Part shown: in pieces, positions 1 to 64,000 of the stretch | How the letters are laid out: each line of letters begins with the position of its first letter | Numbering within the stretch: position 1 is the stretch's first letter | Assembly: GCA_050950765.1 (NCBI GenBank) | Contig: JBMNIF010000001.1 | Location: forward strand, 288,001-352,000 | Length of the DNA stretch: 64,000 nt | Direction of reading: 5' to 3' | Source of the DNA: Bdellovibrionota bacterium | GTDB lineage: Bacteria > Bdellovibrionota_C > UBA2361 > JAAYZI01 | Notes under the pieces: generated by a model | What the model saw: the letters and a program-made list of their open reading frames with translations, nothing else | What the model was told of the DNA's origin: nothing | Databases searched by the model: none | Program-made: the position numbers and the translations under genes

Positions 1-1255
1 GAGTTTTGCCTGCCGCTCGGCAGATGCGTAAGTCACTTAATAAAGCGTGCACGTTGCCGCTATTTATAAAAACAATTTTTTCAGGGTGCCTTTCCCAAGT
101 AAAATCCGTATTAACGTTACGGGGCTCAGCAAAAACATCTATATCTAAAAGTCGTGCTTGTGGTGCAAGGCGTGATACCGATTTCTTTACATACAATTCA
201 ATTCTATAAAGCTCTTCAGAGTTACTCGGAATGGTTCGAAGCAACACCCTAATAACGCGAGATGATTGCGCCATAACTTTCGGAAGACGTGGCGAAACAA
301 CCACCTCACTTGTCTCATAAAGATCTTCTGCGGTTGAGCTCTCGGAGATGGAAGATTTTAAAATCTTTGCGGAGATAAAAATATCTTCATCAGAGGTGTT
401 GTTTATCGTTAAATCCTGAATCGGACGATCGCTTGATTTAAAGGTAAGCTCTGTTTTATCTACGGTTATGCCAGAAATAGGAATGATAAGATCCTTTTTA
501 TTAACAAAAGGTGTTGGTGTTGGTGTAAAAATAAATTCTTCTTCAACTGCAATTTTTAGAGTGGGGGTGGCTCTTACGAATTTAGTAACTTGCGGCGCAA
601 CACTATCGCGCGGCGTTAAAGTTTCTGCACTGCGGGGAGTGGTGCTGGGTGTTGGAGAAAACGTTCTTTCAAGTTTTACCTCTTTCGTAGGGGTAGGTTT
701 TAGAGTCGTTACCTCCTTTGTAACGGTAGGTGTCGGAGTTACTACCTTACTAGGTAGAGGAGATGGTGTTTTAGACGGAATTAAAGTTGTTGTAGGAAGG
801 GGTGTTTCTACCTTTGTCGGTGTTTGCGTAGGTGGATCTTTTATTACAGAAGAGTCCTCAATAAAAACATTGATAGAAGACCCCACCTGCTCAAGACGGT
901 ACGGCAGAGAGGTCTCGCCCGCAAAATCCAATACAAAGCGAGTTTTATCAGGGTGCCTACCGATTCTAACAGATTTAAGAAGACCTTTTAGATCGTAAAA
1001 CTTAACACTTTTAGTAATAACAGCACCGTTTAGATCAATAATTAAACGAGCGGGGTCAGATAAAACAAAGGCGTTCGTTGTGATATCTTTCTCTGTCTTA
1101 ATCTGCAACAGGAGACCGTTCGACACGACCTTTAAATCACACTCAAGGACATCCTCTTTATGAGAAAAAAGAGGTTCTGCTAAAAGGTGAGGTGTCCAAG
1201 TAAAGATCTGTAATAGGATTAAAAGTATCGCAAGACTGCCACAACGTTGAAACAT
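1..1255 (-). CDS. AMIN domain + Pro/Thr-rich linker + PapD-like pilus chaperone domain fusion (3' end runs off window)
   Basis: Manual translation from ATG 1255: signal peptide MFQRCGSLAILLILLQIF, AMIN motifs AFVLSDPARLIIDL and VRIGRHPDKTRFVLDF, TPTP-rich linker, then RPIQDLTINN..VVSPR..RVIRVLLR..NSGNVH resembling the adjacent chaperone. Frame open to base 2; absent from the ORF track because no stop lies in the window. Confidence 0.75.
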   Translation of the reverse strand, partial: MFQRCGSLAILLILLQIFTWTPHLLAEPLFSHKEDVLECDLKVVSNGLLLQIKTEKDITTNAFVLSDPARLIIDLNGAVITKSVKFYDLKGLLKSVRIGRHPDKTRFVLDFAGETSLPYRLEQVGSSINVFIEDSSVIKDPPTQTPTKVETPLPTTTLIPSKTPSPLPSKVVTPTPTVTKEVTTLKPTPTKEVKLERTFSPTPSTTPRSAETLTPRDSVAPQVTKFVRATPTLKIAVEEEFIFTPTPTPFVNKKDLIIPISGITVDKTELTFKSSDRPIQDLTINNTSDEDIFISAKILKSSISESSTAEDLYETSEVVVSPRLPKVMAQSSRVIRVLLRTIPSNSEELYRIELYVKKSVSRLAPQARLLDIDVFAEPRNVNTDFTWERHPEKIVFINSGNVHALLSDLRICRAAGKT

Positions 1256-1401
1256 CCCTCTCTTCCTTTTACTAAATATCTTCATCTGAGATTGAACTCT
1301 CTATATCTTCTGTAAAATATGAAAAACGGCATTACAAAACTACTATCACACAATTAAGCTCGGTACTATCCTATTTAAGGAGGTCTCGTCAAAGAAGAAG
1401 G

Positions 1402-2172
1402 CTATTTAAGGGGAGGGATGACAAGCCTTTCTATGGTGTCATTAAAGTCTTTAGTTATAACAATAGCCTTATCTGCAGGTGCTTTGATTGAGGCTGTCGC
1501 ACCTGCATACATCCTACCGGGGATGTCAGTAATAACAGTACACCCTGCGGTGCTTGATGTTACCGATGCTTCTGAAGGGAGAGTGTCAGGATCGCAAGCG
1601 AGTGGATTTCTGATCCGAACGTTTATATTGCCGTCATTAGTGAATTTTATACTGTCTCCGATCCTCTTCCATTTTAAGCTGGGGCGACGATTAGCAGGCT
1701 CCGCAAAGATTAACATCCCAACACCCGTTAAAACTTTAAGAGAGATGGTGCGACCACTTTTTGTTTGGGATTGTATTTGCTCTTCAGAGGGTGGAACTGA
1801 TTGCGGAACAAAAGAGACTCGATAAACGGCTTCCGTATCTTGCGGCCTCTTGTGTAATAAAATTCGTACGCTGCGCTGCCCTTTCCCCTTTATAGAAAAT
1901 CTTTTGGGCGCAACGATTAAAGATTGCGTGCTGATACGTTGTTCTTCAGGAGTTCCAGGATTTATAACCTCAACAGGTTCAACTAATACGTGCAGCATCT
2001 CATCACTACTGTTTCCTACCGTAACGTTATGAACGGGACGATTCTCCGGTTTAAACGCCATAATTACATCGGTAACGGAGATCTGCGCCGACACAAGGTT
2101 TGGAGATAGTAGTACATATAATAATAGTAGGATGAAGGTATTTAATTGGATGAGTTTATAATTTCTTAGCAT
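1402..2172 (-). CDS. Periplasmic pilus chaperone (PapD/CsuC-like)
   Basis: Signal peptide; LIVAPKRF..QRSVRI, EAVYRVSF and NDGNINVRI chaperone motifs; next to pilin-like genes. Confidence 0.8.
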   Translation of the reverse strand: MLRNYKLIQLNTFILLLLYVLLSPNLVSAQISVTDVIMAFKPENRPVHNVTVGNSSDEMLHVLVEPVEVINPGTPEEQRISTQSLIVAPKRFSIKGKGQRSVRILLHKRPQDTEAVYRVSFVPQSVPPSEEQIQSQTKSGRTISLKVLTGVGMLIFAEPANRRPSLKWKRIGDSIKFTNDGNINVRIRNPLACDPDTLPSEASVTSSTAGCTVITDIPGRMYAGATASIKAPADKAIVITKDFNDTIERLVIPPLK

Positions 2173-2186
2173 ATCTCTTATCTGTT

Positions 2187-2762
2187 TCAGTTAGGTTCTA
2201 CGATTATTGATATATTCCCCGAATAGCTTCCGTGTACCGCTGAAAGTAAAGCAGATTCAGAGATGGCGATCTCAAAATAAGCGTTTTTAGTGCCACTACA
2301 ATTATAATCAATACAGGTATACGACGTGCTCTGATTATACTTGGTGGTGTTCGCACTTAGTTGTTCCTTTCCGCTACTAGTGGCGGAGTCGTTCCAATAA
2401 GTTGTATAAGCTAGTGTATGTGAGCCGTTAGCAAGGGTAAAGGCATAACCCGAACCACTCCCTTGTACAATAACATTGTAAAAATAGGAATCGCTACAAA
2501 CACATAACGTCATATTATCTGAGACATCTCCGAGTCCTGTAAAGTTCGTAAACGTCAGATCACTTAAACCGGAAACAGCAACATCTGCTTCAGTTGAGGT
2601 TATTACGGAGGTTATTACGAGAAAAATAAATAAGAAAAAGGATAGAGTGCTTAAGAAGATTCGCTTCTTGCGGGGAGTGGCTGATGGATAAAAAGGTAAT
2701 AGTTTGGCTATGTTGTGTAGTTGTGCCAAAAATATATGTTTAATAGTCGCTGGGCTTAACAT
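2187..2762 (-). CDS. Csu/spore-coat-U-like pilin subunit (start uncertain)
   Basis: Hydrophobic N-terminus, cysteines, LAYTTYWND, C-terminal GSYSGNISIIVEP beta-strand typical of chaperone-usher pilins. Confidence 0.65.
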   Translation of the reverse strand: MLSPATIKHIFLAQLHNIAKLLPFYPSATPRKKRIFLSTLSFFLFIFLVITSVITSTEADVAVSGLSDLTFTNFTGLGDVSDNMTLCVCSDSYFYNVIVQGSGSGYAFTLANGSHTLAYTTYWNDSATSSGKEQLSANTTKYNQSTSYTCIDYNCSGTKNAYFEIAISESALLSAVHGSYSGNISIIVEPN

Positions 2763-3017
2763 TAAAAACCGCTGCTTTTAATATGATGTTTTATAAAAAA
2801 CCAACACTAGATAGGATCGTATTATGCACTTAACCATTTGTTTTAACAAGGGGATTTTATTGCCTCTAAAAATATTAAGAATTTTTGTGAAAAAAAATCT
2901 TTTGGCATTAAGTTTTATTTCACCCCTGACGAACCTCAGATCCAGAACAAACAAGAAGGTTTGGTTTCATACTGTTTTGAGATCAAACTTCACTACACTT
3001 TTTAAGAGGGAAATAAA

Positions 3018-3590
3018 ATGAAGAAATATATATCAATATTAGCAACGCTTGCGTTGCTGTGTGGCACGACGACGGCTTTTGCCGCAACTGATGGTACTAT
3101 TGGGACAGCCTCTTCAACAGGAACTGCAGGTCTGACGCTAGAGATCCCTAAATTAATTCAGATTACAGGTATGAAAGATATTTCCTTAGCATATGTCGCA
3201 GGTCAGGAAGATAAAACAGATAATAAAGATATCTGCATCTATGCTAATTTGGATGCGGGTCAAGATGAGACATATACTGTAACAGGTACAGGGAACTGGA
3301 GCTTAGACGGTACTGGCGGTACGGATTTCTATTTAAAAAGAACTACAGGTACAGTTGATACGATCGCTTATAGCGTTAGTTATAACGATGCATCTGGAAC
3401 GATAGGTGCTCAGGCGTTAACAGCAGGAACAGCTTTAACTGGACAAACAGGTTTTTCTAATACGGTTAATGAACTGTGCTCTGCTAATCAAAATGCTAAT
3501 TATAGTATCACTATTACAAAGGCTAATATTTTAGCAGCGTTACACGGTACATATACTGGCACGCTGACATTAGTAGTAGCACCTGAATAA
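3018..3590 (+). CDS. Csu/spore-coat-U-like major pilin
   Basis: Signal peptide ending AFA, Cys pair, T/G-rich, C-terminal GTYTGTLTLVVAPE; paralogous to 2187..2762. Confidence 0.7.
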   Translation: MKKYISILATLALLCGTTTAFAATDGTIGTASSTGTAGLTLEIPKLIQITGMKDISLAYVAGQEDKTDNKDICIYANLDAGQDETYTVTGTGNWSLDGTGGTDFYLKRTTGTVDTIAYSVSYNDASGTIGAQALTAGTALTGQTGFSNTVNELCSANQNANYSITITKANILAALHGTYTGTLTLVVAPE

Positions 3591-4003
3591 TAAAGAGGTG
3601 TTGAACTTAACAGAGCCTTGTGAGGATACACTTTTAAAAAGTTAACTCTGGAGCTTTGTAAGGACTTTTATAAAAGGATGAGTAAGCCTTTTAAAAAACA
3701 CTCAAGTTGTGACCTAACGCATGAAGTCATCTTCGTTAAAGTAAGTGACGTTTTAAGGTGTTGATTTTTGTGGATAGGTCAGGCGTAGGTAAACCTCAGT
3801 AGTAGTGAATACTTGTTGAAAACGACGCGAGACATCTTGTTAAGATGGAATCTGCCGATAAGACAGAGCTCCACTTTTGATAAGATGTTTCGCGTTTTTT
3901 AGTTTTTGCTGGTGTTCTCTATATCAATTAAATGTAAGTAACAACGAGTTCGGCGATACCCCTTTTTCGTTTATAACTTGCTATAATATCTGGAGGTATT
4001 ATA

Positions 4004-5293
4004 GTGGCGCGTATGGGGATTTTAACGGAAAAAGCAAAAAAATATATTTCGCCGGTCTTAGGTAAATATTTTTCAGACCTTGAGATTGTAAAAGGGCAAG
4101 GCGTTTATGTCTTTGATCCTGACGGGAAACGGTATTTGGATTTTGCGGCAGGTATCGGTGTAGTCAGTACGGGTCACTGCCACCCTAAAGTAGTAGAGGC
4201 GATTGTAAAGCAGACACATGAGTTGATTCATATCATGGGTGGAATCGCTTATTCTCCACCGTACGTTAATTTAGCAGAGCTATTGGTTAGCATATCCCCC
4301 TTTAAAGAAGCCTCTGTGGTTCTTACACAGAGTGGTTCCGAAGCTATTGAAGCCTGTTTAAAGCTTGCTAAGTATGTTTCAAATAAGAGGAAGGTAGTAG
4401 CGTTCTCACACGCCTTTCATGGTAGAACCTTAGGTGCAACCGCTGTCACCTATAAGGAAAAATATAAGCACGGCTATGAAGATTGGCTCTTAGAGGTCGT
4501 GCGTGCGCCGTATCCTTACTATTTTCATAATAAAGACCTCTCCTTTCAAGAGTATGAAACGGAGATCATCAATCAGGTAAGGGATATTATCTGTCAAGAT
4601 TCCGAGATCGGTGCTGTGATTATTGAGCCCGTTTTGGGAGAGGGTGGGTACGTACCTGCGCCACAACGATTTTTAATAGAGTTAAGAAGAATTACGGAAG
4701 AACATAACGTGCTGCTAATCTTTGATGAGGTGCAGTCCGGTATGGGACGTACTGGGAAATGGTTTGCGTCTGAACATTACGGAGTTGTGCCGGATATTAT
4801 AGCGCTTGCCAAAGGGATAGCTTCGGGTATGCCACTCGGTGCCTGTATCGCCAAAAAAGAGATTATGGATAAGTGGTCACGTGCAGCGCATGGCGGCACT
4901 TATATCGGTAATCCCGTAACTTGTGCTGCCGCTCTGGCAACGATAGATGTGATAAAAAGGGAGAAATTGCTGGAGAACTCCGCCGAAGTCGGAGATTATT
5001 TAAAAGAAGAGTTGCAAAAGGTCTTTGCAGGTTTCCCTCAGGTTGGGGATATCCGTGGGCTTGGGCTTATGATAGGTATCGAGTTCGTTAATCCTACTAC
5101 GGGAGAAGGCGATCCTGTTATTGTTTCCAAGATTAGGAATATCGCCCTTTCAAAAGGCTTGATTTTAATCAGTTGTGGTGACAGTGATCAGATCATTCGG
5201 TTAATACCGCCATTGATAATTAACCGTTTTCAAGTAGATGAAGGGGTTAAAATTTTGCTGGAATCAGTGCAGGAAGCTATTCGAGAGGTGTAG
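4004..5293 (+). CDS. Class III PLP aminotransferase (GabT/ArgD-like)
   Basis: YLDFAAGI..GHCHP, SGSEAIE, FHGRT, LIFDEVQSGMGRTG, LAKGIASG; GGAGG SD before GTG. Confidence 0.92.
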   Translation: MARMGILTEKAKKYISPVLGKYFSDLEIVKGQGVYVFDPDGKRYLDFAAGIGVVSTGHCHPKVVEAIVKQTHELIHIMGGIAYSPPYVNLAELLVSISPFKEASVVLTQSGSEAIEACLKLAKYVSNKRKVVAFSHAFHGRTLGATAVTYKEKYKHGYEDWLLEVVRAPYPYYFHNKDLSFQEYETEIINQVRDIICQDSEIGAVIIEPVLGEGGYVPAPQRFLIELRRITEEHNVLLIFDEVQSGMGRTGKWFASEHYGVVPDIIALAKGIASGMPLGACIAKKEIMDKWSRAAHGGTYIGNPVTCAAALATIDVIKREKLLENSAEVGDYLKEELQKVFAGFPQVGDIRGLGLMIGIEFVNPTTGEGDPVIVSKIRNIALSKGLILISCGDSDQIIRLIPPLIINRFQVDEGVKILLESVQEAIREV

Positions 5294-5471
5294 TTTTATG
5301 CCTAGTTCTGCCCCTTGAAACATCATGCAAAGGTTGTGATACTTTTAGGAGGTGTTGAGGAGGTGAAATTTTTTCTATAATCTGTTACTTCCTTGAAGGA
5401 TCCTTACCGTGAAAAGAGGTTGAAGAAAACGATACTCTCTTTTATGCGCGATCTTATTTAGCGGAATACTC

Positions 5472-6572
5472 ATGGCAGATATAATAGTTACTTTACTGAT
5501 TAGTATTTTTGTTCTTCAGACAGTGCTTGTTTTAGCCTGTATTTGTACTTGGATTGAGAGAAAAGGCTCTGCCATGTTGCAAGACAGAATAGGATCGAAC
5601 AGGTCTGGCACCCGTCTTTCTGTAAAAAAGTGGTGGTTAAAGCCGCTGGTGTTTGTAATAAAGATCCTCGGTATCTTCGGCGTTGTTAATACCCTCTTCT
5701 GTGATCCTATTAAGGCGTTCTTTAAAGAGGACTTCGTCCCTGAGAGCGGCTCTAAATTTTTACACACCATTGCGCCTTTTGTGGCGGTCTTACCGGCGTT
5801 TCTAGCGTTTGCGGTTGTGCCGCTAGCTCCTGAGTTTGTTCTACCCTTCTATGATAAACCGATCCTTGTGCAGGTGGCACGTTTAGATGTCGGCGCACTT
5901 TTAATAATCGCTATGGGTGGCTTCGCTACTTACGGTGTGATGTTGGCGGGTTGGGCATCTAATAATAAGTTCTCTTTATTGGGGGGAATTCGTGCCGCTT
6001 CGCAACTCTTTTCTTATGAGTTGACGTTGGGAGTTTCTTTAATCACGATGGTAGTGATCTACGGAACTCTCGATATCTACACGATGGTGGAAAAGCAGGG
6101 AGAGTTTTTGCAGTGGGGGGTGTTTAAAGCACCACTTGCCTGTTTGATTTTATTTATTGTTGGAATAGCAGAGACAAAGCGCGCACCTTTTGATCTTCCT
6201 GAAGCAGAGTCTGAATTAGTTGCCGGTTATTTAACGGAGTACTCCGGCATGAAGTTTCTCCTTTTTTGGATCGGAGAGTTCGCAGAGATCGGGCTTATCT
6301 CGTTAATAATGTCGCTCCTCTTTTTTGGTGGATGGAACTTTCCGTTTTTAAGTAGTATCGGAATTGATTTTAGTAGTGGGATCTGGTGGCAAGCTCTGAT
6401 AGGACATCTGATCTTATTCTTTAAAGTAGTTTTCTTTTGTACATTGCAGATCGTTATTCGTTGGACTTTGCCCCGCTTCAGGTTTGATCACTTGCTGGAA
6501 CTGGGGTGGAAAGTTCTTTTACCGTTAAGTATCGTGAATTTGCTAGTAACGGCGGCTTTTATAATATGGTGA
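5472..6572 (+). CDS. nuoH: NADH-quinone oxidoreductase subunit H
   Basis: ERK..MLQDRIG, GWASNNKFSLLGGIR, RAPFDLPEAESELVAG, PRFRFD. Confidence 0.96.
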   Translation: MADIIVTLLISIFVLQTVLVLACICTWIERKGSAMLQDRIGSNRSGTRLSVKKWWLKPLVFVIKILGIFGVVNTLFCDPIKAFFKEDFVPESGSKFLHTIAPFVAVLPAFLAFAVVPLAPEFVLPFYDKPILVQVARLDVGALLIIAMGGFATYGVMLAGWASNNKFSLLGGIRAASQLFSYELTLGVSLITMVVIYGTLDIYTMVEKQGEFLQWGVFKAPLACLILFIVGIAETKRAPFDLPEAESELVAGYLTEYSGMKFLLFWIGEFAEIGLISLIMSLLFFGGWNFPFLSSIGIDFSSGIWWQALIGHLILFFKVVFFCTLQIVIRWTLPRFRFDHLLELGWKVLLPLSIVNLLVTAAFIIW

Positions 6573-6590
6573 GATTGTGAAGGGGAAGAT

Positions 6591-7151
6591 ATGCAAGAGA
6601 TAATGTTTTGGATCTTGGCAACGTTAATGATTGCAACTTCACTGGGTGTCGTTTTGGCAAAAAACCCTGTTTATAGCGCTCTTAGTTTGGTTTTTACCTT
6701 GATTGGAACTGCTGCTATCTTTGCTATGCTTGGAGCACACTTCTTAGCCGTTGCGCAACTTATTATTTATGCCGGTTCTATCGTCGTGCTCTTTCTTTTT
6801 GTTCTGATGTTGCTTGATATTAAACAGGAACGCTTCGCTTTTAAGGATGCTCTCTTTTTGTTGTTGGCGGTATTTCTCGCTGGAGATTTAGCAGTGATGG
6901 TTTTGCCGTATATAAATGAATCTTTCAAAGGAAAGTTTATCACGCACGGTTTGGAAGGCACAGTCTCTACAATCGGGAATGCTATCTTTTCTTTGCAAAG
7001 CACGACGGGGAGTGAGCATTTTAATAGATGGCTTTTTGCCTTTGAAGCCTCGGCGCTTTTATTGATAGTGGCGATGGTGGCAGGTGTAATGCTTGCTAAA
7101 AAGCCTGAAAATGGATTCGTTTTAAGATCAAAAAAAGCGGAGGATCTGTAA
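6591..7151 (+). CDS. nuoJ: NADH-quinone oxidoreductase subunit J
   Basis: NPVYSAL, QLIIYAGSIVVLFLFVLML, FEASALLL. Confidence 0.95.
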   Translation: MQEIMFWILATLMIATSLGVVLAKNPVYSALSLVFTLIGTAAIFAMLGAHFLAVAQLIIYAGSIVVLFLFVLMLLDIKQERFAFKDALFLLLAVFLAGDLAVMVLPYINESFKGKFITHGLEGTVSTIGNAIFSLQSTTGSEHFNRWLFAFEASALLLIVAMVAGVMLAKKPENGFVLRSKKAEDL

Positions 7152-7152
7152 T

Positions 7153-7467
7153 ATGCTACCATTAAACGCTTATCTTGGACTTTCTATCGTTATGTTTTTA
7201 ATCGGTGCCGTTGGCTTCGTGGTACGTAAAAATGCCATAGTGGTTTTTATGTGTATAGAGTTGATGTTGAATGCAGCAGGGATCGCGTTTGTAGCGTTTG
7301 GGGCAGGACTCGGAAAAGATGTGGCAGCTTTAGATGGACAGATAGCGACGCTCTTTATTATGTTGGTAGCAGCAGCTGAGGCTGCTGTTGGATTGGCTGT
7401 TATTATCGCTATGTTCCGCGTGAATAAAGGTGTTGAAACTGATGCTATGGCGGAGATGAAGAGATAA
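7153..7467 (+). CDS. nuoK: NADH-quinone oxidoreductase subunit K
   Basis: IELMLNAA, VAAAEAAVGLA. Confidence 0.96.
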   Translation: MLPLNAYLGLSIVMFLIGAVGFVVRKNAIVVFMCIELMLNAAGIAFVAFGAGLGKDVAALDGQIATLFIMLVAAAEAAVGLAVIIAMFRVNKGVETDAMAEMKR

Positions 7468-9332
7468 TGAATACGCAGCGAATCTTAAATGAATCTATCT
7501 TTCTTTTGTTGTGGTTGCCTTTACTTGGTGCGATAGCCTCTTTCGCAGTGGGGAAGATTAAGCCTAGTTTAGCAGGTTGGGTAGCGTCTGTAACAGCAGT
7601 AGCGTGCGCAGCGCTTGCTTTTGCTCTCTCCTCTGATCTGCAGAAATTTGGAGGAGATGCTTTTTTTGAGCAAACCCTTTTTACTTGGTTGCAGATTGGA
7701 AAAATTAACCTCCCGTTTGTTTTACGTTTCGATCACTTAACTGCTGTTATGACGGCGGTTGTGACAGGGGTGGGGAGTTTGATCCATTTTTACGCCATCT
7801 CTTATATGAAGGATGATGCCAGTAGAGGACGTTTTTTTGCGTACATGAATCTTTTTATGTTCTTTATGCTTCTTCTGGTGCTGGGCGGAAGTTTGCCGTT
7901 AGTTTTTATAGGATGGGAAGGGGTAGGGCTCTGTTCGTATTTACTGATCGGTTTCTGGTTTCAAAACGATGATTTTGCCGCCGCTGGGAAAAAGGCTTTT
8001 ATTGTAAATCGGATCGGCGATGCAGGTTTTCTTTTAGCGATGTTCTCATTGTTGCAGTATGCGGGGACACTCGATTTTTTAGAACTACAACAAATTGATC
8101 TGACAAAGTTGCCGTTAATGGTGATTGCGTTTGCTCTGTTTGCTGCGGCGGTAGGAAAGTCCGCACAGATTCCGCTTTTTGTATGGCTACCTGATGCTAT
8201 GGCTGGGCCGACTCCTGTTTCAGCTTTAATTCATGCCGCTACTATGGTTACAGCAGGCGTATACCTTTTAGTTAGAACAAATTTCATCTTCTCAGCGGTG
8301 CCGACTGTACAAGGTGTAATTCTCGGTGTGGGAGTAGCTACGGCTTTCTTTGCTGCAACTGTTGCTATGATGCAGAACGATATAAAAAAAGTTTTGGCAT
8401 ATTCAACTATAAGTCAACTTGGCTTTATGTTTGTAGCTATTGCGGCGGGTGCCTACCAAGTGGCGATCTTTCACGTTGTAACACACTCCTTTTTTAAAGC
8501 GTGCTTATTTCTTTGCGCCGGATCGATTATTATAGCATGTCAGCACGATCAAGATATGCGTAAAATGGGTGGTCTGCTTAAAAAAATGCCGCTCACGTTT
8601 TTAGCTTATCTAGCTTCGACTTTCGCTATTTCAGGGATCTTTCCCTTTGCTGGTTACTACTCAAAGCATGCGATTATTGAAGCAGCTGGGGCGAGTTATG
8701 GAGATGTCATCTTGCTCTTATTAACGATCACCTCTCTTTTAACTGCATTTTATATGATGCGAACCGTTGTGTTGATTTTTTTCGGTAAATATAGAGGAGC
8801 GTCAGATCCGAAAGAGGCACCGCCTTTAATGTTGTTGCCTGTTTTGATTTTAGGTGCATTGGCAACTTGCGGCGGATATCTATTGTTTAAGAGGTTGCCT
8901 GAATACCTTTCTTTCGTAGTGCCGGATGTTTCAGAAGTGCCTGCTCATCTCGATCCTCTGGCAGCTACATTTAATTCGTGGACAGGCTATGTGGGTATCG
9001 CTCTCGCCGGAATCTTATATCTTTATTTTCCTAAAGTTGCAGGAGTTGTAACGAAAGCGTTGCAACCTCTTAGCACTTTAGTCGCTAATAAATATTATGT
9101 AGATGAGATTTATGATCTCTTAATCGTTAAGCCGTTAAAAAAGATCTGCAACTTCTTAAGGGGTGTTGATAAGTTTTTTATTGATGGTGTTGTTGAAGGG
9201 AGCGCACGACTTGTGATGTTTTCAGGAGAGGCGTTGAGCTTTTTGCAGTGTGGAAATCTTCGCTTTTATGCTCTTTTATTGTTCTGCGGAGTTGTGGCTG
9301 CGCTGAGTTTTGTGTTGGGATGGATTTTTTAA
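7467..9332 (+). CDS. nuoL: NADH-quinone oxidoreductase subunit L
   Basis: GWEGVGLCSYLLIGFW, KSAQIPLFVWLPDAMAGPTPVSALIHAATMV. Confidence 0.97.
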   Translation: MNTQRILNESIFLLLWLPLLGAIASFAVGKIKPSLAGWVASVTAVACAALAFALSSDLQKFGGDAFFEQTLFTWLQIGKINLPFVLRFDHLTAVMTAVVTGVGSLIHFYAISYMKDDASRGRFFAYMNLFMFFMLLLVLGGSLPLVFIGWEGVGLCSYLLIGFWFQNDDFAAAGKKAFIVNRIGDAGFLLAMFSLLQYAGTLDFLELQQIDLTKLPLMVIAFALFAAAVGKSAQIPLFVWLPDAMAGPTPVSALIHAATMVTAGVYLLVRTNFIFSAVPTVQGVILGVGVATAFFAATVAMMQNDIKKVLAYSTISQLGFMFVAIAAGAYQVAIFHVVTHSFFKACLFLCAGSIIIACQHDQDMRKMGGLLKKMPLTFLAYLASTFAISGIFPFAGYYSKHAIIEAAGASYGDVILLLLTITSLLTAFYMMRTVVLIFFGKYRGASDPKEAPPLMLLPVLILGALATCGGYLLFKRLPEYLSFVVPDVSEVPAHLDPLAATFNSWTGYVGIALAGILYLYFPKVAGVVTKALQPLSTLVANKYYVDEIYDLLIVKPLKKICNFLRGVDKFFIDGVVEGSARLVMFSGEALSFLQCGNLRFYALLLFCGVVAALSFVLGWIF

Positions 9333-9347
9333 TTTTAAGGGGATGAT

Positions 9348-11006
9348 ATGAGTTTTTTGTTGCAATATATGCCGTATTTGGAACAACACGCCCTGACGAT
9401 CTTGATCTGCATCCCTTTTGTTGGAGCGTTGCTCTTGTCACTTCCTTTTTTCTCAAAAGAACGGGATGCCATTACTGAAATGGTAGCGCTTCTTTTCAGT
9501 GTATTAGCCTTATCTTTTGCCTCAATGTTATTTGCGATCTCTCAATCCACTTCCGCAATGCAGTTTAAAGAGAGTGTGGCGTGGCTACCATCTTTCGGTG
9601 TTGAGTATAGTGTGGGAGCAGATGGGCTAAGCTTGGTGTTGGTGTTATTAACTACGGTCATAATGCCGTTGGTGATTATTTTCTCTACAACTATAAAAGA
9701 AAAGCGGAGGTGGTATTTAGTTTCAATGCTCTGTTTGGAAGGAGCGATATTGGGAGCGCTCGTTGCTTTGGATCTCTTTCTCTTCTATGTTTTTTGGGAG
9801 CTGATGTTGATACCGATGTATTTTATTATCGGTATTTGGGGAGGAGAAAAACGAATTCATGCTACCGTTAAATTTGTGTTGTTTACGATGTTCGGTAGTT
9901 TTTTAATGTTGATAGCGATCTTTTACTTGGTGTGGGTTTATTATCTGCAAGTCGGTAAGATGAGTTTTGCGCTGGCAGATCTGATGAATACGGTTCTAAC
10001 GACGAAGGAAGAGTTGTGGCTGTTTTTAGCATTTGCTTTGGCGTTTGGGATCAAGGTTCCGGTCTTTTTATTACATACATGGTTACCGGATGCGCACGTT
10101 GAAGCGCCGAGTGGTGGGTCGGTGGTGTTAGCTGCTATTTTATTGAAGTTGGGAGTGTATGGATTTTTTCGTTTTGCCTTTCCGTTATTTCCGAGAGCAG
10201 CCTTAGAGTGTGCACCGTACTTAGCGGTATTGGGTGTGGCTGGGATTGTGTATGGAGCGTTAGTAGCTTTTGCGCAAAGTGATATTAAGAAGATGATAGC
10301 ATACTCCTCTGTTTCTCATCTCGGGTATTGTGTTTTAGGCTTGGCCGCTTTAACCGTACTTTCTTTAGATGGTGTGATCTTTCAGATGTTGAGTCACGGT
10401 TTTATAACAGGGGCGTTGTTTTTCTTGGTTGGGATGCTTTATGAAAGACGGCACACACGCCAGATCTCTGAATATGGCGGATTAGCTGCTCAGATGCCTT
10501 TATTTGCAACATTTTTTATGGTGTTTACTTTAGGAGCGATTGCGTTACCCCTAACAAGTGGCTTTATCGGAGAGTTTTTAATCTTAGCTGGGAGTTTTCC
10601 TCGTTTTCAGTGTTTAACTACTTTGGCGTTGATCGGAGTTGTGATGGGAGCAGTTTATATGTTGACCCTTTATAAACGGCTCTGGTTTGGAAAATTAGAT
10701 TCACTTAAAAACGGGAAGTTATCTGATTTAAGCTCGAGGGAACTTTTATGTCTCACTCCGTTAGCGATCTTAGTTATTTTATTAGGGGTGTTTCCGCAAC
10801 CTATTGTTGATCTTGTTTCTCCAGTCAGTGAGTCTTTAATTGTAAAGATGAATGTTAGAAAAATGATTTTAAATAGTGCTGCTGATGAGAGTTTAAAATC
10901 GAAGGAAGCGATGGAAGATGCTTTTAGAATTCAAGCTTCAAACGCTGTGCTGATGAGTCTTGGGAAAGATTTAAAGCATGGTGATAGTAAAGGGGAGGCA
11001 CGTTAG
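9348..11006 (+). CDS. nuoM: NADH-quinone oxidoreductase subunit M
   Basis: FYVFWELMLIP, HTWLPDAHVEAP, AYSSVSHLG. Confidence 0.97.
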   Translation: MSFLLQYMPYLEQHALTILICIPFVGALLLSLPFFSKERDAITEMVALLFSVLALSFASMLFAISQSTSAMQFKESVAWLPSFGVEYSVGADGLSLVLVLLTTVIMPLVIIFSTTIKEKRRWYLVSMLCLEGAILGALVALDLFLFYVFWELMLIPMYFIIGIWGGEKRIHATVKFVLFTMFGSFLMLIAIFYLVWVYYLQVGKMSFALADLMNTVLTTKEELWLFLAFALAFGIKVPVFLLHTWLPDAHVEAPSGGSVVLAAILLKLGVYGFFRFAFPLFPRAALECAPYLAVLGVAGIVYGALVAFAQSDIKKMIAYSSVSHLGYCVLGLAALTVLSLDGVIFQMLSHGFITGALFFLVGMLYERRHTRQISEYGGLAAQMPLFATFFMVFTLGAIALPLTSGFIGEFLILAGSFPRFQCLTTLALIGVVMGAVYMLTLYKRLWFGKLDSLKNGKLSDLSSRELLCLTPLAILVILLGVFPQPIVDLVSPVSESLIVKMNVRKMILNSAADESLKSKEAMEDAFRIQASNAVLMSLGKDLKHGDSKGEAR

Positions 11007-11526
11007 TGTTGATGGAACAGGATTTATCTCGTTTGATACCGTTTGTAATTTGCGCCGTCGGCGGGCTTATGATGTTGATTATAAATAGTGTGTTAAAAGT
11101 GCTGTTGATGAGAGTTTAAAATCGAAGGAAGTGATGGAAGATGCTTTTAGAATTCAAGCTTCAAACGCGGTGCTGATGAGTCTTGGAAAAGATTTAAAGC
11201 ATGGTGATAGTAAAGGGGAGGCACGTTAGTGTTGATGGAACAGGATTTATCTCGTTTGATACCGTTTGTAATTTGCGCCGTCGGCGGGCTTATGATGTTG
11301 ATTATAAATAGTGTGTTAAAAGTGCTGCTGATGAGAGTTTAAAATCGAAGGAAGCGATGGAAGATACTTTTAGAATTCAAGCTTCAAACGCAGTGCTGAT
11401 GAGTCTTGGAAAAGATTTAAAGCATGGTGATAGTAAAGGGGAGGCACGTTAGTGTTGATGGAACAGGATTTATCTCGTTTGATACCGTTTGCAATTTGCG
11501 CCGTCGGCGGGCTTATGATGTTGATT
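10875..11526 (+). repeat. Tandem triplication of a 223-bp unit spanning the nuoM 3' end and nuoN 5' end
   Basis: Copies start at 10875, 11098 and 11321 (AGTGCTG..), joined by ATAAATAGTGTGTTAAA; a few substitutions differ between copies. Confidence 0.95.
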
Positions 11527-12858
11527 GTCGGTGTTTTTACAAAGGCTGCGTGGTTAAGACGTTTTACGGCGTTTACTGTGATCTTTGTGACGTTTGTAGC
11601 CGTGTTGTTACAAGCTGCTGTTCCCGCTATGGAGAGAGCTACTTTTTATGGAGTGCTTTTTATCGATAGTTGGTCGTATATTTTTCAAGCGCTACTACTT
11701 GTCGTAGCTGCACTTGTGATTCTTTTTTCGAGAGCGGATTATTATTTAGCAGATCATGAGGGGGAGTACTTTACACTATTAATTTTTGCCACATTAGGAG
11801 CGATGATCCTTGTTTCAGCTGCTGAGTTTGTGACGCTTTTTATTGGATTAGAGATGTTGTCTTTATCTCTCTATGCCTTGTGTGGGGGGAGGTTGTTAGA
11901 TAAAAGATCCATAGAAGGTGCGCTAAAGTATTTTCTGTTAGGATCTTTTAGTAGTGCTATTTTATTGTATGGTCTGGCGTTGTTGTATGGTTTAACGGGC
12001 ACGATGGAGTTCGTTAAAGTAAGTGAACTTTTACAAGACGAATCGATAACGTGGATCGCTTTTAGTTTAGTGATGTCAGGGCTCTTCTTTAAATTATCTT
12101 TGGTGCCGTTTCAATTCTGGACTGCTGATACTTATCAAGGTGCGCCGACTCCTATTACAGCTTTTATGGCAACTGCGGTTAAGATTGCAGCTATTGGAGT
12201 TGTTATGCGAGTTTTGTGGGTGCTTTTTAATGGTATGCCACTGGAAGCAGGTGCTTGGATCGGGATCGTTGCTGCGGCAACCCTTATTTTTGGTAATCTT
12301 GTGGCGCTTAGGCAAAGCGATGTTAAACGGATGTTGGCATATTCTGGAATCAGTCATGCTGGCTATTTGGCGTTAGCATTGTTAACACCTGAAAAGGTTG
12401 GATCGTCTGCCATAGTTTTTTATGTGGTGGCGTATAGTTTGGCAACACTCGGGGCTTTTGCGGTTGTGCAGCAAGTTGAAAAGCATAGCGGCACCTCTGA
12501 GATAAAAGCTTTTAATGCATTGGCAAAGTGCAGCCCTCTTTCTGCAGCAACGATGACGATATTTATGCTTTCTCTGGCGGGGTTACCGCCTGCCTTAGGA
12601 GGGTTGTTGGGGAAGTTTTTTATCTTTAATGGTGTTATCTCGGCGGGTTTTGTTAATCTTGCAGTGTTGGGAATAGTGTGTGCGGTTATCTCGTGTGGAT
12701 ATTATTTGCGTGTGGTGGTAGCGATGTATTTTAGGGAAACAGATGATTTGCAACGCGCGCCTTGTAAGATGCCATTCTCAATATCTGCGATCGTGCTTCT
12801 CCTAGCGCTTAGTATCGTCCTGATCGGAGTCGTCCCCGATCTCTTATTATTTTCTTAG
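11452..12858 (+). CDS. nuoN: NADH-quinone oxidoreductase subunit N
   Basis: EGALKYFLLG, FKLSLVPFQFWTADTYQGAP, KRMLAYSGISHAG. Confidence 0.96.
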   Translation: MLMEQDLSRLIPFAICAVGGLMMLIVGVFTKAAWLRRFTAFTVIFVTFVAVLLQAAVPAMERATFYGVLFIDSWSYIFQALLLVVAALVILFSRADYYLADHEGEYFTLLIFATLGAMILVSAAEFVTLFIGLEMLSLSLYALCGGRLLDKRSIEGALKYFLLGSFSSAILLYGLALLYGLTGTMEFVKVSELLQDESITWIAFSLVMSGLFFKLSLVPFQFWTADTYQGAPTPITAFMATAVKIAAIGVVMRVLWVLFNGMPLEAGAWIGIVAAATLIFGNLVALRQSDVKRMLAYSGISHAGYLALALLTPEKVGSSAIVFYVVAYSLATLGAFAVVQQVEKHSGTSEIKAFNALAKCSPLSAATMTIFMLSLAGLPPALGGLLGKFFIFNGVISAGFVNLAVLGIVCAVISCGYYLRVVVAMYFRETDDLQRAPCKMPFSISAIVLLLALSIVLIGVVPDLLLFS

Positions 12859-12886
12859 CAACTAATTTTCCTCTAGGGCTTGTCAC

Positions 12887-12968
12887 TGGTGCCACCCTTC
12901 AGGGACGACCGGACGGGCTGGAACTACAAAACGGATCGGCTAGGTCTTCACGGGGGTTAAAAGCTACC
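12887..12968 (-). repeat. Isolated inverted copy of the GGGTGGCACCA module-X repeat
   Basis: TGGTGCCACCCTTCAGGGACG..GCTAGGTCTTCACGGGGGTTAAAA is approximately the reverse complement of 39301-39390. Confidence 0.85.
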
Positions 12969-13196
12969 AACCTATTCTTTCTCTAACTTTTCTTCCCCCA
13001 CTGAAGGGCAGCATCAGAGCCGCGATTGAAGGGTAGTTTAAGATAAAGAAATCAAAGAAATTTGGAAGTTAGGGGAGGGTAAAGAAATTTAATAGTTATT
13101 TTTTGGTGGAAACGTTTATTAGGTTTTAAAAAAGCATTATAATTTTAGGAATTGCTTTAAGTAAAAAGCATTGTTGTGTTTATATGAGGTAATATT

Positions 13197-14503
13197 ATGA
13201 GTAATCCTGATCTTAATCCTAAATTGCGGGGGGGGGGGTAACTTCTGCTGCAGCTGGTCAAGGTAATCTAGCTTCTCTATGTGTTCCAAAAGTAAGTTTG
13301 CTTAGTCCAGACCACTCAAGAAATTTGAACGGAGACATATTAAAAGTAGTAGGTGCAAAGTTTCATAAAATAAGGGATTGGAAAGAATATGGTGACTACT
13401 TTCCAATCCTTTCCTCCATTAAAGAGCTACGTGAAATTGCTGGAATGACGGGAACTCCTCTCACTGAAGACCAAGAAAAAACGATAACAAAATTTGCGCT
13501 GGATGCGTTTGACGATCTACTACTAGCAGCAAAGAAATGTGTTGCTGTTGGTGAACTCTTCGAAGCTGGTACCTACATGTCAAATATATATGAGATCTCT
13601 GAAAAAACGGGAGTTTCTTTCACTCTAGAAGAGGAAGAAAAGATAGGAGAACTTGCACCGAAAGCCTTCAACGCTCTACTAGCAAAAGGAATGAGATTTG
13701 TTAAAGGAGGTGATTACTCTGGTGTTTACTCCACCGTGTTAAAGTTAAATAATATCATTAAAATGGTAGAAAATTCTTTTACTAAAGATGAGAAGCAAAA
13801 GTTAAAAGAAAAGGTGGAAGACCTTGCGTTAAAAGCGGTCGAAGGTCTACCGGCAAATGTAGAGGAATATGCTGGTCGCGGTAAATACGCTAGAATTAAT
13901 CTCAACATATCAAATGTACGCAAGCTTGTTGAAAGCGCAGGTCTTTCTCTTACTGACGACCACAAAAAAAGAATGGAACAACTTGCGCCGAGAGAGATCA
14001 AATATCTACTGATAGAAGCATCACAAGAGGCTACTGCTGGTAATTACCCTGTAGCTGCTTCCTGCATGTTAGATATATATGAGATTCTTGAAAAAGCAAA
14101 AGTTGAAAAAACAGAAGTTTCTTTAACTCGAGGAGAGGAAGAAAAGATAGGAAAACTTGCACCGAAGACAATCAAAGGTCTACTGGGGCCAGCATTGAAA
14201 CATGGTAATAGTGGTTATTCCATTGATTTTGATAGATACATGTCACTGGCACGTAAGCTTACTGAAAGGACAGGGATTATTTCCTTCACTACTACTATAG
14301 AAGAAATGGAAAAACTAGCGTGGACTAATGGTGTTGATGAAAATCTAAAATGGGTATTAAAATGGGGACAGTTTAATCCCTCTAAAGTTGCACGCTATGT
14401 ATTACAGGCACTTAAGGATGCTAAAAGAGCAGGAATGACATCTCTCACTGAAGAACAGAAAAGAATGTTAAGAGATATCCGAGAGATTCCTAGCAAAATA
14501 TAA
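13197..14503 (+). pseudogene. Helical-repeat orphan protein frameshifted at a G11 tract (phase-variable candidate or sequencing error)
   Basis: GAGGT SD and ATG 13197; G11 at 13228-13238 gives TAA at 13239; G9 or G12 fuses into the open frame ending 14503; ~54-aa repeats (G.SLT.EEE.KI..LAPK). Confidence 0.7.
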
Positions 14504-14867
14504 TCGCACTTAGTCTTAAAAAAACGCAGAAGCAACTAGCTAATACCCTTTAAGGGTGTGGAGCGGTTGCTTTGTAGTTTTACAACTTTGTTTAAGTGAA
14601 GAAGATTAACGGTGTTCTTGCCGGTCTTAACTTTGTTTTTCTTTAACTTGTGGGTGGTTCTAGTTTTTTAACCTCCGTGAAGATCTGGCTAATTCGTTCT
14701 GCAATCGATGCCCGCTCTGTCATCTCTGAAGGGTGGGCCAGAGCTACCCACAAAGTGATTATATCTGCTCTGCGCCCTGTGTTGACAGAGCATCAACACC
14801 ATTTTCTTTATAAAAATCATCAAAATCAAAAACCGCTGCTGCGAAATGGGTGGCACCCGCAGAAAAA

Positions 14868-14883
14868 CGGCAAGCAAGTTGCA
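14868..14883 (+). promoter_or_regulatory. Putative sigma54 -24/-12 promoter of the flagellar operon
   Basis: CGGCAAGCAAGTTGCA has exact GG-N10-GC spacing; lies upstream of 15051. Confidence 0.6.
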
Positions 14884-15050
14884 TTGTCCTATCAGTATGA
14901 ACCGTAACGAAGTTGAACTGCAAGTGTTATCAGTATGTTATGTGACTAAGAGGGTTGCAGTAGCGACAAAGTGCTGACTCTAAGCACCGTAGGTGTCGGT
15001 AATTTGACAGGTCTCGGGACGGGTTCCGTTAATGGAATAGGAGAGTGATT

Positions 15051-16247
15051 ATGGCTAGTTTAGAGACATTACAGTTAGTAGCAGATGTGCTTTTGGTTCT
15101 GTCACTATTTTATCTCTGTGCTAGATCTGCCAAGGTCTCGCCGATTTTACAATCAAGCAATTTGGAAGCTAGTCTGCGTCGGATGGTACAAGAAGCCGAT
15201 CTAGCAACCAGAGCCCTTCAAGAAAAACTGGTTCAACGTCAGACCCGCTTAGAAGAGCTATTACTTGACCTTGAAAGTGCAGAAAACAGACTTAATCGCG
15301 GTAAACAAAGTATAGATGAAACTCGTGCCGATCTGGAAAGCCGTTTCGTAAAAGCTCAACGCGCTATTCAAACTTTGCAAAATCAGATTGATTTAGCCTC
15401 TGATAAAAATAATGTAGAAGAGAAAACGCCGCTACAACAAAAAACTTTTAATACAGTAGAGGAAAATTTTTCAAATAACTTGTCAGATCTTGACCATTTA
15501 GAAATTCAAACCGCTGCAGAGAAAAGAGTTGCTCAACCCGATCATAACTACACTATGTACGGTAGAAAAAAGGTTATCACAACACCGTCTCAAGAAGCTT
15601 CTTTAGATAATCATACTCCTAAAAAGACAAGTGTGAGGAAAAATATTTACGGTGCAGTAATTGATGAAGGGAATACAAGGCAGGAAACATTGCAGTCGAG
15701 AGAGAAAAAATCTTTAGCAGAACAGATTGAAAAAGAAACCTATACACAGCCAACTTCTGCAGAGAACTCTACTCTTGCTACTCCTAAAAAGACAGGTGTA
15801 AGAAAAAATATTTACGGTGAAATAATCGATGAAGGGAATATAGCGCAGGAAACGTTGCAGTCGAGAGCAAAAAAACCTTTAGCGGAACAGATTGAAAAAG
15901 AAACCTATACACAGGCAACTTACAAACAAAATGCGACCGCTGCAAAAGTAAAGAATAGTTATGGTGGTGCTAATGAAGGATCTCAAAAGGGAGAAAAACC
16001 TACTTTAAAGAACGGCTATCAAAATACACAAGATATCCAACGTGTTTATGATAATGCAGAAGATCTTTTAAGAGATGGAAATAGCATGGAGGCTGTGGCT
16101 CAACTGACAGAATTACCCATAGCAGAGGTGAGGATGCTCGCCCAGATGCTTGAAAGGGTGCCTCAACAGATACGCACTACTACAAACGAAAGTGAGAGTC
16201 GCCTCGGAGTGTTGGATCCGATTCGTAGGCAATTACAAACTGTATAA
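15051..16247 (+). CDS. Membrane-anchored coiled-coil hypothetical protein leading the flg operon
   Basis: N-terminal TM, coiled coil, internal duplication, C-terminal small HTH-like segment (DUF2802-like by eye); AGGAGA SD. Confidence 0.75.
   Translation: MASLETLQLVADVLLVLSLFYLCARSAKVSPILQSSNLEASLRRMVQEADLATRALQEKLVQRQTRLEELLLDLESAENRLNRGKQSIDETRADLESRFVKAQRAIQTLQNQIDLASDKNNVEEKTPLQQKTFNTVEENFSNNLSDLDHLEIQTAAEKRVAQPDHNYTMYGRKKVITTPSQEASLDNHTPKKTSVRKNIYGAVIDEGNTRQETLQSREKKSLAEQIEKETYTQPTSAENSTLATPKKTGVRKNIYGEIIDEGNIAQETLQSRAKKPLAEQIEKETYTQATYKQNATAAKVKNSYGGANEGSQKGEKPTLKNGYQNTQDIQRVYDNAEDLLRDGNSMEAVAQLTELPIAEVRMLAQMLERVPQQIRTTTNESESRLGVLDPIRRQLQTV
15614..15914 (+). repeat. Intragenic direct repeat, 2 x ~136 bp, period 165 bp (55 aa)
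   Basis: TPKKT.VRKNIYG..IDEGN..QETLQSR.KK.LAEQIEKETYTQ occurs twice. Confidence 0.9.
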
Positions 16248-16259
16248 GGGGGAAAGATA

Positions 16260-17024
16260 ATGGATCGCGGAACATACGTAGCGGCATCAGGTGGTATCCT
16301 CCAATTTACGCGCTTAGATATCGCTAACAACAATTTGGCAAATATAAATACTCCTGGTTTTAAAAAGCAGGTGCTTATCAGCAAAGAGCGCACCTTTGAA
16401 GATACGTTAGCAAGTCAAGTTGCAACAGATGATCCCTTTGCAAAAGGTGATCATTTAAGAAGCCCTGGAGTGAGCGAGGTCGGAACTTATACAGATTTCT
16501 CTCAAGGGGCGATCAAAGAAACGGGAAATCCGTTTGATGTGGCGCTTAATAATCCGAACGATTTTTTTGTGATCGAGACGGAAGAAGGTTTGCAATATAC
16601 ACGTGCCGGTAATTTTACTCTAAACGCAGAGGGCGCACTCGTAACGAGTGATGGTTATGCTGTTCAGGGAGATGGGGGCGCTTTAGTTGCTAACGGCACA
16701 CACGCTGAAATTACAGCTGCAGGAGTCTTGATGGTTGATGGATCAAACGCCGGACGCTTGCAAGTTGCCCGTTTTGAAGACCCGCAGGTGCTGGAGCAAC
16801 AGGGCGGATGTCGTTTTAAATTACGAGATGGCGCAGAAGGTGGTGAAAGTGTGGATGCTGAATTAACACCGCAGGCACTCGAAATGTCAAACGTCTCAGC
16901 TGTTAGTACTATGATCGAAGTACTGACAACCAATAGAGGCTTCCAGCTTTATGAGAAAACAGCTCGTACTATTGATGAAATGAATAATATCGCAGTTCAA
17001 CAGATCGGACGACGGAGTATTTAA
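16260..17024 (+). CDS. flgF: Flagellar basal-body rod protein FlgF
   Basis: ANNNLANINTPGFK, YTRAGNF, LEMSNVS; precedes flgG. Confidence 0.9.
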   Translation: MDRGTYVAASGGILQFTRLDIANNNLANINTPGFKKQVLISKERTFEDTLASQVATDDPFAKGDHLRSPGVSEVGTYTDFSQGAIKETGNPFDVALNNPNDFFVIETEEGLQYTRAGNFTLNAEGALVTSDGYAVQGDGGALVANGTHAEITAAGVLMVDGSNAGRLQVARFEDPQVLEQQGGCRFKLRDGAEGGESVDAELTPQALEMSNVSAVSTMIEVLTTNRGFQLYEKTARTIDEMNNIAVQQIGRRSI

Positions 17025-17047
17025 CGCTTTAACTTAAAGGGGAAGAT

Positions 17048-17836
17048 ATGATTAGGTCTCTTTATACTTCTGCTACTGGGATGCGCGCCCAAGAAACAAA
17101 TATGGACGTGATATCTAATAATTTAGCTAATGTTAATACGACAGGGTATAAGCAGGTACGCGCTAATTTCCAAGATCTGATGTATCAATATCTTCTGGAA
17201 CCTGGTGCCGCAACATCAAGTAGCACCATCTCTCCTAGCGGTTTGCAGGTTGGTCTCGGTGTGCGAACTGTTGGAACTCAGAAAATTTTTACGCAAGGCG
17301 ATCTAAGTTCAACAGGTGGTCAATTGGATGTGGCTATTGAAGGTGACGGTTTTTTAGAAGTTGAAATGCCGGACGGTTCTCAAGCTTATACACGTTCCGG
17401 TAATTTGCAACTTGATGATACAGGACGCTTAGTTACAGCTGACGGCTATCCGATCTCTCCGACCATTACAATTCCACAAGATGCGACCTCTGTCACTATC
17501 GCACAAGACGGAACGGTATCTGTTGCAATTCCTGGTCAATCAGCCTCCAGCGAAGTTGGGCAGATAACAGGTGTGCGTTTCTTAAATAATGCCGGACTGA
17601 AATCTCTCGGTAAAAATCTTTATAAAGAGACGGATGCTTCAGGTAGCCCGACTAGCGGAAACTTTGGCGAAAACGGTTTAGGCAATCTTTCTCAAGGATT
17701 TTTGGAAAGTAGTAACGTTAGTATCGTAACGGAAGTTGTAAATATGATTACAGGACAACGTGCTTACGAAGCAGCCTCAAAGGGTATTACAGCAGCTGAT
17801 GATATGTTGAATACGGCGATCAGTATTAAGAGGTAA
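17048..17836 (+). CDS. flgG: Flagellar basal-body rod protein FlgG
   Basis: MIRSLYTSATGM, SNNLANVNTTGYK, FQDLMYQ, LESSNV. Confidence 0.96.
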   Translation: MIRSLYTSATGMRAQETNMDVISNNLANVNTTGYKQVRANFQDLMYQYLLEPGAATSSSTISPSGLQVGLGVRTVGTQKIFTQGDLSSTGGQLDVAIEGDGFLEVEMPDGSQAYTRSGNLQLDDTGRLVTADGYPISPTITIPQDATSVTIAQDGTVSVAIPGQSASSEVGQITGVRFLNNAGLKSLGKNLYKETDASGSPTSGNFGENGLGNLSQGFLESSNVSIVTEVVNMITGQRAYEAASKGITAADDMLNTAISIKR

Positions 17837-17838
17837 TT

Positions 17839-18813
17839 ATGAATAAAATAATTTTAGCCGGAGTATCATTTTTCTTCACTTTGATGTTGGCAAAAGTTGC
17901 AACAGCAGCACCGCTGAATCATAACATCCGTATCATAGGACGTGACAGCGCACACGTTACAACTACACAAGTTCGACTTGGTGATTTAGCGAACATCTCC
18001 TCAAAAGATATGACAGATGATGATGCGCTAATTGCACTGCAAAAGATAGTTATCGCAGATGCGCCAGCTCCTGGAGAAAAACTAACCCTCTCTGCTCAAG
18101 ACATCTTGGAGAAGTTGCGTCTTAACGGAGTAGATTTGCAGCAGGTTGGATATGCACTAAAACGGGTGATGGTTGTAGAGCGTGCTTCAAGAGTGCTTGC
18201 TGCTGCAGAGATAAGATCAGCCATAGAGGAATACTTAAAAAATTATAAAGATGAAGTTGTTCTTAAAGATATTCAATACAGAGAAAATATTAAGGTCGCT
18301 CCTGGCATTACGGAACTGAAAGTAGCAACATCTAGCAATCAAAAGATAGGGCAGATGGTCTTCAATATTGAGGCAGATGTTGTTGGTGCAGAACCCGTAA
18401 AGTTTAGCGTTAAGGGATCCGTTGATGAATGGCGTGAAGTGCCCGTAGCAGCACATCCACTAAAAAGAGGTTCCGTTATAGGAGATGATGATATCGTAAT
18501 GGCACGATTAAATGTGCAGTCATTACCTGATGATGTTGCTGTTAATAGCGAAAATTTAATCGGTTTATCAGCAGATAAGGGCATCTCCGTCGGAGAGGTC
18601 TTTAGACTTAATAAACTTTCATTGCCGCCTGTTATAGAGAAAGGATCCGCTGTGACCATTATCTATAAAAAAGGATCATTAACAGCTACTGCGACAGGTG
18701 TTGCTCTAGCAGATGCAGGAGCAGGTGAAAATATTAAGGTAAGAAATACTTCTTCTAAAAAAATCATTACGGGAAGTGTTATAGAAGCCGGTCTTGTAGG
18801 AGTTAATCAATGA
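17839..18813 (+). CDS. flgA: P-ring formation chaperone FlgA
   Basis: Signal peptide, SAF-like domain, GENIKVRNTSSKKII; operon position. Confidence 0.9.
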   Translation: MNKIILAGVSFFFTLMLAKVATAAPLNHNIRIIGRDSAHVTTTQVRLGDLANISSKDMTDDDALIALQKIVIADAPAPGEKLTLSAQDILEKLRLNGVDLQQVGYALKRVMVVERASRVLAAAEIRSAIEEYLKNYKDEVVLKDIQYRENIKVAPGITELKVATSSNQKIGQMVFNIEADVVGAEPVKFSVKGSVDEWREVPVAAHPLKRGSVIGDDDIVMARLNVQSLPDDVAVNSENLIGLSADKGISVGEVFRLNKLSLPPVIEKGSAVTIIYKKGSLTATATGVALADAGAGENIKVRNTSSKKIITGSVIEAGLVGVNQ

Positions 18814-19769
18814 ATAAAAAAGTTATCTACTCTCTTATTTTCTTAGGCATCTTTGGTGGATGTGCTTCTAAAACGGAGCATACACCACCGACCTTGCCGT
18901 CTTTAGCATATTCGCAGTGGGCGAAGGATCAGGAAGCTGGACAAGTTATCATGCGCCAAAATGAGATGAAGGTTGCGGAAGTAAGAGAAGCTTCCTTAAA
19001 CAGCGCAGCTCGTGCGCAACTTAGATTAGTTAATGATTCTCTTGAAAAAGATACTGCACCGCTAGCATTTAATGATACAGAAGATAGCGACTATATCACG
19101 AATGAAGGTATGAATCTTCCCTCTGATGTAGAAATGAGAGCAAGCACAACCTCCCAGACCAGACCGTATCGAGGACCTCTCAGCTTGGGTAATCCTGGAA
19201 TATCGTCATCACTTTGGCAAGAAAGTCAACGTGGTGCCGAGTTGTTACGTGATGATAGAGCGTGGCAACCACTGGATCTAATAACGATTATTGTAACGGA
19301 AAGTGCAGAAGGTGCTAAAGAAGGTGATACAGAGGTAAAAAGCAAGTCTTCTGTCGCGGCTAAAGTCGGAGAGTGGTTGGGGATTATTGATAGTATCAAG
19401 AAACGCAACTCGCAGATCTCTGATGATGATGGAACGTTAGTTTCTGCATCAACTCAAAATGATTATAAAGGTGAGGGAGAAACAACCAGAAAGGATACCT
19501 TAAAAGCGAAGATCTCTGCTATGGTGGTGGAAGTTTTGCCTGGAAATATTTTGAGAATTGAAGGCGAAAAGATTATTGCACTTAATCAGGAAGAGCAAAC
19601 GATCGCTATATCGGGTCTCGTGAGACCCAAAGATATAAACTCCGCTAATGAAGTTGATTCTTCTAAGATTGCTAATTTAAGGATCGATTACTACGGACGG
19701 GGCGTTGTATCTGAAGCGCAGTATGGTGGTTGGTTTACCCGTTTGATGAGGGTGTTATGGCCATTTTAA
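18810..19769 (+). CDS. flgH: Flagellar L-ring protein FlgH
   Basis: Lipobox-like FGGC, VLPGNILRIEGEK, SGLVRPKDI, C-terminal GWF..LWPF. Confidence 0.93.
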   Translation: MNKKVIYSLIFLGIFGGCASKTEHTPPTLPSLAYSQWAKDQEAGQVIMRQNEMKVAEVREASLNSAARAQLRLVNDSLEKDTAPLAFNDTEDSDYITNEGMNLPSDVEMRASTTSQTRPYRGPLSLGNPGISSSLWQESQRGAELLRDDRAWQPLDLITIIVTESAEGAKEGDTEVKSKSSVAAKVGEWLGIIDSIKKRNSQISDDDGTLVSASTQNDYKGEGETTRKDTLKAKISAMVVEVLPGNILRIEGEKIIALNQEEQTIAISGLVRPKDINSANEVDSSKIANLRIDYYGRGVVSEAQYGGWFTRLMRVLWPF

Positions 19770-20875
19770 TGAAAAGATATAAATTACTATTCTCTCTTAT
19801 CTTACTGTGTAGCGTTTTCTCATTAGTTGAGACAGTAAACGCTGCTAGACTTAAAGATATCGCTGAGGTCGAAGGTGTGCGCGGAAATCAGCTTTACGGT
19901 TACGGTTTAGTGATCGGATTAAATGGAACTGGTGACGGCAGCAGCGTAGAGTTTACCACCAAGAGTTTGTCTAATATGATTGAGAAACTCGGAATCAAGG
20001 TAGATCCTGCACAAATTAAGGTAAAAAATGTAGCTTCCGTGATGGTAACTGCCACCTTGCCGCCATTTGCCAAATCGGGGAATAGTTTAGATGTTAATAT
20101 CTCATCATTAGGTGATGCCAAGAGCCTCTCCGGTGGAACTTTATTACTAACTCCGCTACGGGGTGTTGATGGTAATGTTTATGCGGCAGCACAAGGGCAG
20201 TTAACGGTCGGTGGCTTCTCTGTTTCAGCAGGAGATGATGCCGCAACGCAAAATCATCCTACTTCTGCTGTCATAGCAGGTGGTGCTATCGTTGAGCGGG
20301 CAATACCGTTTGATCTCTTTCAATCAAAGCGAGTGCGCATCATTTTACATGAGCCTGATTTTACAACTATGACACGAGTCGTGTCTGCAATTAATCAGGA
20401 GTTTAGAAGACCTTTGGCTGTTGCTGTGGATGGTGCTTCCGTAGAAATACCGTTAGCAGGACCATTGGCGAGGGATCCGATAGGGTTGGTGGCGCGTTTG
20501 GAGCAGGTTGAAGTCGAGCGGGATGTAGCTGCTAAAGTGGTTGTGAATGAACGGACAGGGACGGTAGTGATGGGCGCTAATGTTACGATAGGACGTGTGG
20601 CGTTAGCACACGGTAATCTGAACGTCACTATCAGCTCGGAAACTCAAGTCTCTCAACCTAATGAGTTGGCAGGTGGAAGTACTGCTATTATTAATAATCA
20701 AGATATTACAGTTGGTGAAGAGGAGAAAAAGCTTAGTTTCGTTGGTGGCAATGTTACCTTAGCAGAGGTAGTTGATGCTTTAAACTCTTTAGGAGCATCA
20801 CCACGAGATATGATTTCAATCTTTAATGCTTTAAAAATTGCTGGTGCTTTAAATGCTGAATTGGTAGTGATGTAA
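19769..20875 (+). CDS. flgI: Flagellar P-ring protein FlgI
   Basis: RLKDI..GVRGNQLYGYGLVIGLNGTGD; ATG overlaps the flgH stop. Confidence 0.96.
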   Translation: MKRYKLLFSLILLCSVFSLVETVNAARLKDIAEVEGVRGNQLYGYGLVIGLNGTGDGSSVEFTTKSLSNMIEKLGIKVDPAQIKVKNVASVMVTATLPPFAKSGNSLDVNISSLGDAKSLSGGTLLLTPLRGVDGNVYAAAQGQLTVGGFSVSAGDDAATQNHPTSAVIAGGAIVERAIPFDLFQSKRVRIILHEPDFTTMTRVVSAINQEFRRPLAVAVDGASVEIPLAGPLARDPIGLVARLEQVEVERDVAAKVVVNERTGTVVMGANVTIGRVALAHGNLNVTISSETQVSQPNELAGGSTAIINNQDITVGEEEKKLSFVGGNVTLAEVVDALNSLGASPRDMISIFNALKIAGALNAELVVM

Positions 20876-20889
20876 AAAAGGGAATTGTA

Positions 20890-21207
20890 ATGTCTAACGA
20901 TATAACACCTCTAGCTAAGATGAATTTAGGAGAAAGCTTAATAACGCAGAACTTGGGTAAAAGCTCTGCGGATGATGCTGCTGCTATGGAAGAGGCTGCG
21001 GAGCAGTTTGAGGCGGTTTTCGTGCAGCAGATGTTTAATTCTATGTGGAGTGCGCTACCGAATGGAGGCTTGTTAAGTGGCAGTAATGAAGAGTCGCTTT
21101 ACCGCGATATGTTTAATCAGGCCATTTCGGAAGAGTTAGCAAAGTCGCAACCACTTGGTATTAAAGATGTAATTTTAAAAGAGATGCAGAAAAATACAAA
21201 GGAGTAG
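20890..21207 (+). CDS. flgJ: Short FlgJ (rod-binding domain only)
   Basis: AAEQFEAVFVQQMFNSM, YRDMFNQ; follows flgI. Confidence 0.85.
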   Translation: MSNDITPLAKMNLGESLITQNLGKSSADDAAAMEEAAEQFEAVFVQQMFNSMWSALPNGGLLSGSNEESLYRDMFNQAISEELAKSQPLGIKDVILKEMQKNTKE

Positions 21208-21362
21208 AGAATTTTTCACTAAAAAATAAGATCTTTATGTGTTATAAGATCCTTTTTTTGAAAAGAAAGCATCTTAATGTATAGGATTATGGAAGATCGC
21301 GTTAGTCGCAGGACGTGCTGGAAACGGCAAAATGCGCTTCTTTCGCTTAAAGGATTAAGCTA

Positions 21363-21698
21363 ATGGGAAACACAACAAGAGTAGAATCCGCAGATATTAA
21401 CTATCAGATCGAGCAAAATCGTCTTCGTTTAGAAGCTGAAAGAAACAGAACGGAGCAGAAAGGTCTTGCTGATGATAAAAATATAACTTCTGTAATTTCT
21501 TCAATATCTGATTCAACAGAATTGAGCCTTGCTAAGAAAATTCAAGAAGACTTAATCGGTGATAGATCCGAGAGAATCGCAGAGCTAAAAAAGAAGATTG
21601 AGAGTGGTACCTACCGAGTTGATTCTACAACCCTTGCAGAATCCCTTTCTTCCGCTCTTGATGAAGAGATCTTCTTTAGTAAATTAGGTAATGAATAA
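21363..21698 (+). CDS. flgM: Anti-sigma28 factor FlgM
   Basis: RSERIAELKKKIESGTYRVDS..LAESL. Confidence 0.85.
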   Translation: MGNTTRVESADINYQIEQNRLRLEAERNRTEQKGLADDKNITSVISSISDSTELSLAKKIQEDLIGDRSERIAELKKKIESGTYRVDSTTLAESLSSALDEEIFFSKLGNE

Positions 21699-21721
21699 GT
21701 CTTGTAACGGATGGGGGCTTT

Positions 21722-22237
21722 ATGGATGTTAATAGTGAGCTCTTTGTCGGACAACTGATATCGATATTACAGAAAGAGATCGAGCTTTATACGAAATATA
21801 CAGCCCTCCTAGAAGAGGAACGTCACTTTCTTGTGAAGTTTAAAGAGGAAAAAGTTAATGCCATCACAGCTAAAAGGATAGAGGTTTATAATAGCCTCGA
21901 AAGTTTGCAGAAAGAAAGAATGCAGCTGATGGAGTCGTTCCCTGATTGGCGCGGAAAAAAATTATACGATTTAGTTATAAAACATATGCACCATAAAAAC
22001 GCCAAACGCGTTTTGCCGTTAGTAACACAACTAAGAGAAGTGGTGAAGAAAACGGAAGCATCAGGTAAGCAACATTCACAAATTTTAAGTTTCAGCTTAC
22101 GCTCAATTCAAGGTGTGCTTTCTATCTTATGGTCAGCCACACAAACTGTTGTGAAATCATATAACAGCAAAGGGAAGATGCAGAACTCCTATCACCCCTC
22201 AGATTCACGTTCAGCTGGGGTTTTAAAACAGGCATAA
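21722..22237 (+). CDS. flgN: Flagellar export chaperone FlgN
   Basis: Helical, LLEEERHFL, C-terminal SYNSKG; follows flgM. Confidence 0.75.
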   Translation: MDVNSELFVGQLISILQKEIELYTKYTALLEEERHFLVKFKEEKVNAITAKRIEVYNSLESLQKERMQLMESFPDWRGKKLYDLVIKHMHHKNAKRVLPLVTQLREVVKKTEASGKQHSQILSFSLRSIQGVLSILWSATQTVVKSYNSKGKMQNSYHPSDSRSAGVLKQA

Positions 22238-22258
22238 TGTAAATTAAAAAGCGCCTTG

Positions 22259-23419
22259 TTACTTTAATAGTTCTAAGGCTAGTTTAGCGGTGCGTTCGGC
22301 TGAGGTTTCAGAAGAGTCACGTACTGTCAGACGATCTTTTACGATCTGAATCTTTTCTTTAAAAACTTTTACAGCTTGCGGATCTGTTAGGTATGGTAAA
22401 AGTGTGGCGGCAATACGTTCTGGGGATGCTGCTTTTTGTAAAAGCTCCGTCACAACCTCCTCTCCTGCAATTAAGTTCGGTAGTGAAAACCACTTGATGT
22501 GACGAACCAGTAAACGCCCTATAAAGTAACTAAGAGGTGTCGCTTTATAAACAACTACAAAAGGTGCGCCTACTAAGGCAGCTTCAAGGCAAGCCGTCCC
22601 TGAAGTAACTAAGGTTGCGTCAGCAGCCTTAAGAACGGCATCAGCTTGCTGTTCTATAACAATAATTTTTTTGTTATCTATAAAACTCTCCACAAAAGAC
22701 CTCTCGAGCCCTACTGCCAACGGAATTAGAGCTTGCAAGGTCGGTACCTCTTGAGTCATCTTTTCAAAAGCTTCTAGCATGGTCGGTAGAATACGAGTAA
22801 TTTCAATCTTTCTACTCCCTGGTAGTATCGCCAAGACAGGCTCTTTTGGATTTAAACCGTTTTCATTTAAAAAAACATCACGATCGAAAGAGTCAGCAGA
22901 TCCTTTTTTGATAAAATCATCTAATAACGGATGACCTAAATATTCTGCATCCACTCTGTGTAGACGGTAGAAATCCTCCTCAAAAGGTAAAATCGGCACC
23001 ATAGTAGTAACGTATTTTTTAATCTGTTTAATACGTCCTCTCCGCCACGCCCAAACTTGTGGACTGATGTAGTACATAACAGGGATGCCAAAAGAGTGCA
23101 GCCGCTCAGCTAGACGGAGATTAAAATCAGGAAAGTCTGTTAAGATAGCTAAAGCAGGTTTGCGTTGTTTCGCTTCAAAACACAATTTGTTAAAAGCTGC
23201 TAAAATAGTGTTAAGCTTTGTAGCGACTTCAAGGAAGCCCATAACGGAGGCGTCTTTTTCTGAATCGATAATCGTTTCAACACCGGCAGATCTAAGTGCT
23301 GAGCCGCCCATACCGAAAAGATGGAGATCTTGACGGAGTGATTTTAAGGCACGCGCCACACGCGCTGCGTGCATATCACCTGAAACTTCTCCTGCTACAA
23401 TAAGGATCTCTGTTGTCAT
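22259..23419 (-). CDS. lpxB: Lipid-A-disaccharide synthase
   Basis: AGEVSGD, DFPDFN, YISPQVWAWR, LPGSR. Confidence 0.96.
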   Translation of the reverse strand: MTTEILIVAGEVSGDMHAARVARALKSLRQDLHLFGMGGSALRSAGVETIIDSEKDASVMGFLEVATKLNTILAAFNKLCFEAKQRKPALAILTDFPDFNLRLAERLHSFGIPVMYYISPQVWAWRRGRIKQIKKYVTTMVPILPFEEDFYRLHRVDAEYLGHPLLDDFIKKGSADSFDRDVFLNENGLNPKEPVLAILPGSRKIEITRILPTMLEAFEKMTQEVPTLQALIPLAVGLERSFVESFIDNKKIIVIEQQADAVLKAADATLVTSGTACLEAALVGAPFVVVYKATPLSYFIGRLLVRHIKWFSLPNLIAGEEVVTELLQKAASPERIAATLLPYLTDPQAVKVFKEKIQIVKDRLTVRDSSETSAERTAKLALELLK

Positions 23420-23634
23420 AGCTTAAAATCATTATCAGTTTTTAAAGTTTATTATCTGAACCTTTTAAGTGTATGCTTTAAGAGCGATAATCAAAAGGGT
23501 AAAAATGTACCTTTTTTGGTAGTAGCCATTTTAAATACTTCTCAGAAAACGATTAAATATGTATAGTCTTCGAGGTTAACGTTCGGCGTGGCGTGCAACT
23601 TAAATATGCGTAAATTTTTTAGTGGTGATCTTTT

Positions 23635-24243
23635 ATGACAGAGACAAAGGAAAATTTAGGTCGATTTATTGCAAAATTACAGGAAGAAGGGGTTGAGAAA
23701 GGACACGCTGAAGCAGAAAAGATTAAAGCTGCTGCCACAGAAGCAGCCAGTCAGATCATTGCTACTGCCAAAGCAGAGGCAGAAAAAATTTTAGCAGATG
23801 CTTCAAAAAAAGGAGAGGCGCGCTTGCAGCAAGCGCAGGTAGAACTCAACTTGGCGGCGCGTGATACAGTGCTCAATTTAAAACAATCTATCGCAAAAAT
23901 GGTTGAAGCTATTCTGCGCGGAAGTGTTGAGAATCGTTTAAAGGATCCTGCTTTTGTCGGCGATCTGATTAAGAACGTTGTCTCTCAATACGTTCAGGCT
24001 GATGCACAAGGAAAGGAGTGTGTTGTAACGGTTCAAAGAGGTCTTTTAGATACGTTAAAAAATTCAGTTATGGCAGAGTTATCAGCAGGTACTACCTTTG
24101 TTGGTGGTTTAAGTGAAGCTGGTTTTGAGTTCACCTCACTTTCCGGAACCGTAGAGATAACACCTGACTCCATCGCTGAAGTGCTTGCAAAATATGTGAA
24201 TGTAGATCTGCAAGAGGCTATCGCAGCTGCGGTGCAGGAATAA
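23635..24243 (+). CDS. V-type ATP synthase subunit E
   Basis: KLQEEGVEKG..AEKI coiled coil; first gene of the V-ATPase operon. Confidence 0.85.
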   Translation: MTETKENLGRFIAKLQEEGVEKGHAEAEKIKAAATEAASQIIATAKAEAEKILADASKKGEARLQQAQVELNLAARDTVLNLKQSIAKMVEAILRGSVENRLKDPAFVGDLIKNVVSQYVQADAQGKECVVTVQRGLLDTLKNSVMAELSAGTTFVGGLSEAGFEFTSLSGTVEITPDSIAEVLAKYVNVDLQEAIAAAVQE

Positions 24244-24269
24244 ATTTCTGGTGGCTGGGGGATTATTAA

Positions 24270-24992
24270 ATGACGAGTCTTAATTATAATCTTTTAGCAA
24301 CTTTGCCAGTTCTTGGTGATCTTGGGACTCTACCCAGCCTCTCTGTGCAGGAATATCTTCAAATTATCTCAGAAAATCGCCGCGTGACGCGGCATTTTTG
24401 TATTATCGCATTAGGTGATGATTTAAGGCGACGTTCTGAAATTTTGCTTATGAATTCAGAAGCAATTAAAGACCTTCTTGTTTTAGATCCTACTACTATT
24501 CAAAACACGGATTGTATACTGCCGTTCTTTTCACAATCCATTCAGAAACGATTTGCTGCGGATCTTGATGATTACAAGATATTTGAGCTTTTCTTTAAGA
24601 TGGCAGCGGCGCAAGGAGAAGAGGATAAGGGAGACTTTTTAACAGCGTGGGTTGCCTTTGAGATCGCTTTACGCAATGTCTTGGCAGATCTGAGAGCAGA
24701 AAAATTGAAGGTTGCTGCTCCGCACCATCTTTTGCCGGAACTTTCTGATGAGGGAAGTTTTGATAGAAATGAAATTGCAACGGAGTTTCTAGCAGCAGAA
24801 AATCCGTTAAAGGTTGATGCAGTATTGACCCGTGTGCGTTGGGAATGGCTCTCGGAGCATGATAATTGGTTTCTTTTTACGGATGATGAAGTGCTTGCTT
24901 ACGGTGTAAAACTTTTGGAGCTGCACCGTCAATATCGTTTACTACATGGAACGCCTGTGGCGAGTAATGTGTTTTTTACGCCTGTTCAATAG
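24270..24992 (+). CDS. V-ATPase-associated DUF2764-like protein
   Basis: YNLLATLP, FEIALRN, LAYGVKL; lies between subunits E and A. Confidence 0.75.
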   Translation: MTSLNYNLLATLPVLGDLGTLPSLSVQEYLQIISENRRVTRHFCIIALGDDLRRRSEILLMNSEAIKDLLVLDPTTIQNTDCILPFFSQSIQKRFAADLDDYKIFELFFKMAAAQGEEDKGDFLTAWVAFEIALRNVLADLRAEKLKVAAPHHLLPELSDEGSFDRNEIATEFLAAENPLKVDAVLTRVRWEWLSEHDNWFLFTDDEVLAYGVKLLELHRQYRLLHGTPVASNVFFTPVQ

Positions 24993-25002
24993 GAGGTTAA
25001 GG

Positions 25003-26727
25003 GTGGAGGGGAAAATTGTTGGTTTAACAGGTAATATCGTTGCTGTTGAGACGGAAGAGAAGATTCTTCAAAATGGTATTGCGTATTGCCGTAGATCTGA
25101 TGGAGCAATGTTACTTTCAGAGGTGCTTCGAGTACGGGGTAAACGTGCAGACCTGCAAGTTTTTGAAGAGACGGCTGGATTGCGAGTTGGGGATACCGTT
25201 GAGTTTAGAGACGAGCTTCTTTCTATAACGTTAGGACCGGGATTATTAGGGCGTGTCTATGATGGTCTACAAAACCCGTTAAAAGAGTTGGCAGATGAGG
25301 TCGGATTCTTTTTAAAGGCTGGTACATATCTTGAGGGGCTTTCAACATCAACGCTTTGGATCTTTACCCCTTCTAGAATAGAAGGTGAGATAGTTCGTGC
25401 CGGAGATTCTTTGGGGAGTGTGCCGGAAGGGATCTTCGAACACCAGATTATGGTGCCGTTCGGTTTGAAAGGGGAGTACACCATAGAAAAGATCGTACCA
25501 GCGGGAGAGTATAACGTTACACAAGAGATCGCTATTCTCTCTAATGGTAGCGAACGAGTTTCAGTTTCGATGCAGCAGCGTTGGCCCGTTAAAGTGCCAC
25601 TTAATATCTCAAAAAGGCGGCTACTTCCTATTGAGCCGTTAGTAACTGGTATTCGCATTATTGATTCATTATTTCCTGTTGTACGAGGTGGAACGTATTG
25701 TATCCCTGGACCTTTCGGTGCTGGTAAAACAGTTTTGCAACAATTAACTTCTCGTTATGCCGATGTTGATGTTGTGATCGTTGCTGCTTGTGGTGAGCGT
25801 GCTGGTGAGGTGGTTGAGATGTTGCGTGACTTTCCTGAATTGCTAGATCCACGCACAGGGCGGAGTTTGATGGAGAGGACTATTATTATCTGCAACACCT
25901 CTGCTATGCCTGTTGCAGCGCGTGAAGCCTCAATTTATACAGCGGCAACTCTCGCTGAGTATTACAGACAGATGGGGTTACACGTTTTAATGTTAGCTGA
26001 TTCAACTTCTCGTTGGGCTCAAGCGATGCGTGAAATCTCTGGAAGGTTAGAAGAGATCCCTGGTGAAGAGGCGTTCCCCGCTTACTTAGAGAGTCGTATT
26101 GCTAGCTTTTATGAACGCGCTGGTGATATCGAGTTGAAAGATGGACGACGTGCATCTCTTACAATTGGAGGCACGGTTAGTCCTGCTGGAGGTAACTTTG
26201 AAGAGCCTGTTACGCAAAGTACTTTGAAGGTGGTTGGCGCTTTTCACGGACTCTCAAGAGCAAGAAGTGATGCTAGACGGTATCCTGCTATCGATCCTTT
26301 AGAGTCGTGGAGTAAATATGTAGGGTTAATTGATCCTAAAAAAGTGCGGAGCATTAGAGAGCTTTTAAAGCGTGGTAATGAAGTTGATCAGATGATGGCA
26401 GTTGTTGGTGAAGAGGGTACTAACATTGAAGATTTTACCATCTCTTTAAAAGCGGAGTTCTTTGATAAGTGTTATCTGCAGCAAAATGCTTTTGATGATG
26501 TGGATGCTTCTACTCCGGCTAAACGACAAAAGATGGTTTTTGATAAATTGCTAGAGGTTGTTAACCTTGATTTTGCCTTTGAGGATAAAGATGAAGCACG
26601 CAAAATTATGTTTATAGTGTCGGATCTCTTTAGAAACTGGAATTATGCGCCTTTTGAAAGTGCGGAGTTTAACAAAATACTTGGTGATATCGATGCCTGT
26701 ATAGCTACACGTGGGAGGCAGGAATAA
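25003..26727 (+). CDS. V-type ATP synthase subunit A
   Basis: [28 protein letters not shown] 25003 after AGGAGG. Confidence 0.96.
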
Positions 26728-26728
26728 G

Positions 26729-28030
26729 ATGAGAAAATATTTTGATGAGATCTTGCAGATTAGTGGTAATGTCGTAACGGTGCGCGCCCCTGGTGTGGCT
26801 TATAATGAATTGGCGATGGTGATTTCAGATCACGGCTCCTCTTTGGCACAAGTAATTCAGTTGCAAGGTGACTTGGCGACGTTACAGGTCTTTCAAGGAT
26901 CGCGCGGGCTTTCAACGAGAGATCGTGTTAGATTTTTCGGTCGGCAGATGGAGTTCCCGTTCGGTGAGATGTTGCTGGGGCGTATCTTTGACGGCTCGGG
27001 ACAGCCGCGAGATGGGAAACCTGAAGTTGAAGGCGAATCTATTGTATTAGGTTCTCCTGCCGTAAATCCTGCCAAGCGTCTAATGCCTAATAAGATGGTA
27101 CGTACCGGTATCCCAATGATTGATGTTTTTAATTCATTGGTAGAGTCTCAAAAGCTTCCGATATTTTCCGTAGCGGGTGAGCCGTATAATGAGCTTTTAG
27201 CACGTGTCGGATTGCAGGCGAATGCAGATATTATCTTGTTAGGTGGGATCGGGCTTAGGCATGATGATTATCTTAAGTTTAGAAATGCTTTTGAGCAGGG
27301 CGGAGTTTTAGGTAGGTCTATTATGTTTTTGCATACGGCAGCAGATCCTGTTGTGGAAGCTCTGCTGGTGCCGGATCTCTGTTTGGCTGTTGGTGAACAG
27401 TTTGCTTTGCAGGGGAAAAAAGTTTTAGTGCTTCTTTCTGATATGACCTCTTTTGCAGATGCTTTAAAAGAGATCGCAATTATTATGGGGCAGGTGCCTT
27501 CTAATCGTGGTTATCCTGGAGATCTTTATACGCAGTTAGCGAGGCGTTATGAGAAAGCTGTTGATTTTGATGGCGCCGGATCTATGACGTTATTAACGTG
27601 CACGACGCTCCCAGGTGATGATGTTACTCATCCTGTGCCTGATAATACGGGGTATATTACTGAAGGGCAGTTCTATCTCCGTAACGGTCGTATTGAACCT
27701 TTCGGATCTCTCTCTCGATTAAAGCAGCAGGTGAACGGCAAGACTAGAAACGATCATAGAGCGATTATGGATGGTTGTATTCAGTTGTATGCGTTGTGTA
27801 AAGAGAGTCGTGAAAAACGGGATATGGGGTTTGAACTTTCTGAGTGGGATGCAAAATTGTTGAAATACGGGGAGAAATTCGAAGATGAGATTATGGATCT
27901 CTCCGTTAATATTCCGTTGGAAGAGGCGCTTGATCTGTGTTGGAGGATCTTAGCTGAATGTTTTTCACCGGAAGAAACAGGTATTCGTAGAAATCTGATT
28001 GAAGAGCATTGGTTGAAGACGGCGTGCTAA
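26729..28030 (+). CDS. V-type ATP synthase subunit B
   Basis: [30 protein letters not shown]. Confidence 0.96.
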
Positions 28031-28064
28031 AGTTTTTAGATCGGATCATGAGGTTGATTAGGTA

Positions 28065-28679
28065 ATGGCGCAACGATTGAATTTAACAAGACCTGAATTA
28101 AAGAGACAACGAGATCTACTACGTCGCTTCTCTCATTATCTGCCGATGCTAAAGTTGAAGTTGCAGATCTTACAGGTTGCTCTGCAAAAAACAGAAGCAC
28201 AATTCTTAAAAATACAAGATGAACTCTCTCTCTTGGAGACTCGCTTTAAAACGTATTCCACAATTATTAGAGAATGCAGCGGCGTGAATTTAGCGGCAGC
28301 GGTTAAGCCTTCTGAAATTAGGAAAGGTTATGAAAATATCGGCGGTGTTGAGGTGCCGTATTTTGAACAGGTTATTTTTGATCCAATAGAGTATGATCTT
28401 TTTGAAACTCCGGCTTGGGTTGATGGTGCTATACTTGATCTAAGGGAGTTTTCCGCTCTGCACGCTACGGAAGTGGTTCTGCATCAACGTTATGATATCT
28501 TAAAAAAAGAGTTAGCAAGGGCTTTACAACGGGTAAATCTTTTTGAAAAGGTCAAAATTCCAGCGGCGCAGGAAGCTATTAGAAGGATAAGAATTCAATT
28601 GGGTGATGAGATGGCAGCGGCTGTTGCTAGAGCTAAGGCGGCTAAAGCTAAGATTACGCAACGGGTGGATTATGATTGA
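28065..28679 (+). CDS. V-type ATP synthase subunit D
   Basis: YLPMLKLK, QRVNLFEKVKIP. Confidence 0.93.
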   Translation: MAQRLNLTRPELKRQRDLLRRFSHYLPMLKLKLQILQVALQKTEAQFLKIQDELSLLETRFKTYSTIIRECSGVNLAAAVKPSEIRKGYENIGGVEVPYFEQVIFDPIEYDLFETPAWVDGAILDLREFSALHATEVVLHQRYDILKKELARALQRVNLFEKVKIPAAQEAIRRIRIQLGDEMAAAVARAKAAKAKITQRVDYD

Positions 28680-30585
28680 ACCGATGTTAAAGATTTTCAT
28701 AGTGGCACGTTTCTCCGATAAGAAAGCTCTTGTCGCTGATCTGGGCAAGACGGGGGTTGTGCAACTGATCCCATTCGGAGAGGTAGAGAGTGAAGATCGC
28801 AAAAGTTTAGCGAAGCGATTAGAAGACCATGAAAAAGCTCTGAAAATTATTCAAACTTTGGAGCCTCTTAAAAAATCTGGCGTGGTTTCTGTTGAAAGTG
28901 TAGCGGATGAGATCTTAAGAAACAGTGCAGAAGTAGAGGTGTTGCAGAAAAATATAGATCTTTTAGAAGAGTCTTTAAAATCTCAAGAATTATGGGGAGA
29001 TCTTTCGCTACGAGATATTGAGAAGCTTAAAGGTGCTGGAGTAGAGGTTAGATTTTTTCGAATACCCTTTAAGACACCTCTTGATCTTCAAGGCGATGCA
29101 GTCGCTGATTGCGGAGCGCTTGATAAGACTTCAAAACTTCTCTTGGTAGTGAATCCTAAAGAACCGCTTCCGCAAGGTGTGCAAGAGTTGGTAGCGCCTG
29201 AAAAAGATAAGGCGTCTTTAGAGGCAGAGTTACTTGAAGCTCGTTCGAAGTTAGTTGAAGTTAAGGAGCGCTTAAGTGCTCTCGCTAATACGAAGGATGA
29301 CCTTTTACAAAAAGTTGAAGTTTTAAAAAATCGTTTAGCTTTTCAAAATGCCTTAGATGGTGGGCTAGGTGAAGGGGAGTTTTTTGCATTAAGTGGTTGG
29401 GTGCCTGCTAAAAAACAGGGGGTGGTTAAAGATCTATTACTTTCAAAAGATTGCTTCTATTACTTTGAGAAGCCGCAAGAAGATGAAGAGCCACCTGTTT
29501 TAATTACATATCCGAGATGGGCGCAGTCCATAGCTGGACTTTTTGATGCTTTAAATGTTGTGCCTGGTTATAGAGAGCCTGATATCTCTACTTATTTTAT
29601 GATTTTTTTACCGATCTTTGTAGCAATTATTATCGGGGATGCTGGTTATGGTTTTACACTGTTTGCCTTAGGAGTAATTTTCCGTAAAAAGATGTTGCAG
29701 GCAGCAGGGAAAGATAAGGTCGATTTATTATTTATCTTAAGTATTGTTACGATCATTTACGGCATATTATTCGGTTCGTACTTTGGATTTAGTCCGTTAG
29801 ATCTAGCTGATGCGGGAGGGTTTTCAGTCTATAACGGGACGGAGCTAGATGTCACAGCTACTATTAACGCTATGCAGAACGGGGAAGGGTTTGTAGCGTC
29901 CTTAGGGAGTATTATAACGTCTGCAGCGTTGTTGTGGAAACCGAGCGCTGATGGCTTTAGAAATCTTTTAACGGTGATTAGCTTTATCTTAGGGTGTAGC
30001 CACTTGGTGCTAGCACATCTGGTGCAAGTTATGAAACTTTTCCCATCGCAAGAAGCTTTGGCAGAGTTGGGATGGGCGATCTTTATCTGCGGTATGTTCG
30101 GTATTGTTTGGGGATTGTTTTTGCCGGATCGTCCTTTTATCGTTGGACAAAGTGGCGTTATCTTTATGCTTGCAAGTGGAGCACTCTTATCTGCCTGCTT
30201 TTCATGTCCGAATAGATCTTGGTTGGGGAGTAGGGTGCCTTGTGGTGTAGCAAGTTGTGCCTTATCTTGGATCGGAGCCTTCTCGGATATGGTGAGTTAT
30301 ATCCGTTTAATGGCAGTTGGATTATCCAGTTATTATATCACATCAATTGTAAATTTATTAGCAACAAAAACTTTTGAAGCGATGCCTGAAGTGGTTAGTG
30401 CGGGGATCGGTTTTGCGATTATCTTTATCGTTGGACATACTTTTAATATAGTGTTGGCGATGATCTCTATTTTGGCACACGGGGTGCGCTTAAATATGCT
30501 TGAATTTTCAAATAATGCCGGAGTGCAGTGGAGTGGAGTGAGTTATTCTCCATTTGTGCTACTTCGATCTAAAGGAGAATTGTAA
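28672..30585 (+). CDS. V-type ATP synthase subunit I
   Basis: PGYREPD, GDAGYG, SYIRLMAVGL, HGVRLNMLEF. Confidence 0.94.
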   Translation: MIEPMLKIFIVARFSDKKALVADLGKTGVVQLIPFGEVESEDRKSLAKRLEDHEKALKIIQTLEPLKKSGVVSVESVADEILRNSAEVEVLQKNIDLLEESLKSQELWGDLSLRDIEKLKGAGVEVRFFRIPFKTPLDLQGDAVADCGALDKTSKLLLVVNPKEPLPQGVQELVAPEKDKASLEAELLEARSKLVEVKERLSALANTKDDLLQKVEVLKNRLAFQNALDGGLGEGEFFALSGWVPAKKQGVVKDLLLSKDCFYYFEKPQEDEEPPVLITYPRWAQSIAGLFDALNVVPGYREPDISTYFMIFLPIFVAIIIGDAGYGFTLFALGVIFRKKMLQAAGKDKVDLLFILSIVTIIYGILFGSYFGFSPLDLADAGGFSVYNGTELDVTATINAMQNGEGFVASLGSIITSAALLWKPSADGFRNLLTVISFILGCSHLVLAHLVQVMKLFPSQEALAELGWAIFICGMFGIVWGLFLPDRPFIVGQSGVIFMLASGALLSACFSCPNRSWLGSRVPCGVASCALSWIGAFSDMVSYIRLMAVGLSSYYITSIVNLLATKTFEAMPEVVSAGIGFAIIFIVGHTFNIVLAMISILAHGVRLNMLEFSNNAGVQWSGVSYSPFVLLRSKGEL

Positions 30586-30586
30586 T

Positions 30587-31063
30587 ATGGAAACATCTGT
30601 TATGCTGGGGCAGTTGGGGTATGCACTTCCTTTACTGTTAGGCGCAATGGGAAGCGCTCTCGGTGTTTTATACGCCGGACGTGCTGCTATGGGGGAATGG
30701 GCAAAGGAGGGTAAGTCTGGAAAGGTACAACGTTTCACATACCTTATTTTTACAGGGATGCCACTTTCTCAGACTTTATACGGCTTTGTCTTTATGTATG
30801 TTAGTTTAAGAGGTCATTTAGCCGGTTCTGATATGGCATTAGCTACAAGTCACGGCGGAGTTCTTTTTGGATTAGGGCTGGGGTGTGGGCTTATCCAGTT
30901 TATTAGTGCGCTTGTGCAAGGCATACTTGGTGCTGGCGGCTGTCGTGTGGTGGGAGATAGTAATGGTAAGGGGCTTGGTTCAATTATTTCTGCTATGGGT
31001 ATTGCAGAATCAATAGGTTTACTCGGTTTAGTGTTCTGTATGCTTTTAATGCCAAAAATCTAA
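30587..31063 (+). CDS. V-type ATP synthase subunit K (two-hairpin proteolipid)
   Basis: GMPLSQTLYG, SALVQG, GIAESIGLLGLVF. Confidence 0.92.
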   Translation: METSVMLGQLGYALPLLLGAMGSALGVLYAGRAAMGEWAKEGKSGKVQRFTYLIFTGMPLSQTLYGFVFMYVSLRGHLAGSDMALATSHGGVLFGLGLGCGLIQFISALVQGILGAGGCRVVGDSNGKGLGSIISAMGIAESIGLLGLVFCMLLMPKI

Positions 31064-31089
31064 CGGCTACAAAGGTAGCTGTTTTAATG

Positions 31090-31149
31090 GGCACGCTTTT
31101 CCTCCAAAGGTTGAAGGATCTTTAGGGGAGATGGCGTGCCGATTTTTTT
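31090..31149 (+). terminator. Possible intrinsic terminator after the V-ATPase operon
   Basis: GGCACGC..GCGTGCC outer stem with inner CTCC/GGAG pairing, followed by a T7 run. Confidence 0.45.
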
Positions 31150-31217
31150 ATAAATGCCTTTTAAAGGGAGGGTAGCCTTCAATTAAAAGGTTGTTTTAAG
31201 CCTATCTTTCTATTTAA

Positions 31218-32783
31218 CCCAAACTTTCCCCTTTTTACGTATGTTAAGTAAGTAACAGTTCGGCTATTTTTAGCTCTGCTTTAGTTTGCTCGGCTAAATA
31301 CCAAGAGTCCCCAAGCCTAACTTTTTTAATTTCAGATAACCTTCTGATAGCATCTTCTAATGATATTGAAGTCGAAAGTTTATGTTTTTTTATTGTTTTT
31401 AATATTTCATAGCTCCACTGTATTGCTATGTGATTCACGAACATCCATCCCTGAAATTTATCATCATCACTCATATATGAAGCATCTGCTTTTAAAACAG
31501 TTTTTAACGTATCAAAAGATTGTTCAATAGATAGTCGCATTTTGTATAACGTGTATATTTCTTCTGCGGATGAGTCCAAATTTGAAAAGAATGCAACAGT
31601 TCCTAGCCTCACTTTTTTTAAATCAACATCTGTTAAATTGTATTTTTCTGGATGAGATATTGTTAATGAAACTAAGTTATTTTCCTCTTCACCTGCTAAA
31701 AACGGGTCTCTAAACAGATATATAAATCCATTCCCAATCTTATATTTTTTATATCTTAAGTACGTTTTATTATATTCAATAACGTTCCTGCTTGTTTCTA
31801 TTCCATCATAGTCTATAAGAGAGCTATTTCTACGCAATGGAATAACAAAGCTAAGTTTATTCTCTATAAGATCTTTAACGTTAGACTCTGAATAGAAACC
31901 CTTATCTGCAATAATAGTAGCATCACCAATTTCTGATTCTTGGATAGTTAAAGATAGAGCTTTTACATCTCTTATATTCCCAGCCAATAACCTATAATAG
32001 ACTGGTTGTTGCAATTTTTTAGAGTAAATATAAAGCAAACTCGCCTGCGTTTCCCAAAAATGGTCTTTATTATATCCTCCTTTAGCAAGACTCGACTTTC
32101 TCATAGATGTTCTAAGAAATGTAGAATCAATTAACAAAAAATCTTTTCCATGAATAAAACTCTTCATATATTCAGAACGAGCAAATTCATCTTTCCCAAT
32201 CGATTGCAAAATATTCGGAATAGCTTTCTTATTAAGAAGAAAATTAAGTTTTTCACTCAACATACTGTTTTCAAAATCATCATTCATGCGTTTAATAGGA
32301 GAGCAATGTTTGATCCTGCTGTATGACATCAGCAAAATAGCCTTCCACTTATCTGGAAAATAACACCGAAGTCTTTCAATAATTGTTTTTTGATTGAGGA
32401 TAAATTGAGATAAACCATACTCTCTGCACTTAATATTCACAGCAGGTACAAGGCTTCTCTTCTCACTTGGTATAAAACCGTCCTCTTCTGTAATTCGTCC
32501 AAGTAATTTACCAGTAACTTTCACGCTCCTTTTCCTCTCAGGGTCATACTTATAGCTGTAGCTATATAGGTAATATCTCCCATTGATAAGACGTACCTCT
32601 TTTCCTTTCTCTCGATATTTTGTTGCCCAATCAGGGTGTATTTTTGCTTTCTTTCCCATACCTAAATACGTATGTCAAAACAACAAAAAAGTCAACCCCC
32701 TTTTTTGTTAATTTTTAAAAAATTTCTATAGGTTATAACAATATGTTACTTTATTGTTACGTAAATCAACAGAAAAGTTTGGG
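31218..32783 (-). mobile_element. IS element (IS1634-like), 1566 bp
   Basis: Terminal inverted repeats CCCAAACTTT..TTTACGT at both ends; 6-bp target duplication ATTTAA at 31212-31217 and 32784-32789; AT-rich. Confidence 0.9.
31244..32659 (-). CDS. DDE transposase
   Basis: LLIDST, IIADKGFYS, YKMRLSIEQSFDTLK. Confidence 0.93.
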   Translation of the reverse strand: MGKKAKIHPDWATKYREKGKEVRLINGRYYLYSYSYKYDPERKRSVKVTGKLLGRITEEDGFIPSEKRSLVPAVNIKCREYGLSQFILNQKTIIERLRCYFPDKWKAILLMSYSRIKHCSPIKRMNDDFENSMLSEKLNFLLNKKAIPNILQSIGKDEFARSEYMKSFIHGKDFLLIDSTFLRTSMRKSSLAKGGYNKDHFWETQASLLYIYSKKLQQPVYYRLLAGNIRDVKALSLTIQESEIGDATIIADKGFYSESNVKDLIENKLSFVIPLRRNSSLIDYDGIETSRNVIEYNKTYLRYKKYKIGNGFIYLFRDPFLAGEEENNLVSLTISHPEKYNLTDVDLKKVRLGTVAFFSNLDSSAEEIYTLYKMRLSIEQSFDTLKTVLKADASYMSDDDKFQGWMFVNHIAIQWSYEILKTIKKHKLSTSISLEDAIRRLSEIKKVRLGDSWYLAEQTKAELKIAELLLT

Positions 32784-32869
32784 ATTTAAGTTATTAGGGG
32801 TATTGGAGTTTTAGTTATAGAATTATATACTACCAAGCATACTGTTTTTTGTCTTATGAGGTTTGATGC

Positions 32870-34226
32870 GTGGTCTTAATGCTTGGTTGGGAGTATCCTC
32901 CCTATATAAGTGGCGGTTTAGGTACAGCTTGTGAAGGGCTTACTAAGGGGGCTGGCTCGTCTCGGCGTTGAGATTCTTTTTGTTGTTCCTAAGGTTTATG
33001 GGGGTGAAGATACTCCCCATATGTCACTTTTTGATTCATATCTTGGTCGTATCAGTGGGCCGGAACCGCACCGCATAAACTTAGATGAAGAGAAAGAAGA
33101 TCTTGATGATATTGATGATTTGATAGTGACACAGCGTGTGCCCGCTGCTTTGAAGCCGTATTGGACGCCGGATGATTTTAAAAGTTATATCGCAGCTTTG
33201 CATAAAACAAAACCTGCAGCACCACTAGAAGAAAAAGAGAAGAAAGCTAAAAAGAAAAAAAGGGGCAAGCCTGCTGGTGGAAAATATGGAAAAGATATCT
33301 TTCAAGAGGTGGCGCTTTATGCTGAAAATGTTTTAGCAACGTTACAAGAAGAAGAGTTCGATCTGATCCATGCTCATGATTGGATGACATATCCTGCCGG
33401 ACTAGCTTTAAAAAAAGCCACAGGTAGGCCTCTTGTGGTGCATGTTCATAGCTTAGAGTACGATCGGAGTGGTGCTAATGTTGATCCACGTATTTTTGCT
33501 ATTGAAAGGATGGGGATCAGGTCCGCAGATGGTGTAATCGCTGTCAGTAAATATACAAAATGGATCGTGCATCGTGAACACGGGGTGCCGTTAGATAAAA
33601 TTTTTGTGGTTTATAACGGGATCTATCCTAAAAAGGTCGTTGAATATTACAGGAAAGAGTCTGAACTGCAGAGAAAGGTGGTGCTCTTTTTAGGTAGAGT
33701 TACCTTTCAAAAAGGTCCTGAATATTTTGTTGAATTGGCAGCGCGTGTTGTGCCGCATGTGCCAGAGGTTCTCTTTGTCATGGCCGGTACGGGAGATCTA
33801 CTGACAAAGTTGATGGCAAAGGTAAATAGGTTGGGGCTGCAAAAACACTTTCATTTTGCTGGATTTTTAAAGGGAAAAGAGGTCGATCGGATGTTTTCTA
33901 TCGCTGACCTTTATATTATGCCGTCGGTTTCGGAGCCTTTTGGTATTTCAGCTTTAGAAGCTGTTAATTTTGATACACCGGCTATCATTTCAAAACAATC
34001 GGGGGTGGCAGAAGTTTTATCGCATGCTTTAAAGTTTGATTATTGGGACGTTGATACATTGGCGGATTATGTTGTAAACGGGTTGATTCATAAAGATTTA
34101 AGAGCGGATCTGGCTGTAAACTCTAAGCGTGAATTAAAAAAATTGCGTTGGGAAGCTTCTGCTAGAAGCGCTATCGAAGTTTATAATAAAGTTGCTCCGC
34201 ACGTTAAATTAGCGATCGGGGAATAA
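32870..34226 (+). pseudogene. Glycosyltransferase family 4 (glycogen-synthase-like) with a +1 frameshift near the 5' end
   Basis: Conserved N-terminus VLMLGWEYPPYISGGLGTACEGLTKG is out of frame with the body (HAHDWMT, GRVTFQKG, PSVSEPFG); extra G in G5 at 32947-32951. Confidence 0.8.
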
Positions 34227-34276
34227 GGTTTGCGGATAAAAATTAAGGGAATACTAACTGTATTTGGCGGGATTAG

Positions 34277-35512
34277 ATGTCTTCAGTTTGCTTTTATTTT
34301 CAAGTTCATCAACCGTATCGATTGCGGCGCTTCAGCTACTTCGATTCGTCAAGAGAACTGAACTATTTTGATGAAGAAGCAAACGCTATTGTATTTCGTA
34401 AGGTGGCTGAAAAGAGCTATCTGCCGACTAATAAAGTTTTGTTAGATCTAATAAAGCGTTTTCGAGGACGCTTTCGTTTTGCTTTTAGTTTGTCGGGTAT
34501 CGTTGTGGAGCAGATGCAGAGATATGCACCTGATGTTCTGGCAAGTTTTCAAGAATTAGTTGCTACCGGTTCAGTTGAAATTCTGGGGGAGACGTATCAC
34601 CACACTTTAGCATCGATCTATGATGAACATGAGTTTTGTGAACAGGTGATGCGTCACGATGAGTTGATGAAATTTATCTTTGGTGCAGAGCCTAAGGTCT
34701 TTCGTAATACAGAGTTGATTTATGATGATAGAATAGGGGAGATGGTTGCTTCCTTAAGGTATCGTGGCATTATCGCAGAGGGTGCGGATGATATCTTAAA
34801 TGGGAGAACACCTAATAAAGTTTATAAAAATCCCTATTCTGGTTTGCCAATTTTAGCGAAAAACTACGCACTTTCCGATGATATCGCCTTTAGGTTTTCT
34901 AACGTAAATTGGAAAGGATACCCGCTTACTCCTGAAAAATTCGCCTATTCTTTACACAGCGTTACAGATAGTGCTCATGTAGTTAATCTCTTCATGGATT
35001 ATGAAACTTTTGGAGAGCATCAGTGGAGTTCTAGCGGAATATTTTCTTTTTTAAATGAGATGCCGAGTGCGGTTTTAAGTGATAGACGGTGGAATTTTTT
35101 AACGCCGAGTGAGGTCATCAACTGTTATGCGCCTGTTGAAGCGCTTCCGTATAAACGTTTAACGTCGTGGGCTGATAAGAATAGAGATCTTTCAGCATGG
35201 TTAGGAAATAGGATACAACGTGCAGCGTTACAGGAGATAGTAGCTTTGGCGCCACATATAAGAAAAATTGATGATCCGCATATTACAACCGTTTGGAGAA
35301 GGCTTCAGACCTCTGATCATTTTTATTATATGTGTACCAGTGGCTCTGAAGATGGAGATGTTCACGCCTATTTTAGTCCGTATCAGAGCCCGTATGATGC
35401 TTTTATTCGTTATATGAATGTGCTTAAGGATTTTAAATGGTGGGTTTTTCAACGTTCAGCAGAGATGGGAGATGTTGATCAGAATCGAGGGGTGTTGAGA
35501 ATTCACTATTGA
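34277..35512 (+). CDS. Glycoside hydrolase family 57
   Basis: FQVHQP, ETYHH, FRNTELIY, LSDDIAFRFS, MDYETFGEHQ. Confidence 0.94.
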   Translation: MSSVCFYFQVHQPYRLRRFSYFDSSRELNYFDEEANAIVFRKVAEKSYLPTNKVLLDLIKRFRGRFRFAFSLSGIVVEQMQRYAPDVLASFQELVATGSVEILGETYHHTLASIYDEHEFCEQVMRHDELMKFIFGAEPKVFRNTELIYDDRIGEMVASLRYRGIIAEGADDILNGRTPNKVYKNPYSGLPILAKNYALSDDIAFRFSNVNWKGYPLTPEKFAYSLHSVTDSAHVVNLFMDYETFGEHQWSSSGIFSFLNEMPSAVLSDRRWNFLTPSEVINCYAPVEALPYKRLTSWADKNRDLSAWLGNRIQRAALQEIVALAPHIRKIDDPHITTVWRRLQTSDHFYYMCTSGSEDGDVHAYFSPYQSPYDAFIRYMNVLKDFKWWVFQRSAEMGDVDQNRGVLRIHY

Positions 35513-35530
35513 TTTTAATTTTTTGGTATT

Positions 35531-36148
35531 ATGCAGTTTTATTCGACATCAGTTCAAGAGGCGTTTGCCACATTAGGTTTAGGATCTGAAGCTTCTTTTG
35601 AAGAGGTAAAGAAGAGGTATCGTTCATTATTGAAAAAATATCATCCTGATAAGTTTGCTTTGGATGAAAAAAAAAGAAAGGCAGCGGAAGATAAAACCAT
35701 AGCTTTGAATAATGCTATGGACGATCTTGAAAACTATTTCAAGGACTCAAAGGCACAGCAATCTAGTCGAAGCTATGCTGGTAGCACCTCCTCAACTACT
35801 TCATATTCAGGTAATCGAGGGAGACAGAGAACGCAAAACGAGTACTCGGACGAAGGAGAGACTCGACGTGGCTCCTACGAGAATTATAGTTATAATATCT
35901 TTGAAGATGGTGGAAGCGCTTCTGGAAGACGGTATTACGGAAGAGCTAAAAATCCAGAAACGGCGTATGAAGAGTTTGAAGAGATAAGAAATCGAGAAAG
36001 ACAGTGGTGGGGACGGAGAGGATGCTTACATGCGCTCTTATTTGCTGAATACGGTTGTAATTGGTTTAGTAACTTAGTGATTAGAATAATCTATATTATT
36101 ATTACGTTTATCATATTGTATATACGATACCAGATCGATGAATGGTAA
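35531..36148 (+). CDS. J-domain protein with C-terminal TM helix
   Basis: KYHPDK J-domain motif; hydrophobic C-terminus. Confidence 0.85.
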   Translation: MQFYSTSVQEAFATLGLGSEASFEEVKKRYRSLLKKYHPDKFALDEKKRKAAEDKTIALNNAMDDLENYFKDSKAQQSSRSYAGSTSSTTSYSGNRGRQRTQNEYSDEGETRRGSYENYSYNIFEDGGSASGRRYYGRAKNPETAYEEFEEIRNRERQWWGRRGCLHALLFAEYGCNWFSNLVIRIIYIIITFIILYIRYQIDEW

Positions 36149-36300
36149 ATTTTTAACCTCCGTAGAAATCTAGCTGATTCATTTTTTAGTATCAGCCCGC
36201 TTAATTGTTCCTAGTGGGTAGTAACAAATTTTTAACCTTCGTGAAGACCTAGCTGATCCTGTTTTTAGTTGCAGCCCGCTCTGTCGTTCCTAGTGGGTTA
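36147..36300 (+). repeat. Two degenerate module-X repeats
   Basis: AAATTTTTAACCT(C/T)CGT..CTAGCTGAT..CAGCCCG..CCTAGTGGGT occurs twice. Confidence 0.85.
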
Positions 36301-36509
36301 CAGTAAAATGTCGAACTATCTGCAATAATAAAGCATAGATATATAAAAAGTTCATTTTATCTTTAATATCGCTTTTATTCGAGAATTTTTACCTGCGAAA
36401 AATATAAGCTACTCCTCAATATTTACAAAAATTATGAAAATGGTGTGTTTTTATAAGTATCAAATAAGTGTAAAATAACCATTGGCATATAATTTGGAGA
36501 GATAATCAG

Positions 36510-37769
36510 ATGCTTTTACAGTTTTCCGTTTCAAATTTTAAGTCTATTAAGGAAGAAAGCTACTTTACAGCTATCGCTAATAATGAAAAAGAACACGAGA
36601 ATAATTTGATTAAATATAATAAAACTAGAGTGCTTCCTACACTTGGGTTTTATGGTGCTAACGCATCTGGTAAAAGTAATATCTTTATAGCTATGGAAGT
36701 AGCTATTTCATTCGTTAGAAACTCTCATCTATATCAAGTTAGCGATGAAATTCCACTCTTCCCATTTTCTTTTGATGATAAATATAAAAAAGGTAAAACT
36801 AAAATAGACTTTATATTTGTACATAATAATAAAAAATATGCTTACGGCTTTGTCGCAAATAAAAATAAAGTTTATGAAGAATATTTATATGAATATAAGT
36901 CTTCAAAACCTAGTAAAATATTTGAAAGAACTGATGTTAATAAATATAGCTTCCCTAGAAATCATAGTAAATTAAACGATTATACTAATAAAAATACCGA
37001 TAATAAATTATTTTTAAACACTGCAACTGCTTGGAACGCTGAAGCAACAAAAGATGCGTTTTTGTGGTTTAACGAGATTCAAGTTTTTGGAAAACATCCT
37101 TTTTATTCCGAAAAAAATAGACACACATCTTTAAATTATCTAAGTGAATATAAAAATGATTTAAAGTTTAGAAGCTTTATAAAATCGTTATTACATGAAG
37201 CAGATATTGGAATTGTCGATTACGATGTGCAAAGTGAATTTTACGAGGTTCCATTTTTAGATATTAGCGAAATGGGAGTATCAGTAAAATCACGCAAAGA
37301 GAAAAGAATAAATACGATACATAAAATAAAAAATAGTAAAAGTGGTAAGTATGAACAAAAATATTTAGAGCTTATAGACGAATCGGAAGGAACCCAATTA
37401 TTAATTCTTTATGGACCTTTAATATGGGAGACATTAACTAAAGGTAGGACGATATTGATAGATGAAATAGATAACAGTTTACATATAAGCTTAGCTAAAT
37501 ATTTAATAGAACTCTTCAATAATAAAGAGATAAATAGAAATGGAGCGCAACTAATATTTATTACTCATGATACTAATTTACTAGACTTAGATATCTTTAG
37601 AAAAGACCAGATATATTTTGTTGAGAAAGATGGAGATACTGGGGCGTCTCAAATATATTCCCTAGCAGAGTTTAATTTTGACATGACAAAACCTATAGAT
37701 ATAAGGAAATGTTATTTACACGGACGATTTGGTGCAATGCCATTTATAGGAGAAGGAGTTAAGTGGTAA
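36510..37769 (+). CDS. AAA_21-type ATPase (RloA/AbiLi-like)
   Basis: FSVSNFKSI, YGANASGKS, ESEGT, IDEIDNSLH, AQLIFITHD, YLHGRFGAMP. Confidence 0.88.
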   Translation: MLLQFSVSNFKSIKEESYFTAIANNEKEHENNLIKYNKTRVLPTLGFYGANASGKSNIFIAMEVAISFVRNSHLYQVSDEIPLFPFSFDDKYKKGKTKIDFIFVHNNKKYAYGFVANKNKVYEEYLYEYKSSKPSKIFERTDVNKYSFPRNHSKLNDYTNKNTDNKLFLNTATAWNAEATKDAFLWFNEIQVFGKHPFYSEKNRHTSLNYLSEYKNDLKFRSFIKSLLHEADIGIVDYDVQSEFYEVPFLDISEMGVSVKSRKEKRINTIHKIKNSKSGKYEQKYLELIDESEGTQLLILYGPLIWETLTKGRTILIDEIDNSLHISLAKYLIELFNNKEINRNGAQLIFITHDTNLLDLDIFRKDQIYFVEKDGDTGASQIYSLAEFNFDMTKPIDIRKCYLHGRFGAMPFIGEGVKW

Positions 37770-38410
37770 GGAAAATAAATATAAAAGAGAGAATAAAGAA
37801 GGTTGCCAATCGTGAAGTTCATAAAATTATAATCGTAGGTGGTGAAGGAAAATATCAGTCTGAAAGATGTTATTTAAAAGAGTTAGGGAAACGATATAGA
37901 TTAAGAATTGTTTTTGCAGAAGGAAATGATACAGACCCTGAAAAAATAGTTAAAAATACTATAAGTAAGGTAGATGAAAAAGTAAAAGAAATAAAATTTG
38001 ATAAAGATAAAGAGCTTGCAGTCAGTGTTTTTGATATAGATCTTAAAGAAGAAAAAGAAGAGCAATTAGCAAAGGCTAAAAAACTTGCAAAGAAAAATAA
38101 TATTGAGTTAATAACCTCTAATCCCTGTTTTGAAGTTTGGTATCTTTTGCATTTTAAATATTCAACTAAGCCTTTTAAATCTTCTAAAGAAGTCGTAGAT
38201 GAACTTAAAAAGTTTGATAAATACTATAAAAAAGGTAAGTGTGATTTTGCCATATATGAAAAGGAAATGGATAAGGCTATTAATAATTGTAAAGAATTAG
38301 ATAAACATCATAGGGGGAAAGCATCAGAACGAGTTAAAGAATTTAATAATCCTCAGACGGAAATGTATAAATTAGTCGAAGAGCTTATTAAAGAAGCTAG
38401 TGTGCAATAG
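37763..38410 (+). CDS. RloB-family protein
   Basis: EG..SERCY, VFDID, SNPCFEVWYLLHF, NPQT; overlaps the ATPase gene. Confidence 0.88.
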   Translation: MVRKINIKERIKKVANREVHKIIIVGGEGKYQSERCYLKELGKRYRLRIVFAEGNDTDPEKIVKNTISKVDEKVKEIKFDKDKELAVSVFDIDLKEEKEEQLAKAKKLAKKNNIELITSNPCFEVWYLLHFKYSTKPFKSSKEVVDELKKFDKYYKKGKCDFAIYEKEMDKAINNCKELDKHHRGKASERVKEFNNPQTEMYKLVEELIKEASVQ

Positions 38411-38461
38411 CTCTTAGAATATAGCCAAAAAACTAAACTAAACTAAATTTAATATCGTCGT

Positions 38462-38648
38462 CAATTAGGACACCCACTTTTTACCCCGTCAAGATCTAGC
38501 CGATCCGCTTTGCAGTTGCAGCCCGTTCGGTTGTCCCTAGTGGGTGGCAGCAAATTTTTGACCTTCGTCCAGATCTAGCTGATTCATTTTTTAGTATCAG
38601 CCCGCTCGGTCGTTCCTAGTGGGTGGCAGTAGGTGTCTCGGATCCAAC
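38462..38648 (+). repeat. Degenerate Y/X/X modules of the GGGTGGCACCA repeat family
   Basis: CAATTAGGACACCCACTTTT followed by two X copies ending CCTAGTGGGTGGCAG. Confidence 0.85.
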
Positions 38649-38649
38649 C

Positions 38650-39171
38650 TTAACTAACAGCAACTTCTTTGTTTCCATTTATATTTTTAATGTATGCGAA
38701 TGCAGAAGTTAAAAAAGTTGATACATCCGTTATGAAAGCTGGATAAGCTTTGATATGAAAATCGAAGATACCCCAGAGAAAGACGCTGAGCATTAAAACA
38801 GCTCTCATATTTTGGACAGACTTTACGTAATAAGTTAAAATAATGAGCGACACTGAAGCGATTATGGGAAGAATGCCAATCCAAGAATTTTTATTAAAAT
38901 AAAGGCCAAATAATATGATAACTATGCATATAGCGAATGTTATAGTTTTAGTTAATTTACCCGTTACTTCTAAAATATGCCTAATTGCCATAGATGAATT
39001 AGCAATAAATCCTGAATAGCCACCTAAAACAAGGTTAGAGAGTGCACAGAACGTGCAAGTTAAAGATATTAGCGTGATCATTTTTTTCTTGTTTTTACTA
39101 AATATAGAAAAAAGAAGAAAAGTAGCACCAGTAAAAGATAAAACCTGACCTAATAGAAATAACTTGTTCAT
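38650..39171 (-). CDS. YgjV-like inner membrane protein
   Basis: Small multi-TM protein, LGGYSG, GILPIIAS; AT-rich. Confidence 0.7.
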   Translation of the reverse strand: MNKLFLLGQVLSFTGATFLLFSIFSKNKKKMITLISLTCTFCALSNLVLGGYSGFIANSSMAIRHILEVTGKLTKTITFAICIVIILFGLYFNKNSWIGILPIIASVSLIILTYYVKSVQNMRAVLMLSVFLWGIFDFHIKAYPAFITDVSTFLTSAFAYIKNINGNKEVAVS

Positions 39172-39242
39172 AACTTAAATAGCCCTTAATAAAAAATAAT
39201 GTATAGCTTAATATAAATGATTTTTTAAAAATAGAGAGGGAT

Positions 39243-40268
39243 CGTCCCTAAAGGGTAGTACCAAATTTTTGACCTAATTAGGACACCCACTTTTACTGGT
39301 GGGTGGCACCAAATTTTTAACCCCCGTAGAGACCTAGCCGATTCGGTTTTTAGTTGCAGCCCGTCCAACCGTCCCTAAAGGGTGGCACCAGATCCAAGCT
39401 TCGTTTCACCGCTCCGCTGCCAATTAGGACACCCACTTTTACTGGTGGGTGGCACCAACGCCCTAAAGGGTGGCACCAAAACTGCCGAATTCTAGCTTTT
39501 GCTAACGTCTTGATATTATTGAATGTTGCGATTTTGAAGTTTGGATGTCCTATTTGCAGAACGTCTGCGACGCTAGTGGGTGGCACCAACGACAGCCCCC
39601 GACAAAGAAGGGTGGCACCAAAACTGTCGAATTCTAGCTTTTGCTAACGTCTTGATATTATTGAATGTTGCGATTTTGAAGTTTGGATGTCCTATTTGCA
39701 GAACGTCTGCGACGCTAAAGGGTGGCACCAAATTTTTAACCCCCGTAGAGACCTAACCAATTTGTTTTTTAGTTACAGCCCGTTCGGCTGTCCCTAGTGG
39801 GTTCAACCGTCCCTAAAGGGTGGCACCAAAACTGTCGAATTCTAGCTTTTGCTAACGTCTTGATATTATTGAATATTGCGATTTTGAAGTTTGGATGTCC
39901 TATTTGCAGAACGTCTGCGACGCTAAAGGGTGGCACCAAATTTTTAACCTCCGTAGAGACCTAGCCGATTCGGTTTTTAGTTGCAGCCCGTCCAACCGTC
40001 CCTAAAGGGTGGCACCAGATCCAAGCTTCGTTTCACCGCTCCGCTGCCAATTAGGACACCCACTTTTACTGGTGGGTGGCACCAAATTTTTACCCACAAA
40101 GACAAAGAAGGGTGGCACCAAATTTCCCCCGACAAAGAAGGGTGGCACCAGATCCAAGCCCAGCCAAATCTGCCTAAAGTGGTGGGTGGCACCAAATTTT
40201 TAACCCCCCCTAGAGACCTAGCCGATTCGGTTTTTAGTTGCACCCCGTTCGGCTGTCCCTAGTGGGTG
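39243..40268 (+). repeat. Mosaic repeat array: 14 perfect GGGTGGCACCA cores joined by reused modules
   Basis: Cores at about 39301, 39380, 39447, 39468, 39578, 39610, 39720, 39818, 39928, 40007, 40074, 40110, 40140, 40184. Confidence 0.95.
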
Positions 40269-40277
40269 TTGGCAAAA

Positions 40278-41351
40278 TCAATCTTGTGGTGGCTGCTGCG
40301 GCGAGTCCTGTTTTGGCTCGCTCCACTCAACAAAGACGGTGCTGGCTACCGCTAAAAGGGCTGGACCTAAAAATACCCCTAACACCCCAAAAGAGAGGGC
40401 ACCACCCATAACGCCAAGTAGAACCAAAATCAGAGACATCTTACTACCTTTACTGATAATATATGGTTTTAGAAAGTTATCGACAGAGCTAACTATCAGG
40501 AGCCCCCATAAGATCATAAAAACGCCGCTCCAGATCTGACTATGATAGAAAAGCCAAACTGCGACGCTACCCCAGACTAAGGGGGGACCTACTGGGATAG
40601 GAGAAAATATACAGACTAAAAGCCCTAGCAATGCAGCATTCGGTACACCGAAGATCCAAAATCCGATACCAGCCAATAAGCCTTGAGCTAAAGCAGTTCC
40701 GATAATGCCATAAACAACGCTACGTAAAGTTGATCCTGCCACAAAGAGTAGTTGCCTTGATTTTTCACCTGCTATCTTGGAAACAGCAGATTGTAACCTC
40801 GTAAAAAAAAGTTCGCCGTCACGGTACATAAAAAAAGTTAAAAAGATACTAAGCAACACATAAAATATAGCTTCCCCCGCATAGCTCGTGCCAGCTAATA
40901 AAAAATCTCTACCATAGATAGCTACTTGCTTAAGTATTGATAATAGATAAGGACGACTTCCCGCTAACTCTTGCCACTGTGCATCAAGCCAAGCGCCGAC
41001 AAGGGGAGTTTCTTCAAGCCATGTTGGTGGTGGCGGAAGTCCTTTATCTAAAATCTCCATAGTGGCGCTATAAGCGGATTTGACGTTATCTGCTAATGAC
41101 CAACCAGCGATAACAATCGGTACCACCATTAATATCAGATAACAGGAGATAAGAATTATAGCTGCTAATTGTTTACGATTACCGAGATGATCACATAGCC
41201 AAACAAAAACAGGCCAAGTAACAAGTGCTAAAATAAGTGCCCACAAAATAGCAGCTAAAAACGGCTTAAGAACTAAAAACGTTCCGATAAATAAAGCTGC
41301 AGCCATTACTATTAAAGCGATCTGTTCAAGTCTCTTTGAGGTGCTGACCAT
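40278..41351 (-). CDS. AI-2E family transporter (YdiK-like)
   Basis: PFLAAILWA, F.YRDG, VDNFLKP, GVFLGP; start moved to ATG 41351. Confidence 0.9.
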   Translation of the reverse strand: MVSTSKRLEQIALIVMAAALFIGTFLVLKPFLAAILWALILALVTWPVFVWLCDHLGNRKQLAAIILISCYLILMVVPIVIAGWSLADNVKSAYSATMEILDKGLPPPPTWLEETPLVGAWLDAQWQELAGSRPYLLSILKQVAIYGRDFLLAGTSYAGEAIFYVLLSIFLTFFMYRDGELFFTRLQSAVSKIAGEKSRQLLFVAGSTLRSVVYGIIGTALAQGLLAGIGFWIFGVPNAALLGLLVCIFSPIPVGPPLVWGSVAVWLFYHSQIWSGVFMILWGLLIVSSVDNFLKPYIISKGSKMSLILVLLGVMGGALSFGVLGVFLGPALLAVASTVFVEWSEPKQDSPQQPPQD

Positions 41352-41589
41352 AGTAAGATTTTCCCGAAAGGCGTTGATATACAAAGAGGCAGCGCAACAA
41401 TTTTTTTGATGCTCTCCCCTTTTAAATTACTTTTGCTGTACTTTAAAGTGTTAAAGGTATTTTAACAATGATCAGTATAACGAAAGGGGATGTGAAGTTA
41501 AAAAAATCCCCCCAATAAAAAGATAATTGGCTTATTGGATCTCCTGATTGCCTGATTGAAAGGAGAGATAGGGGGTAGAGATCTTAAAT

Positions 41590-41769
41590 TTAGTTCCAGA
41601 TGACATCGGCGGGTATTTTTTGGGTTTCAGGATCTTGTGCCAAATCTTGACACATATTATCAATCATATTGAAAGCACGAGCCAGAATCTCCATATCTTC
41701 TATGGCTAATTCTATCATTTCAAAAGTTTCTTCTTTTTGAATGGAGTCTCTTCTTTCTTTTTTGTCCAT
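41590..41769 (-). CDS. Small acidic hypothetical protein (59 aa)
   Basis: MDKKERRDSIQKEETFEMIELAIEDMEILARAFNMIDNMCQDLAQDPETQKIPADVIWN; AAGGT SD; below the ORF-track cutoff. Confidence 0.5.
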   Translation of the reverse strand: MDKKERRDSIQKEETFEMIELAIEDMEILARAFNMIDNMCQDLAQDPETQKIPADVIWN

Positions 41770-42073
41770 ATAAAAACCTTAAAATATAAGTGCCTGCAAA
41801 AACCTTTTAAGTATGTAGGACAGAAGATGTACTACTACTTAAAATCTCAAAGGTTAAATCGGGTAGATAACCTTGCTCCTCTGATACCTGCAGAGGGCTT
41901 ATTTTATGCAGAATTTACTTTTGCATATTTCAGACCATATGTTATGTCGGTAAAATATTAGATGTGCTTTAGTAAAAATGACCATTTTTATTATAAAGAT
42001 TTCAAGGGCTTAAGATAATAAGAAGATGAGGTAGATCTAAATGCTACATAGTCAATGAAGTGACGAAATAAAA

Positions 42074-42302
42074 ATAAGTAGTTGACTCTTTGACAGTAGG
42101 AAAAAATTGCATTGGATCTGGCGTGTACATTTAATACGGTGAGACATTAAAGATAAGTAGTGAGCTTTTTAACGGTGAGGAAAAAATTGCATTGGAACTG
42201 GCGTGTACATTTAATAAGGTGAGACATTAAAGATAAGTAGTGAGCTATTTAACGGTGAGGAAAAAAGTGCATTAGATCTGGTGTTGTGCATTCAATACAG
42301 AG
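42074..42302. repeat. Intergenic tandem repeat, ~3 x 79-80 bp
   Basis: Units start ATAAGTAG at 42074, 42153 and 42233 and contain GGAAAAAA(T/G)TGCATT. Confidence 0.9.
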
Positions 42303-42366
42303 AGGTAAAAAGTGTCTGTGCATCCTCTCTTCTGTATGTTTTGCGGGGTAGCATATAACGTGAAAC

Positions 42367-43722
42367 TTAATTGAGTTTTATAAAGTTACTTAAGCTTTTA
42401 AGCGCTTGTTGTGCTGTGCGCAAGCGGCGATCTTTTTTGGGAATCTTGTGTCCTTTCTCGTTCCTTTCGGGGAAGGCTTCGTAGGATGGCATAATGCCGA
42501 AATTTATATTCATCGGTTGAAAATCTTTTCTATCAGGATCGCTGATATAATTCATAAGAGAACCTATGGCAGTATCTGCAGGAAATGGTAGAGGTGCTTT
42601 TCCTACAAGTGTTGCCCAAGCGTTTATCCCTGCTACAAGTCCGCTGGCGGTTGATTCAAGATAACCCTCTACACCGCTAAATTGTCCGGCAAAAAATAAC
42701 CCTGCTTGAGTGCGGAGTTCAGCAGTATTTGTTAAGTGCTGCGGTGAATTGATAAAGGTATTACGGTGAACGGATCCGAAGCGAGCAAATTCAGCGTTTT
42801 GAAGACCTGGTAAGGAGCGAAAAATCCGTTCTTGTTCACCTCTTTTCATGCGGGTTTGCATGCCAACCATACTCCACAAAGTACCTGATCTATTATCGGG
42901 GCGTAATTGAAGTGCGGCATAAGGTTGAGCACCTGTTTTCGGATCGACTAGACCTTTTCCTTTTAACGGCCCGAAACGTAAAGTATCTAAACCTCTTTCT
43001 ACCATCTCTTCAATCGGTAAGCAGCCATCAAAGGGAACAGCACCGTCGATCGTATCACTTTCAACTTCAGGGTGACCGCCAAATTTTTCAGCAGTAGCGA
43101 TGTCATGATAGAGCTTTAAATATTGATCTTCAGTGAGAGGCACATTCAGGTAATCATCACCGCCCCCTTTTCCGTAACGAGATTGCTTAAAAAGGTGTGA
43201 AAGATCTAAGGAGTCGTAGTAGAGGATCGGACTAATGGCATCAAAGAAGTGCAATTCAGATTCTCCGCAAAGATCTATAATGCGTGCTGCTAGAGTAGGT
43301 GAGCATAACGGTCCAGCGGCGATAATAACGGGAGTTTCGCGAGTGGCTGGTGGAATCTCCAAAACTTCTTGGGTGCTAACGGTTACCAGTGGGTGTTGGC
43401 GTAGCTTTGAATCGATAATAGAACTGAAGAGGTCACGGTCTACTGCTAAAGCATTTCCTGCTGGAACTGCAGCGCTATCTGCTGCTTGCATGATAAGGGA
43501 GTTGCAGATGCGAAGCTCTTCTTTTAAAAGTCCGACAGCTTGGGATAGCTCAGCACCACGAAAGGAGTTGGAACAGACTAATTCCGCAAAAAGCCCTGTT
43601 TTATGGGCTTTAGTAGTAACAACAGGACGCATCTCGTATAAATCAACTTTAATTCCGCGATTTACTAATTGCCAAGTTGCTTCACAACCACTTAGCCCTG
43701 CTCCAACAACTGTTACTCTCAT
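42367..43722 (-). CDS. trmFO: FAD/folate-dependent tRNA U54 methyltransferase TrmFO
   Basis: GAGLSGCEA, YEMRP, AELVCSNS, LRFGPLK, GVEGYLES, FQPMNINFG. Confidence 0.96.
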   Translation of the reverse strand: MRVTVVGAGLSGCEATWQLVNRGIKVDLYEMRPVVTTKAHKTGLFAELVCSNSFRGAELSQAVGLLKEELRICNSLIMQAADSAAVPAGNALAVDRDLFSSIIDSKLRQHPLVTVSTQEVLEIPPATRETPVIIAAGPLCSPTLAARIIDLCGESELHFFDAISPILYYDSLDLSHLFKQSRYGKGGGDDYLNVPLTEDQYLKLYHDIATAEKFGGHPEVESDTIDGAVPFDGCLPIEEMVERGLDTLRFGPLKGKGLVDPKTGAQPYAALQLRPDNRSGTLWSMVGMQTRMKRGEQERIFRSLPGLQNAEFARFGSVHRNTFINSPQHLTNTAELRTQAGLFFAGQFSGVEGYLESTASGLVAGINAWATLVGKAPLPFPADTAIGSLMNYISDPDRKDFQPMNINFGIMPSYEAFPERNEKGHKIPKKDRRLRTAQQALKSLSNFIKLN

Positions 43723-43900
43723 ATTCAGACCTTAAAGCTCATTTAAAAATTAAGATAAAAATAGGGGTTAAATATTAACTTCATGGGAGTAGCGAGATAT
43801 ACCTGAAAGTTGTGTATGAAGGAAGATGGGTTGAGCACCTCTTTCATAAGTAGTGTAGCCTTTGTTGTATAACAATAAACAATAAGGAGGCACTACAACT

Positions 43901-43990
43901 ATGGAAAGTAATGTATTTATCTTAGGAAGTCTACACCAAACAAGCGACTCCCTCTCTTATAACTTCCTCGAGCCCAGATCATTTTTTTAA
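43901..43990 (+). CDS. Putative 29-aa small ORF
   Basis: TAAGGAGG SD 10 nt upstream; MESNVFILGSLHQTSDSLSYNFLEPRSFF. Confidence 0.3.
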   Translation: MESNVFILGSLHQTSDSLSYNFLEPRSFF

Positions 43991-44443
43991 GTTTCCAGCT
44001 TTTAAAAAGCTTCTATCTCTTATTTCAATCAAACACTTTAATCGTAAATCTTTAGTTTAGATCATTTTTAAAAAGCTTCCAGCTTTAAAAAGGTGTCACC
44101 TGAAAGGTAGTAGTGGTACTCCTTAATATTTTAAAAAAGTTAACTCTTCGTGGTGGATAAATTTACCTAGAAACTTCACCAAACTCGGAAGGCAACTTAG
44201 AGATAGAGCGAAAAAAAGATCATAGTAGTAGATTTAGAGGCGAAACTAAATGTTGTTATAGAAAGTTTTAATACCCTCAGAGAGAAGAGGGTAATACACA
44301 CAATATTTATTTATGAGAGGTGTGTAATAGAGTCTTGAATATTAAGATCAGAGAAAAAGTCCGGAGTAGATCTAAATAACAGAGCATAAAAAGATGGTAT
44401 AAGCGGTGCTAAGTTTTATTTTATTATAAGTGTATTTTGTAGC

Positions 44444-46354
44444 TTAATTTATCTCTATAACAGATGCATTAAATGGGATATTCCAATCAAGAGAAAAAAT
44501 TCCCTCCGGCATCGATATCGTTTTTTCACCTGACAACCTTCCAACTATTGAAGCACCCGTTTGCAACCTTCCATTTATGGAGGTGGGAACTTGACCAGCA
44601 GGATATTTAATAACAGAAGAATCTGGTATCTCTTTATCTCCAATTTTTAGTTTGCCCTTTTGATTGTGAAAAATTGTAATAGTGTAACCTTCCTTAATAT
44701 TTTCACGACTAATATTGAGGCGTTTTTTTGCTAAAAGTGCAGCTAGCTCCGGCTTGTCGATCTTCGGAATCTGCGGAAGTTGAAGGGGGATAGTTGCTAT
44801 CAAGGAGGGGCGATTTTCTAAGCTTGGAGTCGTTACCGATTTTAAACTTCGAATTATATTCAGGTCTGACCTTAATAACGATTTAGTGAAAGTAGCAATC
44901 GTTAAAACCGATTTTGATTTATCATAAAGAGCTATCGCAGAAGCCGCTGATGTGTATGAGAGGCTTCCTAGCTGTTTATAACGTGCAACTACTGAACTGA
45001 AACGGAAGTTCCATTTTAAAACTTCTCTTCTGTTATAGACGACTCGATCATCCATACGCATGGAGAAGCTCTGCCCGACATCCAAAGCAAAGCAGGAGGT
45101 GTTAAACGATCGGGATGGATTTATCAGTTGAAAATCTTTGACTATACGAATATCAGTTAATTCTTGTGGAATCGCAGCTGTTAAGGTGGGGCTAAACTTT
45201 ATGGAAGCATCAATGATTGTGGATAACCTACAATACTGTGTCGTTGGAATGTAGGATATCACTAAACGCGCCAGCGGAGTCTTTTCGATTATCTCTTCTG
45301 TGTCTGTTAGTAGATCTCGAATTGATTCCAATTTAACCTTATCCGTAGTTGTTAGTAGCTCTTTAAAAAGAGCTACTTCTATGGAGGTGGAAGAAGGTTG
45401 ATTAAAATCTCTCTGTGAAGCTGTTTTTTTATCATCCATTATTCTCACAAAAACGCCATTGATCGGAACTCCTTTCCCGTTGACCAGTATCGTCCCGATA
45501 TCTCCATAAACTTTCTCGTTCGCTTCTTTAACGGGTGTTGGAGTAGCTTGTGGTGTAGTAGTTGGGGCAGCTTCTGGAGTAGCATCTTTAAGGTCTGTTT
45601 GTTGAGTAAGTGCTTCAGTAGCCACTGCTACTGTGGATAATGTGCGGTGTCTGATATCTATTATTAGATAGGTACTAACAACGCCAATTGATATAAAAGC
45701 CGCAACGATACCTATAACTCGACCTGTTTCTGAAAAATCAAGACGCTTTACAACTTTGCAACCACTGATCAGATCATGAAAAGTCTGACGATCTTTATTA
45801 CGGAAACTTAAAAGACACCCTATAAATAGTGATAAAATTGAGAGAATTTTTGCTAAATTACGTAGGAGCGTGGTGGCAAAATTACACCGAAGACCTGTTA
45901 GGTCAGTTACGTAGATACCAAGGAGACTTTTTCCTAAAGTAGATCTTGAGGGAGAAGCTTCAGCTATCGCACCATAAAGCGCCCCCAGTAATAAGATGTA
46001 AATTATCCATATTATAGGTGTTAAAAAAAACGGAATGGTAGTGAGTGAAGCCGTGTCTGAAACAAACACTTTAATCAGATGAATTGCAACGATATCAGGA
46101 TAGATTAAAAAGCCGAAGATATCTAAGATCTGTGCGCAACCTTGAATCAATATCGCTAGAAGCGCCGTATCTAACAACCAAGCAAAAAGGCGTAATGTAG
46201 CGCTCGCCGGAATATAAAGATCTGAAACAGATGAATCGCTCTCACTTTGTCCATCAATTAGAATATCAGATGAGGCTAAGGAACGGGTCGTCTCCCCCAA
46301 GTTAGGACGTAAGTTTTTCTTATTTTGATAACGAGATCGAAAATCGGTAGCCAT
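44444..46354 (-). CDS. RDD-domain membrane protein with large C-terminal extracytoplasmic region
   Basis: RLFAWLLD, TLGKSLLGIYV, QTFHDLISG; TM and PT linker follow. Confidence 0.85.
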   Translation of the reverse strand: MATDFRSRYQNKKNLRPNLGETTRSLASSDILIDGQSESDSSVSDLYIPASATLRLFAWLLDTALLAILIQGCAQILDIFGFLIYPDIVAIHLIKVFVSDTASLTTIPFFLTPIIWIIYILLLGALYGAIAEASPSRSTLGKSLLGIYVTDLTGLRCNFATTLLRNLAKILSILSLFIGCLLSFRNKDRQTFHDLISGCKVVKRLDFSETGRVIGIVAAFISIGVVSTYLIIDIRHRTLSTVAVATEALTQQTDLKDATPEAAPTTTPQATPTPVKEANEKVYGDIGTILVNGKGVPINGVFVRIMDDKKTASQRDFNQPSSTSIEVALFKELLTTTDKVKLESIRDLLTDTEEIIEKTPLARLVISYIPTTQYCRLSTIIDASIKFSPTLTAAIPQELTDIRIVKDFQLINPSRSFNTSCFALDVGQSFSMRMDDRVVYNRREVLKWNFRFSSVVARYKQLGSLSYTSAASAIALYDKSKSVLTIATFTKSLLRSDLNIIRSLKSVTTPSLENRPSLIATIPLQLPQIPKIDKPELAALLAKKRLNISRENIKEGYTITIFHNQKGKLKIGDKEIPDSSVIKYPAGQVPTSINGRLQTGASIVGRLSGEKTISMPEGIFSLDWNIPFNASVIEIN

Positions 46355-46572
46355 TAAGAAAACGTTTTTATATACAAAAACAATAAATAAATTTACGACA
46401 TTGCTACGAGCGCAGGAGCTTTTATTATGGTAACTAACTTATTGAAATTAGGTCAATAGATTAGTTATCTTACTAAAAACCCCCTGCGACTCTATCGGAA
46501 TATTCGTAAATTTTCTAAAGTCCCTTGAATTTTTAAAACAGATTATCTTTCGGCTATTTTAAAAATAGATCT

Positions 46573-47469
46573 CTAATCACACCGTTCTGAAGTGTTTGTG
46601 ACGGTGTAAGTGATGACCTCTCCATTATTCAATGTAACTTCAACTACCACATTGTTAGGATAGTCGCCGCCTGCTTTAGAAAACCTAAAGTGCGCTCGGT
46701 CTCCTCCAGCATCAGGATTGGCTAGCCCAGAGGCGCGTCCTTCCTCGAGTTCATTTCCGTTGGCATCTTTTAAAACAACTTTTTCAATTAAAGTCGATAT
46801 GTCTGACGGTAAGATTACAACTAACTTTCCGTTACTATCAGAAACAGGCTTCCAAAGGAATCCGCCACTACCATCCATGCTTGTGCCGTTAGATGTGGAG
46901 GATGATTTTGTGGTTGTAGTAGTGTTTGATAGGCCGTGTGCGGAGGTATCAGCTGTTTGAGAACCATCGTTAAACGCTTCTATCCTCAACCTCGCCATCT
47001 CCAAAGCAGAATCCATCGACATTATAGCGATGGTTGGATCGTTTTCACTACCGCGACCATCGTAGAGCGCTTCGAGATTATCATCCAACTGTGCACCTTC
47101 AAAGGCTTCAGCATGCACCTGATCTGCCTCTTCTTTGCTTAAAGATTCACTAGCCACCATTTTAGATAAGGCGTTCTTAGCAGCTGTTTCGTAAGAGACA
47201 TACCCATCAGCACGTTGAATTAATCCTTTTTCCGTTTCTAACAATTCTTGATACTCAGCAGCAGCATCGTTCCCTTTGAGTTTTGCAATTCGTTCTGTAA
47301 GAAGGGAGGCAAATAATTCCTCTTCATTAACATTATTTGCCGAGTCAGGTTGCACCAACCCACTCAGAATTGAATTAAAATCAGAGGAGTCATTGCTTAG
47401 TAATTCCCTTACATAGCTTCCAACCTCTTGAATTCCTTTAGCGGCAAGTAATCCTGTAACAACGTCCAT
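46573..47469 (-). CDS. Hypothetical acidic protein
   Basis: 298-aa ORF with T/S linker and beta-rich C-terminus (GFLWKPVSDSNGKLVVILP). Confidence 0.8.
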   Translation of the reverse strand: MDVVTGLLAAKGIQEVGSYVRELLSNDSSDFNSILSGLVQPDSANNVNEEELFASLLTERIAKLKGNDAAAEYQELLETEKGLIQRADGYVSYETAAKNALSKMVASESLSKEEADQVHAEAFEGAQLDDNLEALYDGRGSENDPTIAIMSMDSALEMARLRIEAFNDGSQTADTSAHGLSNTTTTTKSSSTSNGTSMDGSGGFLWKPVSDSNGKLVVILPSDISTLIEKVVLKDANGNELEEGRASGLANPDAGGDRAHFRFSKAGGDYPNNVVVEVTLNNGEVITYTVTNTSERCD

Positions 47470-47532
47470 ATTGATTTCCTTATCAAAAATAGCGGCAATT
47501 ATTGCTAATTGACCTAGTCCAATAAAATTTAA

Positions 47533-47548
47533 TGCAGAAATAATGCCA
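47533..47548 (-). promoter_or_regulatory. Putative sigma54 promoter
   Basis: Minus strand TGGCATTATTTCTGCA (GG-N10-GC), 64 bp upstream of ATG 47469. Confidence 0.65.
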
Positions 47549-47581
47549 AAACTAAGAGATGGGGGGAGAGCCTAAAAAAGG

Positions 47582-47992
47582 CTACCGAGAAAAGTAAGAG
47601 ACCGCTTGGTATAAATTTTTACTGTATGAGAGAGGGTCCGCACCTTTGATAATGTAGCAGTTTGCTCTTGCAGCGTAGCTGCTATTGATATGGTCTGCTA
47701 AGTCTGAAGTGGAAACGATAATCACGGGAAGAACCATTTCAGACGAGAAACTTCTAAGTTCATTTAAGACATCGATGCCGCTTTTATGATCGAGTTTAAG
47801 ATCGATAATAGCTAAATTAAACGGTTGATCATCAGGTGCTGCATTTTTGAAGGCTTCATTGATTAGATTGATAGCTGTATCAGCAGAGCCACTCTCTATT
47901 ATCTCTACGGGGTGAGGTAACTTTTTTACTGCCCGAGAAGCAACAAGACGGTGAGCGCAATCATCATCAACCAAGAGGATTTTTACCTTCAT
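47582..47992 (-). CDS. Single-domain response regulator
   Basis: ILLVDDD, IIDLKL, SG..VL, ANCYIIK. Confidence 0.92.
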   Translation of the reverse strand: MKVKILLVDDDCAHRLVASRAVKKLPHPVEIIESGSADTAINLINEAFKNAAPDDQPFNLAIIDLKLDHKSGIDVLNELRSFSSEMVLPVIIVSTSDLADHINSSYAARANCYIIKGADPLSYSKNLYQAVSYFSR

Positions 47993-49464
47993 TGTTCGTC
48001 CTTTTTTTGAATCAGTTTGTTATCATCGGGAGCTTCAAAAAAAGAATCCTCCACCAGTGGTAAGACGACTTTAAAGGTACTACCTACACCGACTTCACTT
48101 TGTACAGAGACATCACCACGTAAGCAGGAGACTAACTTTTTAACGCAAGCTAATCCGATTCCAGAACCTTCAATATCTTTACTGTGCGCACGTTGGAAGG
48201 GGCGAAATATATCTTGTAAGCGATTAGAAGGGATGCCTAAACCGTTATCTTTTACTAAAAACTGAACGTAACGTGGAGAGATGTATGTTGCTGTTATTGA
48301 GATCTCTAATTTGCGTTCAGGAGAGCGGTATTTTATAGCATTACCTATTAAGTTACTGAAGATCTGATAAAGCTTTAAACGATCTCCAAGCACTTCCGGC
48401 ATCGCCGGAGTAACGGAGATACTTCCCTCTACTGCTGAAAGTTGCGGTGTGATCTCATTACAGATATCTTGCAATAAGGAATTAATATTCACAACTTCTT
48501 CCGCTGATTCTCCTATGCCGACACGCGAATAATCGACAACACTCTGTACTAGCTGCTCCAATCTATCTGTGGCGGCATTGATATGTTGGATTATCTCCCA
48601 CGTTGATGATTCTGTCGTAATTTGCAGGTCTTCCTGCAAGATCTGCATCATGCCCTTTATGGTAAAGATCGGTGCCTTTAAATCGTGAGAGATCATGTAG
48701 CTAAAATCTTCTAAATCCCGATTTTTCTCCTCAATCTGTTGTTGCCTTCGAATTAGGCTGGTGACATCGAATGTGATTGAAAGAGATGAAGTTAAATCTC
48801 CATGATCATCCATGATCGGAACCGTTCTTGTTTCTGCCCACATCTCTATGCCAGTTCTGTGATAGAAACGGTACCTAAACTGGAACGCTTCTCCGCAGGA
48901 GCAGATGCGCAAAGCTTTTTTATAATCCTCTCTATCATCGGGATGGATAATTTCAAGAAAGAAATCGGAATCTTTTACGCTGTAGATTTTTTCAAGTTTA
49001 AAGCCTGTTAAAACTTCCGTATAAGGGCTGCAATATGCGATGTGTCCGGAGGCATCTCTGATTACGATAGCTGCTGCTAAGTTCTCTGTTAAGACCTCAT
49101 AACGATCAACTAGCATATCTGTTTCGTCACTTAGCTCTTCAATGGTGTGTTGATTGTACTCTAAAATCTGTGAATGCGCTTTTAGTAGGGTATTTAGTTG
49201 TGGGAAAAGAGGATCAGTCACTTCTTTTGAGGATAAGAGCCCTTCAGATGTTATCTTAGTGGTGGCTTTGAGAACCCGCCCCGCTAGAAAGAGAAAAGTT
49301 ATTAAGACACCACACAAAAAAGCAAGTAATGAATTGAATGGAGTCTCGAAAAATAGGAGATAACTTAGAAAAAACGTGACTAATAATGTAGCGATAAAAA
49401 ATATCAGATACCTGTTACTTGAGTTCTTCCAAAAACTATCTGCATTTTTATCTGTTTTTATCAT
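47989..49464 (-). CDS. Membrane PAS sensor histidine kinase
   Basis: 2 TM, PAS (IHPDDR), SHDLKAP H-box, NLIGNAIKY, DNGLGI, GSGIGLA. Confidence 0.95.
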   Translation of the reverse strand: MIKTDKNADSFWKNSSNRYLIFFIATLLVTFFLSYLLFFETPFNSLLAFLCGVLITFLFLAGRVLKATTKITSEGLLSSKEVTDPLFPQLNTLLKAHSQILEYNQHTIEELSDETDMLVDRYEVLTENLAAAIVIRDASGHIAYCSPYTEVLTGFKLEKIYSVKDSDFFLEIIHPDDREDYKKALRICSCGEAFQFRYRFYHRTGIEMWAETRTVPIMDDHGDLTSSLSITFDVTSLIRRQQQIEEKNRDLEDFSYMISHDLKAPIFTIKGMMQILQEDLQITTESSTWEIIQHINAATDRLEQLVQSVVDYSRVGIGESAEEVVNINSLLQDICNEITPQLSAVEGSISVTPAMPEVLGDRLKLYQIFSNLIGNAIKYRSPERKLEISITATYISPRYVQFLVKDNGLGIPSNRLQDIFRPFQRAHSKDIEGSGIGLACVKKLVSCLRGDVSVQSEVGVGSTFKVVLPLVEDSFFEAPDDNKLIQKKDEQ

Positions 49465-49503
49465 TCATCCTCTTTCTACATTTTTTCACGTTATATTTCT
49501 ATG

Positions 49504-50451
49504 TTATAGGTTTGGACGAAGATAGAGATTTTTTTCAACCTCAAAAGACCTCTGGATATTCTGCAAAATATCGTATTTTTCGGCAAGCGGGATTCCAAGA
49601 TAGGTAAAGATAGCATCTAATTTTTTAGCAGCACGATTACGAAATCTGATAAAATTGTTCGGATGCCCCAAGCCTAAAGCGTGTGCTACGGTATCAGCTG
49701 CCCAAATTAAATTTGGTAAAGTAATCTCATTTTTTGCTGCCGCTGAAAGATCTTCAGGTGGGGTGTGGTGATTTCTAATGACGCTCGTTATATCAGGGCT
49801 AAAATTCCACTTTTCTGCGATAAGTTGCCCTACTTCAGTATGGTTAAAAACAAAAACCTCTTCTTCTGCTCCGCAAAAATCACGTTCGTTATTGATAGCA
49901 GCACTGTTAATCTCGCAATAGACCTGCTCCGCACGTTGTAAGAGTAGCAGCTTGCCGATATCGTGCAGCAAGCCACTCAAAAAAGCAGAATCTTTTTTGG
50001 GGTGTCCGATCCTATCTCCTAAAATCTTTGCAGCTAAACCTGTGGCGATATCGTTAATCCAAAATTGTAAGCGTGCCGGATTTTTTGAGGGGAAAAGGTC
50101 TGATAACGTAGTGGCACTTAATAGATCACGTAGTTCGTTTACTCCTAGTACATTAACGCACGCCTCTATGTTATCGCTGCGCTTCCCACGATCGAAGTAG
50201 ACAGAGTTCGCAATTTTTAGTACCCGCGCAGAAAGCGCTTCATCTGATTCAATTACCTCTATAAAATCTCTAGCAGAAGCGTTAGGGTCTACGGATAGTT
50301 TAAAAGCTCTCTGAGCAGAGCTCGCCATAGTTGGAATGCCGTATCGCCCGATGACAGACAAGATAGCAGAAGAGATCTCTCGAGTCAGTTCGGGCGTACC
50401 CACCTTAGGTGTGTTTTTCTTTGTAGAAAAAAATTTTCCAAATAAGACCAT
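49504..50451 (-). CDS. HDOD-domain protein
   Basis: D.ALSARVLKIANS, GLLHDIGK, HTEVG..WNF. Confidence 0.92.
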   Translation of the reverse strand: MVLFGKFFSTKKNTPKVGTPELTREISSAILSVIGRYGIPTMASSAQRAFKLSVDPNASARDFIEVIESDEALSARVLKIANSVYFDRGKRSDNIEACVNVLGVNELRDLLSATTLSDLFPSKNPARLQFWINDIATGLAAKILGDRIGHPKKDSAFLSGLLHDIGKLLLLQRAEQVYCEINSAAINNERDFCGAEEEVFVFNHTEVGQLIAEKWNFSPDITSVIRNHHTPPEDLSAAAKNEITLPNLIWAADTVAHALGLGHPNNFIRFRNRAAKKLDAIFTYLGIPLAEKYDILQNIQRSFEVEKNLYLRPNL

Positions 50452-50452
50452 A

Positions 50453-51004
50453 CTACTCTATAACTGTAATCCAGACAGAGGCTTCTGAGGCGTATTTCGG
50501 ATCTGAAGGCTCGAATTCAACACTATCATCTATTAGTGGATCGTTCACATCCGCATCAACTCCGACCTCTCCGCTCCTTATAGTGGACATCCCTTCGAGT
50601 TCAAATCTTAACTCACCATATTGAGACTCGCCGAAACTCTTATGACTGAGGAAAAACACTAAGAACCTTCCGGCTTTGACGAACTCTCCCGAGGCGATGT
50701 CAATATCAGGATCGAGGTGATACTCTTTGTCTTCAATTCTTAAAGAAGCAGAGTTTTGTACATAAGAAAAAGCTGACGGATGGTATATCTTAAGCAAGAT
50801 GCCATCTTTATGGAGATCTGAGATCGTAATCTTTATAGAGGTGCGGTCTCCCGTGTCGATGGTTGTTGGACTGGCGCTGATAGAGACATGTGCTGCGCCG
50901 ATAAAATCATCATCACCACCGCTGCTACCACACCCTGTTAGTGTAAGTGCAGAGGCTAAAGTAATTAAAGAGAGGAGAGAAGTTTTTAAAAAAGCAGTAT
51001 TCAT
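50453..51004 (-). CDS. Hypothetical lipoprotein
   Basis: Lipobox LTGC; directly upstream of the HDOD gene. Confidence 0.8.
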   Translation of the reverse strand: MNTAFLKTSLLSLITLASALTLTGCGSSGGDDDFIGAAHVSISASPTTIDTGDRTSIKITISDLHKDGILLKIYHPSAFSYVQNSASLRIEDKEYHLDPDIDIASGEFVKAGRFLVFFLSHKSFGESQYGELRFELEGMSTIRSGEVGVDADVNDPLIDDSVEFEPSDPKYASEASVWITVIE

Positions 51005-51346
51005 AAAGAGACCCCATAAAAACGTAGCCGTATATACCTTGCTTAGTGTTCCAAGTCTTTTACAAAGTACAAGGTGAAGAAGTAAGTAAACATTTAATCC
51101 CTACAATTGTTAATTATTTTATTAATCTTCACAAGATAGAAAGTGTAGGGTTGGGAGCGCGTTATGGTTCATAATTTAATGTCACTCTGCGAAAAGGGCT
51201 CAGAATATTTTAGGAAGGTGTGTTGCTGCATAATTCCGCAGACAAAATACCTTTGCTATTGCTCTTTAAGATTAAAATTAAGTAGACTTGTTTTTTAGTT
51301 TTACCGGTAAAATATTGATTAAAAGCACTTGTGGAGACGTTTTGTT

Positions 51347-53170
51347 ATGTTCAATACGGTTACAGACTCTTGTCCTGCCTGTAAAAAGATCGCTACTCTT
51401 TTTAAAAAGTGTACGGCGTTAAATATAATCTGTGCAGCTATCTGCCTTTTTGAAGGGTGGCGCTTTGTTCAAAGTGTAAAACAGTATTGGTTTAATCCAC
51501 TTGTTTCAACAGATGATGCCTTACAACAGGCGTTTTCATTTTATAACGTCTATCATCCCCAGATCTTTGAAGGAGATCTGATTGCTGAGATGATGCGGGG
51601 ATATTTAGCACCTCTGCACTATCTACTTGGGTACGGGATTACTCTACTCACGAAAGATCCTGTCGTGACGTGTCACTGGATGATGTTGCTTCAACTTGTT
51701 TTAACGCTCACCTTCATTTTTCTCTCCATCCGTTTTGTAGCTGGTTTTGCCCCTGCCGCCTTAGGGGTGGCGTGGTTTATCCATACCCGTCCTGTGATGC
51801 AACGTATTACGGGAGGATTGCCGCGAGGTTGGGCAGCAGCTGTGATTGTAGCGGTTTTTTACTTTATGTTGACAAAGAGACACAAAGCCGTGCTAGTGGC
51901 GTTACTGTGTGGCTGCTTATTACATCCGCCTGCAACGTTAATTGCTGCCGCTATGTATGGAATCTATTTAGTGTTGAGTCTTATCTCTAAAAATGAGCGA
52001 AAAGCGGCTTTTAGAAGGCTGCTTATATACGTGGCCTTATCTCCTCTTTATATCGCCGTTACCTATTTTGTTGTTAGCCGCCCTGAGCATATCGGGCAGA
52101 TGGTTGATTTTAAAACCGCTTCTGCTATGCCGGAGTTTGGAAGTCCGCACGGCAGGTTTACCTTTCTTCCGTTAGCTTCGATCAAATGGGACTTGTTGCA
52201 GTTTGGATTTCAACCGTTCTTTCATTATCTTTATAAACCGAAGTTCGTCTGGGGAGATTATTCTATCATCCTTCTTGGCTGGAAGCGGTGGCTGCTTTGG
52301 CTGATCCCTTTCTCATTTTTAACTTTACTTTTCTTTGATTGGCGTAAGAAAAGGCGTTTAAATCTTCAGATTGTTGCACTTTTTTCTGCGATTATCTTGG
52401 TTTATTTAGCATCACGCCTTCTCGCTTTTAAACTGTATGTTCCTAATAGGCATTTGCAGTTTCCCTTAACGGTAGCTTTAATAATCGCTTTCTGCACCTT
52501 GCTCTGGAGTGTTCTTAATAGATCTGAAGATGGTAAAAGCTCTACCTTTAAAGATGCGTGGTTATCGTTTTTAGGTATGTTCTTATTAGGCGGCGTTGTT
52601 CTACTTGGTACAGGTGGCGGGATGTATGGCGACGCTAATTTTAATTACTCGCTTTATAAAAAAGGCAAGATCTTTGCGTGGATTAGAAAAAACACTGCGC
52701 CCACTGCACTGATAGCAGGACATCCGACTCATATCGATGCTATGCAGCTTTTTGGAATGCGTAAAGCTTTTGTTACAACGGAAACGACACATCCCTTTTA
52801 TCCTGAATATTATAAGGAGATGAAGAGGCGTTACATTATTTCGTTGCGTGCGCATTACGCTAGAGATTGGCAGGAGTTTGTAGACCTCTTAGATCCGGAG
52901 GGGATCGATTATTTTGTTTTTAGTAGGAAACGTTTTTATCCAGAGGTGCTGATGAAAGAGAGATCTCTGATCTTCGCACCGTTAAATGAATTAGCGGCAG
53001 AGCTGACCTCTTATGATTTGCAGGAGTATCTTTATAAGAAGTTGCCGAGAGAGGTTGATCTAGAAGAGGCTCCTTTTATGCTTTTTAAAGATGAGCAGTC
53101 GGCACTGATAGATATTAAAGTATTAAAAGAATGGTTAGCGGCAGGAAAGGCGCTTGATGATGTTAAATAA
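51347..53170 (+). CDS. Polytopic membrane protein, probable GT-C-type glycosyltransferase
   Basis: Many TM helices, early DD motif, soluble C-terminal domain; overlaps the next GT gene. Confidence 0.6.
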   Translation: MFNTVTDSCPACKKIATLFKKCTALNIICAAICLFEGWRFVQSVKQYWFNPLVSTDDALQQAFSFYNVYHPQIFEGDLIAEMMRGYLAPLHYLLGYGITLLTKDPVVTCHWMMLLQLVLTLTFIFLSIRFVAGFAPAALGVAWFIHTRPVMQRITGGLPRGWAAAVIVAVFYFMLTKRHKAVLVALLCGCLLHPPATLIAAAMYGIYLVLSLISKNERKAAFRRLLIYVALSPLYIAVTYFVVSRPEHIGQMVDFKTASAMPEFGSPHGRFTFLPLASIKWDLLQFGFQPFFHYLYKPKFVWGDYSIILLGWKRWLLWLIPFSFLTLLFFDWRKKRRLNLQIVALFSAIILVYLASRLLAFKLYVPNRHLQFPLTVALIIAFCTLLWSVLNRSEDGKSSTFKDAWLSFLGMFLLGGVVLLGTGGGMYGDANFNYSLYKKGKIFAWIRKNTAPTALIAGHPTHIDAMQLFGMRKAFVTTETTHPFYPEYYKEMKRRYIISLRAHYARDWQEFVDLLDPEGIDYFVFSRKRFYPEVLMKERSLIFAPLNELAAELTSYDLQEYLYKKLPREVDLEEAPFMLFKDEQSALIDIKVLKEWLAAGKALDDVK

Positions 53171-55385
53171 GAAACAGATCCATATTATCACTTTAGGAGT
53201 GTTTTCCTTTATTGTGGCTGTTTTTGCCTGCGGGGTAGGGTATCATGGCTATTTTACGCCGCAATCTGCTTTAGGAGTTTTTAGTAAGATACATGGAGAT
53301 TCTTGGCTTGAAGACGGGGCTGCCATGTCATTTAGTGGCTTGGCAGAACGGGGTAATCGGGTTGATCTAAGATTTACAGGTTGGTATCCGAAAGGTCTAC
53401 CACCTGCTAAGATCAGAGCTTCTGTGTGTGGTGATGTTGTTGCTGAGTTTGATGCCTTACCAAACTTAGTTCAGTCGGTTTACCTAAAAGGCACTTGTGA
53501 GCCGAGAGAGGTAACCTTTAAAATCCTAAACCCCTTTCAGGTTTCAGCAAAAGATTCCAGACAGTTGGGAGCGCAACTAATCTCAGCAAAAGTTACTTCA
53601 CGGCTGGGAGTGCCGATCGTTAACTTAAAAAGTATAACGTCTGTTGGTATAGTAATTTTTATCCTGACCATTCTTACATATTGTGTACTGTTATCGTTTT
53701 CCACTAAAGCCACCTGTTTTGCTCTTCTTACGCCGATCTGTGCGATCTTCTGTTTTGAAAGTGCGACCCTTGAGAGACCTGATAAATTAATCGCCATCGG
53801 ATTATTTTGTGGCGCTGTCCTCGCTGGAATGTTGCTCAGGAAGAAAGATTTTGATCCTAAAGATCAATCTTGTCACTGTTGTATTCGTTACCTCCTTATC
53901 TTTGCACTTTTAACGGCAGCATCTTTACGGTTTTATGGTATAACCTTCGGACTCCCTGCTAATTATCATCCTGATGAGGTTCCTAAATATAATGCGATCA
54001 TGTCCATGTATAACGGAGGGACTTTAGATCCGAACTATTTTAAACATCCAAGCTTACTTCTTTACTCTACATATTTTGCAAATGTAGTGGTGCATTACTT
54101 TTTAAGTTTGTTTGGTAGCGCGCGCGAGTGGGGTGAAACTTTGATTTTATCGGGTAGGTTTGTCAGTGCTACTGCTGGAACGTTATCAGTTTTTTTTGTT
54201 TACATTATAGGGAAAAGGCTTTTTTCAAGAGGAACAGGTCTTATCGCAGCTTGGATTTTGGCGGTGCTGCCGTTACACGTAACTTGCAGCAGGTATGTTA
54301 AAGAAGATGCGTTATTAACCTGCTTTGTTTTAGCAACAGTTGTTGTTGTATTAAAAGCAGTTTATGAAGATAAAAAATATTTAATGCTTGTAGCGGGGCT
54401 ACTTGCTGGTGGGTCGGCAGGGGTAAAATATTCTGGAGCGCTTTCTGCTTTTATTTTAATAGCGGCACCATTTCTTAAGTCACGCTCTTTTAAGCCTGAT
54501 AAAACATATACCTTTTTAACAGTGTTGGCACTCTGTTTTGTGCCGTTAGGATTTCTGATCTCTACACCTTACAGTGTGCTTAATTCGACACAATTTTTAC
54601 GCGATTTTAATTATGAAAAAAACCATATGCAGAAGGGGCACTTTGTCTCGATTGATGCGTGGTCATATTTTTGGATGTATCATTTTAAACGAAGCATTAT
54701 TCCAGGAGTCTCTTTACCGATAGCGTTGTTAGGTGCAGCGGGGATCGGAGTTTTGTTGCGGAGATTTAAGATCAATGGACTTTATCTAATAGCGCTCTTT
54801 TTGCTCTACTATCTTCCGGCAGAATATGTGAAAGCAAAACCGGCGCCGCAGCCGGAGCGTTATATTTTACCGTGTTTGCCATTTATTGCGCTACTGGCAG
54901 CTGTTACTATACAAACGCTTTGTGATAAGTACAAAAAACTTTTGCCGTATTGCGTTTTACTCTTACTACTGCCTCCGTTTATTAGGAGTGTAAACCTTGC
55001 CTCCGAGATAAAGTATGATACCAGAGAAAAGATGCGCGATTGGATCCATCTCAATCTTCCTGATCAAAGTACAATAGCGATTGATATGAAAGCTTATGCC
55101 ATGCCGTTTTCTGACGATCGGATTAAAGTATTTGAATTGGATAGAAAAACTATTATTGAACAACTTGATGTTAAGAGGTTAAGACGTTCAGAGGGTGATT
55201 ACCTCTTGATTTCCAGCCTTTTTTACGATCGTTATTTTAGTCAAAGAGAGGCGAACCCTGCTGTGAGAGAAGTGTTTAGAAACCTAAAAAGAAGGCTTCG
55301 TCTCGTGCATAAAGAAAAACCGAAGTACGGGACTTACGGCTTTCACAATCCGAAACTACTACTGTTCTCGATACACGATTCGTAA
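53157..55385 (+). CDS. GT39/ArnT-like (GT-C) glycosyltransferase
   Basis: YHPDE, GRFVSA.AG, GVKY, ERYILP. Confidence 0.82.
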   Translation: MMLNKKQIHIITLGVFSFIVAVFACGVGYHGYFTPQSALGVFSKIHGDSWLEDGAAMSFSGLAERGNRVDLRFTGWYPKGLPPAKIRASVCGDVVAEFDALPNLVQSVYLKGTCEPREVTFKILNPFQVSAKDSRQLGAQLISAKVTSRLGVPIVNLKSITSVGIVIFILTILTYCVLLSFSTKATCFALLTPICAIFCFESATLERPDKLIAIGLFCGAVLAGMLLRKKDFDPKDQSCHCCIRYLLIFALLTAASLRFYGITFGLPANYHPDEVPKYNAIMSMYNGGTLDPNYFKHPSLLLYSTYFANVVVHYFLSLFGSAREWGETLILSGRFVSATAGTLSVFFVYIIGKRLFSRGTGLIAAWILAVLPLHVTCSRYVKEDALLTCFVLATVVVVLKAVYEDKKYLMLVAGLLAGGSAGVKYSGALSAFILIAAPFLKSRSFKPDKTYTFLTVLALCFVPLGFLISTPYSVLNSTQFLRDFNYEKNHMQKGHFVSIDAWSYFWMYHFKRSIIPGVSLPIALLGAAGIGVLLRRFKINGLYLIALFLLYYLPAEYVKAKPAPQPERYILPCLPFIALLAAVTIQTLCDKYKKLLPYCVLLLLLPPFIRSVNLASEIKYDTREKMRDWIHLNLPDQSTIAIDMKAYAMPFSDDRIKVFELDRKTIIEQLDVKRLRRSEGDYLLISSLFYDRYFSQREANPAVREVFRNLKRRLRLVHKEKPKYGTYGFHNPKLLLFSIHDS

Positions 55386-55422
55386 TGCTTTGTAAGACAA
55401 TAACGAGTAGCGGTGTCGGGAG

Positions 55423-56478
55423 TTAACCTTGAAATGCTGCTGCTGGCATAAAATCTTCATCTGAAATCGAATCAGTTGGTAACGTCTCACTGATATATTG
55501 AACCAGATATTTAGATCTCTCTGAAAAACAATCAGCACTTTCCAGATCCCAATCGGTTATCTGAGTATAGACGATACACTCTCTATTTCTAAGGAGGGGT
55601 AGTACTCCGCAGAATGATAGACCGTGATCTTCTAAATACTGGCAAAAGTCAGGGCAGGATGGGTCTTTCATACTGACGAAAAAGAGGTTTGGAACTGATG
55701 GCGAAAGATAATCGCTAATAACATTAAAATTAGTAAGTAGACTCGGAGTTATATATACATGAGAAAAACCTTGTCCGTAATATCTGCGAGCTTCGCAAGC
55801 TCTAATATCGGTTGGAACTGCAAAATATTCACCAGCGACTGATTGAAAAGACCTCTTTAGTCCACTTCCGTTATAGAGATACTTACAAGCTTCAAGGTGC
55901 TTTTGTGGAACGTATAAAGTTTCTGTCTCGGAAGGAATTTGAGATTGAGGGGAGAGGATTTTTTGAGCGAAAATAGCGTTTCGTCTTTTGGTGATATCTT
56001 TTGATTGTGGAGCTGCTCTGAAATAGTGGGGGAAGATAGCAGTTTCGAGTAGTCCGAAGGTATCACTCGCCACCTGTTGATAGCGACGCTCTTTAGACAT
56101 CAATAAGGCGTAAACACTACTCCAACGGTGACGCTCCGCCTGTTTTTTTACCATCTGCCAAGCCACCTCAGCCAGTTGGTCAATAAGGTAGAGGTGTTGA
56201 GGGTCTACTGCTGGAAAAGTTACTTGCACACTGTTACTTAGTTTACGATCTGGTTGAATGGCGAGGTGTGCGATGATTTTATTATTCATCAAAGCTAAGA
56301 TGCTGGAGAAGCGGGTACTAATTCGTCTACTCCAAAATTGCATATCATAAACGCCCTGTTCTGGAAAACTTTGACCGTATTCTGCCGTGAAAAGTTTGAT
56401 GATATTACGAATCTCAATTTCATTATCGGGGTTTCCTGCTTTTATACGAACATCTTTTAACTCATTATTCTGCTGCAT
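55423..56478 (-). CDS. Hypothetical protein, possible GNAT-like fold
   Basis: 351-aa ORF; IIAHLAI, AVDPQH, GLSFCGVLP. Confidence 0.6.
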   Translation of the reverse strand: MQQNNELKDVRIKAGNPDNEIEIRNIIKLFTAEYGQSFPEQGVYDMQFWSRRISTRFSSILALMNNKIIAHLAIQPDRKLSNSVQVTFPAVDPQHLYLIDQLAEVAWQMVKKQAERHRWSSVYALLMSKERRYQQVASDTFGLLETAIFPHYFRAAPQSKDITKRRNAIFAQKILSPQSQIPSETETLYVPQKHLEACKYLYNGSGLKRSFQSVAGEYFAVPTDIRACEARRYYGQGFSHVYITPSLLTNFNVISDYLSPSVPNLFFVSMKDPSCPDFCQYLEDHGLSFCGVLPLLRNRECIVYTQITDWDLESADCFSERSKYLVQYISETLPTDSISDEDFMPAAAFQG

Positions 56479-56839
56479 AGGGCAAAAGCCTCTCTCAAAT
56501 ACGTATTGTCTAAATTAAAATAGATATCTTTATATTTTTTAGAGTAGTTCGAGAGAATCAAACTTGCTACTCTTATCAAAGCTTCTTTTTGGTGTTAAAA
56601 CCTTCCCGTTACACCGTGCAACAGACTCAAGCAGATGGCAAAGAGGCACGAAAAACGGTTAACGTCATATTGTTGGCAATTCTATTTTGCCATTACGTTT
56701 ATTGCAATGTAGTATAGGCAAATATGTAGATTGAACTCAAATTGGGCGTAAAAAACATTGTAATAATAACTTATTATCCACAGAATGATCGTTCAAGGGG
56801 TCTCTCTTTTAATTAGGAAAAGATCATAGGAAAAGATTA

Positions 56840-58507
56840 GTGGCTGAAAAATTAAAGGGAAATACAAAAGGCTTATCTCTCTCTCAGATTAAGAGGGTGG
56901 AGAAGCTTTTTAATAGAAAAATTCAACAAGATGAGGTTGTATCTCCTGAGTTTGCGCGAGAGCTTTATGAGGCGGCAGAGAGTTTAGGGCGACGCATCGG
57001 TGTCTTGATAACAAGGGAAGGAGAGATTGCAGAGGTTATTTTAGGCACTAAAAATATTATATATCTCCCCGATCTTGGACGCTCTCGTTTAGGGGGTGCT
57101 CGTTTGCGACGCTTACGTTTCGTTTTTAGCGATCTCTCTATCAATGCAAAGCAAGTTATCCCGTCTGATGTCTATATTGACTTGGAAAAATTAAGGTTAG
57201 ATCTAGTGGCGGGCGTTAAGGTGGAGAAAGGCAAGGTTAGACTTGCTTACGCTTATAACGTACCGGAGAGGGGGGCTGATAATCGTGCAGTTAAAACGGA
57301 AGTAATTGAAAATTTAGCTGCGGGCACCCTTAATTTTTCGGAATTTATTGAAAACTTGGAAGGGGAGTTCTCTCGGAAAAGTTTACATGTAGCGCAAGGA
57401 AAAGATCGGGCTGTTCTTGTAGGGGTGTATCCTAAGAATGCTAAAAATGTAGAAGATTCGATGAACGAATTGCAGGAGCTGGCAAAAACGGCGGGTGTGC
57501 AAGTTATAGATAAGATCTTTCAGCGCAGGGATCCGGATCCGCGAACGTTACTTGGAAAGGGAAAACTTGAAGAGGTGGTCCTGCACTGTTTGCGGTGTGA
57601 TGCGGAGATTATTATTTTTGATACTGAATTAACGCCGTCACAGTGGCGAGTTATTACAAATAGTACGGATCTGCGTGTCTTGGATCGCAGTATGTTGATC
57701 TTAGATATCTTCTCTCAACGTGCAAGGAGTAGTGACGGACGTTTACAGGTGGAGTTAGCGCAATTAAAATATAATTTACCACGTTTAGTAGAAAAAGATG
57801 CGGGGCTTTCTCGTTTAACAGGTGGAATCGGTGGTAGAGGTCCAGGGGAAACGAAATTAGAGATTGGGCGGCGTCGTTCGAGAGAAAAAATTCGTGATAT
57901 AGAATTACAGATAGAGAAGTTTGCTAAGCAGCGAGCTTTAAAAAGACAGCAACGTAACATAAAAGAGATCCCGTTGGTGGCGTTACTCGGATACACCAAT
58001 GTTGGAAAGTCCACTCTCTTTAACGCATTAACAGATAGCTCCGTTCTGGCAGAGTCAAAACTTTTTGCCACCTTAGATCTTTCGCAGCGTAGATTGTTTC
58101 TGCCTGCTGTTGCGGAGGATGTTGATGGTGAAGGAAAAGCTATTTTTGAGGATCGGGGACGTACTGTAATTTTAGTTGATACGGTAGGGTTTATTCGAGA
58201 CCTGCCGGAGGAATTAACAGTTGCGTTTAAAGCCACTCTGGAAGAGGCGGAGGGAGCAGCGCTACTGTTGCATGTGCTGGATGCTTCAGATCCGGAGATC
58301 GCTTTAAGAAAACAGGCGGTAGATAAAATTATCTCGGATATGAATTTAGCGGATACTCCGCAGTTGATAGTTTTAAATAAAACGGATCGGATTTCAGAAG
58401 AGGAGGCTACTTTATTAGAAAAAGAGTATGGTGCCGTTGCAGTTTCTGCCTTATCAAAAAAAGGTCTGCCACTATTGTTAGGCAAGTTGGGAAGTTGCCT
58501 TAAGTAG
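56840..58507 (+). CDS. hflX: GTPase HflX (long form with N-terminal extension)
   Basis: LQVELAQL, GGRGPGETKLE, GYTNVGKS, LFATLD, DTVGFI, NKTD. Confidence 0.96.
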   Translation: MAEKLKGNTKGLSLSQIKRVEKLFNRKIQQDEVVSPEFARELYEAAESLGRRIGVLITREGEIAEVILGTKNIIYLPDLGRSRLGGARLRRLRFVFSDLSINAKQVIPSDVYIDLEKLRLDLVAGVKVEKGKVRLAYAYNVPERGADNRAVKTEVIENLAAGTLNFSEFIENLEGEFSRKSLHVAQGKDRAVLVGVYPKNAKNVEDSMNELQELAKTAGVQVIDKIFQRRDPDPRTLLGKGKLEEVVLHCLRCDAEIIIFDTELTPSQWRVITNSTDLRVLDRSMLILDIFSQRARSSDGRLQVELAQLKYNLPRLVEKDAGLSRLTGGIGGRGPGETKLEIGRRRSREKIRDIELQIEKFAKQRALKRQQRNIKEIPLVALLGYTNVGKSTLFNALTDSSVLAESKLFATLDLSQRRLFLPAVAEDVDGEGKAIFEDRGRTVILVDTVGFIRDLPEELTVAFKATLEEAEGAALLLHVLDASDPEIALRKQAVDKIISDMNLADTPQLIVLNKTDRISEEEATLLEKEYGAVAVSALSKKGLPLLLGKLGSCLK

Positions 58508-58572
58508 GGTGTTGCCCACCTTCTGATTTAGGCTTTGTAGTCAGTGCCACTTATGTTTTTAGAGGTAAGATT

Positions 58573-58912
58573 TTAAACTTTTTACAATTAAATTACTTAA
58601 ATAAGTTAAGGGCGTTAGCGACCGCTTAAGGCTTGGCTAAGAGTGGGTGTGTCTTTTTTGGGATATAAACGTGTTGCCTTAAAAATAAATTAGACTAAGA
58701 GGAGGAGTTGAAGTACTATCCTAGTGGCGATCTTTTTCTAAAGATTAAAAAATTAGTTAAGTAGAAGAGAAAAAATAAAGTGCTCTCGCATGACAGTTTT
58801 TATATCTCTGTGATGTGAGGGCGCACGGCAAAAATAAAGGTAATTTAGAAAGGTTTTTATACTGCTTGCGTGTCTCTCTATGGCAGCTCCTAAAAGTGTT
58901 AATGGAGCTATT
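58573..58912 (+). repeat. Array module copy 1 (leader half only)
   Basis: TTAAACTTTTTACAATT..GGAGCTATT shared with later copies. Confidence 0.92.
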
Positions 58913-58945
58913 ACATCCATAACCTTGTTCATAAAGGAAACTATC

Positions 58946-59053
58946 ATGAACGTGAAAAGATTAGAAGACACCGTGCTTTTAGGCGGTGGCGGGTTTGAAA
59001 ACATGGAAAGATGAGAGAGCTGCGCGTTGCGCAACAACGCTCTAATTGAGTAA
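58946..59053 (+). pseudogene. Array slot 1: short or remnant ORF (22 aa, then TGA; same frame continues to TAA at the module start)
   Basis: AAGGA SD; MNVKRLEDTVLLGGGGFENMER*ESCALRNNALIE*. Confidence 0.5.
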
Positions 59054-59627
59054 ACCATCGTGCGATGGTTGTTTTCCGCAAAAACTGATTAGGAAAGGAG
59101 GTAATATGAGGTTAGAGAGCCAGAGAGGGAATGTAATCTTAACTCTGGCTCTCACCTGATAGGTTTCAAGTGTTTGCTGTGTGGCTCTCTAACCTTTTTA
59201 ATCTTCTTTAATCTTCATCTATAAGGTGTGTCTTTTTTTCTTTCATCGTGTGTTCTGCTTCTACAATTAAGGACGCTTAAACTTTACATTAAACTTTTTA
59301 CAATTAAATTACTTAAATAAGTTAAGGGCGTTAGGGATCGCTTAAGGCTTGGGTAAGAGAGGGTGTTTCTTTTTTTGGGATATAAATTAAAATTAGACTA
59401 AGAAGAAGGGATGGAATAAGATCCTGCCGGTGATCTTTATCTAAAGTTCCCCTAAAGATTAAAAAATTAGTTAGGTAGAAGAGAAAAAATAAAGTGCTCT
59501 CGCATGACAGTTTTTATATCTCTGTGATGGGAGGGCACACGGCAAAAATAAAGGTAATTTAGAAAGGTTTTATACTGCTTGCGTGCACCTCTCTATGGCA
59601 GCTCCTAAAAGTGTTAATGGAGCTATT
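59046..59627 (+). repeat. Array module copy 2
   Basis: GAGTAAACCATCG..GGAGCTATT, near-identical to copies 3-5. Confidence 0.95.
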
Positions 59628-59672
59628 TTCGGTAAAAACTCTTTTATAAGATTCCTTAGGAGGTACTTAACT

Positions 59673-60178
59673 ATGGATACTAAAAGAGAACGCCAACGGA
59701 AATTGTTGGAGAAAGCATGGGAAGAAAACCCAGCTCTGTTTGTTTATTGTTTGGTCATTGTGGTTGCTGAGAAAGCTCTCAAACTTGTGGGTAACAACAA
59801 TTTCGAAAGCCCAGTCTTACCAAGATCGCCTGACAACGAAGGCGAGTTTGCAATTGAACTGTGTCGAGTTAAAGAAGGTGTGGTTGTGAACTGCAAAGGT
59901 CAATCCGCACCATTCTTCGACTACAAGTTCCCGCGATCAGCGCTCGACTTTCTGTTCAAAATTGGTTCGGATGTGTTGTTGACGTTGATGATGAACGCCC
60001 CCCAGATTGCTGCGCAGCGACCCTTGAGGAACAAAATACAAAAAACCTGCGTGTATTTATTCTGTTCGCCAGACAACTGCAGAGTGATAAGAAATCCTTA
60101 GCTCAATTCGTTCTGCAGTTCGCGGATCCCCTTGAGAAGATGTTGTCTACCTTCCTCGTAAAAGCAAAAACTGATTAG
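59673..60178 (+). CDS. Array slot 2 orphan (142 aa to 60101; probable frameshift, -1 frame open to 60178)
   Basis: AGGAGG SD, ATG 59673; -1 frame reads NLRVFILFARQL..KAKTD* and ends inside the next module. Confidence 0.7.
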
Positions 60179-60704
60179 GAAAGGAGGTAATATGAGGTTA
60201 GAGAGCCAGAGGGGAGATGTAATCTTACTCTGGCTCTCACCTGATAGGTTTCAAGTGTTTGCTGTGTGGCTCTCTAACCTTTTTAATCTTCATCTATAAG
60301 GTGTGTCTTTTTTTTCTTTTATCTTGTGTTCTGCTTCTACAATTAAGGACGCTTAAACTTTACATTAAACTTTTTACAATTAAATTACTTAAATAAGTTA
60401 AGGGCGTTAGCGACCGCTTAAGGCTTGGGTAAGAGTGGGTGTGTCTTTTTTTGGGGATATAAATTAAAATTAGACTAAGAAGAAGGGATGGAATAAGATC
60501 CTGCCGGTGATCTTTATCTAAAGTTCCCCTAAAGATTAAAAAATTAGTTAGGTAGAAGAGAAAAAATAAAGTGCTCTCGCATGACAGTTTTTATACCTCT
60601 GTGATGGGAGGGCACACGGCAAAAATAAAGGTAATTTAGAAAGGTTTTATACTGCTTGCGTGCACCTCTCTATGGCAGCTCCTAAAAGTGTTAAAGGAGC
60701 TATT
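60164..60704 (+). repeat. Array module copy 3
   Basis: GCAAAAACTGATTAGG..GGAGCTATT. Confidence 0.95.
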
Positions 60705-60744
60705 ACATCCATAACCTTTTTATAAGATCCTCTAGGAGGTGACT

Positions 60745-61209
60745 ATGCGTAACATCAGAGGAGAGCTCCAATGGGAATTGTTGGAGAAAGCGCGGGAAGA
60801 CAGGGAATGCTTGGGGGACTCGTCTTCCCGAGAAGAGGCCCAAAAAGCGGTTTTCAGGCTCTTTGGGGTTCTTGAGGAATATGAGCTCAGGGGAGACGCC
60901 AAGTTTACGTTTCTCCGTAGCAGAAAGTTGAAAGTCGACTTTGATGGCGGAGGCTCTACTGGGGTAGTGCATATATTCTTCCGCAATCCTGATACGAACG
61001 AGAAGATCCTTCACGTCGGAATTATGCGTGAAACGCTTGGATTCATGCTTGCGAATTTGAAGGGCTCAAAGCCTAATGAGTTTGATGGACTCTTTAAAAA
61101 ATACAAGAACAGCCTGAACAACCTCCTCATTTTCGCCGTATCACTGGAGATAGCGGAGATCGTGGAGCTGCTTAATGAAGCTCTCGATTCCCGTGATTCC
61201 GTTGAGTAG
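60745..61209 (+). CDS. Array slot 3 orphan (154 aa)
   Basis: AGGAGG SD; stop TAG lies in the module start; N-terminus related to slot 2. Confidence 0.8.
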   Translation: MRNIRGELQWELLEKAREDRECLGDSSSREEAQKAVFRLFGVLEEYELRGDAKFTFLRSRKLKVDFDGGGSTGVVHIFFRNPDTNEKILHVGIMRETLGFMLANLKGSKPNEFDGLFKKYKNSLNNLLIFAVSLEIAEIVELLNEALDSRDSVE

Positions 61210-61756
61210 ACCATCGTGCGATGGTGGTCCGCAAGAACTGATTGTAGAAAAGGTGATAAAGAGCCAGAGGGAGTATGCAATCTTAACTCTGGCTCTCACC
61301 TGATAGGTTTCAAGTGTTTGCTGTGTGGCTCTCTAACCTTTTAATCTTCATCTATAAAGCGTGGCTTTTTTTATCTTGTGATCTGCTTCTACAATTAAGG
61401 ACGCTTAAACTTTACATTAAACTTTTTACAATTGAATTACTTAAATAAGTTAAGGGCGTTAGCGACCGCTTAAGGTTTGGGTAAGAGTGGGTGTGTCTTT
61501 TTTTTAGATATAAATTAAAATTAGACTAAGAAGAAGGGATGGAATAAGATCCTGCCGGTGATCTTTATCTAAAGTTCCCCTAAAGATTAAAAAATTAGTT
61601 AGGTAGAAGAGAAAAAATAAAGTGCTCTCGCATGACAGTTTTTATATCTCTGTGATGGGAGGGCACACGGCAAAAATAAAGGTAATTTAGAAAGGTTTTT
61701 ATACTGCTTGCGTGCACCTCTCTATGGCAGCTCCTAAAAGTGTTAAAGGAGCTATT
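61202..61756 (+). repeat. Array module copy 4
   Basis: TTGAGTAGACCATCG..GGAGCTATT. Confidence 0.95.
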
Positions 61757-61789
61757 TTCGGTAAAAACTCTGATGTTAGGAGTTAGGAT

Positions 61790-62650
61790 ATGACTAAAAG
61801 TAGAAGTAATTCGACACCTAAGCCAGACTTGGGTCAGTGGTTGGCAGATGTGCGAACACAGGTGTCAAAATTCGAGGAAGCGCTAAGAGAAGCCGTAAGT
61901 AATCTGCTGGAACTCCTTAACCAAGTACCAGAAGAGGCACAACAACAGGCATCGGAAGCGTCGGAAGAACAGGCTTTGGAGCAGGAGCTAAAACAGACGC
62001 TGGAATCTTTGCTGGAACAGCTGCAACAGGCGTCAGGAGCAGAGGCGCTGGCAGATATGCTGGCAAAGGGAAGCGAGCTGATGAGCACTCAGTTGCAGAA
62101 TCGGCTGATGGCAACGATGGGATGGCTAATACATGGAAATGTATCAATGTCGACGCTAATCCAAGCGCTGCCGCTGCTATCGGAAAAAGAGCTGCAGCTT
62201 CAACTAGTACTTAAAGCTGGGTTGATACTGAGAAAACGACTGCTTCTGCAACAACTGCTGGAAAAGGCGGAAGAGATGCAGAAGGAGTTAAAACCTCGAG
62301 CACAGGAAAGCTTACTTCCCTCTCTCGCAATCCTTGCATTGGTTGGGGAGGTTGCAGCAAGTGCTTTGAAGAGAAGTGACTACCATGAGGATACGAAGAT
62401 CTCCGTACCTTTTGGGGACAACCCTCAAGAGCAATTCGAAATCAACATCACGTTTGCCACGCTTCGCCTTGTAGGGGAAACGGGGTGGGACATTTTATTG
62501 ATGTCGTTGCTCCTCGAAGAAAAATCTTATGAAGTCACTCTCAGATCGAGTAGCCAGCAAAGTCTACAAGAACTTCGTTCTCTCGCCGAACAAGTGGATC
62601 CAGAATTGGCGAAGCAGTTGATCACTGCTTTCGTAGAGCGGATCTCATAG
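61790..62650 (+). CDS. Array slot 4 orphan (286 aa, L/E/Q-rich helical)
   Basis: AGGAG SD; long ORF between modules. Confidence 0.82.
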   Translation: MTKSRSNSTPKPDLGQWLADVRTQVSKFEEALREAVSNLLELLNQVPEEAQQQASEASEEQALEQELKQTLESLLEQLQQASGAEALADMLAKGSELMSTQLQNRLMATMGWLIHGNVSMSTLIQALPLLSEKELQLQLVLKAGLILRKRLLLQQLLEKAEEMQKELKPRAQESLLPSLAILALVGEVAASALKRSDYHEDTKISVPFGDNPQEQFEINITFATLRLVGETGWDILLMSLLLEEKSYEVTLRSSSQQSLQELRSLAEQVDPELAKQLITAFVERIS

Positions 62651-62685
62651 TGACTCGAGTCCTTGATTGTTAGTGCTCTTGCTGC

Positions 62686-63198
62686 GTAGACCATCGCGCG
62701 ATGGTTGTTTTCCGCAAAAACTGATTAGGAAAGGAGGTAATATGAGGTTAGAGAGCCAGAGGGAGTATGTAATCTTAACTCTGGCTCTCACCTGATAGGT
62801 TTCAAGTGTTTGCTGTGTGGCTCTCTAACCTTTTAATCTTTATCTATAAGGTGCGTCTTTTTTCTTTTATCTTGTGATCTGCTTCTACAATTAAGGACGC
62901 TTAAACTTTACATTAAACTTTTTACAATTAAATTACTTAAATAAGTTAAGGGCGTTAGGGCCGCTTAAGGCTTGGGTTAAGAGTGGGTGTGCCTTTTTTT
63001 TAGATATAAACGTGTTGCCTTAAAAATAAATTAGACTAAGGGGAGGAGTTGGAGTAAAGTCGTGGTGATAGTCTTCTCCCTGAAGATTAGAAAAAATTTG
63101 GTTAAGTAGAAGAAAAAGTAAGTGTTCTCTCATGACAGTTTTTTACATCTCTGTGATGGGAGAACACGGCGAAAACAAAAGGTAGAAAGGTTTTTATA
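62686..63198 (+). repeat. Array module copy 5 (3' part diverged)
   Basis: GTAGACCATCGCGCGATGG..GAAAGGTTTTTATA. Confidence 0.92.
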
Positions 63199-63316
63199 TA
63201 GTTTATGTTCTCCAAAAAAAATCGTTAAAGACAGCTTCTGTAATATGAATTTGCAGTAAGCTAGTCTGTCACCTTGTTCAACTTCCTTTTGCACTTATGT
63301 GCTGGAAAGGACTTTC

Positions 63317-63781
63317 ATGCAAAAGACGTTTCAGCCACCGGAAACGAAAAAGACCACTTCTCAAGTATTCCTTCACCTTCTCATGGAAATTCTGGGATTC
63401 TTGAACCAAATTGAGCCTAGTGCCGATACCCCCGTTGTTTTGTTGTGCCAAAGGCAAGATGGGAATACGCTGGCGGAAATCACGGCTGAAAAGCCTAACG
63501 CCTCGAAATACATCCTGCGCGCCAAACACGGCAATGACACTTTTACCTTTTCACTTTCTCTCGACCTGCTTGAAGAACTTTGCAAAAAGAGTTCGGACGG
63601 ATTGGAAGAATTGGCGAAAGAAATTGAGCGTGCCCGTCGGGTCCGTCGGGAAAAGGTATCGGGAAAGTGTACTGTGGCGGATGGAATCTTGGCAAAGCTT
63701 CTTCCGTTGATGGATCGAATGGACAATGCCGGTCTTCTGCGTAAGTTGGGTAATGGCTTTAAGATCGTCAAAGAAAGTTGA
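63317..63781 (+). CDS. Array slot 5 orphan (154 aa)
   Basis: AAGGA SD before ATG 63317; same orientation as the other slots. Confidence 0.75.
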   Translation: MQKTFQPPETKKTTSQVFLHLLMEILGFLNQIEPSADTPVVLLCQRQDGNTLAEITAEKPNASKYILRAKHGNDTFTFSLSLDLLEELCKKSSDGLEELAKEIERARRVRREKVSGKCTVADGILAKLLPLMDRMDNAGLLRKLGNGFKIVKES

Positions 63782-63864
63782 CCTTCCATTCCTGTAGCCA
63801 CTAACTAGAAAGGAGGAAAATCCAGTTTAGTGACGAAGGGGGAAATTGAAAGAAAGTTGAAAAA

Positions 63865-63963
63865 GGCTAGCGGTGTCATGACAGAATCTTTTGGATACGA
63901 TTTAATTGGTGATTAGGGGGATTAAGGGGGAATTGAGATGGCTAGCGGTGTCATGACAGAATC
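63865..63963. repeat. 24-bp direct repeat x2 containing the palindrome TGTCATGACA
   Basis: GGCTAGCGGTGTCATGACAGAATC at 63865 and 63940. Confidence 0.85.
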
Positions 63964-64000
63964 CTCAAATGACGATCACCAAAAAGGGGGAAGAGGTTGG

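Follow-up and report, generated by a model that had tools for sequence, protein, structure and literature searches.

A row of co-oriented ORFs between conserved flanks downstream of hflX: candidate expression cassettes of a fast-evolving family

The array downstream of hflX

The array described here belongs to an uncultured bioreactor bacterium, whose 2.64-Mb genome consists of five contigs, and lies between two housekeeping genes in the last part of the window, by which we mean the whole 64,000-nt stretch of DNA that was analysed. Five copies of a non-coding module, 0.44–0.67 kb long and 78–98% alike, alternate with co-oriented ORFs, here called slots 0 to 4. The main features are as follows.

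56840..58507, + strand: hflX, 555 aa, left anchor (Pfam GTP-bdg_N, 6.5e-29; GTP-bdg_M, 3.8e-26; MMR_HSR1, 1.8e-17)
58573..58946, + strand: leader U0, without a trailer; 86% identity to module positions 202-562
58947..59014, + strand: slot 0, a 22-aa ORF (44 aa from a conserved ATG at 58880)
59015..59672, + strand: module U1, formed by the unit 0 trailer and the unit 1 leader (repeat finder, BLASTN, alignment)
59673..60101, + strand: slot 1, 142 aa, LLEKA at residue 11
60102..60744, + strand: module U2, trailer of unit 1 (without hairpin 1) plus leader of unit 2
60745..61209, + strand: slot 2, 154 aa, LLEKA at residue 12
61210..61789, + strand: module U3 (repeat finder, BLASTN, alignment)
61790..62650, + strand: slot 3, 286 aa, with an acidic helical N-terminal half and, from LLEKA (residue 156) onwards, a C-terminal half
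62651..63316, + strand: module U4, its trailer 97% like that of U1 and its leader 77-79% like the others
63317..63781, + strand: slot 4, 154 aa, last unit, without LLE[KR]A and without a trailer
63794..64000, + strand: right anchor, unique sequence, followed just past the window by a rubrerythrin-like gene (C1:352299-352877)
C1:50744-52008, other strand, outside the window: solo unit, the sixth unit, two pieces (78% and 91%) flanking one ORF

The module copies were located with a repeat finder and by BLASTN of one module against the whole genome. With the copy at 60164-60738 as reference, E-values ranged from 6e-125 to 0, and identities were 94% for 59078-59662, 95% for 61257-61756, 84% for 62714-63194 and 86% for 58573-58934, which comprises the leader half only. 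This genome-wide search, advised by the first-pass annotation of the window, returned the array copies and the pieces of the solo unit, and none of 40 relatives searched has the module. hflX itself is present in all 13 genomes searched (its own and 12 relatives), and no array was found downstream of it in nine stretches fetched from relatives. JGI metagenome contigs, GTDB species genomes and IMG/VR, scanned for exact patterns of the module, yielded 0 matches, and phage records searched by BLASTN yielded none.

Several observations of the first-pass annotation hold. The array of repeated modules and variable co-oriented ORFs is real and lies at the coordinates that it gave, and the Pfam domains confirm hflX upstream of it. 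The slots are indeed richer in GC (0.45–0.49 overall, with 200-nt windows up to 0.53) than the module windows (0.31–0.39; genome 0.40), and an NCBIfam scan of the 39 ORFs of at least 150 aa in the window found no integrase, reverse transcriptase or Cas protein; it did find an IS1634 transposase at 31244-32659. The repeat finder detected no inverted repeat of at least 30 nt within 56000-64000. DNA contigs from an independent run (X5) reproduce every slot together with the module edges, with 0 differences.

The repeated unit and its flanks

The solo unit, 295 kb from the array, has a single 246-aa ORF preceded by a leader (78%) and followed by a trailer (70-91%), and because this ORF separates leader from trailer, it shows that the repeated entity is the two flanks of a gene and not an inserted element. 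What the first-pass annotation took as its unit, the module, is repeated as described, but it is the trailer of one unit abutting the leader of the next; the true unit is an ORF with its own leader and trailer. U0 is thus without a trailer since no unit precedes it. In slot 0, slot 2 and the solo unit, the trailer begins at the stop codon (TAG or TAA, then ACCATCG). Profile searches of the genome found only six full leaders and five trailers, five of each set being contiguous. The flanks contain the following elements.

59053..59070, + strand: trailer hairpin 1, GACCAUC-loop-GAUGGUU followed by UGUUUU, at or beside the slot stop codon
59106..59159, + strand: trailer mini-ORF of 17 codons with a strong Shine-Dalgarno sequence, AAGGAGGTAATATG, read from the sequence
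59110..59199, + strand: trailer structure 2, a 15-bp long-range stem, GGUUAGAGAGCC...GGCUCUCUAACC (fold z = -2.4)
60347..60445, + strand: diverged copy of a dispersed promoter-like element, ~85 nt, at the leader start, a segment present in every leader
60571..60615, + strand: leader hairpin A, 15 pairs, in all six leaders (alignment fold)
60677..60701, + strand: hairpin before the ribosome-binding site, AGCUCC...GGAGCU, at the module 3' edge (alignment fold)

The leader, of ~375 nt, thus consists of the diverged promoter-like repeat, two hairpins and a strong ribosome-binding site. Pairwise identity among leaders U0-U3 is 91-98%, and U4 is 77-79% identical to those. The dispersed repeat to which the leader start is related has 123 core-motif matches genome-wide, and of its ten long-form copies, seven are followed by a co-oriented ORF at a distance of 62-716 nt; it is probably a promoter. 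The relationship is a distant one, with 45-50 of 89 positions aligned against six long-form copies, and nhmmer with leader positions 7-81 matched copies at C1:423983 and C3:497404. Three of the five leaders carry sigma-70-like hexamers (TTTACA-16-TAAATT). Changes in hairpin A are one-sided (U-G to U-A) and keep the pairing on the + strand only, while the hairpin before the ribosome-binding site is formed by other letters in U4 (AGCUUCUG...CAGUAAGCU) and in the solo unit (AGCCCCUGUGG...CCACGGGAGCU), as judged by eye.

The trailer, of ~190-270 nt, contains two terminator-like hairpins, which would terminate transcription. Further copies of hairpin 1 lie near 61212-61229 and 62689-62706, and the solo unit has one too; the trailer behind slot 1 lacks it. 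In the alignment fold it is kept in four of five sequences, with one U-A to U-G change that, as in hairpin A, preserves pairing on the + strand only. The long stem of structure 2, kept in all five, recurs in every trailer and encloses inner hairpins ahead of a U run; it looks like a terminator. In the solo copy an inner hairpin has changed, by eye, from GAGCCA/UGGCUC to GAGUCA/UGACUC. The mini-ORF, on the other hand, is probably not a conserved peptide: its frame is kept in two copies (59106 and 62742) and frameshifted in the 60192 copy, while the 61210 copy and the solo unit lack its start.

The flanks are mosaic. Across five copies, 21 informative sites define nine different two-copy partitions, and the site patterns are incompatible with one another. 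U0 and U4 have a 14-nt insertion in common, and the alternative 3' tails group U0 with U2 and U1 with U3. The end points of homology differ between unit pairs, and no fixed crossover site between units was found. The first-pass annotation had advised looking for a recombinase or reverse transcriptase beyond the 64 kb; there is no reverse transcriptase in the genome, and its three Phage_integrase matches are on contigs C2 and C3, with no recombinase in the window, on the array contig or beside either locus. An ORF with a Y1-transposase domain has six copies elsewhere in the genome.

The slot ORFs and their products

Codon scores are highest in frame 0 for all five ORFs, a full-length slot 4 allele of 90% identity occurs in another assembly, and a short motif is kept with synonymous differences; on these grounds, the slot ORFs are real. 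Their GC3 is 0.49–0.57 versus 0.35 (z = +3.3 to +5.1). No significant BLASTP or TBLASTN similarity was found between slot ORFs or to the rest of the genome; the one exception, at the DNA level, is 40 nt (85%) that slots 1 and 2 share at their starts. The motif, LLE[KR]A, is N-terminal in four of the five substantive slot proteins, with differing synonymous codons; among the 2131 ORFs in the genome that reach 100 aa, 12 have it, those four included, and an HMM of the N-terminal 40 residues matched those four only. Sharing of the motif argues that they are relatives and not unrelated captures, and, as judged by sequence, these ORFs are one fast-diverging family. Slot 4, without motif or trailer and with the most divergent leader, may lie outside it. 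Past the motif, similarity is weak, the best of 15 pairwise comparisons being slot 1 with the C-terminal half of slot 3 (z = 4.5, a score that none of 300 shuffles reached), where BLASTP gave two collinear segments.

These proteins are database orphans. With slot 2 as query, HMMER run exhaustively on 1.84 billion representatives returned the protein itself and two repeat-protein matches only; for slot 3, scoring of 8000 candidates out of 5.8 billion clusters gave the query alone; slot 4 found itself and the 90% allele. All five slot proteins are in 90% clusters of one sequence, and each is on one to five contigs from up to three sources. No match past a curated cut-off or at E <= 0.001 was obtained in Pfam, PHROGs or PADLOC. 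The AlphaFold2 model of slot 4 reached pLDDT 71 and pTM 0.66, that of slot 2 a low pLDDT of 50, and a fold search with the one usable model gave no clear match. The effector, immunity or anti-phage role put forward in the first-pass annotation thus finds no support in these searches; our guess is that conflict-type selection acts on an interaction of these proteins, for which the N-terminal helix would be the common handle.

Constraint is not uniform along the array. Slot 0 is probably the remnant of a cassette. Codons 1-108 of slot 1 show 11 non-synonymous and three synonymous changes between alleles (dN/dS 1.02), and a frameshift leaves the other allele with 121 aa; slot 1 looks unconstrained, and at least one such cassette may be decaying rather than diversifying.

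Strain differences and RNA-library contigs

In runs X7, X9 and X8, slot 1 shows as many as 25 differences in 550 nt and a CC insertion, while contigs of slots 0, 2, 3 and 4 show no differences, so that a 4.5% divergent allele stands beside identical neighbours. Divergence of this one slot points to imported DNA and not to clock-like mutation. A second difference concerns the end of the array.

63222..63793, + strand: stretch replaced in other runs, with the same flanks (X7, X9 and X8 contigs)

RNA-library contigs of X7 and X9 join 63221 or 63227 to 63794, the short sides of the joints being 23 and 30 letters; the X7 joint record is 747 nt long, with 184 nt aligned to the right of the joint, and an X8 DNA contig has 218 unlike letters immediately 5' of 63794. 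The different sequence in place of slot 4 in other runs rests on these short joint sides and one loose DNA end. The strain differences shown here are confined to the slots; a 10-nt duplication at 59197, in module U1, is polymorphic within X5. One 701-nt DNA contig of X8 is self-closing, in the order leader, slot 0, trailer and leader.

Each of the five slots is covered by contigs of two metatranscriptome runs, whose study codes differ. The RNA-library contigs span 58883-59091 for slot 0 (X7; an X5 DNA contig has the equal span), 59557 or 59598 to 60145 for slot 1 (21-25 differences and the CC insertion), 60876-61247 for slot 2, 61685-62727 for slot 3 and 63198-63827 for slot 4, and they also lie on the right anchor (63794..64000). 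For hflX, of which 700 nt were compared in the same way, there is no RNA-library contig, though the DNA runs cover it. The contigs are limited to slot-specific DNA; if the core of the module were untranscribed, the conservation of its hairpins on the + strand would be left without explanation.

Interpretation

We favour, with moderate confidence, a row of self-contained expression cassettes that belong to one lineage-specific and very fast-evolving family, with conserved flanks that drive homologous exchange. Each unit would consist of a conserved leader, a variable ORF and a conserved trailer, and the long, near-identical flanks would serve as portable homology. Through general homologous recombination and gene conversion, both among units and across strains, the flanks would stay uniform, and coding parts could be exchanged, replaced, lost or duplicated with neighbouring transcription undisturbed; the coding parts would meanwhile diverge under weak constraint or diversifying selection. 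We infer that the exchange is homologous rather than site-specific. Against this reading, there is no direct sign of a recombination event, purifying selection alone could keep the flanks alike, and the GC3 excess common to all slots is not explained by it. The first-pass annotation had offered two alternatives and is thus partly supported: its diversifying family shuffled between modules fits much better, given the mosaics, the 4.5% divergent allele and the replaced slot, whereas its gene-capture array finds no support, given the lack of a recombinase on the contig and of a reverse transcriptase in the genome, the variable homology ends and the related ORFs.

Ordinary tandem paralogues of an old family, duplicated in place, with functional flanks under purifying selection, some gene conversion and no exchange, would let the coding parts drift or diversify, and strain differences would be plain mutation and deletion. 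The shared motif, the similar sizes of slots 1, 2 and 4, the identical helix and strand order in two AlphaFold2 models (slots 2 and 4), the conserved flank structures and the lack of a recombinase all speak for them. However, slot 1 differs by 4.5% in the same contig sets in which the other four slots are identical, an unlike sequence takes the place of slot 4 while the flanks are retained, the flank patterns are incompatible mosaics, and 91-98% identity over 375 nt beside dissimilar ORFs is hard to obtain by selection alone, so we regard this origin as unlikely. Less probable still are decaying remnants, that is, fragments of a dead element or of dead genes, with a recently amplified repeat as the conserved flanks and read-through noise as the RNA. 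They would suit the dN/dS of about 1 and frameshifted allele of slot 1, the mere 22 aa of slot 0, the lack of homologues in searches and the pLDDT of 50 for slot 2, but not open frames of 142-286 codons on one strand of DNA in which stop codons are frequent, nor frame-specific codon scores that favour the ORF frame, a motif kept through synonymous changes, a slot 4 of full length at 90% identity, or RNA-library contigs on every slot and none on hflX.

Site-specific gene capture, integron-like or rAID-like, with an attachment site in the module and a recombinase encoded elsewhere, strikes us as improbable. The co-oriented array of compositionally odd orphan ORFs with repeated intergenic DNA resembles such a system, hairpins stand at both edges of the variable part, three tyrosine recombinases and the six Y1-transposase-domain copies are available elsewhere in the genome, and the self-closing X8 contig is what an excised circle would give; yet a de Bruijn graph would equally produce it from a unit between identical leaders. 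There is no recombinase nearby, homology ends vary around no single core site, a promoter-like element of its own comes with every unit, the ORFs are related, and the module is 4-10 times longer than an integron attC site. We give very little credence to repeated insertion of a non-autonomous mobile element (a MITE or IS remnant) between pre-existing genes: the leader start is related to a dispersed repeat, but long inverted repeats are missing, full leaders and trailers are few, the trailer includes the stop codon, and an inserted trailer-plus-leader block cannot give the split seen around the solo ORF. Least credible is an artefact by which a repeat was collapsed or mis-joined; no compared contig covers two slots and the unit order rests on the assembly alone, but X5 reproduces every slot-module edge junction, and the slot proteins recur on several contigs and sources in a genome of five contigs.

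Among known systems, phage PeSL cassettes are similar to the units described here, which differ in being about five times longer and chromosomal. Finally, the right anchor contains a 25-nt repeat in two copies, each with the palindrome TGTCATGACA inside it.

The repeated module and the unit of the array

The repeat finder, applied to 56000-64000, returned 13 direct-repeat families that tile one common module, and the module copy at 60164-60738 was used as BLASTN query against the whole genome (2.64 Mb at 40% GC, 94% complete, in five contigs, C1-C5, of which C1 holds the window), with the following matches.

Module copies from the genome BLASTN
58573-58934, partial copy, 86%, module positions 202-562 only
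59078-59662, copy, 94%
61257-61756, copy, 95%
62714-63194, copy, 84%
C1:51730-52008 (78%) and C1:50777-50830 (91%), opposite strand, two pieces of the module

The module measures 440-670 bp, several-fold longer than an integron attC as the first-pass annotation had held, and the co-oriented ORFs between array copies (slots 0-4, at 58947-59014, 59673-60101, 60745-61209, 61790-62650 and 63317-63781) run to 22, 142, 154, 286 and 154 codons; repeat finder, genome BLASTN and ORF calls bear out the positions and sizes that the annotation gave for modules and ORFs. When the five intergenic stretches were aligned, the leaders, that is, the conserved 5' flanks U0-U4 that precede the slots, were pairwise 91-98% identical among U0-U3, with U4 at 77-79% to these. 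The ORFs have no significant similarity to one another or to the rest of the genome by BLASTP and TBLASTN, with the one exception of 40 nt (85%) shared by the beginnings of slots 1 and 2. The inverted conservation noticed at first reading, in which intergenic DNA is fixed and coding DNA changes, is thus real.

What needs revision is the choice of the module as the unit. A sixth, solo unit lies 295 kb from the array:

C1:51650-50910, minus strand, solo-unit ORF of 246 aa

Upstream of this ORF lie the 3' two-thirds of the module, and downstream of it the 5' third; this layout implies that the unit consists of leader, ORF and trailer (the conserved 3' flank), the module being one unit's trailer abutting the next unit's leader. 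The copy that opens the array, immediately after hflX, consists of a leader alone, and in slots 0 and 2 and the solo unit the trailer starts at the stop codon itself (TAG or TAA, then ACCATCG), both of which are consistent with a unit of this composition. Profile searches found six leaders and five trailers genome-wide, five of each in one array, and no other full-length match. Insertion of the module as a MITE-like element is ruled out by the solo unit, since a trailer-plus-leader block that had inserted as such could not come to be divided by an ORF; furthermore, no inverted repeat of at least 30 nt was returned by the repeat finder in 56000-64000, and the set of features that marks a MITE or IS (terminal inverted repeats, target-site duplications and scattered copies) was not found. 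A CRISPR reading was also rejected.

The slot proteins

From their sequences the slot ORFs are, in our assessment, real coding sequences, since the codon score is best in frame 0 for all five and slot 4 recurs at full length, with 90% identity, in another assembly. Their GC3 of 0.49-0.57 compares with 0.347 +/- 0.044 in 996 long genome ORFs (z = +3.3 to +5.1). All five proteins fall in 90% clusters of one sequence, the second member of the slot 1 cluster being the same protein with a longer start call. For slot 3, only the protein itself matched among 8000 candidates scored from 5.8 billion clusters, and for slot 2 an exhaustive HMMER search of 1.84 billion representatives gave only itself and two repeat-protein matches at E 7e-5 or weaker. 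The slot 4 homologue search gave nothing informative beyond the 90% allele, that with the uORF-extended N-terminus of slot 1 (residues 1-40 of P0006) gave two candidates, none of which scored, and the orphan status of slot 1 and of the solo protein rests on exact cluster look-up. Pfam, PHROGs and PADLOC returned nothing above threshold for all five proteins, Pfam at E <= 0.1 adding only sub-threshold, unrelated families. In the ESM Atlas, slot 3 and the solo protein had no feature matches, and their structural neighbours stayed at TM <=0.40 except for one 70-residue helical stretch, all under the tool's bar; histidine-kinase ATPase-domain clusters, the commonest neighbours in both lists, were discounted (TM 0.25-0.37).

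There is, on the other hand, one recognizable element in common. The motif LLE[KR]A, with x-E after it, starts the shared segment at residue 11 or 12 of the proteins of slots 1 and 2 and the solo unit; in slot 3 it stands at residue 156, and slot 4 lacks LLE[KR]A. Genome-wide, 12 of 2131 ORFs of at least 100 aa contain LLE[KR]A, those four included, and across all six-frame ORFs an HMM of the 40 residues surrounding the motif recovers these four and no others. The motif codons differ synonymously among the members (TTG/CTG, GAG/GAA, AAA/AAG/AGG, GCA/GCG). Judged by this shared segment, the proteins of slots 1, 2 and 3 and of the solo unit are not unrelated. Beyond the motif, slot 1 is weakly similar to the C-terminal half of slot 3 (z = 4.5, none of 300 shuffles as good), with two collinear BLASTP segments. 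For slot 2 against slot 4 the values are z = 2.7 and BLASTP E = 7.6, and in a multiple alignment of the five proteins a single column is invariant and no block is convincing. AF2 models of slot 4 (pLDDT 71) and slot 2 (pLDDT 50, poor) both place N-terminal helices before a four-strand meander and C-terminal helices, a common order of predicted elements that lends weak support to a common fold. Fold searches with the slot 4 model nowhere rose above noise, with a best Foldseek E of 0.05 and a best VIA-align Z of 5.0 (YopQ, 77 residues), the latter below the tool's stated noise level; the slot 2 model, at its pLDDT, is too poor for a fold search.

Structure of leader and trailer

Over its first ~90 nt the leader aligns collinearly with an element dispersed through the genome; the array copy agrees with it at 45-50 of 89 positions, the solo copy at 45-55 of 88. 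The core of this element, A[AG]AGTGGGTGT(CC), has 123 matches genome-wide and often occurs together with TGGTGCCACCC[AT][CT]CAG and CTAATAATATCA boxes. A long form of ~85 nt, with a TAATAT box and inverted ends (GGACACCCA...TGGGTGTCC), stands 62-716 nt upstream of a co-oriented ORF in seven of ten cases, lepA-like and phosphofructokinase-like genes included.

Dispersed repeat kit
~38480-40066 (C1:326480-328066), in-window example
58640, 60432, 61484 and 62980, leader copies

We infer that the element may be a portable promoter-like element. TTTACA-16-TAAATT hexamers are present in three of the five leaders, in a scan that as a whole gave fewer promoter-like sites than shuffled sequence. Sigma-28 and sigma-54 promoters were considered and rejected, as no consensus is visible by eye.

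Downstream of the copy of the dispersed element, the leader contains a 15-pair hairpin. A second hairpin, in three sequence versions (array, U4 and solo), lies exactly where the conserved region ends on its 3' side, ~45-75 nt ahead of the start codon. One-sided changes in the leader hairpins (U-G to U-A) preserve pairing on the + strand only. Each ORF has its own GGAGG-type ribosome-binding site. A conserved ATG upstream of the hairpin that precedes this site was rejected as the start of a uORF, being absent in U4 and followed by a different peptide in the solo unit. Rfam gave no match at gathering score across the whole window, hence no known structured RNA family, and at E <= 5 on 58400-64000 only two chance matches to microRNA models.

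The trailer contains a hairpin of 7 bp followed by UGUUUU, and its second structure is a 15-bp long-range stem (GGUUAGAGAGCC...GGCUCUCUAACC) around smaller hairpins, followed by a U run (fold z = -2.4). Both are kept in the solo trailer despite base changes, from U-A to U-G in hairpin 1 and from GAGCCA/UGGCUC to GAGUCA/UGACUC in structure 2. Within structure 2 lies a short reading frame:

59106-59159, mini-ORF of 17 codons with a very strong Shine-Dalgarno sequence, MRLESQR..VILTLALT
60192-60299 and 62742-62795, other copies of the mini-ORF

Two copies keep the frame, one has it shifted and two lack the start; the mini-ORF is therefore not treated as a conserved peptide, and a leader peptide or small toxin was rejected on the same ground. 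In trailer 1, a 10-nt duplication, TTAATCTTCT, at 59197 is missing in part of the DNA run X5 (depth 3.64 of 15) and is a within-sample polymorphism there.

Mosaic flanks and the search for a recombinase

The flanks are mosaics of one another. At the 21 parsimony-informative sites of the five array copies, nine different two-copy partitions were counted. A 14-nt insertion and ten mid-leader substitutions are common to U0 and U4, U1 and U2 share the region of the ribosome-binding site and the first 20 codons, and there are alternative 3' tails, one common to U0 and U2 and the other to U1 and U3; trailers 1 and 4 are 97% alike. The end points of homology differ from pair to pair, which argues for homologous exchange or gene conversion and against one crossover site.

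The first-pass annotation saw no integrase or reverse transcriptase in the window, and this holds, as NCBIfam finds no integrase among the 39 window ORFs of at least 150 aa and RVT_1 has no match in the genome. Its suggestion that such an enzyme might lie beyond the 64 kb fares differently for the two classes: a reverse transcriptase is absent genome-wide, and tyrosine recombinases are present, with three PF00589 matches in the genome, but these are on C2 and C3 and none is on C1. Elsewhere in the genome, six ORFs of 332-350 aa carry a Y1 (HUH) transposase domain with identical scores; they could encode the enzyme behind dispersed hairpin-type repeats.

Y1 transposase-domain ORFs
C2:7795
C2:892855
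C2:1186722
C3:211452
C5:8074
C1:184936

Strain variation and RNA

The stretch, or part of it, is contained in 24 public runs with 20 study codes; most are metagenomes of bioreactors, digesters and sludge, and eight are metatranscriptomes. Two RNA runs (X7 and X9) and two DNA runs (X5 and X8) were compared on the region, all as assembled contigs, in which starts, ends, strand and expression levels are not readable. RNA-library contigs cover every slot:

58883-59091, slot 0
59557 or 59598 to 60145, slot 1
60876-61247, slot 2
61685-62727, slot 3
63198-63827, slot 4

Over the 700 nt of hflX that were compared, both DNA runs give cover and no RNA-library contig does. This is what transcription, as opposed to carried-over DNA, predicts, with the absence of cover counting as weak evidence. 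The module cores are without an RNA-library contig as well (bins 59249-59455, 60284-60697, 61319-61525 and 62768-63181), an absence that does not count as evidence, and the share of sampled words present is at most 0.47 in any RNA run against 0.83-0.88 in the five best DNA runs. Both RNA runs start at 63198 or 63199, a point that a DNA contig coming from 63003 runs through. This hints weakly at an RNA 5' end at this position, but the contigs of the other units begin further upstream.

The slots differ in how they vary between runs. The slot 1 contigs of X7 and X9, and of X8 where covered, have 21-25 differences from the window in ~550 nt, together with a CC insertion at 59997 that truncates the ORF of the divergent allele to 121 aa; the contigs of slots 0, 2, 3 and 4 in the compared sets have none. 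A single divergent slot beside identical neighbours points to imported DNA, that is, to recombination in the flanks. The slot 1 changes comprise 19 non-synonymous and 4 synonymous ones in the window's frame, dN/dS over codons 1-108 is 1.02, and the comparison shows slot 1 to be under little apparent constraint. A diversity-generating retroelement, which has a reverse transcriptase with template and variable repeats and makes adenine-specific changes, was rejected as the source of variation, given the lack of RVT_1 and only 10 of 25 slot 1 differences at A.

At slot 4, X7 and X9 contigs join 63221 or 63227, in the leader, to 63794, which is 13 nt past the stop codon; the X7 joint record has 747 nt, only 184 nt of it right of the joint, and in an X8 DNA contig the 218 letters immediately before 63794 are unlike the window. 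These sequences are most simply read as a different cassette of ~540 nt that co-occurring strains have between the flanks of slot 4. Finally, one DNA contig of 701 nt from X8 closes on itself, passing from a U2-type leader through slot 0 and a trailer to the start of a leader:

60365-60614 + 58824-59141 + 60227-60359, self-closing X8 contig

It could be a unit between two identical leaders, a tandem copy, a circle or a cycle in the assembly graph.

Distribution

A BLAST-type search of 40 relatives gave one weak 59-nt match to the module (E = 5e-4), an exact-pattern search of JGI metagenome contigs, GTDB species genomes and IMG/VR gave none, and BLASTN found no module match in phage records; absence from these databases does not show that there are sister strains without the module. 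The stretches downstream of hflX in nine relatives have no repeat array, but HflX is only 52-61% identical to that of relatives, so these array-less stretches say little. A related-locus search with HflX gave no match. The system looks species- or genus-specific. A keyword search of the literature turned up no account of such a locus from these bacteria, though one may exist.

Comparison with known systems

Integrons hold co-oriented, compact cassettes separated by repeated, hairpin-forming DNA, as does the array. In an integron, however, the gene for the tyrosine recombinase, intI, adjoins the array, attC sites are imperfect palindromes of ~55-150 bp with RYYYAAC...GTTRRRY cores and one precise crossover point, and the cassettes, whose ORFs are often orphans of odd composition, are promoterless and expressed from a common Pc promoter. 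The array described here has no intI and no evident common crossover point, its repeat is several-fold longer than attC, its ORFs are interrelated, and each unit appears to have a promoter-like element and terminator-like hairpins of its own. The long stem of the trailer reads GTTAGAG...CTCTAAC, the reverse of the attC core arrangement, as read by eye. The missing integrase and the apparent absence of any fixed site thus keep the array out of the integrons.

In having variable genes with a conserved upstream non-coding flank, the array also resembles the upstream-homology-box (UHB) family, ospE/ospF/erp, of Borrelia burgdorferi, the subject of papers by Marconi and colleagues in 1996 and Sung and colleagues in 2000. 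The variable UHB genes follow a conserved upstream non-coding box, and recombination creates new variants of them. The UHB genes, however, reside on multiple prophage plasmids, encode lipoproteins with recognizable homology and are not known to have a conserved 3' trailer or a tandem array; the present array has a conserved trailer and a tandem layout.

The closest described analogue is the promoter-early stem-loop (PeSL) cassette, a mobile regulatory cassette of T4-type phages (Arbiol et al. 2010, PMC2839356). There, a composite of terminator-like stem-loop and promoter fills the gap from a stop codon to the next ATG, the ORFs flanked are database orphans, and differences between close relatives map to these ORFs; it is proposed that the repeats undergo homologous recombination and that each cassette is transcriptionally insulated. 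The array modules likewise flank orphan ORFs, and strain differences, namely the slot 1 allele and the apparent slot 4 replacement, map to them; U-run hairpins and a putative promoter-like element between stop and next start may be the counterpart of the PeSL composite. PeSL is described as ~100 bp of conserved sequence in phage hyperplastic regions, with minicircles shown, whereas the array module, at 440-670 bp, is some five times that size and has a long structured leader, the array is chromosomal, from hflX to the rubrerythrin-like gene, with no match in phage records or IMG/VR, its ORFs share an N-terminal motif, and one ambiguous self-closing contig of 701 nt is what it has in place of minicircles. 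Phage morons, with which the same paper contrasts PeSLs, are single genes with their own promoter and terminator, independent of conserved flanks (PMC2839356); in the array, the flanks are the most conserved part.

The recombinase-associated acquired interbacterial defence (rAID-1) clusters of Bacteroidales (Ross et al., bioRxiv 10.1101/471110) are strain-variable and expressed in metatranscriptomes; what defines them is a XerD-like recombinase at the 5' end together with homology of their genes to known immunity families, at a GC <=41%. The array resembles them in having at least two co-oriented small genes, a skewed GC content and repetitive intergenic sequences, in its variability between strains and in its metatranscriptome contigs. 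It differs in that the GC skew is opposite, the array genes being GC-richer than the genome, that its 5' neighbour is hflX with no recombinase on the contig, and that its ORFs match no immunity family (Pfam, PADLOC and PHROGs, five proteins).

Proposed mechanism and implications

Each unit would be an insulated expression cassette, in which terminators are followed by a promoter-like element, a structured leader with ribosome-binding site and then the ORF. The long identical flanks would offer a large target for general recombination, so that coding parts could be exchanged between units and strains, lost, as slot 0, which looks like a remnant, may have been, or duplicated, as in the solo unit; gene conversion would keep the flanks uniform.

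A broader reading, which we consider rather unlikely, is that the locus belongs to a recombinase-independent (or unknown-recombinase) gene-cassette system of a free-living bacterium, with a shared socket and swappable orphan genes. A standard socket of 0.5 kb, population-wide and composed of double terminator, portable promoter and structured leader, would take any gene from a large, fast-turning-over pool of GC-rich orphans, and the gene plugged in would be expressed in isolation and swapped between strains; the LLE[KR]A helix might serve all these proteins as a handle, say in delivery or to bind a single partner. If this were true, the array would be a chromosomal counterpart of PeSL shuffling in phages and could be one case of a general, undescribed way for bacteria to hold and trade accessory genes.

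If the proposed mechanism holds, the locus is a small natural case of conserved regulatory flanks that, without a dedicated recombinase, make a chromosomal site an exchange point for new genes; exchange driven by flanks, shown in T4-type phages, is hardly documented in bacterial chromosomes. If it fails, what is left is a small family of lineage-specific paralogues whose regulatory DNA is kept unusually well, of local interest only.

The locus is a tractable place for watching the evolution of orphan genes, as it offers six units with identical expression signals and coding parts diverged beyond recognition save for one short motif. Alleles differ between co-occurring strains, metatranscriptome support already exists, and the flanks are ready-made primer sites with which the whole variable pool could be amplified from bioreactor samples.

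Other observations in and around the window

A 25-nt direct repeat (GGCTAGCGGTGTCATGACAGAATC) at 63866-63890 and 63940-63965 contains a perfect palindrome, TGTCATGACA, whose half-site, CATGACAG, is also present in leader hairpin A. The pair lies upstream of the rubrerythrin-like gene starting at C1:352299, a short way past the end of the window, is covered by RNA-library contigs and looks like a candidate operator pair. A search for a TLC nucleotide transporter came back empty, which carries no information since it did so in all control genomes too. Further features of the window are these:

55423-56478, minus strand, ORF of 351 aa divergent from hflX, no Pfam match at E <= 0.1
31244-32659, minus strand, IS1634-family transposase gene (NCBIfam 2.2e-42)
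23635-30585, V-type ATPase operon, best models NF002555 (PRK02118, subunit B, 699 bits against a 431-bit cut-off), NF002565 and NF002170

The V-type ATPase operon adjoins genes for flagellar rod and ring proteins and nuoH-N, a combination that would be unusual, since its three best models are of the chlamydia type.

Follow-up and report, generated by a model that had tools for sequence, protein, structure and literature searches.

What is the short element that closes each gene cassette downstream of hflX in this genome, and is the small open reading frame (ORF) laid across it a working part? The window, the whole 64,000-nt stretch of DNA that was analysed (G000:C1:288001-352000), belongs to a 2.64-Mb genome of 40% GC whose sequence was present in digester and bioreactor sequencing runs. 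A previous reading made without any searches (hereafter the sequence-only reading) held that each full module carries a small ORF overlapping mutually exclusive hairpins, and offered three roles for it: an attenuator of read-through between slots, a type I toxin-antitoxin element, or a new structured RNA. Our best reading, to which we give about an even chance, is that the element is a plus-strand terminator or 3' cap, probably leaky in the internal copies, and that the overlapping peptide has no function.

The array is chromosomal and lies between hflX and, on the side away from it, a gene that we take to be rubrerythrin-like. Five units follow hflX, each consisting of a conserved leader of about 370 nt, a variable gene, and the element. 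A sixth stands alone on the minus strand at G000:C1:52018-50740, with a leader, a 246-aa gene, and element copy 5; its leader is 71-73% identical to the array leaders, and 62% identical to leader 4. All six cassettes thus share the order leader, orphan gene, element, and the element, about 95 bases long, occupies the 3' end of each cassette and not the start of the next. Cassette 1 has a leader and no element before it, while copy 5 lies 3' of the stand-alone gene, with no leader after it and a convergent gene beyond; the element is therefore a 3' feature of its cassette. Neither copy 5 nor copy 6 has a cassette behind it. This position, a third helix, and copies 5 and 6 were overlooked in the sequence-only reading. 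The leaders presumably bear the promoters; the best promoter match in a consensus scan was 9 of 12, found in only three of the five array leaders. Coordinates are collected in Table 1.

Table 1. Coordinates of the cassettes, the element copies and the parts of copy 1 (window positions, unless given as G000:C1).
Feature	Position	Strand	Remark or basis
Leader (putative promoter region), cassette 1	58576-58945	+	repeat comparison
Further leaders	59292-59672, 60368-60744, 61420-61789, 62916-63316	+	
Sixth leader	G000:C1:52018-51652	minus	
Two-codon minigene in leaders	59411-59419, 60488-60496, 61539-61547, 63049-63057; G000:C1 ~51905 (minus)		
Long leader hairpin	58780-58826, 59494-59540, 60571-60617, 61622-61668, 63122-63167		
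Cargo 1	58946-59014	+	22-codon ORF, probably a remnant
Cargo 2	59673-60101	+	142-aa orphan
Cargo 3	60745-61209	+	154-aa protein, no Pfam, PHROG or PADLOC family
Cargo 4	61790-62650	+	286-aa orphan
Cargo 5	63317-63781	+	154-aa orphan
Hairpin P, short, cassette 3' end, copy 1	59054-59068	+	sequence comparison; also at 61210-61224 and 62690-62704 and in copy 5, absent from copy 2
Shine-Dalgarno (SD) sequence of copy 1, perfect	59091-59102	+	AGGAAAGGAGGT; also at 60177-60188 and 62727-62738
Mini-ORF, copy 1	59106-59159	+	17 codons, overlaps arms A and B; translation
Arm A	59109-59125	+	forms the 5' side of P1 (closing stem) or of A:B (early hairpin)
Arm B	59143-59157	+	early partner of A; in the closed form, P2 3' side and P3 5' side
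Inner hairpin of helix P3	59153-59172	+	folding
Arm C, 5-T run and AATCT tail	59182-59204	+	
Copy 2	60177-60299	+	SD, frameshifted 35-aa ORF 60192-60299 running through arm C, arms intact
Copy 3	61240-61347	+	SD and ATG lost, arm A altered, A:B the predicted stable form
Copy 4	62727-62839	+	SD, 17-codon ORF 62742-62795, arms intact
Copy 5	G000:C1:50778-50870	minus	outside the window, end of the stand-alone cassette
Copy 6 (start)	63991-64000	+	probable, diverged; extends beyond the window to G000:C1:352100

Arm A of copy 1 has two possible partners: arm B, in a 15-bp helix interrupted by a 2-nt bulge, and arm C (59182-59195), with which it forms a perfect 14-bp stem and directly after which stand 4-5 T; this choice of partners had been recognised by the sequence-only reading. 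Its four ORFs also translated as it described: 17 aa at 59106-59159 and 62742-62795, 35 aa at 60192-60299 by way of a 1-nt deletion, and 16 aa from a GTG at 61253-61303. Copies 1, 2, and 4 are 97-98% identical to one another and, as had been reported, differ chiefly in the loop (codons 7-9 and the deletion); the T run also varies in length. A 5-nt variable spot in the loop keeps its length in copies 1-4 and in strain X23. Copy 3 is without the perfect 14-bp stem. Identity is 66-71% between copy 5 and copies 1-4, and no more than 50-57% for copy 6. The ends and tail motif of copy 6 are those of the other copies, and it was the best match, at E 0.95, to a model built from copies 1-5 once the training copies and their antisense were set aside; we regard it as a probable, not a certain, diverged copy closing the array. 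The motif CTCYAACC followed by a T run and AAT occurs at seven sites in the genome, six of them cassette ends. Perfect inverted repeats of at least 12 bp with 30-90 nt spacing number 65, nine of which have a third arm, and three of those nine are copies of the element. The sequence AAGGAGGT followed by ATG is found at 21 sites, three of them in element copies.

What the copies share is a predicted three-way junction that the 14-bp stem closes, with 4-5 U on its 3' side. Its parts are the closing stem P1, helix P2 from the inner part of A:B, and helix P3 from arm B and the segment before arm C. In full-length minimum-energy folds, arm A is closed with arm C in copies 1, 2, 4, 5, and 6; copy 3 favours A:B. 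Copies 1, 2, and 4 fold better than shuffled sequences (z of -3.85, -2.91, and -2.78), which copy 3 does not (-1.38). Copy 5 forms a clean three-way junction at z -6.54, and its plus strand is favoured by 6 kcal/mol (-43.6 as against -37.6 for the minus strand); the z of copy 6 is -1.45. When 1500 random mutants of copy 4 were made with as many changes as copy 5 carries, 0.2% were as stable as copy 5 (P 0.002) and 1.2% kept as many A:C pairs (P 0.012).

In copy 5, a G>A change in arm B is matched in its P3 partner and by a C>T change in arm A; the latter weakens P1 to G.U and restores A:B, a single event favouring the early hairpin. One P1 pair in copy 6 has gone from A-U to G-C. Such compensating changes are few and come from pairing by hand, and an automated count on alignment A3 (copies 1-5), limited to P1 and inner P3, had 93% of its cells paired and a double change in none of 21 pairs; all 500 shuffles equalled its score, that is, there was no excess. 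No Rfam family matched at gathering score in the window or in nine loci, the only matches elsewhere in the array being two chance miRNA hits at E 1.2 and 4.2. The suggestion of a new structured RNA is supported, as a branched fold with compensating changes in copies 5 and 6 and with no counterpart in Rfam. As modelled, the closing stem A:C and the two inner helices are conserved across cassettes, and SD plus ATG are not.

Indeed, a strong SD with ATG is present only in copies 1, 2, and 4, of which copy 2 is frameshifted. Copy 3 had been credited with a weaker SD; weaker it is, and in fact no usable SD is left, its duplex with a generic anti-SD motif reaching -0.6 kcal/mol as against -15.0 in the copies with an SD. 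Copy 5 has no start codon at the homologous frame and an in-frame stop directly before it. Copy 6 reads AAG in place of ATG, and an SD-like tract with a TTG in the same frame would there give 20 aa beginning LESQ; a 47-aa ORF lies in another frame. The statement that every full module carries the ORF thus fails at copies 3 and 5, and neither start nor frame is conserved, as copies 2, 3, 5, and 6 each deviate in their own way (frameshift, no SD, no start, shifted start). Because the ORF is intact in only two near-identical copies, 1 and 4, the peptide is probably without function. Copies 1, 2, and 4 appear to be one recently homogenised lineage and hence one observation. Between copies 1 and 4 there are two non-synonymous and one synonymous codon differences. 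When copies 1, 2, and 4 are compared pair by pair up to the frameshift, the totals are five and three, from comparisons that are not independent.

Some features fit a degree of coding constraint. The SD is perfect and a double stop follows the ORF. The RLES frame is retained with synonymous changes in copies 5 and 6, where the three arm-A changes fall at third codon positions (two distinct synonymous sites). These changes suit pairing as well as coding constraint, and there are not enough of them to decide between the two. The purine tract at the SD can, in all six copies, form a duplex of -5.2 to -9.9 kcal/mol with the pyrimidine tail beyond arm C, so that the SD-like sequence can be explained without translation; in the predicted folds of copies 1, 2, and 4 the SD is paired with this 3' tail.

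Transcription was assessed from four metatranscriptome runs, probably of one campaign, which were available as contigs only, with no strand, level, or ends. RNA contigs from the four runs cover the cargo genes and bridge the stop of cargo 3 (X7, X9) and of cargo 4 (X7, X9, X12, X13) into the trailer; an X12 contig at 58908-59148 spans hairpin P, SD, start, and arm A. The bridging contigs fit co-transcription of the element with its cargo, with DNA in the libraries as another possible source. At cassette 5, among the RNA contigs listed, those of four runs end at 63947-63985, before arm A of copy 6, and DNA contigs there reach 64000; this is a weak hint that RNA at cassette 5 may end or be cut before the U run of copy 6. 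Most leader bins and hflX have no RNA contig, which in runs chosen together with the array, and in contigs that cannot show absence, level, or strand, is not informative of silence.

Under the terminator or 3'-cap reading, the order of events would be as follows. Polymerase arriving from the cargo gene would pass hairpin P and then make arms A and B. In the internal copies, the strong A:B hairpin would be the first to form, as it is in modelled truncated transcripts, where its energy is about -27 kcal/mol for each of copies 1-4, as against -14 for copy 5 and -13 for copy 6. This hairpin would have to be displaced before arm C could close the junction ahead of the U run, which would make the internal copies terminate slowly or leakily. 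Copy 5, which stands alone, and copy 6, the last, each end a transcription block; with a weak early hairpin (-13 to -14), they would adopt the closed form once arm C emerges. The three-way junction and U run would then terminate or cap the transcript of their own cassette. SD and ATG would be a trait of one recently homogenised set of copies, placed inside the purine tract that pairs with the pyrimidine tail. Termination, translation, and switching are all inferred here, and the folding orders are equilibrium folds with crude constraints, not kinetics.

In favour of this reading are the place of the element at cassette ends, the tail motif found there, the fold and its compensating changes, the restriction of SD plus ATG to one set of copies, and the RNA contigs that enter from the cargo. 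A closing stem of 13-17 bp stands directly before the U run at cassette ends, but that run is short, at only 4-5 nt, and a consensus scan for terminators did not call the element; a terminator capped by a 60-nt branched insert is atypical. In a crude survey of the genome, 101 of 1537 long ORFs were followed by a hairpin and 23 of these 101 had at least four T, which is too rough to calibrate terminators. Also counted against the reading were the open predicted minimum of copy 3, the perfect SD with its double stop, the third-position changes in arm A, the SD-like tract and in-frame TTG of copy 6, the missing excess in the automated covariation count, the weak identity and z of copy 6, and the RNA contigs at cassette 5 that end before arm A.

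The main rival is a translation-gated attenuator, in which the terminator of an internal copy would be turned on when its mini-ORF is translated. A ribosome would load on the strong SD, reach the stop, cover arm B, and free arm A for arm C; without translation A:B would persist and polymerase would read through into the next cassette, an outcome that loss of the SD (copy 3) or a frameshift running through arm C (copy 2) would also favour. We consider this rather unlikely, with a real if minor chance of being right. Folding prediction does place a mutually exclusive terminator and antiterminator under a short ORF in copies 1, 2, and 4. With the last 8 nt blocked, as for a polymerase at the U run, these three copies are mixed (expected A:B/A:C pairs of 5.2/6.7, 8.2/3.2, and 7.5/4.0, respectively), copy 3 is open, and copies 5 and 6 are closed. 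A ribosome-sized block at the stop closes copies 1, 3, and 4 in the folding model; for copies 1 and 4, A:B then disappears and about 13 A:C pairs are expected. The strong A:B hairpin is limited to array-internal copies, and the constant length of the loop spot and the kept RLES frame point the same way. The polarity is also that of ermK-type attenuators: those of the ermK, mef-msr, and bmrBCD type likewise have mutually exclusive hairpins overlapped by a short ORF ahead of a U run, with translation favouring the terminator (PMC5418344).

However, the element differs from that class (PMC5418344) in lying behind a gene and not in a 5' leader, in being followed by a gene with its own leader, and in having an ORF that is not conserved; it follows a cargo gene throughout, and at copies 5 and 6 there is no cassette to be controlled. 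With a leader of its own in every cassette, read-through is unneeded. The internal copies amount to the single lineage described above, the start codon position is not conserved (AAG in copy 6), and no run of sensing codons is evident (AGG is used 6.6 times per 1000 codons in the genome). Retention of the early A:B hairpin in copy 5 was not significant (P 0.24 when scored on pairs and 0.40 on energy); of the 64 mutants that retained A:C, 12 also retained A:B. The models behind this alternative are the same crudely constrained equilibrium folds. The attenuator proposed by the sequence-only reading thus fits the folding models, but SD and ATG belong to one near-identical lineage and selection on the competing hairpin is not significant. 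A fuller version, in which ribosomes on the 17-codon ORF would flip the three-way junction between self-contained cassettes, each slot tuned by keeping, frameshifting, or deleting the ORF and the block-end copies fixed as plain terminators, we judge unlikely. Its appeal is that one genome holds a natural allelic series (intact ORF, frameshift, SD loss, no start codon) that would allow asking whether a 3' mini-ORF can gate a branched terminator of a fold that Rfam does not contain. Should the ORF be incidental, the outcome is more modest: an unusual terminator-like end to a chromosomal cassette linker resembling those of T4-like phages.

A quite improbable alternative is that the junction is cut from the 3' UTR as a small RNA that binds protein, for instance as an RNA antitoxin of the cargo (type III or AbiF-like) or as a trans regulator. 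The fold is compact, branched, and closed 5' to 3', it accompanies every cargo, and processing would cause RNA contigs to stop short of copy 6, as they do. RNA antitoxins co-transcribed with a toxin exist, as structured RNAs beside protein genes (bioRxiv 10.1101/2025.04.15.648962). In the systems described there (bioRxiv 10.1101/2025.04.15.648962), however, the RNA lies upstream of the toxin, with repeats and a separating terminator; here it is downstream, has no internal repeats and no Rfam match, and near-identical RNAs sit beside very different proteins. No cargo has a convincing Pfam, PHROG, or PADLOC family, and no complementary target was found elsewhere in the genome at E below 0.03.

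Very improbable, in our estimate, is a feature of the DNA itself at the cassette borders, either a miniature inverted-repeat element or a recombination site, that folds as RNA only incidentally. It would account for the perfect 14-bp inverted repeat and for cargo that varies between strains inside the same flanks. The G.U-compatible changes and the better folding of the plus strand in copies 5 and 6 point instead to RNA, no transposon with these ends was seen in the genome, and the best match to the integron integrase model TIGR02249 was 49.8 bits against a cut-off of 265. The core-site order of the arms is the reverse of the attC consensus.

Hardly credible is the type I toxin-antitoxin that the sequence-only reading had entertained, with the mini-ORF as a toxic peptide silenced by metastable and long-range pairing and by antisense RNA. 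In the predicted folds an early metastable hairpin is indeed replaced by long-range 5'-3' pairing over the ribosome-binding region, as described for aapA3/IsoA3 (PMC6733600), and one stretch of the 35-aa variant is moderately hydrophobic, with a best mean of 1.19 over 17 residues. Unlike in aapA3/IsoA3, there is no conserved hydrophobic toxin and no separate or antisense promoter was seen. The 16-17-aa peptides have a GRAVY of only 0.27-0.58, the testable peptides, among them the 35-aa form, match no Pfam, PHROG, or PADLOC family, a consensus scan found no promoter-like site on the minus strand near the element, and the contigs enter from the cargo gene. A rare-codon RNA toxin of the creT kind was rejected, as AGG is not very rare. 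Hammerhead, retron, and CRISPR-repeat readings were dropped after a comparison of motifs by eye.

The closest known relatives in organisation are the PeSL composite promoter-terminator elements of T4-like phages (PMC4122927). There too, a repeated terminator-plus-promoter linker stands between variable orphan ORFs, and cargo is swapped between strains within conserved flanks (PMC4122927). PeSLs are small, belong to phages, and combine a simple stem-loop with a sigma70-like promoter (PMC4122927); here, by contrast, the linker is chromosomal and about 600 bp long, with a predicted three-way junction, a competing hairpin, and a mini-ORF, the genome is not that of a T4-like phage, and the best promoter match is the 9 of 12 given above. 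By analogy, the whole linker may work like a PeSL terminator-promoter element without being a member of the class.

Searches for the element beyond this genome returned nothing that we accept. It was absent from 40 of 40 related genomes by DNA and from 90 of 90 genomes of the order both by pattern and by covariance model, a set in which only one genome is of the same family, 85% complete and with its hflX running off the contig end. In the relative G002, other genes follow hflX. The exact pattern gave no match in metagenomes and none in viral contigs, in scans that may omit records close to this genome. Looser patterns gave 2, 2, and 21 loci in collection scans; these 25 were rejected as chance, with model scores of at most 24 bits that came mainly from the selected outer stem in the alignments shown. 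A literature search found no description of the element; genome-wide RNA-motif tables in supplements could bear on its novelty. So far it appears, by sequence, confined to one species, with cargo of undefined family. Phage contigs L037:995-1120 (minus) and L033:975-1110 carry promoter-led, 5'-3'-closed branched RNAs that are not in Rfam; in L037 the RNA lies immediately downstream of, and antisense to, a presumably MuF-like head gene that carries a C-terminal extension. Both are probably unrelated to the element.

The cargo itself gave few leads. Pairwise BLAST among the cargos found nothing significant. Searches recovered no relatives of cargos 4 and 6, and none of cargos 2 and 5 except strain variants; a profile from cargos 2, 4, and 6 run against 1.84 billion representatives recovered its three inputs only. 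Cargo 3, which was compared with family libraries and the Atlas only, matched unnamed Atlas clusters at 0.90 or less. Faint common motifs are visible by eye in cargos 2, 4, and 6 (59673-60101, 61790-62650, and G000:C1:50910-51650), and cargos 2 and 3 have a 40-nt 5' repeat in common. The cargos are possibly a very fast-evolving family of paralogues, a kinship that is a visual lead only. Slot 1 (58946-59058) holds only the 22-codon ORF, with a glycine-rich stretch at its end; strain X23 differs in the sequence before 59031, and the slot may be a deletion remnant.

Strains differ further along the array. Strain X23 carries a different 517-nt insert between leader 4 and the copy-6 trailer, within the same flanks as cargo 5, and matching joints or loose ends occur in X7, X9, X13, X8, and X11; X8 joins parts of different units, and repeat assembly can mimic such joints. 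In the strain of the RNA runs, cargo 2 (59673-60101) has 21-25 substitutions and a 2-nt insertion, with which its frame would end near 60027. Cargo 3 shows many changes in strain X23. In the trailer before copy 6 (63805-63990) there are several purine tracts resembling an SD, a direct repeat of 24 nt whose two copies lie 75 nt apart, and the beginning of the 47-aa ORF, which has an SD.

The leaders have features of their own. Five of the six hold a two-codon minigene (ATG GAA TAA or TTG GAG TAA) behind a purine-rich SD-like tract, and leader 0 has a longer frame at this position. All six also have a conserved long hairpin, in which leader 4 shows a compensating change. Adapter-marked RNA contigs start at 58830 and 63169, the 3' base of this hairpin; they were not accepted as start sites, because other adapter-marked starts fall inside genes. 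A repeat word with more than 100 copies across the genome, AAAAGTGGGTGTCC, is similar to the 5' part of the leader (58639-58658 and equivalents) and to the element's tail; it also flanks a gene at G000:C1:418239-419291 that we take to resemble a Y1/RAYT-type transposase. The repeat word may be related to cassette duplication. Near the stand-alone cassette, at G000:C1:53091-56346, lie two tandem AAA-type ATPase genes, each preceded by short tandem repeats.
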